DNA from: Thecamonas trahens ATCC 50062 | Taxonomy: Eukaryota > Protista > Apusomonadida | Length of the DNA stretch: 53,135 bases | NCBI RefSeq assembly: GCF_000142905.1 | Contig: NW_013657637.1 | Location: 271,595 to 324,729, forward strand | Direction of reading: 5' to 3' | In this document: positions 1 to 53,135 of the stretch, piece after piece | How positions within the stretch are numbered: position 1 is the first letter of the stretch | How the letters are laid out: the number at the start of each line of letters is the position of its first letter | Notes under the pieces: generated by a model | Told to the model about the DNA's origin: nothing | What the model saw: only the letters and a program-made list of their open reading frames with translations | Database searches by the model: none | Program-made: the position numbers and the translations under genes

Positions 1-12
1 CTTGCAACAACC

Positions 13-1085
13 ATGGCTGCCTCCTCGTCGTCTGCCTCTGCTCAGATCCAGAAGCCCGCCCCGCACTTTGCCGGCACTGCTGTTGTCGACGGCGATTTCA
101 AGAAGATCTCCCTCGATGACTACAAGGGTACGTCCTCCACCACTCCCCTCCCCCCCCCACTCATCCCCATACCCCCCCCCCCCCTCCTTCCCACACGCCC
201 TTCCTCCCGCAGCTGCAGGTCGCCTGCGCTTCATGATTTTTTCCCAACGAAAGCCATGTGGTTGCCGACGCGCCCTCGCCTCCCCTCCCTTTCCCTCCCC
301 CCCTCCTCCCTCCCCCCTCCTCCCTCCCGTCCACCGCATACCATATCATCTGTTCTCCATTCCCACCTCTGCCTTCTCCGCCTTCTCCGCCATGGCAACG
401 CTGGCACTGCCAACTGCCGTACTCGGCCAGGCGCTGCGGATCCTAGCCATGATCGATCACCGTTGATCATGAACATGATCACGACCACGACCACGATCAT
501 GATCACAACCCCCCCCCCCTCCCCTCCACGCACCAACATACTGCTGTCATGGACTCACCCATACCCCCCACCTCCTTTGCGCACCGCACAGGCCAGTGGC
601 TCGTGTTCTTCTTCTACCCGCTCGACTTCACCTTTGTCTGCCCGACTGAGATCATCGCGTTCTCGGACCGCGTGGAGGAGTTCAAGGCGATCGGCGCCGA
701 GGTTGTCGGCTGCTCGGTCGACTCTGAGTTCTCGCACCTCGCGTGGATCAACACCCCGCGCAAGCAGGGTGGCCTTGGCGAGATGAAGATCCCGCTGCTC
801 TCGGACATCACCAAGCAGGTCTCGCGCGACTACGGTGTCCTCCTTGAGGACGAGGGCATCTCCCTCCGTGGTCTCTTCATCATCGACCCGACCGGCACCC
901 TCCGCCAGATCACCGTCAACGACCTCCCTGTCGGCCGCTCCGTCGACGAGACCCTCCGCCTCATCAAGGCCTTCCAGTTTGTTGAGGAGCACGGCGAGGT
1001 CTGCCCTGCCAACTGGACCCCTGGTGAGTCGACCATCAAGCCTGAGGTCGCTGCCTCCAAGGAGTACTTTGAGGCCGCCAACTAA
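13..1085 (+). CDS. PRDX: Typical 2-Cys peroxiredoxin (thioredoxin peroxidase), 2 exons: 13-127 and 592-1085, ~202 aa
   Basis: Peroxidatic motif [13 protein letters not shown], resolving motif GEVCPANW, plus GGLG and C-terminal YF motifs. Intron 128-591 runs GTACGT...GGACTCAC...CACAG; splicing joins DYKG|QWLVFFFYP in frame. Confidence 0.96.
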
Positions 1086-1199
1086 GCCATCGCCAAAGCC
1101 GTCAGCTGAGCCGGCCTAGCTGGCCGGTGGTTGAGCACTGCATTTTTTTTGATGACAACCGCGTGTTGAGTAAACCAGCCACCGTCACCCGATCCGCCG

Positions 1200-2486
1200 C
1201 TACTCGTCGACGGCTACCATCTCGACTGCGTCATCGCCGTCGTCAGCCCCGCTTCCGCCATCCGCAGCAGGCTCGGGTGCCTGCCGGACTGCAGCCGACG
1301 GACGGAGGCACGACCGCAGCTTGCTGCAGCAGCCAGTGGCGACACTGATGGAGAGGAGTACGAGGAGGCTCGAGATGACGATCGGGAGGTAGAGCCGGTC
1401 GGGCTCGAGAATGGGGCAGTCGTCGGTGTACCACGCAGTGGGCCCGTGCGGGCACCCGACCTCGTCACGGAGCGCCTTCTCAAAGCACGTCGCGTACGCG
1501 TGGCACCAGCCGCAGCGCGCATGCGCCGTGCATCCGCCGCAGCTCAGCTCGCTGGCGCACCGCGGCACCGGCTTGAGTACAATCGAAGTGTTGGCGGTCA
1601 CGCCGGCGACGTCGATGGCCTGCACAAACCGCTCGTCGGCAATGGCGACATGGAGAGGCGAGGCGAGGTGCGTCTCCAGATGGGCCGGCGGCGCGGTGAC
1701 GTAGAAGAAGGTCACCTCGCCACTCGCCGCGAGGACAACGCCGAACGAGGCATAGACCGATGGCCCGGCATTGGCGCCGTACTCCCACACAACCGTTAGC
1801 GTCTGCGCGTCTGGCTCAAAACGGTGGCGGACCGAGGCACTGAGCATGATGGGCGACAAGGTGCCGGCTCGCGCCGAGCTGGCCACCGTTGCCATCGAGA
1901 ACGGCACAAAGTCCGGCGACGGGGCCAAGAGCCGGGCAAACGCCGCCGGTGCCACCATACCACTTCCATACAAGGCCAGGTCACGGCAGAGGACGGTGCA
2001 CGGCACGCTGTCGCCGACGGTGGGCGGATCGGTGGGCTCGGGCACTGGCGCGCCGCGGGCCGATCGCGGCACCAAGCTGAGATCAAAGTCCGGCGGGCGG
2101 AGGAGGATCATGCCCTCTCTTGCCAGCCATACTCTCCGATATATACCACCTGCAAGAATGCGCAGATCAAAGGGAAGGACGAGTTCAGCCAGAGCTACTG
2201 ATGCGACAGTTGGCGATGACGACGACGACGGCAGCGTGATGTCGTGGGTGACGGTTGGCGCAAAGGGAGCGACAAAGTCGGATTCGAGATCGTTTGCCGA
2301 ATCCCTTGCCGATCGGGATGACGGAGTGGCGGAAGGAGCCAGAGCGAGTGCCGAGGGAGGGAGACCAGCTACAATGGTGGCGGTGTAGAACGGTGTGGCC
2401 GTGGCGTAGGGCGTGGTGGTGGGCGTGGTGGACGGGGTGAGCAGGATGAGGAGCACGATGAGAGAGGCCATGAGCAAGGACATCAT
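1200..2486 (-). CDS. Type I membrane protein with PSI (plexin-repeat) domain, PLXDC/TEM7-like
   Basis: Hydrophobic signal peptide, then an ectodomain with TLTVVWE...SFGVVLAASGEVTFFY, then a Cys-rich CASELSCGGCTAHARCGWCHAYATC...C (PSI pattern). One TM segment (LYLPIVISSLLVLLSISVATG) and a short tail follow. Confidence 0.65.
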   Translation of the reverse strand: MMSLLMASLIVLLILLTPSTTPTTTPYATATPFYTATIVAGLPPSALALAPSATPSSRSARDSANDLESDFVAPFAPTVTHDITLPSSSSSPTVASVALAELVLPFDLRILAGGIYRRVWLAREGMILLRPPDFDLSLVPRSARGAPVPEPTDPPTVGDSVPCTVLCRDLALYGSGMVAPAAFARLLAPSPDFVPFSMATVASSARAGTLSPIMLSASVRHRFEPDAQTLTVVWEYGANAGPSVYASFGVVLAASGEVTFFYVTAPPAHLETHLASPLHVAIADERFVQAIDVAGVTANTSIVLKPVPRCASELSCGGCTAHARCGWCHAYATCFEKALRDEVGCPHGPTAWYTDDCPILEPDRLYLPIVISSLLVLLSISVATGCCSKLRSCLRPSAAVRQAPEPAADGGSGADDGDDAVEMVAVDE

Positions 2487-2893
2487 GTGGGTGCAACTCG
2501 GTCGGGCGACCCTTTGCTAGCAGCGGTGGGAGTGGTGGGTGGTGTGTCCTAGTTGCTGTGTCTTGTGCCTTGGGGGGAGGGGGAGGGGGGGAGGTCGAGG
2601 GGAACAACAAGGTGTCAGGGCGGGGGGGGGCGGCAGGCAGGACCGACCAGAGGTGGCCAACAAGAGGACGAGCGGTTGCTCCGAGCATTACAACCAACGA
2701 AAATAATCGTCACTCATCATGTTCCGTCATGGTTCGTCGTCACGTGCCACAATCGTTGCAATCGACATCAAACACGACTCATTCCCCCCCCCAAACCTCC
2801 CAACCCCGACCCTCTGACCCCCGCACCACACCCACACCGACAGACTGCACTCTCGTCCCCCCCCCCCCCTCCCCCCTCCCCACCCCCAACTGC

Positions 2894-5800
2894 ATGTTTA
2901 CTACGCCCCACCGTACACCAATGGGTGGGCGGAGCCGTGTACCTGCTACGCCTTGGCTAGCTACACCGTCCCGTCCAACGCCTTCGGCCACCTCGCTGAC
3001 GGCAGGCATGCGAGTGGCAGGCACAGCAGCAGGAGGACGACAACCAGGACATCCGACAGAACTGGATTCAGCAGCAGCATCACTTCTGGCTAGCCCCTCC
3101 ACCCATACTACTGCTGCTGCTGCTGCTACTGCTGCTACTGCTGCTACCTTTGAGGAGCATGATGCCTCCTCTCCCCTCGCTCCCTTTGCCCATTGGCATG
3201 CCCTCGTCCCAGCTCCACTCGCTCCCAGAGAGTGGAAGTCGGCAAAGGCTGGTCTGGTGCCCAAGACCCGTGGATCTCGACATGGCTTTATTCTTGTCTT
3301 TGCTGATCTCCAGTCGTTGTCTCATGCCACTCCGTTTGCGGGTGCGACTCGGTCTCCCGAAGATTCGTTCTCTCTGGCTGCGCCGGCTCGTGCACCAGCT
3401 CTTGTGGTCAAGCTCGTGGCTCATCCGCTGGAAGAGGCCTTTGCTACCGGTGTAGTGGAGGAGGTCTTTGGTCTTACCACACCGCGTGCTCGCTGGATTT
3501 GTCTGGACTCTCAGGAAGCAGCAGAGCTGGTCGATGTCCTCGCTGAACTCGATCCAGAGCGGGCTCAGCCGTATGTGGAGGCACTCGCTCAATCGGCACC
3601 TGCTGCCATCCAGGTCCAGCGGTATGTGCCTGGCGGGCCGTCGCGCAACCTGCGGTACCTCGATCCCGACGCGTGTGCGGGTGTGTTTGGTGTGCCCGGC
3701 GAGCTCACCGCGCACGGCCGCCGGGTCCTCCAGGACATCGGCCGCATGCTCATCGCTGACCTGTTGCTCAACAACTACGGCCGCCTCCGCTGCCGTGCCG
3801 TCTGGCCGTACAACATTGGCAATGCCAAGAACGTGCTCTTTGCCGCAGACACCGGCGGTCTCGTGGCGCTCGACCAGTGCCTCAACGCTTACGACCCGCT
3901 CCGCCACGCCACCGCCCTCGACAAGTACGCTACCGCCGTCCGCGACGTCCTTGCTGCCCTCTCTGCCCCGCTTGCCGATGCGCCACCACCGCCTGTTGAC
4001 CAGATCCGCCGCTTCATCCGCCAGAACTGTCGCTACGACATTGGCCGCGAGGGCTGCCACTGCGTCCACCTCGGCATGCTTGCCGGCCTTGCTGCCGTCC
4101 GTGGTGCCACTCTTGACACGCTCCGCGATGTCTTTGCATCCGCCGCCGCCGCCACCGCCGCCGCACCGGGCACAACAGCGCACTCACCGCCAACAGGCGA
4201 CCCGCCGCAGCTCGCCTTTGTCCTCGCCATGCGCGACGTCCTCGCCGCCGCCGGTGACACTGCGCAGGTCCACGCCGAGCTTGCCGAGCTCGCCTCTGCG
4301 CCAGCACTCCGTCGGCCTGACTTTGACGCCTCGCTGGCTGCCGACGACGAGGTCGCCGACGAGATCTCCGAGTTCTGGAAGCTCTCCGAGAGCCTCATGG
4401 ACATGTTTTCTGGCGATGGTGGAGCCTCGTCCTCGCTCTACGCCACACCGCTCCGCGACGCGGCCCGCGCCCGCGCCGCCGCCTCGTCGGCCGCCACTCC
4501 GGGCACACCCAACCTCTCTCCCATTCCGCCGCCGTCGCTCGGCTCAGACGCCGCCGCAAGCACAGACGCCTCGGCCCCGCGCTCCGCGCCGTCGCCCGAT
4601 GGCTTCTCGGCAGAGCTGGACTCGCCTTCGCGGCTTGCTCACCATCATCGCCACCACCGCCGCCGCCGCCGCAAGCACAGCTCACCGTCTGCTACGCCCG
4701 ACGAGCCATCCGACGCCTCGGCCTCAGCACCGTCGCGCCGACGCAAGCACCGTCATCATCATGGCGACGACAGCGAGCCGGCTGGGCCCGCCTCCGAATC
4801 GGACATTGCGCCGCCGTCCTCGCCGCCGCCTACGCTCGTCGCGGATGACAACGATAGCGAGGTCATGTCGCGCAAGGCCAAGGCCAAGTCGCGCAAGGCC
4901 AAGGCCAAGTCGCGGAAGGCCAAGTCGCAGAAGGCCAAGTCGAAGAAAGCTCGCGCGGTGGCAGCCGCTGCAGCAGCCTCGGGCGCTGGCGGCGAGTTGG
5001 CGCCGTCGTCGGCGGCAGCCAAGCTCCGCCCGGCCTTTTCGGACGTCAACAACATCCGGTTCCACCACGGCGACCGGACGGTACTCATGGCGAAGCTCGC
5101 GCCGCTGCCGATGTCGTCGACCTCGGCCGCGCTCCTCGCGTACGCTACCGCTGTCATCAACTATCGGCTTACTTTTCGTGAAGTCGTCCTCGCCTACAAG
5201 TGCTCGTACGTCCACAACGACGGACCGGTCCTCTCGGCAACGTTCCACAAGCCGTCGGCTGCCATAGACGCTGCACTCGAGTGCGCCGCCCGCGCCATCG
5301 CTCTCCGCGCTGGCTCCACCGTCCTCGGCTCGCTCGCGCCACCGGTCTTTGCCCTCGCCCATGGCGGCGGCCTCCTTGTCGACAAGTTTACGCTCCGCCA
5401 GTTTGGCGTCGCCGTCGACGTCGCGCTGCAGCTCTTGTTCCGTGTCGACCACCCGGTCGCGCTTGACGCTCCGCCGGCCATCCTCGCCGCCCCAGCCACC
5501 ATGCTCGCTCTTTCCAAGCGCGAGCGTGCCGCCTTTGCCAAAGCCGGCGTTTCGTTTGCGCCGCACGCCTCGGACCGCCTCGACTTTGAGGCCACGGCGG
5601 TCATCTATCCGGCCACAGATGCACTCGACGACGACATGGAGCTCTCGGCCCTTGCCCTCCTCAAGCAAGAACAGGCTGTCGGCTACGTCGAGACGCTGCA
5701 TGGAAACATGACGCCTGCCATGCGGTTCCGCAAGCTCATGGTCGCCCGCGCCGCGCCGTCGACAGCCCTCTCGCCGTCCAAGCTCAATCACATCGACGGC

Positions 5801-8800
5801 GTGCTCACCTCGGCTGCCTTTTTTGGCTTGCGCGCCATGGTCGCCCTCGGCTTTGACTGGATGACCGTCCCAGGCCTCACCTCGGCCGAGGACGTCATCT
5901 CTAAGATGCGTGCTGCCATGGCTCTTCTCCAGCCGGTTGTCCTCGCTCACGGCGGCACCTTTTACGAGGAGTTTCTCTACGAGTTTGAGTCACCGTCGGT
6001 TGCTCTCGCCGCCGCCATCGCCATCAAGCGCGAGCTCATCCACCACAACGCTTCGGCTTTTGTCCGCGAGCGTGCGCCGCTCCGCGGACTGGTCTGCTCG
6101 CATGGACCGACGCTGGCTGTCGAGGCCACAAACGTTCACTGGGGCCGACACGTCACGCTTGCCCAGCTCCTGCTCTCCTCGTTTGCTGTCACTGCCGCCA
6201 CCGTCGCCGACCCGCCGCTCATGCTCACTTCGGCCTTCCACGCCGCCCTCCTCGAGTCTTCCGACCCGAACATCGGCGCTCTCACCCTTGCGCCGGTCTC
6301 CTTCACCATCGGCGACGCCGCAGAGCGCTGCTACGCGGTCAAGGGCGACGCCGCCCTCGCGTCACCTTACAAGCAGCTCCTCGCCGCGGGTGCGGCGTCG
6401 ACACCGCCGCCGGCCTCGGCAGGCCCCCGCGCACCTGTGGCGTCGTCTGCGCTCAAGAACAAGTACACCTCGAGCCGACCGGCCGACGGCCCGCGCGTCC
6501 GCTTTGCGCTCTCGCCGCCGCCGTCGCCGCCGCTGCGCCCGCGGCTGCAGGCCTCGCCGTCGGCCGTGGCCTCCCCGCCGTCGCTTCACACTTGCGGCCC
6601 GGCCCGCGCTACCTCGCCGGTTGTGGTCAACTCGGGCGCGCTCGTCCTCGAGTCCTCGCCGGCTATGCATGTCTTCCGCGGTGGCCTCGCCGTCTTTGCC
6701 ACCTCGCTCGTTTGCCCGCTGCCAGCGAGCCCGGTCGCCGCCGCTGCGCTCACCTTTAAGCTCCAGGAGCTCTGCATGCCACTGCTGCAGTCGTTTGGCG
6801 CCCTCACCGTCCAACCGCAAGACTCGGGCGAGCTCGTTGCGCTGCTCCCAACACCCGCCGCCGCTGCCGCCGCCGCTCTCGCTGCCCACGAGCTCATTGC
6901 CGCTTTTAACCAAGATGCCGACGCCGCTGGCTCCTCGCTCTTGCTCCGCACCACTGGCTTTGCCGTCGTTACCGGCGACGGCTGCGCTCAGTCAGCTCAC
7001 CACGAGGCGCTACTTGTCTCGCCGCTCGTCGATGCTGCGCTTGCGCTCGCGTCCGCGTCTGACCTCTCATCCGCCATTCGGGTCTGCCTTGCTTCGGATG
7101 ACTTTGAGCTTGTCGATGACCTCGTCTCGCAGCCGCTTCTCGCCTCGGCGCACCTGCATCCCCTTACAGCACCGGCGGTCGGCGCCCGGCTTGCCCACCT
7201 GACCGGACGGTCCGCCCAGAGCCTCGCCCTTTACACAATCAGCGGCTCGCTCCCGTCCGAGGCCTTTGACGCCTCCGCGCTGCTCGCCGCAGGCGCGTCG
7301 GCCGAGGCCTCGTACTCGGGTCTGGACCTCGAAGCGCTGTTCCGAAGCGCAGCAGACGCGGCGCCGGCTGCCGCGGTCGTCGACTCGGTCACTGCCCACT
7401 ACGTTCGACAGCACGTGGCCATTGTTACGCTTGCCCGCCACCCGCGTCCAGACATGCCGCCAGCGGAGCAGCTCAGCACGTTCCTTGCCGTCCTCAATGA
7501 CGCCGTCGTCCCAGTCGTGGTTGACCAGTACGGCGGCGAGCGCATCTCGGCCACAGCCTTTGCCTTTGTCGACGACCTACTCTCGGCAACTTCAGCAGCG
7601 GTCCTCATTGCGTCGCAGCCTTTGCTCGCAGACGCCGGCGTCTCGGTCGTCATCTCCGACGGCGACGTGCTGGTCATTCCCTACTCTGACTCGACCGTGT
7701 TTATGGGCGAGCCGCTGCGGTCGCCGTACACTGCGCTTGCTGGAGCTAAGCGCTTGCATGCACCTCCCACCACCCGCGACCCTTCGCGAGTCACGCCACT
7801 GGTGCCGCTCCTTGTTGCCGCGCCGGTCATTGCCGCGCTCGCGCTCGTCGAGCCGTTTGCCTCGTGCTACGCGTACGCACCTGTCCGCGGCGCGCCAGAC
7901 TTCTCGTACGTGGCCTCAATCTCGCAGGACCCACGGGTGCTCGCCGGCGACGTCGTCGTCTCAGAGGACGAGGATACTCGTCACTTTGTTGGCCACGTTG
8001 CCGTCCTTGTCACCGACATGTCCGGCTTTACCCGCATCACCCGCGCCAAGGGCATTGTCCACTTTGCCTCGCTCATCCTCCGCATGCGCTCGCTCTTTAC
8101 GCCAATCTTTGAACTCTACGGCGCGCTCTCCATCAACACCGAGGCCGACAACTTTCTGGTTGTCTTCCCCTCGGCGGAAAAGGCGACTGCCGCTGCTCTC
8201 GAGGCCGCCCGCATGCTGCACCTGTACAACGCCGCTGTCGTAGCCGACCCGGCCGTCTCGGATGACTTTGTACTCAAGGTCGGCGGCTACGGCATTGCTG
8301 CAGGCCGCGGCTGCGTCCAGGACCTGATGTCAACTTCACTGTTTGGCGAGGTCTTTGATCGCGCCTTTCGCCTCGGCGAAGACGTCGCCGACGACAACAT
8401 CCTCATCGACGACACCACCGCCTCGCTGGCGGGCAAGCACCCCGCCTTTGCAGGACTTGACCTCTCCCGACTCCAGGTCGATGCCGAGACCGGCATTCGC
8501 TACACCACCATCGAGCTCGACGCTGCCGTCAGCTCTCTTGCCCGGTACCACGGCACGCTCCACATGGTCTCGTCCGAGTTTGACACCACTACGCCGCTCG
8601 GCTGGGTCTGCAACGCGGTCCTCAATGCCGCACCGGACGACGTCGCCGCCGCCGCTGCCGACGTCGGACGTCGCTACCTCGCGCCGGGTGCCATTCTCCT
8701 CATCGGCGTCGATCAGGCCAAGGTCACCGCCGCCGCCGGCATCGACGCCTCCATCCGCATGCTTCACCGCATGGTCCACGACCTCGAGCCGATCCTCATC

Positions 8801-11800
8801 GACGAGCTCGGCGGCTCGCTGGTTGAGGAGAAGATCTTCCTTTTCCGCTCGCCTGCCGCCGCCATCCGCGGCGCCGTCCTCGCACGTGCTCTCCTCAACG
8901 CAACCAACGCGTCAGCCGTCGCCACAGGCCTCCCGGCTGTGCCATGGACCGGCATTGCCGTTCACATCGGCGACATGCTCGTTGTTCCCGGCTCCAACAT
9001 CCACTGGGGCGACCCGCTCAACACAGCGTCCAAGCTCGCCGAGGACGTCGCGTCGGGCCAGGAGATCTTTGTCACCCGCGAGGCCTTTGACGCCGCTTGC
9101 GCCGAGAGCCCTGACCTCGCGCGCCTTCCGACCACGTCGCGGACGTTCCATGTCTCCAAGGTCGACCTGCCGTGCCTCGAGGTCGGCAACGGCGAGTGCA
9201 TTACCGCCGGTCGCGTCTTGGGAAGCGCGGCGGTGGGCGAGCACCGCGAGTCGCAGGTGAGGAGCGGCGAGGTGACCGCCGCCAGCGACGCTGCCGCCCG
9301 CGCCGCCTTTCTCCCACCGCCGCAGCCGGCCACCATCTCCCTGCACGACTCGATCGAGTTTACATCCGAGACCACACTGCTGGTCTCGGACATGTCGGGC
9401 TTTTCGCGAATCACCCGCAAGATGGGCATTATTCACTTTGCTTCGCTCATTTTGCGGATGCGGACACTGGCAAAGGGCGTGTACGAGCGATACGGTGTGC
9501 TTGAGTTCTTCACCGAGGCTGACAACACCTTTGGCCTTTTTGCCACACCGGCCGCTGCTGCCGCTGCCGCCTTTGAACTCAAGGCTGTTCTCGACGCGTA
9601 CAACGCCGAGGTGGCACCGGCAGCCGACTTTCGTATCAAGGTCGGTGGGTACGGCATGCACTGCGGGCCTGGCGTTGTCAAGGACACTGCCACGGGCAAG
9701 TTCTTCGGTACCGTCGCCGACGGCGCTTTTGTGCTCGGCGAAGACGTGTCCGAGGACGCTGCGCTCTACGTTTCGACACCGGTTCTCAGCGCGCTGGCGA
9801 CCGACGAGCGGTTCGCGCGTATGGACGTGGTGTCGTTCACGGCCGAAGACTCGCCAGACGCTCCGTTTGACTACCACGTTCTCGCATGCCCCGGTCTCAA
9901 TGGTACACTGCCAGCTGCGCAGCTTCTGACCAAGTTGATGGCGCCGGCGGCGTGGGCGCCAGCCGACAACACTACGGCCGAATCCCGATTCCTTGCGGCG
10001 GTCCTCGTCGACCGCCTCGCAGCCGGCACTACCGTCTCTGCGCTCGACGCCAAGCTGGCCGATGAGTTTATGGTCTCCGTCGCTGCTGTCCTGCTTATTG
10101 GCATGGACTTTGCGTCTGTGTCGGCCAGCTCGGGCGTGCCGGCCACGCTCGCGCTCGTCCACTCGCTCTCGGGCCTTTTGGCGACGGTTGCAAAGCGGTA
10201 CGGCGGCACGCCGCTGGAAGAGTTCATTTTCCTCTTTCCGGACGTCGACGCGGGCTATGCCGCTGGTCTCGCCATCCGGGCCGCACTTGTCGAGTACTCA
10301 ATGGCGCATCCAAATGCACCTGCGCCTCTCACAGGCCTTGCGCTCCACACCGGGTCGATGCTCATTGTGCCGGGCACAAACGTTCATTGGGGCGACCCGC
10401 TCAACACGGCGTCCAAGCTTGCCGAGGACTCGGCATCGTCGGCCGAGTTTCTGGTCACGCAGGCGGCGGCGAGGCTGCTGGCGTCGCGGGCCGGCGCCAC
10501 CTTTGTCGAGCGGTCGTTTGTAGTCTCCAAGGTCGAACTGCCGTGCGTGGAGGTGCTCGACGCTGTGGCGACAAGTGCGCTCGCGTCGCGTAAGGCTGTC
10601 CGAGCGCTCGGCATGGGCAAGCCGCTTCCGCAGTACGTGACGACCGACGCACACTGCAGGCACTACCACGGCGAGTACAGCGTGCTGATCTCGGACATGT
10701 CCGGCTTTACCCGGATCACGCGCAAGATGGGCATCATCCACTTTGCATCGCTGATTCTTCGCATGCGCGACATGCTCCTCGCCATCTACGGGGCGTGCGG
10801 CGCGGTCTCGACCTTTACCGAGGCCGACAACACCTTTGCAGTGTTCCGAACACCGGCCGCTGCGCTTCGCGCTGCACTCGAGGCCCAGGTTGCGCTGGCG
10901 CGGTATAACGCAACGTCTCTGCCCTCGCCGGACTTTGAGCTTCATCTTTCGGGCTTTGGCATCGACACCGGCGTCGGGCTGGTCCAGGACCTGCGGAGCG
11001 ACAAGCTGTTTGGCCCCGTCCACGACCGTGCCTTTGTCCTCGCCGAAGACACTGCCACCGGAACTGACATCCTCATCTCTGACGAGACCATGGCTGTGCT
11101 TGACGCCGACCGCGCCTTTGTCTGGCCGGCATCAATCACTGCCGAGGCCAAGGTCCTTGGTGAAGACGATTTTGCCGCGCCGTTTGGCTACTTTCATCTC
11201 CACGGGCGGCTCGCAGCAAGTGAGGTGACTCTCGGGCATTTGCCTGTCTCTGGCAGCCACACGCCGCGTGAGCCGCGGACGCCGGCATCCGAGTTCCACC
11301 ACGCGTTGCTGGTGGAGCGGCCGAGCGCACGCGGCGCGACCGAGCAGGTTGACGCGCAAGTGACAGCATCTTACATGCGGTCGCCGGTCTTCTGCCTCCT
11401 CATCGGCTTTGACTTTGCATCGGTGACGGCCACCACCGGCGTGGAGAACACCATTGCGCTCATGCACGGAGCCGAGGAGACAGTCCACGCCGCCATTGCG
11501 CCATATTCGGGCGAGGCTGTGGAGGAGTTTATCTTTGTCTTCAACTCAGCCAAGCTTGCACTCCTCGCTGGCCTTGCGGCTTCGGCCGCGCTCGACGAGT
11601 GGAATGAGCTGGCGTCGGCCGACCGCAAGCTCCCGCTGCTCGGCATGGCCATCCACGCCGGCTCAATGCTCATTGTGCCCGGGACGAACGTTCATTGGGC
11701 GACCCGCTCAACACGGCATCCAAGCTGGCTGAAGACTCGCTTGACGGCGGCGAGCTCTGTATTACCGTTCCGGTCTACGACGCCATATCGCGGCTCTCGG

Positions 11801-14800
11801 AGTTTGCCAACCTCGAATTTGAGAGCCGCGAGTATCTGGTCTCCAAGGTCACGCTCCCGTGCATGATTGTCCGGGCGCCGGATCGGAGCGGGACCCATTC
11901 GGACGCGCACTGCTTGCACTACGACGGCGCGCGCGCTGTGGTCAACGTCGATGTTGCCGGCTTCACCGCTGCCATGCGCGCTGCAGGCATCATCCACGCC
12001 GCGTACATGGTGCTGCGGATGCGGGCACTGCTTGGGCCTGTCTTTACCGCCCACGGCGCTGAACTTGTCCTCACTGAGGCCGACAATCTGGTGGCGGTCT
12101 TTGCCAGCGCCGACAACGCCGTTGCTGCCGCGTGCGAGGCCCACTACGTGATGAAGACGTACAACACATGGGCAAGCTCTGAGCTCGCCCCCACTTTGCC
12201 GTCCCGCTCTCGGGCATCGGTGTGGCATGGGGAACGGGCGTGGTCCAGGACAAGGTCACTTCGTCGCTCTACGGCGAGCCAGTTGACGAGGCTCACCATC
12301 TTGCGGACGAAGTTGCGACCGAAGCGCAAGTGCTCCTCACCAACAGTACCCGTGCTGCGCTCCGCTCATCAAGCCTGGCTTTGCGGCTGGCCCCGCTCCG
12401 CGCTTCGCGGGCCGAGCCTGCATCGATGTGGCCATTTGAGTATGTGGTTGTCGACGAGGCGACATGTTCGTCCACGCCGCGCAAGTCGCGCATGAGCAAT
12501 GTCGCCGCAAGCGCGCTCAACGAGGCCTCGACCGAGGCCGAGCTTGCAGAGCACGCCGGCGGTGCCGATGGGAGTGAGGCGAGCACGTTTATGAATCTGA
12601 TGCTGCAACTGCGCGGCGGCGCGGGCGCAGCGACCGACACTGTCGACGTGCTCGTCTCGCACAAGTTTGTGACCGAGGCGGCGGTGGTGTACGTGGCTCT
12701 CGACATGGCAGCGGTGACACGCAAGTATGGCTCTGTCAAGGCCATTGCAGTTGTCCACAACGCGGTGGCGATGGTGGCACAGGCAGTGGCCGAGCAGAGC
12801 GGCGTCTCTGTTCTCGAGCCGTTTGTGCTTGCGTTTGAGAACAAGGCGCATGGGGTCTCTGCTGCCATCGCCATTCTGCGGGCCATCGAGCGGTACAACA
12901 CAGAGTCGGTCTCGTCGGAGAACCGCATTCCGCTGCTAGCGGTCGGGTCGCCGCCGGCGAGCTGCTTGTGGTCGATGGAACCGACATCCACTGGGGCGAG
13001 GCGCTCAACACGGCGGCCAAGCTCGCGCACGTCATGGCGGCATCGCGGGAGCTGCTGGTGACCGAGGAAGTGGCCAAGGCGACGCGGAGCGACCCTGCAT
13101 TTGCTGCGCTTCGCTACGAGCCGCGCGAAGCGGTGGCCTCGGGGCTGGCCTTTAAGGCGTTTGCGGTCGAGTGGGCGTTTTTCGCGCGCGAGCTGCCGAG
13201 CTCGCCGGGCTCGCGCTCGGACGGGGTCCACTTCCGCGAGCTCTCGGGCACTCACGCGGTGGTGGTCTCGGACATGTCCGGCTTTACGCGGATTACCCGG
13301 GCCAAGGGCATTGTCCACTTTGCGTCGCTCATCTACCGCATGCGCGAGATCATCCGCGCAGCGTACGAGGCTGCGGGCGCGGTGGCGTTCCACACCGAGG
13401 CTGACAACACCTTTGGCGTATTTGAGAGCGCGGCGGCGGCGCTTGAAGGCGCGCTGCAAGCAAAGTCCGGGCTGCGGGCGTACAATGAGAGCGTGGTTGA
13501 TCCAGACCTTGCCATCGCGTTCTCTGGCTTTGGCGTCGACGTCGGCGAGGACCTCATCCGCGACACCGGCTCGCTCCGACTGTTTGGATCTGCAGCCGAG
13601 CGCGCGTTTGTGCTTGCCGAGGACACCGCCGACGGTGGGGCGGTCCTGGTCTCGGGTGCAGTTGCAGCACGTGTCCGTGGAACAGCTGCGTTCAAGCACG
13701 CCAAGTTTGTGCGGCAGACGTCAGATGAGCTCGACTTTGTGTTTTACGAGGTGATCGGCGGCGAGAGCCAAGCGACGGGCAGCTTGCCCCTCACCGGCGA
13801 GTATGCGCCGGCGCGCGAGGAGCATGTTCACGGCTCGCCGGCTGCGGTTTTCCGGACGGCCGTGCTCTCGTCGCCGCGGGCGCTGGACGTGGCTGCGTCG
13901 TTCCTCCGCCCGCACGCGGTCGTCCTCCTCGTCGGGCTCGAGTGGCGAAGTTTGACCGAGGCAGCCGGACCGCGCAAGGCTATTTTGGTGGCACACGAGG
14001 TGGCGGGCGTCGTCGCCGATGTTCTCAGCCAGCTCGGCGGGACCATGCTCGAGGAGTTTATCTATGCATTTGATTCGCCCGAGGCTGCCATTTCCGGCGC
14101 GCTCCAGCTCCGCAAGCTCTTTCGCGAGCGGACGGCCAAGCACGCCGAGGCCGAAGACGTGCCGCTCCTCGGGTTTGGCGTACACTCTGGCGAGATGCTC
14201 ATTGTGCCCGGGACCAACGTTCACTGGGGCGACCCGCTCAACACGGCGTCCAAGCTTGCTGAAGACATTGCGCGCGAGGGCCAGCTGTATGTGACGCAGC
14301 CGGTTTGGCACCGGCTCTCGGGCGAGTTCCGCCGCAGCCTGCGGGCCGGAACCGAGAGCCACACCGTGTCCAAGGTCGCGCTCCAGGTCATGCGAGTGGA
14401 CAATCCGGGACCGGTGTCTGGCGTCGCGGTGTCTGGCACTGTCCGCAGCGCACCGGCCGTGGGAGTCGTCGAAGACGCGCACACTCGACGGTACACCTCT
14501 GAGGTGGCGGTACTTGTTTCGGACATGTCGGGCATGTCGCGAACGACGGCCAAGTACGGAATCATTCACTTTGCGTACCTAATCCTCAAGATGCGCGACC
14601 TGCTCAGCGGGGTATGGGAGCACTACGGCGCCGTGTCTGTGGCGACTGAGGCCGACGACTTTATTGTGGTCTTCCCGTCGCTCGACGCGGCGCTGACCGC
14701 GGCGCTGGAGGCTTTCCACATCCTCGATGCGTACCACGCGGCGCTGCCTGCGGAGCGGCTGCAGGCCGAGCGGATCAACGTGTCCGGCTTTGGCATTGCT

Positions 14801-17800
14801 GTCGGCGATGATGTGGTGGCGGACGCAGTGACCGGGCGACTGTTTGGGTCCACATTCAACGAGGCCTTCCTCCTTGGCGAGGAGCTGACCGACGGTGGGC
14901 AGGTCCTACTGAGCACAGCTGCGGCGCGGCGGGTGATGTCGGACCCGCAATGGGCGTGCGTGGCGTGCGAGCCGCGGATGGATGTGGAGACGTCGACGAC
15001 ATTTGCGGTGGTTACTGGCAAGCTGCCTGCGTATGAGTGCAGTCTTGCGCAGATGAGCGTGCCCACCATTCCGTGGGGTGTGCACACGCCAGGCGGTGAG
15101 TTCTACACCGACATGCTTGTCAAGCGGCCGACGCTGGCCGGACGGGACCAGGCCGCGCTCGACGACGCTATCAAGGCGCGGTTCTTCTCCACCAAGTATG
15201 TGGTCATGCTCGGCTTTGACTTTTCGGCCAAGGAAGCGGCCGACTCGATTGATGCCGCGGTGGCGTCGATGCACACAGCTGTAGCCGAGACGCACCCGCG
15301 GGCTGCGGCGCATGGCGGCGTGGCGATTGAGGAGTTTATCTTTGCCTTTGACAGCGGCTCGGCGGCGTTTGCGGCGGCAAGTGACATGAAGGCGGCGCTG
15401 GTGGCGTGCGGCTTTGACGCTGTGCCATTTACTGGCATTGCGCTGCATGCCGGTGACATGCTCATTGTGCCCGAGACCAACGTCCACTGGGGCTCGCCGC
15501 TCAATACAGCGTCCAAGCTCTCCGAGGACGTGGCGAGTGCTGGTGAGTTCTTTGTCTCGCGCGTGGTCATGGACGAGCTCCGCAGGAACAGGCTGGTCCG
15601 GGATGTGGAGACTGTGGACCGTGTTTTTACCGTGTCCAAGATGGACTTTGAGTGTGTCGAGATATTGGGTACAAAGGGCGGCATTGCGAGCGCTAGCGCG
15701 AGCGAGAGCCCGGCACTGACCGCGGGCGACACCTCGATTATTTCGGTCGATTTGAACGGCAGCGACGACTTTGGCGTGAGTGCACTCGACACGAGCCAGG
15801 TCCTCGTGGTTGTGGGCATGCCATCCCTGGCACGCACGCTCCGGCGCGAGGGGCTCGAGGCACTGGCGTCGGCGGTGGTGCGGATGCAGCAACTTGTGGG
15901 CGGATGCATTGCGGCCGGTGGCGGCGAGGCATTTGGGCGCGGTGACGAGATTGTGGGCGTGTTTGACGACGCGCTGGTGGCGCTGCAGGTGGCAACCAAG
16001 ATTCACGAGGTGGTGCGCGAGTTCAACGCTGCAGCCGGCGCTGCGCGACTGTCGGCCATCGGGGTGGCGGTCGTGCCTGCAAGCACGACGCTTGTGGTCG
16101 CGTCGGTCGGCGGCGTGTACGGGCAAGACGTGGAGCTCGGGCGCGATCTTGTGCTTGAAGGCGCGGGGACCAAGACGGTGGTGGGGCGCGCGCTTGTGGC
16201 GAGCCTCTCTGAGCGGGCTTCGGGCGTCTCGTTTATTTCCGGCACGTCCGAAGGCGCGCACGTGCGCGAGTATGCGATGGTGTCTGGCGCTGTTGCCATC
16301 GACGGGCCGCTGGCGGAAGCGAGTGCAGCAAGGCTGTGCGCGAGCGTCGACGGGGCGCTGGGAGAGCTCGGCGCGGCGGCGCTGTCGGCCAACAACGGCG
16401 GCGCGCTGCGGGCGGGCTACATCGCGAGCCTGGCACTCGTTCGATTTGTCTTTGACTTTGGCGTCAAGCACGCGGATGGGCTTGCACAGCTTGCGCTCTC
16501 GATTGTGAGCGGGCTCGTACCGAGTGACGCGGTCGACTTTGGCGGACTGGTGTATGGCGTTTCGAACGTGGCGGACGGGCTCGAGTTTGCGCTCAACGTC
16601 CGCGACGCACTGGTGGAGTTTGGCGCGTCGGCGACGGGAGCGGCGACCCGCGAGCTGCCGTTTGTGGGCGGAGTGGTCAAGGCCGGGGAGGTTGTTCGCG
16701 ATGCAAGTGTGGGTGTGGTGTGGGGCGGGCCGGTGCTTGAGCTCAACCAGGCGTCGCACATGCTGCGTCCGGGTCAGGTTGTTGTCCTCTCGGCGTCGGA
16801 GGCGGATCTGGGCGACGACACACGGTTTGCCGGCCTAACGTTTGACAAGGCTGTGTTTGGCCGGTCGGTGACCGGGCTTGGGCAGCTGGCTGGTGTGCGG
16901 GTGTCGGGCGAGCGGAGTGCTCGGTCGGCGCCGGCGGTTGTGGTCGCTGGAAGCGAGAGCCTGCCACCGCGGACACCGCGTGGGCGTTCCGGCTCTGTCG
17001 ACTTTGATCTGGCTGTTCCTAGCTCGCCGAGCTTTGAGGCGCGCGGCTTCGACCTGCCGGACGTGGCCGAGGAGGCCGGCGCAAGCTCGAGCGCGAGCCT
17101 GATTGTGGTGCTTGCCGAAGTCCAGGTCAAGTCTTCGGGGAGCTCTGCGAGCGAGCTTGTGGCTGCTGGGTCGAGCGCTGTGCGATGGCGGTCTCTGGTC
17201 GATAGTGTGGCCGAAGTGCACGGCGTGACCAGCCTCAGCGTGCTGAGTGATGCGAGCGGGGTTCAGGGCCTCTGCGTCGGTGTTGTGTTTGGCAGCGATG
17301 AGAGTGCGTCTGCGCTCCAGTTTGCCGGCGAGCTTGTGGTTGTGCTGCAAGCGTTCAACGCGTCTGTTGACGACCCGGAGCTTGCGCTGCGGCTGGGAAC
17401 GGTGATGGTCCATGCTGGGCCGGGCGTGATTGTTGTGCCGGGCCTCGGCGCGGTGACCGGGCACGGGCTCGACGCCGGTTTGGCGGCGATGCGGAGACAG
17501 CCCCCGGCTGTGGCGCTTGCGGTGTCTGGCAGGCTAGCACCCAGCGGCTGCGGCTGGGCCCAGGTTGAGCGTGCGAGCGGGGTGGTGAACGGCCTGCCGG
17601 CTGGCGACGAGCTGCGCGTGGCGGTTGCAGAAGTCATCGGCAACGCATCCGGCGCCGAGGAGTCGTTCCAGGAGATGGCACTTGAGCGGTACAAGGCTGG
17701 CAAGGCGCACCGGAAGCGACTGGACCGGGTGCTTGCGCGGTTTGTGACAGCTCGTGCGGTGATTCATCTTGGGCTTTCGGTGATGGAGGGTGCGCCGGGC

Positions 17801-19324
17801 GGTGCGGCAGCGGCGCTCGAGGCCGCACACGCGGAGATGGAGGCGCTGACTGGCGCGCACGGTGGAAGTGCCAAGGCGCCGTTTACTGTGGCGTTCCACG
17901 AGACGGCCGGAGTTGGGGCAGCGCTGGCGCGGATTGTGGGCGCGCTCAACTCGGGCACGATGCTCTCGGGCGTTTCGGGCGTGTTGGTCAACGGCGTGGG
18001 CGTGGCGTTCTCGCCGATGGTCATCGACGCGGCGTCGCAGCTGTGTCTGGGGCCTGCGGCTGCGGCCGCGGCGGCCGGAGGCCGGTCGGGTAAGCTTGTT
18101 GTGTATGTTGGTGCCGAGGGCGTGACGCATGGCGTGGCGGCTGCCATGCCTGCCGAGCTTGGCCTGGAGCCCGTGGACGATGGCGAGTGCGAGTGGCGGT
18201 CGAGCGTGGTGCGGCTCGCGAGGCCGGCGGCCGGCGGCGGGAGTAGCAGCAAAGCAGCTTCTGTGCCTGGGCGCGCAAGCGGTGGCGAGTGCATTGTGTG
18301 GATCGACGTCGATGTGGGCGGCAAGGCCAGCGCCAGTGCGGGAGCGGTGACGCTTGCTGGTGCGCAGCGAGCGTTTTCTGATGCGCTGCTTGCATCTGGC
18401 GCAAGCGCGGTGACGACGGTGGGCGAAGCCGTTGTGGGCGTGCTACCTAGTGCGAGTGCAGCGCTCCGCGGCGGGTTCGAGGTCCTTCATGCCGCACGCG
18501 AGGTGACAGGCGGCGGGGCCGGCGTGCGCAAGATCGGAGTGGGCGTGGCCGGCGCCCATGGCGAGGTGCACGTAGCCGAGGGCATGGTGTTTGCACCGGG
18601 AGTGACGACGGCGGCGACGCTCGCCAAGGCTGTGCTCGGGCGAAGCGGCGAGGTGGGCGCTGAGAGCCGGGTGGCGAGCGCCGGACTCCGGGCGCATCCT
18701 GGACTCAGTGCATCGTCCAAAGTCTCGCAGTCGCGCGGTACAGCGTATGCGGTGGTTCGTGGCGAGCTCGGCTCGTATGCCGGAGTGGCTATTAGCCGGC
18801 CGGAGTCAAGCACTGTGCACGAGACGGCGTGCGTGAGCGTGGCGTTTGGCATCGACTACGGGTACGTGACTGCGCAGCTGGGCGGGCCCGTGGCGGCGGC
18901 AGCGTGCGCGCGGCGGGTGACGGCCATGATTGCCGGCGCCGCCGGTGAGGCCGGGCGAGTTGTGGGCGTCGACGCTGCGGTGTTTACAGGCCAGGTGGAG
19001 CATGTGGCGGCGATGGCAGTGGCGGCTGCGCGCAAGGTCCGCGACGGCATCCGGGCACACAACGCGCAGGCGAGCGCGGATGGCGGTGCGATCATCCCGC
19101 TGCGGTCTGTGGCGGTATTCGACGGCAACGTGGCATGGGAGCCGAGTGTGTGGGGCCCAGGGCTTCGCGACGCGCGAACGCTCGCGCACTCGTACCTGTT
19201 CGAAGGTGGGCGGGTGTTTGCGACCGAGGCCGTCAGCGCAGCAGCCGGCAGCGCTGCCCAAGCGGATGTGGACGTCGAGTATCTGGGACTGAGGGAAGTC
19301 CAGATGTGCGAAGTGGCTCGGTAA
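2894..19324 (+). CDS. Giant (~5,480 aa) protein: actin-fragmin-kinase-like domain plus ~11 tandem pairs of class III nucleotidyl cyclase domains; three apparent 1-nt assembly deletions
   Basis: ORFs 2558-11866, 11695-12495, 12222-13061 and 12968-19324 join through single-base deletions at ~11698, ~12190 and ~12946. Repeated D(M/V)(S/A)G(F/M)...TEAD(N/D) domains alternate with HWG(D/S/E)(P/A)LNTA(S/A)KL domains. The N-terminal region has DIGRMLIADLLLNNYGRL...GNAKNVLF...ALDQ. Start codon uncertain (2894 is a plausible ATG just downstream of the C-rich upstream tract). Confidence 0.85.
4868..4950 (+). repeat. Short coding tandem repeat SRKAKAK/SRKAK within the basic linker of the giant protein
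   Basis: TCGCGCAAGGCCAAGGCCAAG repeated twice, followed by shorter degenerate copies. Confidence 0.8.
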
Positions 19325-19381
19325 ACGCCCAGCCTGGCTATCATAGTGAGGGGACAGTTGATGTGTTTACGGCAGGCGAGG

Positions 19382-21631
19382 TCAGTGCGAGTCTGAAATG
19401 ACGCGACCCGAGGGCGACTTGACGCGGATGCGGCCGGACGGGTAGCGGGTCTCCTGGCGGCCGTCTGGGAAGACGGTGCGGACGACACCGTCTGCGCACG
19501 TTCTCCGCTTTGTGCCGTCCTTCTCGTGGACCTCGCGGTCGCCTGAGGGGAAGGAGATGGTGCGGACGCCGTCTGCGGCGACGCGCTGGGTGGTGCCGTC
19601 CGGGAAGCGAGTCACCTCCTCGCCCGAGGGCATGACGGTCTTTGTGGTGGAGTCCTGGAAGATGATCTCCTTCTTGCCCGAGGGGTAGTGCTTCTCGACT
19701 TGGCCAGTAGTACCAAACTCAAAGACCTCCAGGCCGTCGTCGTACGAGGTGTGGCGGGTCTTGGCCTGGGCGTAGTAGTAGACCTCGCGCTTGTCGGGTG
19801 CTGGGAACGACTCGCGGATGTCACCGTTGCCAAAGAGGACGACGACGTGGTCGCCGCGAATCTGCTTCTGGGTGCCGTTGGGGAAGCGGACGCGGCGCCA
19901 GCCCGAGGCAAACACCTCCTCGACCTTGCCGTTGTCGTGCTGGATGACCTCAACGGGGCGCTCATCGTCGTCGGCGTCGGGTGGTGGTGGATGGGCAGCG
20001 GGTGAGGCCTGGTGCGCCGGCTTGGTTGTGGCCTCGAGCGCACGGTCGATGTCGTCGCCAGACTCTGAGAAAAAGTAGGGCGAGGAGGAGGAGGCCGAGG
20101 TTGGTGAGGGCGAGGGTGAGGGGGAGGTGTGGGCGGGCTTGGCGCTGGCGCCGGCCGCAGCCTGTGGCGGGGTATAGTAAAAGCGCTGGACCTGATCCTG
20201 GAAGCGGACCGAGCGGGCGTCGTGTGGGTCGTCGGCGAGCGGCGACGAGCGCGAGGGGGGGTGGGTGGCCGAGGAGGCGGTCGAGCGGCGGAGGCGGGCC
20301 TCGAGCTCGCGGACCTTGGCGTGAAGGTCAGCGATGAGGTCGTCTTTGGCGTCGAGCTCGCGAACTTTTTCTGCGATCTCGTCGTCCTTGGTGTTGAGCT
20401 CGCGCGAGTAGCGTGTTGCCTTTGTGCGGAGGACCTCCAGCTCGCGATCTGTCGACGCCGACTGTGACTTGATGGCGTCGAGCTGATCCCAGGCGTCGAG
20501 GCGCTCGTCGGAGATGACTTGGACCTGGTGAGCGAGGTCAGCGACGCGAGCCTCCGACGACTCCAGCTTGGACTTTGTGCGCTCTAGGGCGGACTTGAGC
20601 TTGGCTTCGCGGTCGCGCGCGGCGGCGCGTGCATGGGCGAGGGCCTCGTTGAGCTCGTCAATCTCGCGGCGGTCGGCCTTGGACGGCATGGAGGCCAAGG
20701 AGCGGTGCATTTTCTCGAGGCGCTCGCGCTGGCGGGCCAAGTCCATCTTCTCGCGACGCTTGTAGTCCTCAAACTCGGCCTCGGCCTCGGCCTTTTGCTT
20801 CTCAAACTCGGTGACGTCCATGCGGAGGCGCTGGAGTGCGAGCTCCTTCTCGGAGCGGACGGCGCGGATCTTGCGGTTCTCCTCCTTGAAGTTTGCGATT
20901 TCGAGCTCGAGCAGCTCGAGCTTCTCACGGATCTCGGCCGACATGGGCTCGTCGGCGTCGTGCTGGTGCGGGTTTGGGTGCGGGTGCGCGCGCGGTGGCG
21001 GAGCAGCGGCGCCGAAACGGGCCTGGACCAGCGCGGAGCGCGGCGGCGAGGCCTCGGGTGATGAGTGGTTGTGCGGCGGATCGCGGGAGCGCGGCGGCGA
21101 GTGTGACGGCTGAGGCGGATACTCGGGCTCATTCCACTCCTCGTCGTCGTCAAAGAGTGCCGAGGCGCGGTCGTAGGCGTCGTCGTAGTGGGCTGCGGCG
21201 GCCGGTGGGTCGTAGTGGGCCGGTTGCCGAGGCGCCGACTGTAGCTGGCTCCGCTGCGCCATCTGGCGCTCCGACTCGGCCATGATGTCGGCTTCGAGGG
21301 CGGTAAACTCGTCCAACTCCTCCTTCTCGCGGCGGCGGGCCTCGGCCCATTCATCGTCGCCCATGTGCCCACCTTCGGGCACATCATCAAAGTACCGGCG
21401 GGCTTGGTTCTCCTCGGCAGCGGCGCTCGGGGCGTCGTCGGCAAAGTAGAGCTCGTTGTCGTCGGCGTACGGATCGTCGTACAAGCCGAGACCACTGCCT
21501 GGTGAAGCTGGCGGCTGGGTCCGTGGCTGAGGCGAGCGAGGCGGAGAGCGAGAGGCCTGTCTCCCGTTCTGGGGTGGCGACGACGGCGGTGAGGATCTCC
21601 TCTTCCGCCGCTTGCCCTTGGACGAGCCCAT
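19382..21631 (-). CDS. CENPJ: Centriolar protein SAS-4/CPAP (centromere protein J) with coiled coil and C-terminal TCP10/G-box domain
   Basis: Central coiled coil (LELEIANFKEEN...). C-terminal Gly-repeat beta-sheet domain: FPNGTQKQI...VLFGNGDIRE...EVYYYAQAKTRHTSYDDGLEVFEF...GQVEKHYPSGKKEIIFQD...QETRYPSGRIRVK. Confidence 0.9.
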   Translation of the reverse strand: MGSSKGKRRKRRSSPPSSPPQNGRQASRSPPRSPQPRTQPPASPGSGLGLYDDPYADDNELYFADDAPSAAAEENQARRYFDDVPEGGHMGDDEWAEARRREKEELDEFTALEADIMAESERQMAQRSQLQSAPRQPAHYDPPAAAAHYDDAYDRASALFDDDEEWNEPEYPPQPSHSPPRSRDPPHNHSSPEASPPRSALVQARFGAAAPPPRAHPHPNPHQHDADEPMSAEIREKLELLELEIANFKEENRKIRAVRSEKELALQRLRMDVTEFEKQKAEAEAEFEDYKRREKMDLARQRERLEKMHRSLASMPSKADRREIDELNEALAHARAAARDREAKLKSALERTKSKLESSEARVADLAHQVQVISDERLDAWDQLDAIKSQSASTDRELEVLRTKATRYSRELNTKDDEIAEKVRELDAKDDLIADLHAKVRELEARLRRSTASSATHPPSRSSPLADDPHDARSVRFQDQVQRFYYTPPQAAAGASAKPAHTSPSPSPSPTSASSSSPYFFSESGDDIDRALEATTKPAHQASPAAHPPPPDADDDERPVEVIQHDNGKVEEVFASGWRRVRFPNGTQKQIRGDHVVVLFGNGDIRESFPAPDKREVYYYAQAKTRHTSYDDGLEVFEFGTTGQVEKHYPSGKKEIIFQDSTTKTVMPSGEEVTRFPDGTTQRVAADGVRTISFPSGDREVHEKDGTKRRTCADGVVRTVFPDGRQETRYPSGRIRVKSPSGRVISDSH

Positions 21632-21761
21632 ACCCGCCGACAGCGGACGCGAGCCCTTTTTCAGAAACGGGCGCCGACCCTGTGCGTGCCCGGCGGCCTG
21701 TCCATCACCAGTAGCATCAGCACTGTTGCTGGCCGAGTGGGGACGGTCTTGGTCGCGAGGA

Positions 21762-21955
21762 TCGTGGGGATCGTGGGGATCGTGGGGATCGTGGTGTTGG
21801 TGGTAGTGGTGGTGGTGGTGTTGGTGGTGGTGGTCATCGTCGAGCTCATCGTAGCTGTGTGGTTGTCTGGGCGCATGTGGTCTGGTGGTGGTGTTGGTGG
21901 TGGTGTTGGTGTTGGTGTTGGTGTTGGTGTTGGTGTTGGTGTTGGTGTTGGTGGG
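21762..21955. repeat. Compound microsatellite (GGATCGTGG)n / (GGT)n / (GGTGTT)n
   Basis: Directly visible repeats upstream of CENPJ, close to the assembly gap. Confidence 0.9.
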
Positions 21956-22086
21956 AGCAGGCCCGGCACCTGCTGCTTCGGCCTTGCGCAGTTCCCTCTC
22001 CAGGAGCTCTTCGAACGTCAGCTGTGCTCCCGATGACTGAATGGGGATTTCGTCCTGTAGGGTGGTTGGGGAGGAGGGGGAGGAGG

Positions 22087-22620
22087 NNNNNNNNNNNNNN
22101 NNNNNNNNNNNNNNNNNNNNNNNNNNNNNNNNNNNNNNNNNNNNNNNNNNNNNNNNNNNNNNNNNNNNNNNNNNNNNNNNNNNNNNNNNNNNNNNNNNNN
22201 NNNNNNNNNNNNNNNNNNNNNNNNNNNNNNNNNNNNNNNNNNNNNNNNNNNNNNNNNNNNNNNNNNNNNNNNNNNNNNNNNNNNNNNNNNNNNNNNNNNN
22301 NNNNNNNNNNNNNNNNNNNNNNNNNNNNNNNNNNNNNNNNNNNNNNNNNNNNNNNNNNNNNNNNNNNNNNNNNNNNNNNNNNNNNNNNNNNNNNNNNNNN
22401 NNNNNNNNNNNNNNNNNNNNNNNNNNNNNNNNNNNNNNNNNNNNNNNNNNNNNNNNNNNNNNNNNNNNNNNNNNNNNNNNNNNNNNNNNNNNNNNNNNNN
22501 NNNNNNNNNNNNNNNNNNNNNNNNNNNNNNNNNNNNNNNNNNNNNNNNNNNNNNNNNNNNNNNNNNNNNNNNNNNNNNNNNNNNNNNNNNNNNNNNNNNN
22601 NNNNNNNNNNNNNNNNNNNN
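22087..22620. other. Assembly gap (534 N)
   Basis: Run of N flanked by G-rich low-complexity DNA. Confidence 1.
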
Positions 22621-22689
22621 GATGTGCCGACGCTAAAATTCATACTGGCTCATGATGTAGGACGCCTTGTCCGACTTAGACTGAGGAGA

Positions 22690-22820
22690 CGTGTGGGTGT
22701 GGGTGTGGGTGTGGGTGGTGGTGTGGTGGTGGTGTGGTGGGTGGTCAAGTGGGTGGTGTGGGTGGTGTGGGTGGTGGGTGGTGGGTGGTGTGGGGGGTTG
22801 GTTGGTGAGTGGTGTGGCGG
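22690..22820. repeat. G/T-rich low-complexity repeat (GTGGGT)n/(GGT)n
   Basis: Directly visible. Confidence 0.85.
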
Positions 22821-22920
22821 TGGCTGGCTGGGAGAGGAGAAAGGGAGAAAGAAGGGTGGTGCGAGTGGTGGGAATTTGGGGGTTGGTCGAGCGTGCGCGC
22901 GGAGAAGGGGGGGAGGGGGT

Positions 22921-24015
22921 TTAAGCCTCTTCCTCGGCGCCAGCACGGGTGTTGATCTTGGCGTGGAGGTGGGCATACTTCTGCTTGGAGGGCGGGAGGA
23001 AGCGATCGGCCTCAATCTCGACACGGGTGAGGAACCAGACAACACCCTCGCCGGTGCCGCCGCACTGCTGGACACGCTTGAGCTCAGCAGAGGCCTCCTC
23101 GAGCTTGTCCTCGAGCTCGCCCTGCTTGGCCTCGGCGTCGGCAACCTTGGCGGCGACCTTCTTCTTCTCCTTGCCGACCTTGCGGAGGGCAGCCTCCTGG
23201 GTGAGCTTGGCACGGCGGAGCGGGAGCGGGTCCTCGGCCTGCAGCTGGGCCAGCTCGGCGCGGGCGCGGTTGCGCTTGACCACGCCGAGCGTGTCATCGT
23301 TGGCCTTGGCCTCGGCGGTGGCAATGGCACCGTGGTACGCGTCCTCCTGCGACTTGAGGTCGTCGATGGCCGACTGCAGCTCGTCCTCGGCAGCCTGCAG
23401 CTCAGCCTCGGCAGCCTGCAGCGCGGCGACGGCGGCGCGCTGCGCGTCGAGTGCGGTCATGACCTCGTCGAAGAGCGACTGCGCCTTGGCAACCTCCTCC
23501 GAGTTGTCGCCCTGCGGTGCGTCAACCGTCTCCTGGACGCCAAACTCGTACCGGTACACCAGGTACTCAAGCAGCGCCATCTGGCCGTTTGCATCTTGGT
23601 CGATATCACGCAGCTTCTTGCGCATCTCAAGCACCGTCATGGTCTCGTCGAGAGACTCGAGGAACTGCATCCAGACCGGTGAGTAGGGTGGGGGTGATGA
23701 GGAGGGAGGGGGAGGGGGGGGGGAGGGGGAGCGGTANNNNNNNNNNNNNNNNNNNNNNNNNNNNNNNNNNNNNNNNNNNNNNNNNNNNNNNNNNNNNNNN
23801 NNNNNNNNNNNNNNNNNNNNNNNNNNNNNNNNNNNNGATCAGTCACCGTTCTGAGGAAAAGGTCGTCAAGCTTGAGAGGGGGACAGAGTGGGGATAAGGC
23901 TCACGGGGGAGAGGGGAGACGGGGAGGGGGGAGGCATACCGTTGAGGAACCAGATAGCCTGCTCAGAGTACTTGTGGGTGCAGAGCTCAGAGAACTTGTT
24001 GTTGCCGGCCGACAT
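22921..24015 (-). CDS. Calcium-regulated actin-bundling protein (Dictyostelium ABP34-like), EF-hand plus coiled coil. Exons 23940-24015 and 22921-23664; a middle exon is probably lost in the gap
   Basis: Exon 1 is MSAGNNKFSELCTHKYSEQAIWFLNG followed by GTATGC. The last exon follows CTACTCAC...GCAG and reads FLESLDETMTVLEMRKKLRDIDQDANGQMALLEYLVYRY...GVVKRNRARAELAQL...GVVWFLTR. These match the recalled ABP34 motifs QQAVHFLNA, DVNFDGRVSFLEYLLYQY and GAIWWMNR. Confidence 0.78.
23737..23836. other. Assembly gap (100 N, probably unknown size)
   Basis: Run of exactly 100 N inside the ABP34-like gene. Confidence 1.
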
Positions 24016-24211
24016 GATGTTGATGTGGAAGACGAATGGCGTGAAGCGGCGCGTCCGCCTCGGCGGGGGTTTTAGGCACCCTGTCGGCTGCCGGCAGCAG
24101 GCCGACGAGCAGTGACCGTTGGCAGGCAAGGCAAGGGTTGGGCGGGAGGAGGGAGGGGGGGGGGGGGCGATACACGACACACGCCACTCTGCTGTAAACA
24201 CAGCAAGAAGC

Positions 24212-26587
24212 ATGTACACGCCTGGACCAGCACACGAGCCACGGCGGTCACAGCTGCGTGGGTCTGTTGGCGGTGGTGGTGGCGGTGGTGTTGGCGGTGG
24301 TGTTGGTGGTCTGCGGGGAGCCGGTGGAGGTGGTGCGGGCTACTTTCCGCCGCGTGGACAGAGCTACACTCCGAGCCATGGCAGAGGCATGGAGTACCTC
24401 AGTGGGGCTGGGCCTGGGGCTGGGGCTGGGGCTGGGTATGGCGGTGCGGCTGGGGCTGGTGGCGGGCTCGGGCATGGCCTCTCGTCGCGGTACTCGGACA
24501 CGGGCTTTGCGCCATTGCCATCGCTGCAGCGACCGGTGAGCTCGGGAATGGAGACCGGAATGGGGGCTGGGTCATGGGCAAGGGCGGGCCAGCTGCCGCC
24601 ACCGGCTCAGTCGGTCTCGCCGGCTGGAGTCGACGTCGATTTGGGCATGTATGGCCTCGGACGCAGCCGCAGTCGCTCGCCCCCGCGCGGCGGCAGCCGT
24701 GGCGCAGGCTACGGTGACGGCTACGGCGCGCCGTTTGGCGACGGTTATGGCGCGCCGTTTGGCGACGGCTACGGCTCGCCGTATGGACGGGCGCCGCGAA
24801 GCAGGAGCAGGAGCCGCGGCCGGGAGATCGGGCGTGGTGGGGGATATGGTCGCCACAGACCCGACCACGATGACGAGTACTACTCGTCGGACCTGGCCGA
24901 CGAGGTCGGATACGGATCACGCGGAGTAGGTATGGATGACCTCGGCGCCGGATCGCCGATGGCAGCATCGCCGCTCGATTTTGCGGCGCCGCCGCCGGGT
25001 GCGGGCCTGCCGGCCGACGCCGACCACTACGTGGTGGCGCTGTACCCGTCCGAGCCGTCGATTGCCGACGAGCTGCCGCTGCAAAAGGGTGAGATGTTGG
25101 CGGTGCTTGGTGATCGCGGCGAGTGGTGGAAGGGGAGCAATGTTTCCGGTGCGGTCGGCTACTTTCCCAAGGTCTACACCAAGAAAGTCAGCCGCTCTCG
25201 CGTGGCGCAGGCCGGCGTCCTCGCCGACCCTGCATCGCAGACACTACCGACGACCGAGTACGCCGATTCAACGCCGCAGCAGGCCGGTCCCGAGCCTGCA
25301 CCGGCAGGAGCCGCTGCCAAGTCTGAGCCCGATCCTGTGGCGCCAAAGCCAGCGACCGCCGAGCCGGCGAGCGCCAAGCCCGCAGCACCAACGCCAACGC
25401 CGACGCCGACGCCGGCGACGAGTGCGCCGGCGACTGCAGCTTCTCCGCCGCGGCCGCGGCGACCTCGGGCCAAGCCGGCGCCCAAGGAGAAGACGAGCCA
25501 GGAAAAGGTGGCGACACTGATGGACTCGCTGGGAGTGACGATTGTGATGCTTGTGGTGACGGTGTATGTGCTGTTCATCGACGACTTGGTGACCATTGTG
25601 GGCGCGGACCGGTCGTCGGGCCACGACACGATGGTGTTTGTCTTTCTCATCCTCAAGGTCATTGTCTTTGTCATGTTTCTGGTCGAGCTTGTGGCGACGT
25701 CGTGGGCGGACCGCAAGTACTTTCTCTCGTTCTTCTTCTGGCTCGACGTGCTCGCGCTCGTCTCGCTTGTGCCGGACGTGCTCCTCCTCTTTGGCTTTGA
25801 CCTCTTCTCGTCCATTTCAGGGCTCACTGTGGCACGGACCGGGCGGGTGGCGCGCGCGTCTGCGCGGGCAGCGCGGCTTGTCCGTGTGGTGCGAGTCATC
25901 AAGATCTCGCGGTTCATCGGCCAGCAGCACGGTGCGTCGACGCGCGGCTGGCTCGACTCGGGCGACGACGGGGCCGATGCTGCGACGGCGCTGGGGCCGG
26001 CGGCCGAGGCTGCTGTCAACACAACAACGAACAAGATGACGGCGATTGTGCTCATTATGTTCCTCGCGGTCTCGCTCATGCAGATCTCCCCCGAGTGGGT
26101 CGGGCACGCCGAGGCCGGGCTCTGGACGCTGGAGACGGCACTCGGCTCGAACGACACGGCGACGGCGTCGCTCGCGCTCGCCCGGTTTGTGCAAACGTAC
26201 CCGTCGACGTTGCCGGTCCTCGCCGTCCGGTCAGCCGGCGTCTCCGTATACGGCGATGTGACGCGCGATGTGTGGAAGCACTACGACGTCTTTCTGGAGC
26301 CCATCTACACGCCGGGCAACGTGACGCAGGCGTATTTTCTCGCCAAGCACCGCGAGCGGGTCCAGGCCGCGTTCAACCTCTCGCTCGTCATCCTCATCAT
26401 CCTCATCCTCGCTGTCGGCACGGTCCTCGTTGGCCTCGACGCCAAGGCACTCGTCCATGCCACCCGCAAGACAGAGATGCAGAAGTTCCACCAGAAGCAG
26501 CTCGAGCTCATGGGCCGGTCGATGGCTGCCCGCGAGGCAGCCGCCCGCTCGCAAGACGATCTCCGGAGCTCCGCCGTGGTCGATTGA
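24212..26587 (+). CDS. Gly/Arg-rich IDR + SH3 domain + Pro-rich linker + voltage-sensor-like 6-TM module (~791 aa)
   Basis: SH3: YVVALYPSEPSIADELPLQKGEMLAVLGDRGEWWKG...GYFPKVY (~25025-25190). S1-S3 include FFFWLDVLALVSLVPD. S4 is ARTGRVARASARAARLVRVVRVIKISRF. Two further TMs flank a large loop. Confidence 0.82.
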   Translation: MYTPGPAHEPRRSQLRGSVGGGGGGGVGGGVGGLRGAGGGGAGYFPPRGQSYTPSHGRGMEYLSGAGPGAGAGAGYGGAAGAGGGLGHGLSSRYSDTGFAPLPSLQRPVSSGMETGMGAGSWARAGQLPPPAQSVSPAGVDVDLGMYGLGRSRSRSPPRGGSRGAGYGDGYGAPFGDGYGAPFGDGYGSPYGRAPRSRSRSRGREIGRGGGYGRHRPDHDDEYYSSDLADEVGYGSRGVGMDDLGAGSPMAASPLDFAAPPPGAGLPADADHYVVALYPSEPSIADELPLQKGEMLAVLGDRGEWWKGSNVSGAVGYFPKVYTKKVSRSRVAQAGVLADPASQTLPTTEYADSTPQQAGPEPAPAGAAAKSEPDPVAPKPATAEPASAKPAAPTPTPTPTPATSAPATAASPPRPRRPRAKPAPKEKTSQEKVATLMDSLGVTIVMLVVTVYVLFIDDLVTIVGADRSSGHDTMVFVFLILKVIVFVMFLVELVATSWADRKYFLSFFFWLDVLALVSLVPDVLLLFGFDLFSSISGLTVARTGRVARASARAARLVRVVRVIKISRFIGQQHGASTRGWLDSGDDGADAATALGPAAEAAVNTTTNKMTAIVLIMFLAVSLMQISPEWVGHAEAGLWTLETALGSNDTATASLALARFVQTYPSTLPVLAVRSAGVSVYGDVTRDVWKHYDVFLEPIYTPGNVTQAYFLAKHRERVQAAFNLSLVILIILILAVGTVLVGLDAKALVHATRKTEMQKFHQKQLELMGRSMAAREAAARSQDDLRSSAVVD

Positions 26588-27417
26588 ATGAAACTCTAGC
26601 CCCTGAAGCCAGTGCTGTCCAAGCGCTCCGGGTCGACGGCTTGGAAGAGTGCTCCAAGCTCTCCTCGATTTCACTGCGCTGGCCATTATTGCGAGCACAT
26701 CTCGCCGATTTGCACGATGACCAGCGTGTGCATGAGCTGCAGTCGCACGCCCGCGTACACCCGAGATTAAGGTGAGCAGTTGTCGACGCCATCGGAGCTA
26801 TTAGCGAAGCAACGGTACCAGGCGCGAGTGCTAGCGACTCGTAGCAGTGCGCACCAGAATCGACCGGCCAACAACAAGAGTGGCGGACACGGCCGGGCAG
26901 GGCTGGGCACCCAACTTGAACCTCTCGATACACACCACACCGCCGAAAATATTTCCTCCGCCGCCGTGCACGCAGAGTCACGCGCATTGCCGCCAGTGAC
27001 GGGACGAGTGGCGACGGCAGCAGCAGCAGCAGCAGCCGGAGTGGCAGAGGGGGTGGCGCTATACTTGCCCACCACTGCACTCTGGAGGGCTATACAATAG
27101 GAGGTATGGTAGCAGGGGCACTTGCCCTGACTGTATCCCCCCCTCCCCCTTCCCCCCCCCTCCCCCCCTCCCCCCCTTCCCCCCGTACCCCCTCTCCCCC
27201 GAAGCCCACCACTTGAACTCACGCGCCCTCTCGACCTTGGACTTGGCCTCTGCCTGCTGCCTTCCCTCTGCCCTGCTCCGGTCGCTGTCTCTGTCCTTGC
27301 CCGCCCTCCGCCCTGCTCACGCCACTGCCCGCCTGTCTTCCAACCCTGCCCGCCGCGCGCACACCGGTGGCCTTCCGCTCGGCACGCGATACCTCGCGCC
27401 TGGGGTGCAGCGCCGAC

Positions 27418-29649
27418 ATGTCGTCGACGGTACCAAGGATCCGCCCGCGGCGGCGACGGCGCGAGTCACTGTCGCTGTCGGAGGAAGAGGATGCGTCGGT
27501 CGCCGGTGGGTTTGACGGCCTCAACGTCCGCCCGCGCAACCTCGAGGAGCGGCATCAGGTACTCAACTACTTGTTCGGCTTTGCGCCGACGGCCAAGTCT
27601 GTGACGCGGTCGTCGACGCCACGGCTACTCCGCGACGATGCGACGAGCTCGCCGGCGCCACTGCCGGCGTTTGAGCCCGCGGCATCGCGCTCGATCTTTG
27701 GTTTTGGCGAGGCGTCACTGGTGACGGTCGGCAATGTGGTCTGGCTCATTCTCTTTGGCTGGTGGATTGCGCTGCTGTACCTAGCGCTCGCCGGCGTGCT
27801 CGCCATCTCGTGGGTCGGGCGCTACCACGCGTCGCTGCTCTGGCACCTCTCGTCGTGGTACCTGTGGCCGTTTGGCCGTGCGCTCGAGCGAGTCGGTGGT
27901 GGCAACGTGACTCCATCGCTGCTCCCGGCCAAGGCGCGGCTGTACGGCTCGACAGTGTCGATTGGCTCGGCCGGCGAGAGCGCTCGGGCCGAAGCCGGCG
28001 AGGGCGGCCGCATCGACGCCGCCGGCGACGCCGAGCGCCCGCTGTCGGGCCTCGGCGGGCGGTCGTCGTCGCTAGCTGGCATCAACGCGAACAACGGGCT
28101 CGAGACGCAGGCGCACAACAACGCGGCAGCCGATCAGGGCGCGGTCGAGGCGCTGCTCGGCAAGCTGGTATACTATGTGCTTGCCTTTCCTGTCCTTGCT
28201 CTCGTCCACGTCGTTGTCTCGGCCATGATGTGGATGTCGGTCGTCATGATCCCCATGTTTGAGCTCAACATGCGCGGGCTCAAGGCGCTGTATGAAGAGC
28301 CACTGACGCTGTTTGTAGGCGAGTCGACGCCGCGAGCCGGTGCGCAGATTGTTATGTGCACGTACAAGGCCGCAGACTCGCGGTACTTTTACTACGAGCG
28401 CTTTGGCGTCAACGTCGTTCTCCTCAACATGTTCCCCTTTGTGGGACTCACCCTCATCCTGGGCTACCTCGGTGAGCACGTGGTCTTCCTCAAGCCCATC
28501 TCCACGCCGGGTGTCATCTTTGTCTCCTCGCTCCTCTCTACCGTCCCCATCGCGTACTTTATCGGCATGGCCATCTCGTCGATCTCGGCTCAGTCCACCT
28601 TTGCCGTAGGCGCGGTCCTCAACGCCACTTTTGGCTCCATCATCGAGCTCATTCTCTACGCCAAGCTCCTGCTCTCGGGCTACTCATCGATCGTCAAGGC
28701 CGCCGTCACCGGCTCGCTCCTGGGCGTCATGCTCTTCATGCCCGGCCTCTCCATGGTCGTCGGTGGGCTCAAGTTCAAGTCACAGCGGTTCAACGCCACT
28801 GCCGCCGGCGTCTCGTCGGTCCTCCTCCTCATCGCCATCATCGGCGCCTTTTCGCCCACCGTCTTTTACAACATCTACGGCACGTACTCGCTCTCCTGTA
28901 CCTTCTGCGCCCCAACCAACTCGTCGCTCGCCTGCACAGGCTGTGCCTACATCGAGGGCGCCAACGAGCTCAACGCAGACCCCATCTACCAGGATCGCGC
29001 ACGCCCGCTCTCGTACGTCTGCGCGGCCATTCTCCCTATGGCCTACTTTGTCGGTCTCCTCTTCACGCTCAAGACCCACAAGCACATCTACGAGGTGACC
29101 GAGTTCTCCGACGACGACAGCAACGGCTCCGAGGAGGGCGGTGGCCACAACGCGCCGGCATGGTCCAACCTCGTCTGCATCTCGGTCCTCCTCTCGTGCA
29201 CCATTCTCTTTGCTCTCGTCTCCGAGACGCTTGTCGACTCGATCCAGCCCATCCTCGCCTCGCTCGGCATCTCGGAGCTCTTCCTCGGCCTCACCCTCCT
29301 CGCACTCGTGCCGAACACCGCAGAGTTTGCCAACGCCGTCCAGTTTGCGCTCCAAAACAACGTCATGCTTTCCATGGAAATCGGCGCCTCGGCCGCGGCT
29401 CAGATCACCCTCATCCAGATGCCTGTCCTCACCTTTTTCTCTGCTATTGTCGGCACCGACGACGCCGACACCTTTACGCTCATCTTCCCGCAGCTCCACC
29501 TCTTTGCCGTCATCTTTGGCGTCATCATCCTCAACTACAACTCGCTCGACGGGCAGAGCAACTACTTTCAGGGCGCCGCCTTTTGCATCGTCTACGCTGC
29601 CCTGGTCGCCACCTTTTACTTTGTCCCCGATGTCCCGGGCATCAACTAA
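27418..29649 (+). CDS. VNX1: Cation/H+ exchanger, CAX family, VNX1-like (N-terminal YccF/DUF307-type helices)
   Basis: GNVVWLILFGWWIAL...YLWPFG, alpha-1 repeat GAVLNATFGSIIELILY, alpha-2 repeat LVPNTAEFANAVQFAL, and C-terminal DGQSNYFQGA; many TMs. Confidence 0.9.
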   Translation: MSSTVPRIRPRRRRRESLSLSEEEDASVAGGFDGLNVRPRNLEERHQVLNYLFGFAPTAKSVTRSSTPRLLRDDATSSPAPLPAFEPAASRSIFGFGEASLVTVGNVVWLILFGWWIALLYLALAGVLAISWVGRYHASLLWHLSSWYLWPFGRALERVGGGNVTPSLLPAKARLYGSTVSIGSAGESARAEAGEGGRIDAAGDAERPLSGLGGRSSSLAGINANNGLETQAHNNAAADQGAVEALLGKLVYYVLAFPVLALVHVVVSAMMWMSVVMIPMFELNMRGLKALYEEPLTLFVGESTPRAGAQIVMCTYKAADSRYFYYERFGVNVVLLNMFPFVGLTLILGYLGEHVVFLKPISTPGVIFVSSLLSTVPIAYFIGMAISSISAQSTFAVGAVLNATFGSIIELILYAKLLLSGYSSIVKAAVTGSLLGVMLFMPGLSMVVGGLKFKSQRFNATAAGVSSVLLLIAIIGAFSPTVFYNIYGTYSLSCTFCAPTNSSLACTGCAYIEGANELNADPIYQDRARPLSYVCAAILPMAYFVGLLFTLKTHKHIYEVTEFSDDDSNGSEEGGGHNAPAWSNLVCISVLLSCTILFALVSETLVDSIQPILASLGISELFLGLTLLALVPNTAEFANAVQFALQNNVMLSMEIGASAAAQITLIQMPVLTFFSAIVGTDDADTFTLIFPQLHLFAVIFGVIILNYNSLDGQSNYFQGAAFCIVYAALVATFYFVPDVPGIN

Positions 29650-30144
29650 AGTGAACACACAGATGGAGAAGGTGCAGAGCGCGGCGGAGCCATGGTCATT
29701 GTGGCCGTGACACAGCGACGATGATCGCGTTCGATCCTTGTTCTGCTGCCGGTTGCCTTGCTGCAATCTTTGTCTTGGAAACGTGGACGCACGCCTTGTT
29801 CACCACCCTCAAGCACACCATCCGACGCGGAAAGCAAAGTAGTATGCGATGACATGCCTGAAAGCTTGCGGCCAGAGTCCATTGCCGAGCTAGAGGGCGA
29901 GCAAGTGGAATCCAGAGGCTCGCCTCAAATTGAAAAAAGATGGCAGTGAGTGGTGCTCAGGCGGTCGCCACCGAGTGGGCGACACGCGACGCTGGAGAGC
30001 GAGGTTTTGCCCTTGTGCGAAGACGAGCCGAAGAGCGAGGGGATGGCGTTGCAGCTGGATGGGTGGCAAGGGCTTCGAGTTGGGGATGGTGGTGCTGGCG
30101 GGCTGTTCTCGCCGCTGAGGCGACGTGCACAGAGCAAGACGGCC

Positions 30145-30918
30145 ATGGACAAGCTGGTGGCCGAGCCGCAGCTGAGCATGCTCGAGAGGGCGCTGCTGTT
30201 CACATCGCGGGCGTCGGGCATGGACAAGGTGTTCAAGTTGGTGCAGACGACGGCGTTGATCATGACGGTCTTTGTCAGCTCGACCGATGGCGGCAACAGC
30301 GGCGGCGGCGGCGGCGGCGGCGGGAGTGATGGGGGCGCGGCGAGCAAGCTCATCCGCATCCACAACATGATGAGCACGTCGAGAAAGAGCTTGCGGTACT
30401 TTAAGAGCCTCACGGTGGTGCGCAAGTTTGTGACGAGGACGCTAGTTCAACAGTCGCCGGGGAAGCAGGCGGTGATGGCGGTCGGCGACGCCGCGTCGCT
30501 CGTCTACTATCTGCTAGATCACACGCTGGCGCTCGCTCGGTTGCATCTGATCGAGCTCGACAACAAGGCGTACCGCGCGCTGAAGGACACCAAGAACAAG
30601 GCCTCGCTGCTGAGGCTCTGCATGTCGTTTGTGCTCGATGTCATGGCTCTGCGCAAGTCGCTGCGGGCGCTCGAGTCGCTGCGATCCGCCGCCGCTGCCG
30701 CGCCTGAGTCGACCCGTGCCACGCTGGCCAAGGTGGAGGAGACGGCCGTGGTGGCGCTCCTCCGCCGGCTCGCCCGCAACTTTGTGGCCAACCTCGCCAA
30801 CCTTGCCCTCCTCCTCTCCTCGCTCAAGATTGTCCGCTGGTCGGTTCCGGTCCAGGGTGTCCTCGGCCTTGTCTCGGCCCTCATCGGCGCACACAAGGTC
30901 TTTATGCGTCTCGAGTGA
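30145..30918 (+). CDS. PEX11: Peroxisomal membrane protein PEX11 family (~257 aa)
   Basis: SGMDKVFKLVQ, amphipathic MSTSRKSLRYFK, YYLLDH, and C-terminal GVLGLVSALIG. Start uncertain because the ORF is open from 29950. Confidence 0.8.
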   Translation: MDKLVAEPQLSMLERALLFTSRASGMDKVFKLVQTTALIMTVFVSSTDGGNSGGGGGGGGSDGGAASKLIRIHNMMSTSRKSLRYFKSLTVVRKFVTRTLVQQSPGKQAVMAVGDAASLVYYLLDHTLALARLHLIELDNKAYRALKDTKNKASLLRLCMSFVLDVMALRKSLRALESLRSAAAAAPESTRATLAKVEETAVVALLRRLARNFVANLANLALLLSSLKIVRWSVPVQGVLGLVSALIGAHKVFMRLE

Positions 30919-31298
30919 CACCTGTTGTCCTTGTCCTTGTTCAGCCCACTCGCGATGTGTAGCCCAAGTCGCGATGTGGTGTGCAGCCCTTCTCCGACCC
31001 ATGTCGCCCGCCGCGATCACGGCTACCAACTCCATCATTGCCGGCATGACATATCACTACCACCACCATCGCCACACTCCCATCCTCTCTCTTTGTCCCT
31101 CCCTCCCCCCCTCCCCTCCTCCCCCTTAATCAGCCCATCACCCTCATCACCATCACCCCTCGCCGTCCCCCGTTCCGCCCCTTCCGCCCGATCCCACGAC
31201 AGCCCGTCAGCCGGCTACCGCTACCCCACCGCACCTCACCCCGCCACCGCCACCACTACCCCCCACTGCTAACACCCCACCCGCATCACACTCTGACC

Positions 31299-33002
31299 AT
31301 GGCCAGCCAACTGCCTGTCTGCGCCTATTGCCGGAGCCTGTGCCCGACGTCGTGCACCTCGGTCCGGCACGTGGAGACCAGCCGCCCGACCGACGAGCCG
31401 TGCGCCGGCTGCTTCTCCTTCACCGCACCACATGCTGCATGGCTCGAGTGCCTGTCGAAGCTCTTTGCTGCAAAGGGCTATGCCCCGCAAGTCGCCACCG
31501 TCGAAGATCTGATGCAGATCACGTCGCCTGGTGGTGGTCAAGGAGGTGCCGACTTGTCGCCGCAGGCATCTCCATCGCTTCCTCCGGTCTCTGCTGCGAG
31601 TCGACGGCTCTGCTTCCGGGCATCGGTCGAGTTTGGGCCGCTGCTCGGCTTTGCGACCTTTATGATGCGGGCGCGGGTGACACTGGATGCGATGGAGGCA
31701 AGCGGCGACGGCAGTGGTGACGATGGCGAAGATCTTGTGGTGTACGAGCAGGTGATGAGCAAGTCTGTGGTGTACTCCAACGCGGCGCTAGAGGCAATGA
31801 GTGCTGCACTGGGCATAGACGTGGTCAAGGCGTCCGAGCTGGAGCAGTCTGAGGGGGTTCTTGTGGTTCGCATCGGCGGCGAGGGCGAGCTCGCGGCGGC
31901 GATCGACGCGGCCATCCGCCAGCTGGCTGCGCCAGCCAAGCTGCCGTGGAAGCCGGTGGTGGCCGGGGTGGCGGCAAGCGAGGCCGGCGGTGCGGGCGCA
32001 GAGGCTGTGCCCGAGGGCGGGCGACAGGCGCACGCGATGCGGCTGGCCAAGCGGCGGCGCAATCGCAAGGCAGGCAACGCACGCGGGCCGACCCTTCCCA
32101 TCATTCACCAGACGCTTGCGCGGCTGTTTCCGACGCGAGCACGGTTGGGCGCGCTGCTGGAGACCGTGGAGCCGCTGATGGCTGCTGCGGCACCAGTGGC
32201 GATGGTCCTCACTACGGCGCCGCAGATCACCCGCGATCCGGTGTATGTTGTGGGGCGGTACAACAAGTACTCGCGTGAGATCTCGAACACTGCCATGGTT
32301 GTGGGCGAGGAGCGGCTGGCCGACGACTCGGTAGGCGAGATTGTTGGGCGTGCACTGGTGCCGCTGTTCTCGGACGCCGCGCTCAGCCCGTTCACGTACA
32401 ACTTTGTCTCGTGCGGGCGCGAGGACCTCGACGTGCGGATGCTGGGCTCCGGGCGGCCGTTCATTCTCGAGGTCAAGGATCCGGCCCGGCGGGTGGCGAC
32501 TGGGACGTCGCTGGCGACGGCTGCGGTGGCGCTCAACAGTTCCGAGGACCGGGTTGCGCTCTCGCGGCTGGGCGTGGTGAGCCGTGACGAGACCAAGCCG
32601 ATCAAGGAGGCCATCACCGCCAAGCGCAAGGCGTACTACGCTGTCGTCTCGTGCTCGGTGGCGGTGCCCAAAGTAGCGCTGGCACAGCTCGCCCCGCTCG
32701 CCCCGCTCACCATCACTCAGCCGACGCCGGTCCGGGTCCTCCACCGCCGGCCCAACTTGGCGCGAAGCCGCACGATCCACGCGCTCTCGGCGTCGTACAT
32801 CAACGATCACTACTTTGTGCTCTCGCTCGAGACGCAAGCTGGCACCTACATCAAGGAGTTTGTGCACTCGGACCTTGGACGGACGGTCCCCTCGCTCGGC
32901 GACATCCTCCGCCCGCTCCTCCCGGGCCTTGCTCCCGACACGGCCATCGAGTGTGATTTGCTACAGCTCGACGTCGCCGAGGTCTTTGCAGCCTATCCCT
33001 GA
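31299..33002 (+). CDS. PUS10: tRNA pseudouridine synthase Pus10
   Basis: N-terminal CxxC pairs; GRYNKYSREISNT, catalytic GREDLDVRMLGSGRPF, QPTPVRVLHRR, and TQAGTYIKEFVHSDLGRTVPSL. Confidence 0.95.
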   Translation: MASQLPVCAYCRSLCPTSCTSVRHVETSRPTDEPCAGCFSFTAPHAAWLECLSKLFAAKGYAPQVATVEDLMQITSPGGGQGGADLSPQASPSLPPVSAASRRLCFRASVEFGPLLGFATFMMRARVTLDAMEASGDGSGDDGEDLVVYEQVMSKSVVYSNAALEAMSAALGIDVVKASELEQSEGVLVVRIGGEGELAAAIDAAIRQLAAPAKLPWKPVVAGVAASEAGGAGAEAVPEGGRQAHAMRLAKRRRNRKAGNARGPTLPIIHQTLARLFPTRARLGALLETVEPLMAAAAPVAMVLTTAPQITRDPVYVVGRYNKYSREISNTAMVVGEERLADDSVGEIVGRALVPLFSDAALSPFTYNFVSCGREDLDVRMLGSGRPFILEVKDPARRVATGTSLATAAVALNSSEDRVALSRLGVVSRDETKPIKEAITAKRKAYYAVVSCSVAVPKVALAQLAPLAPLTITQPTPVRVLHRRPNLARSRTIHALSASYINDHYFVLSLETQAGTYIKEFVHSDLGRTVPSLGDILRPLLPGLAPDTAIECDLLQLDVAEVFAAYP

Positions 33003-33064
33003 GTGATGGGCAAGTTTGCTTGCGTGGCGACACGCGGTCGTTTTACTCGGACGCAACTCGGACG

Positions 33065-33638
33065 CTACTCGGCGTACGACACGGCCTTGCCCGTCTTCTG
33101 GATGGTCTCAAACATGACCTCCTTGGCCACCGACCCGGTCACGGTCACCTTCTGGCCCTCCATGTCGATCTCAACCTTGTCCACACCTGGATCCGTCCCT
33201 CCCCTCATTGTCGTGAGTAAACGTACCGATGCCGGCCACTACGGCACAGACCCCCTCCCCTCCCCCCCTCTCCCCCCCCCCCCCTCCCTCCTTCCGCTCC
33301 ACACCGGCTCCACCCAGACGACCGCACCGCCCACACCTACCATCGACACGGTTGAGGGCCTTGGTCACAGCCCCGGAGCAGCCGCCACACGACATAGCAA
33401 CGTTAAAGGTGCAGGTAGTCTGCAACCCATCCCCCCCCCCCCATCCCATGCCCGACCCCAGCCCCAGCCATGACCACGTGAGTTGCTCGAGGTTGGTGGC
33501 TCCCTCCTTCCGCGCCCGTTCCTCCTCTCCACCTCCCCCCGGGGCCCCAACAGCGCTGGAGGACCCAACCACCGCCCTCCCTCCATCTCCCTCGGTCCCG
33601 TTCCCCTCTTGCGCTCTACCTACAGATGCGTCAGCCAT
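33065..33638 (-). CDS. ATX1: Copper chaperone ATX1/ATOX1 (71 aa), 3 exons: 33624-33638, 33341-33419, 33065-33186
   Basis: Spliced product MADASTTCTFNVAMSCGGCSGAVTKALNRVDGVDKVEIDMEGQKVTVTGSVAKEVMFETIQKTGKAVSYAE has the MxCxxC metal motif and KTGK. Both introns are GTAGGT...ACTCAC...CAG with matching phases. Confidence 0.93.
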
Positions 33639-33970
33639 GATGTGTAGTTGTTGTAATATACTATAGTCAATTGTATCCCTCCCCCCTTTCCGCCGGCTTA
33701 CTCACCGTCTGCCTGTCCGTCCACCTCTGCTGTCGTCACCACCTGTGCGAATTCTGTGGAAGGCCGGTCTGTCCGTCGGAAAATATTTTTCTCTCCCTCT
33801 CCGCCACACTTCCCCACCCCCCCCTCCCTCACCCACCCCCCCCTCCGGTCCTCACGACTAAAATATTTTTTGTCCTGCGGTGTCACCCCCCACCCCCCCT
33901 CCAAACGCTCATGCGGAATGAGGACGACGGCGGGTGAGGTTGGAGGTAGCAGAGGGTAACGACGCGTCTC

Positions 33971-35221
33971 ATGGCAGAACGAGGTGGCGAGGGGAGACAA
34001 AACGAGAGCAGGAGTGACGACGGTGGACGGCTTGTCCTCCTGCGGCCACATACGGGCGAGCCACGGACGGTACCGTCGGCTACCAATGACTCGTTCACCC
34101 TCGAAACCTTCCACGCTCTCCATGTAGCGGCTGCTAGTCAGGGGAAGATCCTCCTGCTCGCTGCGGTCAAGACGGGCTCGCGGACGGACGTGGGCAAGGT
34201 CTTCTTCTCGTACTACTCGGCGCATGGCATGAACAAGGTCCTGTTTCGGAGACTCCCGGGCTCACAGCGCCTTGTCTCGCGATATGATCCGGACAGGCCC
34301 TTTGCGGCCAAGAACCCAATGACCAACACAGACATCCTTGGTGAGGTCGAGTACTATGCCGTCGGCTTTTCAGATCGCGACGAGGTTATGGCCGCCTCGG
34401 GCTCCCGTCCGCGCTCCGGGAGCGGTGGCAGCCGTGAGAGTGGCGGCGGCGGCGACGAGGGCGGCGGCGGCGGTGAGGACGACGGCGGTGGCGGTGAGAG
34501 CGGCGGCGGCGGCGAGAGCGGCGGCGGCGACGAGGGCACGAGCAGGCGGTCAAGGACGTCGCTGAAGACGTACGGACCTGATGAGGACATTCCCGCGGTG
34601 TTTTTGGGCACAGACTACCACTATGTCCATGATCGGCGTTTGCGTGCGCTGTTCCGCGCCAACGCGCTCGAGGCCGACGATGCCGAAGTCATGCTGGACA
34701 CGCGTGGTATGCCGCGGCAGGGCGGTGGGCTAACAGTGGCGGACGCGGAGCTCGAGGCGCAAGTAGGCGAGATGATTGCGCGCATTGTGCGTGCGAGCGA
34801 GGGCGCGCAGGGAACGCGGCTGGTCCATGTTGCCTACGCGCGGGCGCTGCTGTACGGCATGCTCACGCTCGCATATCTCATTGTTGTCTCGCTTGTCATC
34901 CAGCATGGGATGGAGACCGTCATCTCGTCGTCGGTCCTTGTCCCAGACCTCTCGTGGTACTGGACGGCATTGCCGTTTATGTCGTTTCTCGCCGACCGCT
35001 ACACGGTGGCACTCTTTGACGTCCGCGAACGAACGCTGTGTGTCCTCGCCAAGCTCGCACTCTGGGTCGTGTACATCTTTCTGCCCATTGCCGTCTACTC
35101 TGACGCGGCGCGCAAGTACCTGCTCATGCGCGGTGTGCTGGACATCCTCTTCCCCATCGGCGCCGTCGTCTACACCTTTGGCCTCTACGTCTACCTCTCG
35201 GCGTGGACGAGCCTGACGTGA
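33971..35221 (+). CDS. Conserved hypothetical membrane protein, possibly DUF5092-like soluble domain plus ~4 C-terminal TMs
   Basis: FSYYSAHGMNKVLFR...AKNPMTNTDILGEVEYY...FLGTDYHY resembles a family I recall from fungi/microsporidia (not verified). There is a Gly-rich insert and a hydrophobic C-terminus. Confidence 0.55.
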   Translation: MAERGGEGRQNESRSDDGGRLVLLRPHTGEPRTVPSATNDSFTLETFHALHVAAASQGKILLLAAVKTGSRTDVGKVFFSYYSAHGMNKVLFRRLPGSQRLVSRYDPDRPFAAKNPMTNTDILGEVEYYAVGFSDRDEVMAASGSRPRSGSGGSRESGGGGDEGGGGGEDDGGGGESGGGGESGGGDEGTSRRSRTSLKTYGPDEDIPAVFLGTDYHYVHDRRLRALFRANALEADDAEVMLDTRGMPRQGGGLTVADAELEAQVGEMIARIVRASEGAQGTRLVHVAYARALLYGMLTLAYLIVVSLVIQHGMETVISSSVLVPDLSWYWTALPFMSFLADRYTVALFDVRERTLCVLAKLALWVVYIFLPIAVYSDAARKYLLMRGVLDILFPIGAVVYTFGLYVYLSAWTSLT

Positions 35222-35367
35222 GCGCGCCGTTGCGTGATGGGATTTGATGAGATGAGTTTGTTTGTTTCGTGTGAGATGATGTGGTGGTAGTACAACAACG
35301 TAAAACGGATTACGGACGCGAGCGCCGTGAGCGAGGCGTGGATGCAAGGTCACGAGGCGGAGGCCAC

Positions 35368-37438
35368 TTACTTCTTCTTGGAGCCCTTCTTGCCCTTCTT
35401 GGAGCCCTTCTTGCCGCCCTTCTTGCCGCCCTTCTTACCGCCCTTCTTACCGCCCTTGGCGCTCTTCTTGGAGCCCTTGTCGCCCTTCTTGGAGCCCTTC
35501 TTGCCGCCCTTGGCGCTCTTCTTGGAGCCCTTGTCGCCCTTCTTGGAGCCCTTCTTGCCGCCCTTGGCGCTCTTCTTGGAGCCCTTGTCGCCCTTCTTGG
35601 AGCCCTTCTTGCCACCCTTTGCGCCCTTCTTGGAGCCCTTCTTGGAGCCCTTGTCACCCTTCTTCGAGCCCTTCTTCGAGCCCTTCTTCGAGCCCTTCTT
35701 CGAGCCCTTCTTCGAGCCCTTGTCGCCCTTCTTGCCCTTACCCTTGGCCGAGCCCTTCTTGCCCTTGCCCTTCTTCGAGCCCTTCTTGCTCGAGCCCGAG
35801 TCCGAGCCGTCGTCGGACGAGCTCTTGCCCTTCTTGGAGCCCTTCTTGCCCTTGCTGCCCTTCTTGGAGCCCTTTTGCCCTTGCCCTTGGCCGAGCCCTT
35901 CTTGCCCTTGCCCTTGGCCGAGCCCTTCTTGCCCTTGCCCTTCTTCGAGCCCTTCTTGCCCGAGCCCGAGTCCGAGCCGTCGTCGGACGAGCTCTTGCCC
36001 TTCTTGGAGCCCTTCTTGCCCTTGCCGCCCTTCTTCTTGCCCTTGCCCTTGGCCGAGCCCTTCTTGCCCTTGCCCTTGCCCTTGGCCGAGCCCTTCTTGC
36101 CCTTGCCCTTGCCCTTGGCCGAGCCCTTCTTGCCCTTGCTCTTCTTCGAGCTCGAGCCGCTGTCCGACGACGAGCCCTTCTTGCTCTTGCCCTTCTTGCT
36201 CTTGGACGACGCCGCGCGGGTGGTACCGTCGTCGGTCGACGAGTGCGAGTCAGCGCCCGATCGCTCGATGGCGTCAGGCAGAGCCTTGGTAAACGCGCCG
36301 AAAAAGTCGAGCACGGTCTCAACAGACTCATGCTCAACCGCAGCCTTCATCTCCTCGTACGACGCCCGCTTGTCCGACTTGGAGTCGATCGCCTTGAGCA
36401 CCTTTTTGGCAGCCTTGGCAATCTTCTCCTCGTCCTTCTTGCGGATCGAAAACGACGGCTTCTCGCCCTTGGGCACCACGCCGGGCGCGGCATAGGTCAC
36501 ACGCATCGCGCACCGCGCCACAGCCTCAAACAGCGTCGCAAGCTCAGAGGTGGAGAGATAGCCGTCGCCGTTCTTGTCAAACACCCGGAAGCAGTACTCG
36601 ATCTTCTTCTCCGGCTTGGCACGCCCCACAAGTGCAGAGTACACCGCCACCTCCTTGTAGTCGACCCACTGCTCACCGTCGTCATCAAACAGGTCGTAGA
36701 ACGACTTGATAAACTTCTTGTTCGTGATTCCGAGCTTGCCCATCGCCGTCTTCCACGCCTCGGGCGAGATGCCCGACTCACGCCGCGCCACGCGCTTGAG
36801 CTTGTTCTTCAGCCGGAACAGCTCCTCGCGGGTCACTGTATCTCCACCACCATGTGCCATTCGCAGCCCGCCAACCATCATGAGTCTCTCCGCTCTCCAC
36901 CCTCCGCCAACCGGTAACAGCCGCACCGAAGGAAATCGCCCAGTCAACGGAACGACGGCCAAGCGACGGTCACCCGCTGCTGCCTCGCTGCTTTGGCCAG
37001 CTCTTCTTCTTCGAGCTCCCTCCCTATCCAGGGCACCATGGGTGGCCCCAGGCCAACAACCAGGTCAAGCGGCCATGTGTACGGGACAAGACTCTGTTGG
37101 TAGCGTGTATGATTTGGTGTATGGCTTGGTACAGCTCCTGCGCCCGGTTGTTCGTCAGCGTGGGTCGCACCAACACCAAGCGGGGGCTCGGTTGGCGGGC
37201 GAGGGACAACGACAGCGAAAAAAAACTGACCGTGGGTTGAACCCAAACGGAACCAGACACTGCGAGCTGGGCTGCTGCTACGGGCAAGCAGGACAGAGGG
37301 GAGGGGGGAATGGTGCATGTGTGTTGAGGGGGAGGGGAGGGGAACTGGCAACGGAAGTACTGGCGTACGGTTGTCCTGCGACTTGACCTTCTTGAGGACC
37401 TTTGACGACGGCTTCTCAAAGCTCACGTTGGCTCCCAT
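35368..37438 (-). CDS. N-myristoylated EF-hand Ca2+ sensor (NCS/calcineurin-B-like) with a long Lys/Gly/Ser repeat tail. Exons 37369-37438 and 35368-36835; 1-nt deletion at ~35875; ~512 aa
   Basis: Exon 1 is MGANVSFEKPSSKVLKKVKSQDN (MGxxxS) followed by GTACGC. The acceptor TACAG restores NLTREELFRLK. EF-hands are DDDGEQWVDYKE and FRVFDKNGDGYLSTSE. The tail frame ends KKGSKKK-TAA at 35368. Confidence 0.82.
35371..36205 (-). repeat. Coding low-complexity tandem repeats (KKGSKKGDKG, KKGSAKGKGKG, SSSDDGSDSGS units)
   Basis: The plus strand is built of GAGCCCTTCTT / GCCCTT units, with higher-order duplicated blocks. Confidence 0.9.
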
Positions 37439-37577
37439 TGCTACTTTGTTTGGTTAGTTAGAGAGAGATGCTTCTAACCGCAGCATCCGCCAGACGCAGG
37501 CAGGCTCCCGCTCGGTTTCGCCGCCAGTCGACATACCGGCGAGATGCATGTTAGGCTTTATCTCGCAATTGGCAGAC

Positions 37578-40500
37578 TCAGTTAAGCTCGGCCATGACAG
37601 CGGCACGCTCATCGTCAGAGAGGCCAGCGAGGAGCGTGCGGAGCTTGCCGGCGAGGCCGCGGGCGACGGCGAGGTCGGCAGTGGAGACGCGGGCGTCGAG
37701 GTCAGCGCGGTGGATGGCGACGTATTCGGCGACGGCGCGGTCGTTGTCGAGGTCGACACCGGCGGCTGCGATCCAGGCATGGAGCATGTCAACGGCGGCG
37801 GCATACGAGGTGGCGGCGTTGCCGGCGACGAGCTTGCGGGCGAGGCCGTGGAGGCCGACACGGCGCGACATGCGCCAGTAGAAGAAGCGGCGGGCGTTGC
37901 GCCACGGGACGACCGACTTGACAACGCCCTTGGCGAGCATGCGGCCGGGCGTGTCGTGGAGGTCGGCAAACTGGACCGCGACCTGGCGGTAGTACGGCAT
38001 GAGGTCGTCCTGGCGGGCGGTGAGGGCGGCGGCGGCGGCAGTGGCGGCGTCCGAGCCGGCGTCGGCGGCGGCGAGCTCCTCGGCGAGGCGCTTGCACTCG
38101 TCGTCGAGACGGAGCATGGTGGCGCGCAGGTGGCGCTCCTTGTACTTGATCTCGACGGCACCGGCGGGCTCGAGGATGCCACCGCGGGCCGACTCACTCG
38201 CGTACATCTCGATCATGTCGGCGTTGATGGTGGTGTCGAGGACGACCCATGCACCGCCGCGGAGCTCGCCGTTGGGCGGGATGTAGATGGAGATGGGCTG
38301 CTTGTACTTGCGGAGGGCGTCGACAATGTGCGAACCAAACTTGAGGACCTCGTTGAACATGTCGCGCATGCCTCCCGAGAAGCCGCGCCAGTTGGCAAAG
38401 ATGAACAGCGGGAGCTGCTCGCCAAAGTTAAAGTCGTTGATGGCCTGGGCCGTCTTGGACGCCGAGTTGGGGTACCACACCTGGCCGGCCTCCGGGTACA
38501 CCATCTCCTGCGAGGTCTTGTCTCCGGGGTCGGCCGGCGCCACGGTGGTCACCGAACGGGTCTCGACGGCGATGACACCGACGGGCATGCCGCCGAGCCG
38601 CGCGCGGCCAGTCACCACCGTCCGGGCCCACCCAGCGAGCGTCTCGACAAACGAGTCGCGGTCAAAGAAGCCCGAGACCCAGCCGTCGGCGGCCGAGGCG
38701 CCGGCGAGCATCGCGCGCGGGTCGGCCGCGCCCGACGGCGGCAGCGTGTACGCAATGTCACGGTCCCAGCCGTCGACCGGCGACGGGAGGCACGGCAGCG
38801 GGCCGTCACGGACGGCCGGCACGTACGAGATCCACTTGACAATGTCGCGAACGCCGTCGAGGTTGTTCTCGCAGACTAGGTGCGAGACGCCGTTGGCGTG
38901 CATGATCTTGATGCCACCAAGCTGGTTGTTGGAGGTGTAGACCTGCGAGCCGAGGAGCTTGTTGAGCGCACCGGCGCCGGTGAGGAGAATGGGCGGGGAC
39001 TTGTGCTGCACAATGCGCTGCCCAAGGCGGACCAGGTACGCGCCGATGCCGACCGAGCGGCCCGAGACGAGCGAAATGGTAAAGACGTCTTCGTAGGCGA
39101 GCGATGTCTCACCGGCAATCATGCCCGAGGCACGGAGGTTCTCGACGCCGATGCCATCGGCGGTTCCGATGATGTCGACAATGCGCGCCACGCGCGTGCC
39201 ATCCGGCCCGTCGACCTCCTCCCAGTGAACCACATCGTTGCCGAGCTCAGCGGCGTCGTCGAGCTCGAGATAGAGGTACTCGGCGCCGCGCTCCGGCGCG
39301 GTCGAGTCGAGCCACGCAACCTTGAACTTGGCACGGAGCTCCTCGGCCATGCCGATGCGGGCACCCGAGTTGGCAGAGAGGTAGACGCGCGGAACGCCGA
39401 GCGAGCGGGCCATGGCCGAGGCCTGGAAGAAGAGCTCGTCTTCGGCCGGGCCAAACGAGCCCTGCAGGCAAGTGATGTCGTTGCCGACCACAACCACAAC
39501 CCGGCCAGCCGGACACTCGGGCGTGTACCACACACACTTCCACGCCACCATGCCGATGCGTGGCGGCGGGGCCGAGGCGTCAAAGGCGTTCGGCCAGGCA
39601 GCAAGCTTGCCATCGGCGCCGAGGCGGTACTCGGTGGCCTCGCAGCAGACGGCCGGGATGGTCGGCGGCGCCTCGCCGGCCTCGACGACAGCGGTGACGT
39701 GGCGGCCCCAGACTTGGCGGACGGCCTGGTCCATGACCTCGGGGAAGTCGTAGATGTAGACGGTGTCCAGGTTCTGAGCGCGGCGGCGGGCGGCCTGCTC
39801 CGGGTTGGGCAGCGCGTACGGGGTCGAGATGGGGAGCCCGTTCCACGGCGCGGGCTCGGCGAGCGCGCCCGGCTGCGAAATGGCGGTAAAGATGGGCGTG
39901 CCGTTGGGCGCATCGCCGAGCGTCTCGACGTAGACGTGGTAGCGGACGACAAAGCCCGAGCGCGACTTGATCTGGATGCGGACCGGGACAAAGGCGTCCG
40001 GGTCAGGCGAGCCGGCAAACTGGAGGTTGAGCTTCAGCTCAGTCTCCATGACACGGAGCTGGAACATGCGGCGGCCGTGGGCCTGGACAAAGCGGGCGCC
40101 AATGGCGCGAACCTCGTCGAGCGAGATGACCATGTTGGGGAGGAGGTTGATGAAGATGTGGTTAGAATCGGCCGAAGCGAGGTTCGGGTGCGTCACGTTG
40201 ATCATCTGGATGGCGTCGAGGGCATCGACAAGGATGCGCTCGCCCTCGGTTGCCAGCAGGTCGACGGTGGCGGCAGCGGTGAACGACTCGGGATCGCGAA
40301 CAATCGACCGGACAAAGATGCGCTCGGCAGTGCCAGCCGGAGCGCCCTTGGCATGCGCGGCGTAGACATGCAGGTGCGAGTGGCCAGTGGGAACGGCGCG
40401 GATGTTGTAGTTGGAGAGGCGGCCGATGTCGAGCTGGAATGCCAGCGGCGGCTCGATGTACCGGTGGATGCCGTCCTCGGCGTACTCGAGGTGGCCGCGG

Positions 40501-43500
40501 TAGGTGAAGAAGACCGGGTACGAGCCCTCGACCACGAGGCCGAGGGTGATGCGGCGAACGCAGAGCTCGCGGAGCGTGGCCGAGCGGGCTGCGTCCTGAA
40601 GGAAGGTGCCAAAGGCGGCGGCGGCAGCCTCGGCCTGGCCGGGGGCGAGCGGGCCCTCAACCGCCACGATAAAGTTGATGATGTTGACAAACGAGAGCGG
40701 CGAGGAGGCCGGGAAGCCGAGGGTGTGGGCCGGCGGGGTGTATGCGGCAAGGAGGGCATCTGCCGAGGCGTAGAGCGCGTCCATTCCACCGTTGACGGCG
40801 TACATGACGCCGTAGCGGTGCTCACCCGAGTTGCCCGACGGCGACGGCAGCGGCAGCGACGCCATCTCCGAGATGGCGGTCATACTAGGTGACGAGTGGA
40901 AGCCGGCGACCGAGGTCCGGGTCGCGAGGTGGCCCGAGCTCGAGGTGGCCGACACTGACGCAGCGTCCATCGACGACGCCGATGAGTTGCGGCTCGACGG
41001 GGTCATCGGGCGCGACTTGCGGACCGGAAGGTTAAAGTGGAAGGCGACGGCGGCGACGAGGCTCTCGACGCCCTCGGGCACGACCGGCACAAACTCGAGG
41101 ACGTCGTACGCGCGGTAGGTGCGGATGATGTAGGCCTTGAGCGCGAGGTCGGCAAAGGCGGTGGCAGGGTCGGTGAAGAACGGCACCAGAACGTCCGAGA
41201 GCGACGAGGGGCGGTCGACGAGGCGAGTGAGCAGGCCGTGGTGCTCGTCGGGCGAGGCGCCGGCGACCGAGGCGAGAAGCTCGCCCATGGCAGCCTTGCG
41301 TTCGGCAAACGACGGGAGGTTGGCGTGGATGAGGAGGACGCGGGAGGCGAGAGCGAGGCGGGCGTGGCCCTTGCCGGTGAACGAGGCGAGTGCCTCGAGC
41401 TGGGACTGGTAGTCCTCGACGCACCCGATCTGGGCACGAGCCGACGGCGAGGTGGCGCCGCGGATCGAGACGTACGCGCGCGGCTTGACCGGGAGGTCGC
41501 AGTCGCGGAGCTCGGCGACGCAGGCAAGGAGCGCGCCGAGGACGGCGTTCTTGTTCTCGAGGCCCGAGTGCGAGCGGGCGAGGCCGACGACACGATCGAC
41601 ATCGTCCTTGTTCTCGTCGCGAAGGTCCCAGAGCACCTCTTCGCGGCGGGTGTTGCTCTGGCCGTACTGCGTCTCGACCGAGATGTACTGGTCCATGAGC
41701 GCCTTGACGCGCGAGACGGCGTAGGCCGAGGCACCGGAAGCGTGCTCGGTGAGGAGGGCGCGGAGGACGGCGACGTACGGGCAATGCCCTCGAGCGCTTC
41801 GGGGCGAGGCCGGCCTCGGTAGCGTCGATGGCGGCAAGGAGCTCGTTGGCCGGGAAGGCCGGGGCCGGGTTGCCGGCGGCGTCGGCGGCGTCGGCAGCGG
41901 CCTCAAACGAGTCGAGGAGCGCGGTGAGCGAGGCAAAGAGGGTGTCGGGCAGGCGCGACTCGATCGAGGCGAGGAGCTCAGAGACCTGGCAGAGAGCGAG
42001 CTTGGGGTCGCCGAGGGCCTTGACAAAGAGGGCGACGGCATCGGAGAGATTGCTCGGCGAGTAGCCGTCAAAGGCGGCGGCGATGACCTCGGCGGCGAGC
42101 TCGAGCTCCTTGTGCGGCTTGGTGGGGAGCGGGCGCGGCGGGCCAAAGGCCGGCGGGGCGCCATCGTAGGGCGAGGCGCGCTCGACGGCGGACACGTCGT
42201 CGAGGTCAAGCGTGGCAATGACCATGCCCGGGGCGAGGATGGAGCCCTCTGACTTGGAGAAGGAGATGACGCCTGCGGCTGGAGCAGCCATGGGCATGAT
42301 CATCTTCATGACTTCGACGTGGGCGATGGGCTCGCCGACGGCGACGTGCGAGTTGTCGTCGACGAGGAACTTGACAATCTTGCCTGGGGTGAGCGAGCGG
42401 ATGAGCGAGGGGTCAAACTCGTCCGAGAAGACGCAGGTGCGGCCGTTGACGACAATGCGCAGGCCGGAAGCCTCCTCGCGGGCGTACAGGGTGTGGGTCT
42501 TGCCGTCCATGTGGACGAGGAAGGTGCCGTCAACCAGCTCGACGAGCTCGGCGGAGGCGGTGGCGCCGTTGAGGGTGAGGGCGTACGAGGACTTTGCGGT
42601 GTGAACGGCCGAGAGCTCGTACTTGACCGAGTTGAAGATGAGCGTGACGGCGTAGTTGTTGTCGAGGAGCGAGAGAGGCGGGATCTGTCCGCGGGCGAGG
42701 GCAGCCTCAAACTCGTTGGCGCGCTTGGTGGCGGCGGCGTGAACGCGGGCGAGTGCGCCGCAGAAGACCTCGTCAAGATTGACGGTCCGGTGGAGGAGGC
42801 CCGAGCGGATGCGAGCGTCGAGCCAAGCAGTGGAAAACGTGTTGTCGACAAACTCGGGAGTCTCGAGGACGTTGGCGAGGTACTCGACTGGGGTGCGGAT
42901 CTCGCCGCGGATGACAACGTTCTGCAGGGCGCGGACGAGGGCGCGACGGGCGTCCTCGCGGGTGGGCCCGAGGCGAAGAGATGGCCAAACTGCGAGTCCG
43001 AGTACTCGTGGAGCGAGGAGCCGGCCGAAACTGAAAAGTAGCCCCAGACGTTGGTGGTGGAGGCAAACGATAGGTCGGTGATGAGTCCCGAGGTCGGCTT
43101 GAAGCCCTCCTCGGCGTTCTCCGCAGTGATACGGGCAGCAATGACGGCACACGACGGCTCAGGGCGGGCGGAGAGGTCAAACGGCGCTGTCTCGTTCGGG
43201 TCGAGGCCGTAGAAGACGCGGATTTCCGGAATGGCAAAGAGCGGAATGCCCATGGCGACCTGGAGCTGCGAGGCCGGGATGGAGACGCCGGTGATCATTT
43301 CGGTGACCGGGTGCTCGACCTGGAGGCGCGGATTGAGCTCAAGGAAAAAGTGGGCGTCGTCAAAGTAGAGATACTCAACGGTACCGGCCGAGACGTAGTT
43401 GACCTGCTTGGCGAGGCGGACGGCAGCGGCCTCCATAGCAATCTGCTGGTCGACGGTGGCGACGGTGACCGGGCCCTCCTCGAGCACCTTCTGGTGACGG

Positions 43501-44363
43501 CGCTGCATGGAGCAGTCGCGACCAAAGAGCGACATGGCGTTGCCGTGCATGTCGCAGAGCAGCTGAACCTCGAGGTGGCGGGCGGACGGCGCGAGCTTCA
43601 TGATGAAGATGGGCGAGCCGGGAACCTCGGCGGCGACCTGGCGGAAGGCGTCGACGACGGTGTCAGCCGACTGGACCATGCGGATGCCCTTGCCGCCGCC
43701 ACCCTCGGAAGCCTTGATCATGACCGGATAGCCGATGCGTTCGGCAGCATCCGACGCGTCGGCGGCCGAGGTGACGCAGGCCTTGGCCAGCAGGTCCGCA
43801 GGCACGGTGGTGGCACCGGCCGAGTCCTCGGGCAGCTGCAGCGAGTCGCCGGACCAGGGAAGGCACGGGACGTCGACAGACTGGGCGACAATTGTCGAAG
43901 CAATCTTGTCACCGAGAGCGCGCATGGCGTCACCGGACGGGCCGATAAAGACAATGCCGGCTGCGTCAAGGGCGTCGGGCAGCTTGGGGTTTTCCGAGGC
44001 GTGGCCCCAGCCGGCAAAGACGGCGTCGACGCCAGCCTTGATGGCGACGTCAACGATCTGGTCGACATTGGCATAGTTGTTGTTGTTCGTCCCGCCAGGC
44101 ACCTCGATGGCCTCCTCAGCCATGCGGATGTACGCGGCGTTGGCAGCAAGGTCCTCGGGCGTCACCATAACCACAAACTGGATGGCTGACTCGGATCCAA
44201 AGGTGGTGTACGCCCAGTCACGGACCGACCGGATGGTCTTGACAGCGGCAATGCCGTTGTTGGCCACCAGACACTTGCGAATAACGCGCGAGCCTCCCTT
44301 GGCCTTGACATACGACTCAACATCGGGATACGTGCCTAGAGCAGGCCCACGGACCGAGGCCAT
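37578..44363 (-). CDS. ACC1: Multidomain acetyl-CoA carboxylase (BC-BCCP-central-CT), ~2,260 aa, with apparent assembly frameshifts at ~42965 and ~41780-41804
   Basis: BC: [54 protein letters not shown]. Biotinyl motif EVMKM. CT: NDIT...[42 protein letters not shown]. Confidence 0.97.
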
Positions 44364-45086
44364 CTTGACAAGGGTGTCTTCAATCCTTCAAATTCCGTAA
44401 ACCGCCACGTGAGCAAAGCCAGGTGGGCTATGGGCCAAGAGAGGGGGGATGGAGGAGCAGTGCGCGGAAGAGGGTTTTTGTGTGTGTACGTGTATGTGCG
44501 TATGTTTGTGTGGGGGAGGGGGAGGAGGGAGGGAGGAGGGAGGGAGATAGTGGGTGTACGTACTGTGTTAGAAGAGGGGTGGCTGAACAGCAACGGGAGC
44601 AGCTGTTGGTGAGGTGGCAGCCGAGGTGGCGGAGGTGTCGGCAATTCGGAATTTGTTACTGCTGCCTGCCTGTTGCGTTTGGAGTGGAGGTGGAGACGGG
44701 AGGGGGGGAAGGGGGGGGAAGGATGATGGAGGGCCCCTTAGCCGCCCCATCCTCCCGCCCGCCATCCATTCCCTCCCCTCCCTCCTCTTCTATCTATCTC
44801 TCAATGCATCTCTCTCCTCATCCGGCCCCGTGGGGGTGGGGGCGGGGGGGGGGGAGAGGGAGGGGGCACGTGCCATTATGGCTAACGTGTGTCGGTTGCG
44901 GCCACGTCGGTGTTGGCAGACTTCATGAAGATGTAGCAAAAAGATGACCGGATGAATGGATTGGGTGGTGGTGGGAGTGGAGGGATTGTAACGGAGAGGG
45001 GAGGGAGGGGTAGTGAGGGCGAGAGGGCACACGTCTCGGGAAGGGGGGAGGAGAGAGAAGACGAAACAGTCGCCACCGTTACTGCT

Positions 45087-47257
45087 ATGGATGTAGAGCA
45101 AAAGGTGAATGATACTCTGAATGCGCTCATGACGGCGGTGATGTGTTCTGTGTGGTACGTGCTAGGGGAGGGGATCATGAGGTTGAGTGGAAGGGCACAC
45201 ATGTGGAGAGGGAGAAGGGTAGGTGGAGGGGGAGGTGGGCGGGTTACTCATGGTTGGAAATGGCATGGAGATGCAGCCGTGACACGCCGATGAATCCAGT
45301 GTACACTCCTTGCTTTCACATCTTCTGCAAAGAGTGTCTTGCAAAGTGCGTATCCAAATACTGCCCAAACTGCCGGGAGGAGTTCAATCGGCGCCAAGTC
45401 ATCGTAGCCCGCGCTGCCGCAGAAATGGCGCCGCCGATCAAGGCGGTAGCAGAGTATTTGGAAGCAAAAGACGGTACAAAGCGCAAGGCGGAGTTGGCGG
45501 CATATACTGCTAAGCTAGAGAACGATTGGAGGGAGTGTGCGGAGACAAAGGCACGGAAGCAGAAGCAGAAGCGGAAGCAGAAGCGGACACCGAACAGGCA
45601 AGCACAGGCGGGTCGCGCCCGTAGCCAGGTGAACGAGGGCCAGGGGCCTCAGCTCGCTGATCACGGAAGCCAAGGCCAGGCTGGTTCCGAGCTGATCGAG
45701 GCGATGGTGGCGGCGCCGTCACCAGGCACTGCTACTGAGGCTGTGCAGCCCCAGGTGAACGAGGGCCAGGGGCCTCAGCTCGCTGATCACGGAAGCCAAG
45801 GCCAGGCTGTTCCTGAGCTGATCGAGGCGACGGTGGCGGCGCCGTCACCAGGCACTGCTACTGAGGCTGTGCAGCCGCAGGTGAACGAGGGCCAGGGGCC
45901 TCAGCTCGCTGATCACGGAAGCCAAGGCCAGGCTGGTTCCGAGCTGATCGAGGCGATGGTGGCGGCGCCGTCACCAGGCACTGCTACTGAGGCTGTGCAG
46001 CCCCAGGTGAACGAGGGCCAGGGGCCTCAGCTCGCTGATCACGGAAGCCAAGGCCAGGCTGTTCCTGAGCTGATCGAGGCGACGGTGGCGGCGCCGTCAC
46101 CAGGCACTGCTACTGAGGCTGTGCAGCCCAATACCGAGACCGCGGCCACAACCGCAGAAAGCGTCCAGGCCAAGGTCGCCACGGAAGCCTTTACTCGCGA
46201 GGTAGCTCGCGTAGGTAGTGGCCTCACTGTCAAGCACCTACGCGATTCGGTGTCGAAGCTCGAGTCAGAGGGCGAGAGCAAGGTAAGGACCAAGCGCAAG
46301 CGCAGCACTAGCCCGCCACCCAGCAGTGGGTACGGGCGTGAAAGCGGTCGCGGTCGCGGGCGCAGCGGGCAGCATGATCGACCTCGCAAGAAGCGGAGCA
46401 AGCTGATGGCAAACGGCTCAGGCAGTAGAGGAGCAGGTGGGCCATCATCTACAGTGGCGTCGTCGTCGGTGACTACGCCACCGGCACTGGAGGCTAAGGA
46501 GAGAGCACACCTGGAGGCAGCCCTGGAACACGAGGCGGCGCAACAGGCGCGGCTCGGTGTCGCCGGGACCGAGGTGTACGTGCGGCAGTCTAGACGGCCT
46601 CGGGTTCTAATGCACGATCGTAGCGTTGGCGAGGACATCAAGGATATCATCAATTCCGTGGTTAAGAATCGCTGTCCTAGCGTCGAGATTGCGAGGAAGT
46701 TCTCGTCCCACGTCACTCATCTCATTGTGACAGCTGAGGAGGTGAACGGCTCTTTGGTTGTCGACAAAGTGAGTGTCGAGTATCTGCTCGCTGTTGCGGC
46801 CGGAATCTGGATTGTGGCCTCGGGCTGGATCTTTGACTCTGCCACCAAACGGTCATGGCAGAGCGAGCTCGCATACGAAGTCAAAGGTCACCGAGACGCG
46901 CCATCTTCAGAAGCGCCGTGCAATGCGCGGCTGATGCAGACCCGATTGCGGACCGGAATCCTCAACCAGGTCCGGGTCCGGGTTCAGCTCCGGAGCCAAA
47001 AGGGCAAGAGGAGCAAGTGGACTCGCCAAAAGCTTCGAGACCTGATCCACTTTGGGCGTGGCGTGCTCCGGCACTCGAAGAGCGCCCGCAGCACCGGCCC
47101 TGAGGTGTTGGTCATCAGCGACGAGACCAGCAAGAGCGAGATCGGTGTTGTCGAGAATCGGCTTATCCTGTGGCTCTCGGAGTTTTTGGAGGCCATCGCT
47201 CAGTTTGACACCGCCCTCTTTGAACCTTACCGCATCGACAAGGATATCGACGAGTAG
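45087..47257 (+). CDS. BRCA1: BRCA1-like RING-finger / tandem BRCT protein, exons 45087-45154 and 45277-47257 (~682 aa)
   Basis: Splicing (GTACGT...TTACTCAT...GCAG) completes a C3HC4 RING: CSVC...PVYTPCFHIFCKEC...CPNC, preceded by a BRCA1-like helix. BRCT: VTHLIV...YLLAVAAGIWIVASGWIFDS...YEVKG; second BRCT ends LWLSEFLEAIAQF...EPYRI. No ankyrin repeats are seen, which argues against BARD1. Confidence 0.75.
45626..46129 (+). repeat. 4 x 126-bp (42-aa) near-perfect coding tandem repeat with A-B-A-B order
   Basis: Units start at 45626, 45752, 45878 and 46004, alternating GSELIEAM and VPELIEAT variants. Confidence 0.97.
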
Positions 47258-47563
47258 CCGATTGCAGCGTGACGGGTGCGTTGTGGTGCGCCTGAGTGTG
47301 AGCAACAAATTCTCGGGTGTCGTAGACGTCGCCACGTGCCGTCATTCCATGCGGCCGCCGCGCGCCACCTTATCCGCGACGCAAGGCTGCGATTTCCACA
47401 TGTCGCATGACAACTACGGCTGTCAGGGTGATGGTGTGGACGAGATTTTGCTCCGCCCGCCGTGGTTTGCCACCCGACTCGAGCCGCAAGCAGGCAGGCG
47501 ACAAGTAGAGGGCTTGGAGTGACGCGAGGGCAGAAAGCGTGGGACAGTGACAACGAGGAGCAC

Positions 47564-48861
47564 ATGAGCTGTGTGGGAGGCGACCTTATCAAGGTCAATG
47601 TTGGCGGCAAGGTGTTTGTGACGTCGGGAAGCCGACTGGCGAGCGTCTCGCCGTTCTTTGCGTCTCTGCTGTCCGGCCGGTTGCCGGCGGCGACTGACGA
47701 CGACGGGGCGTACGTGGTGGACCGGTCACCAGCTCCGTTTGGTGTGCTGCTGGACGTGCTACGGAAGGGGCGGGCGACGCTCCCACAAGATCTAGTGGTA
47801 CAGGATGTGCTCGACGAGGCCTGCTTCTACAGCATGGACATGCCGCTCGACGATGGGGTGCTGATGGCGGCGAGCGGCGCAGGGTGGAGTGAAGGCCAGC
47901 GGGTGAGTGTTCCGGTGGCCAATCCGGCTGATCTTGGCGGCAAGATACAGTCGGATGGCTTTTACGTGCTCATGCCGGACGAAGGCGAGCCTTTTGCCTA
48001 CTTTATGCAGACATGCCCGTACGGGCGGACCAATGTGATCGCGCCCAAGACGAGAGATGACGATCTCACCACGCTCATCGGGAGCCCGCGGACGCTCGTC
48101 CTCGCACCGACCATCCGATTCACTCACCACTCGGCAGGCTCTATGTTTCTTGTCGATGAGCACGAGCTGACAGTGCAGGACTTTGGGGTCGAGACCAACT
48201 GGGTGACGCGGTACACGGTTTTCCACGGTGTGGTCCTCCCAACACGCTCGTCGGCAGTGATTTTACCATGCGGTTCTTTCCGTCGATACCGCCGCTCGCT
48301 GGCCACGTCTATCACGTCCAGCGGATGGCGCTGCAGCACACACAAGGCTCCAACATTGTCATGCTCCAGTTCACGCCCGACGGCGACGGCGACGAGCAAG
48401 CACCTCTGGCTGCAGGGGGCGGCGATGGGCCTAGCGAGAGCGCTGCCACACCCGGCCCGGCCTGGGCCCGTGGCTCGGTGACCTTTACCGAGTGCAAGCA
48501 CACCATCCGGGCTATGCGGTTCACAACTGCGCGATACGTGCTGCGGCGGGTTCAGACGCATGTCACCCATGATCTCCGCGGCCGGCTGTACAACACGGTG
48601 GCGATCGACGAGAATGGTGACGTTGCAGCGCCTCTGTACGTGCCCAACGGCGACGAGCAGACGCTTCTTGAGCAGGACGAGAGCAAACATGCACCTGTCG
48701 GGCACGCCGAGGGCGACGGCCTTCTCTGGCACGTGGTTATCGACCATGACCGGTTCCGTAACTCGCGGCTCCTCTCCCTTGGCGAGATGCTTGTGGAGGA
48801 GATACTGGGCTCACAGGCTGTGTACATGGCCGCCGATTTGCGTGCCGAGTTTGCAGCGTAG
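47564..48861 (+). CDS. KCTD-type BTB/POZ (T1) domain protein with unknown C-terminal domain; probable 1-nt deletion at ~48239
   Basis: LIKVNVGGKVFVTSGSRL...FFASLLSG...DDDGAYVVDRSPAPFGVLLDVLRKG...VLDEACFY. The frame continues into ORF 48268-48861 if one C is added in CTCCCAAC. Confidence 0.72.
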
Positions 48862-48984
48862 AAGGACATCAAAGGAAGTGTGGTCGCTGGGTCGCGCTCT
48901 GGCAGGGGAGCGGTCGCGCTCTGTCGGGGGCGACTGCGAGTGCCGCACTTGACTTGCCACCGCCGAAGCAGAGACAGAGGCAGC

Positions 48985-49911
48985 ATGCAGGCGTTCCAGG
49001 AGGCTATGCAGATGGACTCGTGGTCGAGGAACTGGTCTTCGGCGTATGGGTCCGACGAGGAGGACGAGGCGGTGGAGGCGGCGACCGAGGAGGCTCTGGC
49101 GGCGCTGTACAGCGAACTGGAGACAGTCGCCGAGCCGGCGGGACGGGCAGAACTTCTAGCTGCACATTACGGGCTGGCAGTGAGCATGGTGGGTGAAGCA
49201 GCGGCTCTCCCGTCGGCAGAGGTGGTGGTTGTCGGTCGCGGCGGACTCGGGCTAGCGGCGCTGGCGACGCTGCCGCATACAACGCTGGCGGTGGTGCATG
49301 GGGCAAAGTGCGAGGTTGCGATGGAGAGCGCGCTGGAGGCACAAAGCATGCTCACGACCGAGGTGAGCGAGAAGAGCGGGCTGCTGGCGGTTATGGTCGG
49401 GCTCGAGGGCGGCGCGGTCGGTGTGATCGTGGCGCGGGCGACCGACGAGGCGCTCCTTGCGCCGCTGGCACACGTTGTTGTCGAGGCGCTTGCACCCAGT
49501 CGGCTAGTGGTGCTTGAGACGGTGTCGGAGCGGGCGTATGTGGAGCCGTCGCCTCGCTGGAGAGAGCAGCCGAACGCGGCGGCCGGGCGGGTGTATGCCC
49601 TCGAGGCGCCGCCGGCGCTGGCAGGGTCAGACTCGGCGGAGCTCGCGCACCTCACCACCTTTGACGTGCCGAACCTGCTCTCGGGCGCAGCAGCGGCGTT
49701 TGCTGATCGGGCGCTCAAGGGACACATCCCGATGGGCGTCTATGTTTCTGTCCATCCAACCCACGCAGTTGAGTCGGACTCGGTGGTGGTCTTTGACGCC
49801 GTTCTTGGAGCTGTGGGCATCGCCATCCCCATTCAGTCGCGCCAAGCCGAGATGGCGCACATCCTGAAGTCTGCTGGCCGCGATGAGGGTCGCCAGCATG
49901 TGTATGTGTAA
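48985..49911 (+). CDS. Proteasome assembly chaperone 1 (PAC1/PSMG1)-like
   Basis: N-terminal SR...DEEDE, a C-terminal region resembling PSMG1 (VPNLLSGAAAAF...IPMGVYV), and a terminal HbYX-like VYV. Confidence 0.6.
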   Translation: MQAFQEAMQMDSWSRNWSSAYGSDEEDEAVEAATEEALAALYSELETVAEPAGRAELLAAHYGLAVSMVGEAAALPSAEVVVVGRGGLGLAALATLPHTTLAVVHGAKCEVAMESALEAQSMLTTEVSEKSGLLAVMVGLEGGAVGVIVARATDEALLAPLAHVVVEALAPSRLVVLETVSERAYVEPSPRWREQPNAAAGRVYALEAPPALAGSDSAELAHLTTFDVPNLLSGAAAAFADRALKGHIPMGVYVSVHPTHAVESDSVVVFDAVLGAVGIAIPIQSRQAEMAHILKSAGRDEGRQHVYV

Positions 49912-50025
49912 ATAGGGAGTTCTCTAGGGAGCAGAGAGTGTTCACTGGCCGCGTCGAGGCGGGCGATCGATCTTGCCGACACCACGAGACGAGGACACTT
50001 GTCTGCGTCCTGTGCGAGAAGATTC

Positions 50026-51076
50026 ATGAACCGTGGCCAGAAGAAGCCCAAGCGGCGCCGAAAGAAGGCCAAAGTCGGTACGTAGTGGTACTGTGTGTTT
50101 GTGTGTGTGCGGTGGCGGCTGGTGGAGGGGTGCGGGTGGAGAGTGAGAAGCGGTCAACAACGGTTCGCGGGAGGCAGAGGCGGTTACGACGCCGGGGGTA
50201 TGGTGGGCAGCAAGGCATTAGGGTGCCGAGGTGGTGAGGTGGCGAGAGGGCGAGAGGAGGGTAAGAGGTGAGTATGACTGACAGAGAGCACGGTGTGGTG
50301 GTCCGGCAGTGTACACTATTCCGCAGCGGACGCCGTTCCAGCAGGTGACCGACGAGGTGAAACGGGCGCGCAAGTTTGGGTACGACGCGCTGGAGCTGTC
50401 GGGGTTTGGGCTGGACACGATGCCTGCGGCGATTATTGAGCTCGGTCACAAGCTCAAGGCGCTTGATGCATCGGTGAACATGCTGACGGAGTTGCCGCCC
50501 GAGTTGAGCTCGTTTGTGGCGCTCGAGGAACTCAATCTGGTGGGCAACGCCTTGGTCGAGGTGCCCGAGGCGATCATGGCGCTCAAGTCGCTGCGGTGGC
50601 TGTATCTCGCCGGCAACAGCATCTCGCGGCTGGACGCGGGACTGTTTACCTGCAATCAGCTGACACGGCTGATGCTGGCCCAGAACGAGCTGACCGAACT
50701 CCCTGACGCGATCGGCAAGCTGACGAACCTGCAGCTTCTTGATGTGTCGCAGAACCGGCTGACCACCCTCCCGGCGACGGTGGGAAAGCTCGCATCGCTC
50801 CATGAGCTGGACATCTCGCATAATCAGTTGACGACGCTGCCTGTCGACCTCGCGGCTTTGCCGTTCCTCCACCGAGTCGAAGTGTACGGCAACCCGCTCA
50901 ACCCGCTGTACCTCCCCAAGGAGCTCGGCAAGTTTCTCGAAACAGGTGGCGCCGACAAGAGCCTCGACCTCGATGCCGATGTTGAAATCGGAGTCGAGTT
51001 CGCCACCGAGGCTGACAAGACAGCCGGTGGGGGCTCGGGCGAGGGCTCAGGTAGCGGCAGCGGCGGCGACGAGTGA
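50026..51076 (+). CDS. Leucine-rich repeat protein (~272 aa), exons 50026-50077 and 50310-51076
   Basis: About 7-8 LxxLxLxxNxLxxLP repeats. Exon 1 (MNRGQKKPKRRRKKAKV, NLS-like) is followed by GTACGT...GACTGAC...GCAG, and the phases match. Confidence 0.85.
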
Positions 51077-51101
51077 ACGCACAAGGAGGCGACAAGCCAT
51101 C

Positions 51102-51749
51102 TCAGCTTGCAGGAGGCAGAGGGGAGTCGGTCAAGTCACTCAGCTGAGTGCTACTCGCCAGTTCTTGCGAGGCCTTGTACGAGATCTTGGTAGCCGGCGG
51201 AGTGGCTGGGCGGGACACAGTGTCGTCTTTGCCATGCAGTGGAGCCAGCCGGCGGGGCCGGCGCGATCGCGGCGGCGAGCCTGCGGCGCGGCGCTGAGCC
51301 TTGACAGAGTCGATAAACGAGCGACGAAACTGCTCGTCATGGCGAAGCTTATGCAGCTTGCCGGCCACATCAACTTGCATCATTGCATGCGCTTCGGCGC
51401 GGACAACGGCCAGCTTGGCTACCAGCTCATTGCGCCGGTACAGGCGCGACGAGACAGACGAGGCGTTGGCGCGCGGGCCACCAGCGGCATCGGGAGAAAA
51501 GGCCGGACTGGGACGGCTTGACCATCGTGATGCGGTGGCTGAGACCTTGCGGGCCGGTGAAGAGCTTGCGGCGTTTGCCCGCGTCGAGCTCAGCGTTGTC
51601 ACCGACGGCGTGGCCTTTGTGCGAGAAGCCTTTGCCTCGCCAAGGCGACCAGTCCGCTGGAGTAACAGAGAGTCGAGCGAAGTGAGCTTGTCGTCAAACG
51701 CCGACGAAGCATGCTGTAGGGCACGTTGGCGTGGTGGGAGCGCACTCAT
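51102..51749 (-). CDS. Hypothetical protein (~215 aa), Ser/Arg-rich with a short helical segment
   Basis: ATG-initiated ORF converging on the LRR gene, with a plausible helical region (RRNELVAKLAVVRAEAHAMMQ...). No recognisable domain. Confidence 0.45.
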   Translation of the reverse strand: MSALPPRQRALQHASSAFDDKLTSLDSLLLQRTGRLGEAKASRTKATPSVTTLSSTRANAASSSPARKVSATASRWSSRPSPAFSPDAAGGPRANASSVSSRLYRRNELVAKLAVVRAEAHAMMQVDVAGKLHKLRHDEQFRRSFIDSVKAQRRAAGSPPRSRRPRRLAPLHGKDDTVSRPATPPATKISYKASQELASSTQLSDLTDSPLPPAS

Positions 51750-53135
51750 GCGCGTGTGCGTGCAAGAGGAGTGGTCGCGCCCGCGGACGCGTGGGACTCG
51801 GTTCACAAGAACCGAAACCGGGCGGGGCGGAAGGCGGAGACTGGACTGGCGGATCCGGCGCCGATGGTGATCTGCAGTAGCTGGCTTGCTTGCTATACAT
51901 GTATCATTCATCCCTCTTCCTCGTCACATCCCTCTCATCCTCCCTCTCTCTCTCTCCCCAGCAGTCGCAGCCTCGGCCTCAGCCACAGTCACCGCCTCGG
52001 GTCGTCATCCGCTATCGCAACCATGAACGCCGCCGCCTCAACCATCACTCCCATCGCCAGCCATCACCATCCCCCCTCCCCATCACTATCCTCGTCAGCA
52101 TCAGCATTATCACCAACCTGGTTATCGCCGCCTCGGGCTTGGGCTTCCTCTTCTCGCGCCTCAGCAGCAGCACGGCGCCCATGCCGGCGAGTGGCTGAGC
52201 GACGAGCGGCTGGCCGTCACTCGATCACTCGCTGCTCGCCTCGGCCTCGGCCACAGCAGCAGCGCTAGCTGTGGCAGCCATCACACTCATCCCACTCGGG
52301 CCATCTACACTCTCTCACCTCCAATCCCTGTGACTCCACCAGCTACTCCCCCTGTATAGCCAGCTGCAGGTCGTGCTGAGCTTGATCGGGCTTGATCTGG
52401 CTTGGCTGTGAGTGGTTGAGCGGGCAGGCGAGCGAGCGGCGAGTTGCTGGCCAGTTAGCAGTCGACACGAGACGACGACACGGGCAACCGGACACAAGAT
52501 CGGGCGGCAGACCAGTGTAGTCTTGTTAACCACCTCATCTTCCATCCCTCCTCCCCGCCTTTTTCCCCTCTCCCTCGCCCTGACCAGCCCACTGGCCTCG
52601 TCGGTCCCGCCGCTCCTCTCGCCACCAGCTGGGTTGGTTGACAGGTGGGCTGGGGCAGGATGGGCAAGGCGGGGAGAAGGAGGGGAGGTGGGGGTGGGGG
52701 AAGGGACTGAGAGCCATTGCCACTTGTCCACGGGTAGATCATACTATACTCGTGCTCTGCCTATCCTGATCGGGGTTGCGCCGGCGGTGGACGGGTCGGC
52801 TCGAGCGGCGATCGGTGGTGAGCAGCAGGCGGCCAGAAGCGATGCTGTTGACGGGATGAGAGTCGGTCGATATGTTTGCACGGGATGTGGGTGTGTGGGG
52901 TGGGGGTGTGGTGGTTGTGGGTGGAAATGGTCGGGAGTGGGGGTCGGAGATGGGCCCGGGGAGGGGGGGTCAGCAGCATCGAAACGACACCAGGACAACA
53001 ACTTGGGCCTCAGGTGGCAGAACTCGGATTCTGGAATACTGCAGCTATGGATTGGATACTGTACATGGGGGAAGTGTGTGTATGTAGTAGAGTAGTAGTG
53101 AAATCAGATTGGTCATATCTTGCAATGAGGTTGGG

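What the first reader, a model, noticed from the sequence alone, without database searches (positions are those of the whole stretch)
2894..19324. Giant 'poly-cyclase': ~11 tandem pairs of class III nucleotidyl cyclase domains in one ~5,480-aa intronless protein
Seen: after repairing three 1-nt deletions the frame runs 16.4 kb. It contains six well-conserved A domains, with the first Asp codons at ~8015, 9389, 10694, 11950, 13271 and 14522, and each is followed by a B domain. Degenerate pairs flank them (two at ~5050-7920, three at ~15790-19320). Known: class III cyclases normally have one catalytic domain (homodimer) or two (C1/C2 pseudo-heterodimer). Inference: a chain of about 22 cyclase-fold domains with no TM segment is an architecture I do not recognise. 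It may be an undescribed signalling enzyme or scaffold.
Basis: partly seen in the sequence, partly recalled or inferred. Interest (0 to 1): 0.92.

Follow-up and report, generated by a model that had tools for sequence, protein, structure and literature searches.

The report
Giant eleven-unit tandem cyclase protein
One intact gene of the marine flagellate Thecamonas trahens encodes a ~5,480-residue soluble protein made of eleven back-to-back copies of a two-domain nucleotide-cyclase core. Six copies keep their catalytic residues, and I found no description of such a design in the papers I could search.

Summary
A + strand frame runs from 2474 (ATG 2894 or 2729) to the stop at 19322-19324. It is broken only by three -1 frame changes.

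Reads from another run of the same organism, a marine metagenome and a metatranscriptome show one extra base at the first break. The organism's run shows one at all three, and the metagenome supports the second and third. So these are errors of this assembly, and the gene is intact (about 5,477 aa).

It holds eleven ~430-aa units, each an A plus a B class III cyclase-homology domain. A model of one unit (pLDDT 88) superposes as a whole on the C1·C2 catalytic cores of mammalian AC9 (Z 29.5) and soluble AC (Z about 25).

Units 3-8 keep two metal-binding Asp in A, and Asn plus Lys (in place of Arg) in B. Units 1, 2, 9, 10 and 11 have lost them. An actin-fragmin-kinase-like domain sits at the N-terminus.

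The same cyclase subfamily occurs in bacteria as single-domain and A-B proteins. It also occurs in this genome and in metagenomes as 2-, 3- and at least 5-unit proteins. Eleven is the most found.

Catalysis, product and a single full-length transcript are untested. I rate it a new variant of a known kind. Other first-stage notes of this scan cover the same stretch.

The parts
2894..19324 (+). Whole gene. Single exon, about 5,477 codons once the three bases missing from this assembly are counted. The frame is open from 2474, and an alternative ATG lies at 2729.
3386..4120 (+). N-terminal actin-fragmin-kinase-like domain.
   Evidence: Pfam Act-Frag_cataly E 1.2e-4, 22 bits, below the 24-bit cut-off. 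PDB 1cja E 1.6e-4 over residues 89-306. The D..NN stretch and the later Asp align with those of 1cja, while the SDR Asp aligns with Gly.
4868..4951 (+). Lys/Ala-rich basic tract (SRKAKAK repeats) in the linker before unit 1.
5036..6733 (+). Unit 1, degenerate (A 5036-5542, B 5801-6352). Metal Asp, Asn and Lys are lost; HWG is kept.
   Evidence: (65 bits).
6734..7957 (+). Unit 2, degenerate. Includes a Pro-rich hydrophobic stretch at 7790-7846.
   Evidence: 40 bits; hhalign E 3e-12, 291 columns.
7958..9352 (+). Unit 3, conserved (A 7958-8464, B 8660-9196). First Asp codon at 8015.
   Evidence: the only Pfam Guanylate_cyc hit; 389 bits.
9353..10639 (+). Unit 4, conserved (A 9353-9817, B 10052-10555). 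First Asp codon at 9389.
   Evidence: (399 bits).
10640..11895 (+). Unit 5, conserved. First Asp codon at 10694. Its HW|GDPLNTASKL motif is split by the first assembly gap.
   Evidence: (375 bits).
11696..11697 (+). Assembly error 1: one G missing from a G run.
   Evidence: the extra G is present in X1, X5 and X14.
11896..13216 (+). Unit 6, more diverged (about 30% identical to the other core units) but keeps both Asp, Asn and Lys. First Asp codon at 11950. Holds assembly errors 2 and 3.
   Evidence: (277 bits).
12187..12189 (+). Assembly error 2: one base missing in a C run. Other runs read 6 letters with an A inside where this assembly has CCCCC.
   Evidence: X1 and X5.
12944..12945 (+). Assembly error 3: one G missing from a G run.
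   Evidence: X1 shows it, and a loose end in X5 agrees.
13217..14467 (+). Unit 7, conserved (A 13217-13696, B 13886-14404). First Asp codon at 13271. This is the unit that was modelled.
   Evidence: pLDDT 88.4, pTM 0.87; 395 bits.
14468..15760 (+). Unit 8, conserved (A 14468-14968, B 15167-15664). First Asp codon at 14522.
   Evidence: (415 bits).
15761..17095 (+). Unit 9, degenerate (A 15761-16213, B 16400-16915). First Asp and Lys are lost; second Asp and Asn are kept.
   Evidence: (47 bits).
17096..18241 (+). Unit 10, degenerate.
   Evidence: 16 bits; hhalign 95%, E 3e-8, 273 columns across A and B.
18242..19321 (+). Unit 11, the most degenerate. The protein ends directly after it.
   Evidence: E 0.002; hhalign 89%, E 2e-6, 284 columns across A and B.

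Best explanation
This is one intact, intronless gene of Thecamonas trahens. It encodes a soluble multi-site class III nucleotidyl cyclase.

Each ~430-aa unit folds on itself into a head-to-tail pair of cyclase-homology domains, like C1·C2 of mammalian adenylyl cyclases. Domain A supplies the two metal-binding Asp (DMSGF, TEADN). Domain B supplies the ribose/transition-state Asn and a Lys where canonical enzymes have Arg (HWGDPLNTASKL). That gives one complete active site per unit and one degenerate pocket.

Units 3-8 would therefore give six active sites on one chain. Units 1, 2, 9, 10 and 11 have lost the catalytic residues and would act as structural or regulatory modules. The N-terminal actin-fragmin-kinase-like domain and the basic tract would place or regulate the array.

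The array most likely grew by repeated in-frame tandem duplication of an A-B unit. The A-B unit itself derives from a single-domain, homodimer-type cyclase that is still common in bacteria.

Shown: gene integrity, unit count, fold, residue pattern and family distribution. Inferred: catalysis, the product (the purine-specifying positions are non-canonical), and the roles of the dead units and the N-terminus.
For: Intact gene:
- all three frame breaks carry an extra base in at least one other run. The first is seen in three runs, the second in two, and the third in one plus a loose end.
- contigs of the same organism and of metagenomes cross the unit boundaries in the same order.
- between-strain differences are 12 synonymous to 9 non-synonymous, after dropping 3 that came from a mislaid contig end.

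Fold:
- model pLDDT 88.4, pTM 0.87.
- the whole unit matches AC9 C1+C2 at Z 29.5 (rmsd 3.1 A over 339 residues), AC5 at 29.2 and human soluble AC at about 25. Each half matches single-domain cyclases at Z about 20.
- sequence profiles agree.

Catalytic pattern:
- D, D, N and K are kept in U3-U8 and lost in U1, U2 and U9-U11. This contrast within one protein argues that the residues are kept by selection.
- across 46 family members D19, E61, D63, E135, G338, D339, N342, S345, K346 and D350 are invariant or nearly so.

Ancestry:
- 75 of the 80 best bacterial genome loci are single-domain proteins that carry both the A-type and the B-type motifs.
- 94 of 153 proteins with a domain call (the 150 best representatives plus five cluster members) are A-B.
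- three A-B proteins lie in bacterial gene contexts.
- U3, U4, U5, U7 and U8 cluster together.

A multi-unit design is kept across species: the three units of P0001 pair one-to-one with those of T. trahens AMSG_03955.

The organism has a large cyclic-nucleotide toolkit: at least 42 Guanylate_cyc, 58 cNMP-binding and 14 PDE matches.
Against: - No activity data exist for any member of this subfamily. NCBIfam has no model for it, and Pfam barely sees it.
- Arg is replaced by Lys family-wide, and the two purine-specifying positions are neither Lys/Asp nor Glu/Cys.
- A solved bacterial tandem-domain protein of the same overall shape is titled an 'adenylyl cyclase-like ATP-binding protein' (6yii, Z 24.2). 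So this fold and arrangement do not guarantee cyclase activity.
- RNA evidence is only short contigs from one metatranscriptome, which could include DNA. A single 16-kb transcript and a ~570-kDa protein (my estimate from 5,477 residues) have not been shown.
- Only one unit was modelled.
Confidence: 0.6

Rival explanations
1. It is a nucleotide-binding pseudoenzyme array or scaffold. The units bind ATP/GTP, or another ligand, at the A/B interface but do not cyclise it. The protein then works as a giant sensor, buffer or docking platform.
For: - Arg to Lys at the transition-state position, and non-canonical base-specifying residues.
- 6yii, a tandem-domain bacterial protein of the same shape, is described in its PDB title as an ATP-binding protein rather than a cyclase.
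- Five of the eleven units are clearly non-catalytic.
Against: - Both metal Asp, the Asn and the Lys are near-invariant across 46 distant family members. They are also kept together in the single-domain bacterial forms, as expected of working enzymes.
- Within this protein the same residues decay wherever the rest of the unit decays.
- 6yii is not a detectable sequence relative of this family.
Confidence: 0.25
2. It is a polyprotein. The chain is cut in the linkers into separate ~45-kDa A-B cyclases, and the array is a way to make many copies from one message.
For: - Units are self-contained in the model.
- Linkers between core units are short, Ser/Ala/Gly/Pro-rich and poorly conserved.
- Stand-alone A-B proteins exist.
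Against: - No conserved cleavage motif, such as a dibasic site, is present in the linkers.
- The units are only 37-43% identical, and five are degenerate, which would be wasteful for a copy-number device.
- The three units of AMSG_03955 and of P0001 pair one-to-one, and each unit is distinct.
Confidence: 0.05
3. It is a decaying pseudogene, several adjacent genes, or a repeat artefact of the draft assembly.
For: The window as assembled has three frame breaks within 1.25 kb. The assembly is a draft with N gaps and a redundant contig for the 5' end.
Against: - All three breaks are closed by at least one other run.
- Beyond the breaks, frame 1 stays open for another 6.4 kb, while the other two frames carry 88 and 125 stops between window positions 1500 and 20500.
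- Units are too diverged (37-43% at protein level) to be collapsed or expanded by an assembler.
- Contigs assembled separately from other runs cross the unit boundaries.
Confidence: 0.03

Closest known systems
Mammalian membrane adenylyl cyclases, C1a·C2a catalytic core (AC9, AC5, AC8; PDB 6r3q, 8sl4, 8buz)
   Same: - One chain carries two diverged cyclase-homology domains that pair head to tail.
- One domain gives the two metal Asp and the other gives the Asn plus a basic residue, so there is one active and one degenerate site.
- These are the best structural matches to the whole unit: Z 25-29.5, about 340 residues aligned.
   Different: - There is one core per protein there, against eleven in a row here.
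- Those enzymes have 12 transmembrane helices and G-protein control, while this protein is soluble.
- Sequence identity is only 11-15%.
- Here Lys replaces Arg, and the Lys/Asp adenine-specifying pair is absent.
Soluble adenylyl cyclase (ADCY10) catalytic core (PDB 4clk and others)
   Same: It is a soluble protein with tandem C1-C2 in about 470 residues. The whole unit aligns at Z about 25 over about 335 residues.
   Different: - It is not detectable by the family's sequence profile even at E 10, so the tandem arrangement here probably arose separately.
- It has a single core per chain.
- Whether the bicarbonate site residues are present was not tested.
Pseudomonas aeruginosa 'class III adenylyl cyclase-like ATP-binding protein' (PDB 6yii)
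   Same: It is a bacterial single-chain tandem cyclase-homology protein of the same overall shape (Z 24.2, 344 residues aligned).
   Different: It is not a detectable sequence relative and has one unit only. Its title calls it an ATP-binding protein. What I recall of its lack of cyclase activity is from memory and was not checked here.
Single-domain bacterial class III cyclases (Ma1120 of Mycobacterium avium, PDB 4wp8/5d0g; Silicibacter pomeroyi 3mr7)
   Same: They are the closest solved relatives by sequence: E 4e-12 to 4e-10 for A and 1e-3 for B. Each half of the unit superposes at Z about 20, rmsd 2-2.7 A.
   Different: They are homodimers of one domain that carries all catalytic residues. 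They have Arg, not Lys.
P4-ATPase-guanylate cyclases of alveolates (for example the 477-kDa Toxoplasma enzyme, bioRxiv 10.1101/475848; PMC13466520)
   Same: It is a protist cyclase of very large size with a pseudo-heterodimeric pair of cyclase domains (abstracts listed).
   Different: Its size comes from a fused flippase and about 21 transmembrane helices, and it has only two cyclase domains. Here the size comes from the cyclase domains themselves.

Membership tests
Class III nucleotidyl cyclase superfamily (cyclase-homology domain) | The cyclase-homology (palm-like) fold. | tested here: met
   The model of U7 has pLDDT 88.4. Both halves match solved class III cyclases at Z about 20, rmsd 2-2.8 A. 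Foldseek finds at least 175 PDB hits at E<=1e-3, and every hit listed is a cyclase or cyclase-like protein.
Class III nucleotidyl cyclase superfamily (cyclase-homology domain) | Sequence match to Pfam PF00211 above the gathering score. | tested here: inconclusive
   Only the A domain of U3 passes (25.5 bits against a 21.9-bit cut-off). No B domain passes. In the six-frame genome scan with PF00211 none of the 42 matches at E<=1e-5 lies on this contig. Profiles of the units do reach solved cyclases at E 4e-12 for A and 1e-3 for B.
Class III nucleotidyl cyclase superfamily (cyclase-homology domain) | Two metal-binding Asp. | tested here: met
   Both are present in the A domains of U3-U8, where they align with the Asp of 3mr7 and Ma1120. 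They are invariant or nearly so in the family and lost in U1, U2, U10 and U11. U9 has lost the first and kept the second.
Class III nucleotidyl cyclase superfamily (cyclase-homology domain) | The transition-state Asn-x-x-x-Arg pair. | tested here: not met
   Asn is present in the B domains of U3-U8, but the Arg position is Lys there and in 45 of 46 family members.
Class III nucleotidyl cyclase superfamily (cyclase-homology domain) | Purine-specifying pair, Lys/Asp for adenylyl cyclases or Glu/Cys(Ala) for guanylyl cyclases. | tested here: not met
   The equivalent B positions are Thr/Ser/Val/Glu and Val/Ile. The residue one position before is Asp in most family members and Asn in five of the six conserved units (Asp in U6). 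The position mapping rests on sequence alignment only.
Class III nucleotidyl cyclase superfamily (cyclase-homology domain) | Head-to-tail dimer with active sites at the interface. | tested here: met
   The whole-unit model superposes on C1·C2 assemblies at Z 25-29.5. This is a prediction, not an experiment.
Class III nucleotidyl cyclase superfamily (cyclase-homology domain) | Cyclase activity (NTP to cNMP plus PPi). | not testable with these tools
   This needs a biochemical assay.
Soluble adenylyl cyclase (ADCY10) family | Sequence relationship of the C1-C2 core. | tested here: not met
   No soluble-AC chain is reached by the family profile at E<=10. The resemblance is structural only.
Actin-fragmin kinase family (N-terminal domain only) | Sequence match to the catalytic domain. 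| tested here: inconclusive
   Pfam gives E 1.2e-4 but 22 bits against a 24-bit cut-off. PDB 1cja gives E 1.6e-4 over about 220 residues. Catalytic competence was not settled.

The most novel reading that the evidence does not exclude
Tandem arrays of complete cyclase cores are a distinct signalling design. One polypeptide carries six active sites of a previously uncharacterised cyclase subfamily, marked by Lys in place of Arg and a non-canonical base pocket. It may therefore make a product other than cAMP or cGMP. The array is anchored by a kinase-like head, its dead units act as allosteric modules, and its unit number changes by unequal crossing-over, as a 12-unit-type joint in one metagenome hints.
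Probability: 0.3. Interest if true: 0.85.

Novelty: new variant of a known kind. Interest (0 to 1): 0.7.

Why it matters
As far as I know, every characterised class III cyclase works as a dimer of one or two catalytic domains per chain. A chain with 22 such domains, 11 self-paired cores of which six look competent, breaks that rule. It raises testable questions:
- Do several active sites on one chain give cooperativity or a very local burst of second messenger?
- What do dead cores do?
- How does such an array grow?

The work also brings out an uncharacterised cyclase subfamily with a fixed Lys where Arg is expected. It is present in many bacteria, including cultured Leptospira, as single-domain proteins, and as two-domain proteins in other bacterial contigs. 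These small members are easy to express, so the chemistry can be tested without touching the protist.

The single-domain, A-B and array forms parallel the accepted origin of animal adenylyl cyclases, apparently independently.

Practically, the locus is a reminder that three homopolymer errors in a draft assembly can hide a 16-kb gene. No product of this locus appeared in the two protein searches that could have shown it.

Tried and rejected
- Pfam on the raw pieces gave one weak Guanylate_cyc hit and nothing for 2,118 residues of the C-terminal piece. Pfam on B domains gave nothing. NCBIfam gave nothing useful.
- The search for homologous proteins found few relatives because of its word and length filters. 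It found no product of this locus at 1,165-3,706 aa.
- Ten literature searches found no paper on cyclase arrays. The hits were congenital heart disease, calponin-homology 'CHDs' and terpene cyclases.
- The DUF2652 paper (PMC4886424) concerns another family. The text held for PMC2447327 was too short to help.
- Introns, programmed frameshifting and pseudogene decay as causes of the frame changes were rejected.
- Two of the three 'goes back' joints (10767 to 9500, and 15400 to 14195) are artefacts of the ends of the laid stretch. The contig parts lying outside it found the paralogous unit. I dropped the three 'differences' at 10714-10735 that come from this.
- My first reading, that 159 bacterial species carry A-B proteins, was wrong. 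One search shows that 75 of the 80 fetched loci are single-domain proteins.
- The quick tree has many long branches and open forks. I draw from it only the clustering of the core units and the one-to-one pairing of P0001 with AMSG_03955. I draw no direction of gene transfer.
- Complex prediction was not used, because the single-chain model already shows the A:B pairing.
In scripts the frame breaks were read through with X only.


Full report
**The frame**

On the + strand, frame 1 is open from 2474 to 11863. Frame 0 is open from 11608 to 12492, frame 2 from 12183 to 13058, and frame 1 again from 12839 to the stop at 19322-19324. Between window positions 1500 and 20500 the other two frames carry 88 and 125 stops.

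Each change of frame is -1. A profile of the repeat unit runs through all three without losing a position. The first break falls inside the motif HW|GDPLNTASKL at about 11697. The second falls at 12187-12189 in a C run, and the third at 12944-12947 in a G run. So these are single-base indels, not introns.

**The breaks are errors of this assembly**

I laid contigs of four public runs on 9500-15400 (5,901 letters).
- An extra G after 11696 is present in X1 (the same organism, deposited 2020), in X5 (a marine metagenome) and in X14 (a metatranscriptome).
- An extra base at 12187/12188 is present in X1 and X5.
- An extra G after 12944 is present in X1, and a loose end of X5 agrees.

With these bases the frame is continuous. 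That gives 5,477 codons from the ATG at 2894 or 5,532 from the ATG at 2729.

Contigs of X1 and X5 cross the unit boundaries in the order of the window. After three differences from a mislaid contig end are dropped, the differences between runs are 12 synonymous to 9 non-synonymous. This fits purifying selection in the frames I assign.

X14 places RNA-library contigs of at least 99% identity on eight stretches between 9535 and 14735. This suggests expression but does not prove it, and it does not show one transcript.

**The organism**

Earlier notes of this scan name Thecamonas trahens. I checked this. Protein P0003 is AMSG_03955 of T. trahens ATCC 50062. It is 100% identical over 1,332 residues to a locus of the window's own genome.

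**The repeats**

Self-comparison of the pieces gives alignments of 32-36% identity over 850-1,000 residues. An iterated internal profile finds eleven units of about 430 residues.

A profile built from 42 outside proteins plus four window units scores U3-U8 at 277-415 bits. It scores U1 at 65, U2 at 40, U9 at 47, U10 at 16 and U11 at 3 bits. The three weakest units were not part of that profile. Each aligns collinearly across both of its domains in hhalign: U2 E 3e-12, U10 E 3e-8, U11 E 2e-6.

Five of the six conserved units (U3, U4, U5, U7, U8) are 37-43% identical to each other. U6 is about 30% identical to them, and the degenerate units about 20%.

**Each unit is two cyclase domains**

The A profile reaches solved class III cyclases at E 3e-11 to 4e-12, and the B profile at E 1e-3. 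A and B are homologous to each other (hhalign 97.7%, E 1.5e-12).

An AlphaFold2 model of unit 7, made with a 46-sequence alignment, has pLDDT 88.4 and pTM 0.87. As a whole it superposes on the C1·C2 cores of AC9 (Z 29.5, rmsd 3.1 A, 339 residues), AC5 and AC8. It also superposes on human soluble adenylyl cyclase (Z about 25) and on a P. aeruginosa tandem 'adenylyl cyclase-like ATP-binding protein', 6yii (Z 24.2). Each half matches single-domain cyclases at Z about 20.

Neither soluble AC nor 6yii is reached by the family's sequence profile. The tandem arrangement here is therefore probably an independent invention.

**Catalytic residues**

In U3-U8, domain A keeps both metal-binding Asp (DMSGF, TEADN). 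It lacks the Asn/Arg pair. Domain B keeps the Asn and has Lys where canonical enzymes have Arg (NTASKL).

U1, U2, U10 and U11 have lost all four residues. U9 keeps the second Asp and the Asn but has lost the first Asp and the Lys.

Across 46 distant family members the same residues, plus a few further acidic ones, are invariant or nearly so. The two positions that specify adenine or guanine in known enzymes are non-canonical, so the product cannot be predicted.

The split of residues between A and B means one complete site and one degenerate pocket per unit, as in animal adenylyl cyclases. The decay of exactly these residues in the degenerate units of the same chain is my main argument that they are kept for function in the six core units.

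**The family**

A profile search of 1.84 billion representative proteins finds 4,542 relatives, 113 of them below 1e-30. Of the 153 proteins that gave a domain call (the 150 listed plus five cluster members), 94 are plain A-B proteins of about 400-550 residues. A few are longer arrays:
- ABAB;
- ABABAB, which includes T. trahens AMSG_03955 and an environmental protein, P0001, whose three units pair one-to-one with it;
- a 2,120-residue metagenome protein with at least five units on a GC-rich contig.

The three A-B proteins nearest the window's core units sit among bacterial genes.

In bacterial genomes the same motif is mostly found in single-domain proteins. These combine the A-type N-half with the B-type C-half, which is the expected homodimeric ancestor. 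They account for 75 of the 80 best loci, including cultured Leptospira.

The window's genome holds at least eight further loci with one to three units. It also has a rich cyclic-nucleotide toolkit. Eleven units is the largest number seen anywhere in these searches.

In a quick tree the core units U3, U4, U5, U7 and U8 cluster together, next to bacterial A-B proteins. This fits growth by intragenic duplication. The direction of any transfer between bacteria and eukaryotes is not settled.

**Other parts of the protein**

The N-terminus resembles the catalytic domain of Physarum actin-fragmin kinase (Pfam E 1.2e-4, below the cut-off; PDB 1cja E 1.6e-4). Another first-stage note calls it a pseudokinase. 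In the alignment one Asp is replaced by Gly, but the D..NN stretch and a later Asp are kept, so I leave that open.

A Lys/Ala-rich tract follows at 4868-4951. Linkers between the core units are short and carry no conserved cleavage motif. One Pro-rich hydrophobic stretch at 7790-7846 is the only candidate membrane segment.

The neighbouring genes are ordinary eukaryotic genes and give no functional hint.

**Verdict**

The most likely reading is a giant soluble multi-site cyclase with six working cores and five dead ones. The main rival is a nucleotide-binding pseudoenzyme array. Pseudogene, several genes and assembly artefact are contradicted.

I found no description of such an array in the papers I could search. 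That library lacks most subscription journals. No product of this locus appeared in the two protein searches that could have shown it.

It is a new variant of a known kind. The chemistry can be tested on the small bacterial relatives.

Noticed in passing
window 10379-11686: One 694-nt contig of marine metagenome X10 joins 11686 directly to 10379. That is a step back of 1,308 nt, or 436 codons: exactly one unit, in frame, with 13 shared letters at the joint. It could be a 12-unit allele made by unequal crossing-over between units 4 and 5, or it could be an assembly chimera.
   Followed up: partly
window 1-4801; G000 contig C86 (L096, L097): A 12.4-kb contig of the same assembly repeats window 1-1201, 2532-3385 and 3823-4801 at 97-99.9% identity, with N gaps between. 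It is a redundant or allelic copy of the 5' end of this locus.
   Followed up: yes
L017-L094 (bacterial genome loci), for example L046, L049, L066 (Leptospira) and L092 (Psychrosphaera algicola): A widespread, apparently uncharacterised bacterial subfamily of single-domain class III cyclases carries the motif N-T-A-S-K-L-G-Q-D, with Lys where Arg is expected. No NCBIfam model was found for the A-B members tested.
   Followed up: partly
L011 (ENA contig k119_156321), 88-6450: A GC-rich (65-70%) metagenome contig encodes a 2,120-residue protein with at least five A-B units. It is the only other long array found. An in-frame stop lies just upstream, so its true start is unclear.
   Followed up: partly
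G000 contigs C4, C9, C11, C16, C18, C19, C31, C36: The same genome holds at least eight further loci with one to three A-B units, some inside open frames of 2,200-3,050 residues. These include AMSG_03955 (three units) and AMSG_04486 (two units).
   Followed up: partly
window 19382-29649: The neighbouring genes are a CPAP/Tcp10_C centriole-type protein (19382-21631, - strand), an F-actin-bundling ABP34-like protein (22924-23682, - strand), an SH3 protein (24119-26587, + strand) and a Na/Ca exchanger (27367-29649, + strand). Two N gaps lie at about 22088-22620 and 23738-23836, flanked by GT-rich microsatellites.
   Followed up: partly
window 7790-7846: A 19-residue hydrophobic stretch with three prolines lies in the linker between units 2 and 3 (Kyte-Doolittle 2.3). 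It is the only candidate membrane segment in the protein.
   Followed up: no

What the first reader, a model, noticed from the sequence alone, without database searches (positions are those of the whole stretch)
7980..15670. Catalytic residues are split between alternating A and B domains, forming built-in C1/C2-like pseudo-heterodimers
Seen: A domains keep both metal-binding Asps (DMSGF / TEADN) but mostly lack the transition-state N-x3-R/K motif (FGEVFDRAFRLGED, FGPVHDRAFVLAED, FGSAAERAFVLAED). B domains lack the DxxGF and EAD motifs (GGTPLEEFIFLF) but keep WGDPLNTASKLAED. Known: this complementary division of labour is how mammalian transmembrane AC C1/C2 and soluble GC alpha/beta build one active site. 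Inference: each A-B pair forms one active site plus one degenerate pocket that could be allosteric (as for forskolin), giving up to ~6 active sites per chain. This may be convergent evolution of pseudo-heterodimerism.
Basis: partly seen in the sequence, partly recalled or inferred. Interest (0 to 1): 0.85.

Follow-up and report, generated by a model that had tools for sequence, protein, structure and literature searches.

The report
Six split-site cyclase pairs, one protein
A roughly 5,480-residue protein of the marine flagellate Thecamonas trahens strings together six pairs of cyclase-like domains, where one domain of each pair keeps the metal-binding residues and the other the transition-state residues, so each pair should fold into one complete and one dead active site, as in animal adenylyl cyclases but probably evolved separately.

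Summary
Between 7979 and 15670 one + strand gene (Thecamonas trahens AMSG_08695) encodes six A-B pairs of divergent class III cyclase-homology domains.

- **Residue split:** every A keeps both metal Asps (DMSGF or DVAGF, and TEADN/D) and none keeps Asn plus Arg/Lys together. Every B has lost both motifs but keeps Asn and a Lys in the Arg position.
- **Origin:** the split did not arise in this gene. Single A-B proteins of 400-550 aa with the same division occur in bacteria and several protist lineages. Bacterial 200-aa "solo" relatives carry all four residues in one domain.
- **Convergence:** in the best tree A, B and solo group apart from Thecamonas's own tmAC-like C1/C2. This favours convergence with animal cyclases, but an AU test does not reject the alternative.
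- **Assembly errors:** three apparent frameshifts in pair 3/4 are one-base homopolymer errors of this assembly, and the public gene model hides them as mini-introns.

Catalysis, the product nucleotide and any allosteric role of the dead pocket remain untested. The scan had noted this only on this same stretch, not on other DNA.

The parts
2894..19324 (+). Whole gene (T. trahens AMSG_08695). It is one open frame of about 5,477 codons from the ATG at 2894 once the three one-base assembly errors are allowed for. The public model has 5,293 aa.
   Evidence: ORFs and translations; 100% match to P0158, AMSG_08695; model against window.
7979..8512 (+). A1: metal-binding half (DMSGF, TEADN). D at the Asn position; the Arg is kept.
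   Evidence: the only domain over Pfam PF00211's cut-off (25.5 bits).
8672..9193 (+). B1: transition-state half (HWGDPLNTASKLAED, VSK). Shortened beta2-beta3 hairpin.
9353..9877 (+). A2: DMSGF, TEADN; D and V at the Asn and Arg positions.
   Evidence: modelled
10058..10564 (+). B2: HWGDPLNTASKLAED, VSK.
   Evidence: modelled
10658..11197 (+). A3: DMSGF, TEADN; D and V at the Asn and Arg positions.
11366..11874 (+). B3: HW(G)DPLNTASKLAED, VSK. The first assembly frameshift cuts it at 11696-11698.
11914..12440 (+). A4: the most divergent A (DVAGF, TEADN; D and H). The second frameshift cuts it at 12188-12192.
12666..13168 (+). B4: the most divergent B (HWGEALNTAAKLAH; no VSK Lys). The third frameshift cuts it at 12945-12947.
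13235..13759 (+). A5: DMSGF, TEADN; E and V at the Asn and Arg positions.
13892..14407 (+). B5: HWGDPLNTASKLAED, VSK.
14486..15019 (+). A6: DMSGM, TEADD; N kept at the Asn position, L at the Arg position.
15173..15670 (+). B6: HWGSPLNTASKLSED, VSK.
11696..11698 (+). Assembly error 1: a G run of 3 where the five sister repeats have 4. Contigs of four other runs insert a G.
12188..12192 (+). Assembly error 2: a C run one base short. Other runs insert C (two isolate runs) or A (one metagenome).
12945..12947 (+). Assembly error 3: a G run one base short. Both isolate runs insert a G.
5066..7717 (+). Two degenerate A-B pairs upstream: A0 5066-5437, B0 5819-6163 (HWGRHVTLAQ, so Asn and Lys are lost), then 6743-7054 and 7505-7717.
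15797..19270 (+). About three further degenerate A-like and B-like pairs downstream, with no catalytic motifs.

Best explanation
Each A-B unit is an intramolecular, head-to-tail pseudo-heterodimer of two class III cyclase-homology domains.

- **Active site:** A supplies the two metal-binding Asps. B supplies the Asn, a Lys in place of the usual transition-state Arg and, in five of six units, a Lys at the gamma-phosphate position. One interface pocket is therefore complete.
- **Dead site:** the symmetry-related pocket has lost its metal, Asn/Arg and base residues.
- **The chain:** it carries six such complete sites, flanked by about five pairs that have lost everything.
- **History:** the unit is older than the gene. 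A solo, homodimeric cyclase type with Lys for Arg (bacteria) duplicated and fused. The two copies lost complementary residues, giving single A-B proteins in bacteria and protists. Whole units were then amplified in tandem in Thecamonas.
- **Likely function:** I take it to be a multi-site nucleotidyl cyclase whose substrate is not predictable from sequence.

Shown: the residue split, its conservation, the homology, and that the gene is intact. Modelled: the domain packing. Inferred: catalysis and the A(n)-B(n) pairing register.
For: - Residue split in all six pairs, mapped on solved cyclases.
- The family is large: 2,596 representatives at E<=1e-3 and 130 at E<=1e-30, mostly single A-B proteins. 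Split conserved in 58 outside members.
- Keeping exactly one full residue set under long divergence argues for selection on one working site.
- Solo bacterial proteins have D, D, N and K in one domain. Profile-profile E-values: A-solo 1e-36, B-solo 7e-27.
- All A form one group and all B another across taxa (SH-aLRT 99 and 100).
- Register: the intact block starts with A1 and ends with B6, and the flanking pairs are dead in both halves. The closest single-unit relatives are A-B. A-to-B linkers are 66-98 aa with a long helix; B-to-A linkers are 13-53 aa.
- Gene intact in other runs.
- The organism has many cNMP-binding domains and phosphodiesterases.
Against: - No biochemical data exist for any member.
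- Lys replaces the transition-state Arg throughout the family.
- The base-specifying pair is not canonical and cannot be aligned unambiguously.
- Eleven of the twelve domains fall below Pfam's cyclase cut-off.
- The two-chain docking test gave no verdict.
- AF2 knows tmAC and sAC structures and may impose that packing.
- The B(n)-A(n+1) control model could not be run.
- A structurally similar two-domain protein of P. aeruginosa (6yii) is titled by its depositors an ATP-binding, cyclase-like protein.
Confidence: 0.6

Rival explanations
1. The pairs fold as pseudo-heterodimers but are not enzymes. They bind a nucleotide or metal and act as sensors or scaffold beads, as proposed for the P. aeruginosa class III cyclase-like ATP-binding protein.
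For: - Arg is replaced by Lys and the base-specifying pair is non-canonical.
- Most domains are below Pfam's cut-off.
- About five pairs in the same chain are plainly dead.
Against: - D, D, N and K are each kept in about 90% of 58 divergent relatives, while the mirror-site positions drift.
- Solo relatives keep the full set.
- Lys is a chemically plausible stand-in for Arg (my inference).
- No sequence similarity to 6yii at E<=1.
Confidence: 0.25
2. The functional dimers are out of register or between chains. B(n) pairs with A(n+1), or A and B domains of different molecules pair, so the chain builds a zipper or polymer rather than six closed beads.
For: - A subfamily of single proteins has the order B then A, with the same complementary residues.
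- The docking test of separated A2 and B2 gave no verdict.
- The register control model could not be run.
Against: - The intact block begins with A and ends with B. In the other register A1 and B6 would face dead partners.
- The nearest relatives are A-B.
- AF2 packs A2 with B2 confidently.
- One B-to-A linker is only 13 residues.
Confidence: 0.1
3. The gene is a decaying pseudogene, given three frameshifts in pair 3/4.
For: Three frame changes within 1.3 kb of the window.
Against: - Each is a homopolymer one base short.
- Contigs from two isolate samples and two marine metagenomes carry the missing base.
- About 16 kb otherwise stays open.
- The sister repeats have the longer G run.
Confidence: 0.02

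Closest known systems
Mammalian membrane adenylyl cyclases, C1/C2 catalytic core (AC9 6r3q, AC5 8sl4, AC8 8buz)
   Different: - One pair per chain in mammals against six intact plus about five dead pairs here.
- Lys instead of Arg.
- Short bacterial-type domains without the long beta4-beta5 arm.
- B's hairpin is shortened.
- No PDB sequence match to tmAC at E<=10 for either domain profile.
- Thecamonas's own tmAC-like C1/C2 fall on the other side of the tree.
Soluble adenylyl cyclase ADCY10 (C1-C2 in one chain)
   Different: No detectable sequence relationship. In sAC the degenerate site binds bicarbonate (from my own knowledge); no equivalent conserved residues are seen here.
Alveolate guanylate cyclases (Toxoplasma, Plasmodium) with inverted C1/C2 roles
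   Same: They show that the complementary split can occur in either order (PMC6592433). This family also has both A-B and B-A members.
   Different: Those are membrane proteins fused to a P4-ATPase, with one pair only.
P. aeruginosa class III adenylyl cyclase-like ATP-binding protein (6yii)
   Different: No sequence match. It is titled ATP-binding rather than a cyclase; I could not read the paper.
Homodimeric bacterial class III cyclases (3mr7, Ma1120) and the uncharacterised 'solo' 200-aa proteins of Microcoleus, Pyrinomonadaceae, Myxococcota and others
   Same: These are the nearest sequence relatives: 3mr7 at 2e-10 to A and 1.8e-14 to solo. Solo shares the hallmarks DMSGF, GI(I/V)HF, EADN and NxASKLGED.
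   Different: They carry all catalytic residues in one domain, so they should form symmetric dimers with two sites. 3mr7 and Ma1120 have Arg, not Lys.

Membership tests
Class III nucleotidyl cyclase catalytic domain (CHD, Pfam PF00211) | [quoted passage not shown] | tested here: met
Class III nucleotidyl cyclase catalytic domain (CHD, Pfam PF00211) | Score over Pfam's gathering cut-off (21.9 bits) | tested here: inconclusive
   Only A1 passes (25.5 bits). Pairs 2 and 5 give no hit at E<=0.1. Relatives score 19-28 bits. Profiles against PDB cyclases are significant.
Class III nucleotidyl cyclase catalytic domain (CHD, Pfam PF00211) | Two metal-binding Asps (beta1, and the beta2-beta3 turn) | tested here: met
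   Present in all six A domains, and in 52/58 and 55/58 relatives. Absent as motifs from B.
Class III nucleotidyl cyclase catalytic domain (CHD, Pfam PF00211) | Transition-state Asn and Arg on helix alpha4 | tested here: not met
   Asn is present in all six B domains (52/58 relatives). The Arg position is Lys in all six and in 53/58 relatives, and Arg in only 3/58. Solo relatives are also Lys.
Class III nucleotidyl cyclase catalytic domain (CHD, Pfam PF00211) | Base-specifying pair (Lys/Asp for ATP; Glu/Cys or Glu/Ala for GTP) | tested here: inconclusive
   Solo relatives have Lys at D-4 and Asp two residues before the F/Y-G. In B the hairpin deletion makes the Glu either the base residue or the lost Asp, depending on the alignment. 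The second position is Val/Ile.
Class III nucleotidyl cyclase catalytic domain (CHD, Pfam PF00211) | Makes a 3',5'-cyclic nucleotide from an NTP | not testable with these tools
tmAC-type C1/C2 pseudo-heterodimer (class IIIa lineage) | Head-to-tail packing of two unlike CHDs of one chain, with complementary residues | tested here: met
   Model and superposition; residue complement. This rests on a prediction, not an experiment.
tmAC-type C1/C2 pseudo-heterodimer (class IIIa lineage) | Common descent: A with C1 and B with C2 | tested here: not met
   In the best tree, A+B+solo are separated from Thecamonas tmAC-like C1/C2 and homodimeric CHDs at SH-aLRT 95. However, forcing A with C1 costs 28.6 lnL and is not rejected (p-AU 0.13).
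Pycsar pyrimidine cyclase (PycC) | Match to PycC models and an adjacent cNMP-activated effector | tested here: not met
   Solo relatives and the bacterial A-B protein P0008 give only weak hits (1e-4 to 8e-7), and the Thecamonas pair gives none. Neighbours of the solo genes are not conserved.

The most novel reading that the evidence does not exclude
AMSG_08695 is a working 'poly-cyclase' with six independent, complete catalytic sites on one soluble chain. It would belong to an undescribed clade of class III cyclases that uses Lys instead of the transition-state Arg. That clade reached the one-live-site, one-dead-site heterodimer design independently of animal adenylyl and guanylyl cyclases, and possibly has an unusual nucleotide specificity.
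Probability: 0.35. Interest if true: 0.8.

Novelty: new variant of a known kind. Interest (0 to 1): 0.6.

Why it matters
The one-active-site, one-regulatory-site heterodimer is the core design of animal adenylyl and soluble guanylyl cyclases.

- **A second origin with intermediates:** here the same design appears in a separate branch of the superfamily, and all intermediate stages are still alive. There are solo homodimer-type proteins, fused complementary pairs in either order, and tandem arrays. This gives a natural series for asking why symmetric two-site cyclases repeatedly decay into asymmetric ones.
- **An uncharacterised family:** it has hundreds of members in bacteria and protists, and Pfam and NCBIfam barely see it.
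- **An annotation error:** the public model of this gene removes part of pair 3/4, including B3's catalytic motif, because of 454-type homopolymer errors.

Tried and rejected
- **Complex prediction** on A2 and B2 as separate chains: no verdict (score 0.05, controls not run). I do not use it either way.
- **Pseudogene reading:** rejected by reads.
- **NCBIfam:** no family. **PADLOC:** only weak PycC similarity for the solo relatives and the bacterial A-B protein P0008, none for the Thecamonas pair.
- **Genomic neighbours of 25 non-redundant bacterial solo genes:** no conserved partner. I saw a response regulator, a GAF-SpoIIE phosphatase, inorganic pyrophosphatase in 2 of 29, and others. They give no clue to the product.
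- **Adjacent A and B genes in bacteria:** I first thought some bacterial loci had separate A and B genes, from tblastn coverage 3-396. HMM scans showed a single solo domain only.
- **DUF2652 cyclase-like proteins** (PMC4886424): a different family; none of the Pfam scans (E<=0.1) listed DUF2652.
- **Literature:** searches for Thecamonas cyclases, tandem cyclase-homology domains and the 6yii paper found nothing relevant.
- **AU test of A with C1:** not significant.
- **Rfam:** nothing in the window.
Full report
**What is there.** The finding lies inside one very long + strand reading frame (2558-11866 and 12968-19324 in the same phase; translations). A protein search identifies it as Thecamonas trahens ATCC 50062 AMSG_08695, an 'uncharacterized protein' of 5,293 aa in the public model (100% identity). 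Motif positions, alignments and domain HMMs show six A domains and six B domains in strict alternation between 7979 and 15670. A domains are 31-48% identical to one another, and B domains 27-48%. Pair 4 is the most divergent. A and B are homologous to each other (hhalign 97.8%, E 9e-13). At the DNA level only the motif-coding stretches are alike (60-91%), so these are old duplications and not an assembly collapse.

**The frameshifts are assembly errors.** Between 11.7 and 13.0 kb the frame changes three times. Each change sits at a homopolymer one base shorter than expected. The five sister repeats have TGGGGC where B3 has TGGGC. I laid contigs of two isolate samples and two marine metagenomes on 11400-13300:
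- a G is inserted behind 11696 in all four runs;
- a C (two runs) or an A (one run) is inserted at 12187/12188;
- a G is inserted behind 12944 in both runs that cover it.

The gene is therefore continuous, about 5,477 codons from the ATG at 2894. The public model bridges the three sites with mini-introns (11690-11724, 12193-12248, 12903-12938). The first of these deletes B3's HWGDPLNTASK motif.

**The residue split.** A profile of the A domains finds solved class III cyclases (3mr7 at 2e-10, Ma1120, Chlamydomonas sGC beta). A profile of the B domains finds Ma1120 (3e-3). In these alignments:
- The D of DMSGF and the D of TEADN fall on the two metal Asps.
- The A residues at the Asn and Arg positions are D/R, D/V, D/V, D/H, E/V and N/L for A1 to A6. 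No A has both.
- In B, NTASK falls on Asn and Arg, so Lys replaces Arg.
- The VSK Lys, present in five of six B domains, falls where the gamma-phosphate Lys/Arg lies in canonical cyclases. That last placement is my own reading of the alignment.
- B has a beta2-beta3 hairpin four residues shorter than A. This removes the EAD motif (secondary structure).

The roles of these residues, and the statement that the mammalian heterodimer has one active and one non-functional site, are taken from PMC2576301 and PMC6592433.

One correction: B is not free of acidic residues. A D/E sits two or three residues after the first Asp position (41/58 relatives), and E-E sits at the hairpin tip (46/58 for the first Glu). 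Alignments disagree on whether that Glu replaces the lost Asp or the base-specifying Lys/Glu.

**Do A and B pair?** AlphaFold2 on pair 2, with the five intact pairs as its alignment, gave pLDDT 79.5 and pTM 0.81 for the 435-residue unit.
- Foldseek's best matches are chains holding both catalytic domains: the AC9 soluble core at TM 0.61-0.63, sAC at 0.52-0.56 and 6yii at 0.56. Single-domain cyclases give TM 0.33.

So A lies on C1 and B on C2 in the same rigid-body arrangement. With the residue equivalences above, this puts A's Asps and B's Asn/Lys at one interface pocket. The separate-chain docking test returned no verdict and is not used.

**Pairing register.** Three observations favour A(n)-B(n):
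- The intact block starts with A1 and ends with B6. The pairs on either side are dead in both halves: B0 reads HWGRHVTLAQ, and the A-like domain after B6 has no DxxGF.
- The closest single-unit relatives are ordered A then B.
- A-to-B linkers are 66-98 aa with a long helix leading into B, while B-to-A linkers are 13-53 aa.

The control model of B2-A3 could not be run. A B-then-A subfamily also exists. The other register therefore keeps about 10%.

**The family.** An exhaustive profile search with the pair alignment found 2,596 representatives at E<=1e-3 and 130 at E<=1e-30.
- By HMM architecture, 101 of the best hits are A-B, 18 are B-A and a few are arrays of up to B-A x5.
- Named sources include Rhizamoeba, a bicosoecid, the dinoflagellate Yihiella, the choanoflagellate Bicosta and a second Thecamonas protein, AMSG_03955.
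- Bacterial members include P0008 on a 4.7-Mb contig and P0004 beside a PAS-GAF hybrid histidine kinase, a P450 and a ferredoxin. The protein atlas lists 401-aa bacterial clusters called 'hypothetical protein'.
- Over 58 outside full-length pairs, A keeps D 52 and D 55, while its Asn and Arg positions vary (Asn in only 6). B keeps N 52 and K 53 (R 3), while its first Asp position is mostly Gly.

The division of labour is thus a conserved family trait. That is hard to explain unless one complete site is under selection.

**Origin and convergence.** A scan of bacterial genomes with A-specific peptide patterns returned 80 loci in Microcoleus and other cyanobacteria, Pyrinomonadaceae, Myxococcota, Proteobacteria, Actinomycetota and Chloroflexia. 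Each encodes a single domain of about 200 aa, with no B domain beside it.
- These solo proteins carry DMSGF, GI(I/V)HF, EADN and FGDxVNxASKLGED together. 80 of 81 have the Lys, and the one exception is an ordinary cyclase.
- They align to 3mr7 with Lys on its Arg.
- Profile-profile E-values are A-solo 1e-36, B-solo 7e-27 and A-B 1.5e-26.
- In a tree of domains, all A form one group (SH-aLRT 99) and all B another (100), each mixing bacterial and eukaryotic members. This fits a single A/B split. Whole units were later amplified in Thecamonas.

I then added twelve canonical domains from the Thecamonas genome, including a tmAC-like gene with its own C1-type and C2-type halves. A+B+solo fell on one side of a branch (SH-aLRT 95) and all canonical domains on the other, with tmAC-like C1 and C2 together at 97. 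This favours an independent origin of the split, that is, convergence with animal cyclases. The caveat is that forcing A with C1 costs 28.6 log-likelihood units but is not rejected (p-AU 0.13), and long branches are involved.

**Function.** The organism has a large cyclic-nucleotide toolkit: at least 65 cNMP-binding matches, about 50 canonical cyclase matches and 14 class I phosphodiesterases. It also has several paralogous A-B genes and arrays on other contigs with the same motifs. I found no conserved gene neighbour in bacteria, no defence-system signature, and no paper on any member. Solo relatives have the ATP-type Lys and Asp at the base positions. B does not, so the substrate of the pairs is open. 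The dead pocket's A-side residues vary across the family. An allosteric site is therefore possible but unsupported.

**Verdict.** Catalysis is likely but unproven (about 0.6). The pseudoenzyme rival stands at 0.25. This is a new variant of a known design, in an uncharacterised branch of class III cyclases, repeated six times in one chain.

Noticed in passing
window 11690-11724, 12193-12248, 12903-12938: The public model AMSG_08695 (5,293 aa) skips these three short stretches as introns. They coincide with one-base homopolymer errors, and the first removes B3's HWGDPLNTASK motif. The model is about 40 residues short in pair 3/4.
   Followed up: yes
window 2913-3362: The public model also splices out a 450-nt GT-AG interval just after the start codon. 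The frame stays open through it, so I cannot tell whether it is a real intron.
   Followed up: partly
window 3398-3844: The N-terminal region gives a weak Pfam hit to the actin-fragmin kinase catalytic domain (E 1.2e-4, 22 bits, below the cut-off of 24), ahead of the cyclase array.
   Followed up: no
window 22087-22620 and 23737-23836: Two runs of N (534 and 100 bases). They account for the apparent GC dip to 0.44 at 22-24 kb.
   Followed up: partly
L011-L090 (for example L024:3977-4576, L013:3914-4501): These bacterial loci encode an uncharacterised family of about 200-aa solo cyclase-like proteins with DMSGF, GI(I/V)HF, EADN and NxASKLGED in one domain, with Lys where cyclases have Arg. They are mostly at or below Pfam's PF00211 cut-off and have no conserved neighbours.
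   Followed up: partly
proteins P0079, P0082, P0097, P0114, P0121, P0130, P0138, P0146: A subfamily of about 400-600-aa proteins has the reverse order. The N-terminal domain carries YGDPVNxASKL and no DxxGF; the C-terminal domain carries DMSGF and xxGDN and no Asn/Lys. This parallels the inverted C1/C2 of alveolate guanylate cyclases.
   Followed up: partly
G000:C6:302450-304900 (L095, L096) and C26:98270-102910 (L097, L098): Thecamonas also has classical tmAC-like genes with a C1-type half (both Asps; Asn and Arg lost) and a C2-type half (KIKTVG, NTASR, KGKG). Both kinds of split cyclase therefore coexist in one genome.
   Followed up: partly
G000 contigs C31, C36, C16, C18, C4, C9, C19, C11 (L006-L010): Paralogous A-B genes and arrays. 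C36 has a single intact pair. C31 has at least A-B-A-B with intact motifs. C18 has one dead and one intact pair. C16 (AMSG_03955, with a GOLD domain) has degenerate pairs.
   Followed up: partly
L093:5001-6242 and L093:1972-4818: The closest single-unit relative (P0004, 413 aa, E 2.6e-110) sits in a bacterial-looking metagenome contig directly downstream of a PAS-GAF-histidine kinase-receiver gene. This hints at transfer between bacteria and protists.
   Followed up: no
L094:88-6450 (P0002): A marine metagenome contig encodes a 2,120-aa array of five B-A units that is only 31% identical to this gene. Long arrays therefore exist in at least one other organism.
   Followed up: no
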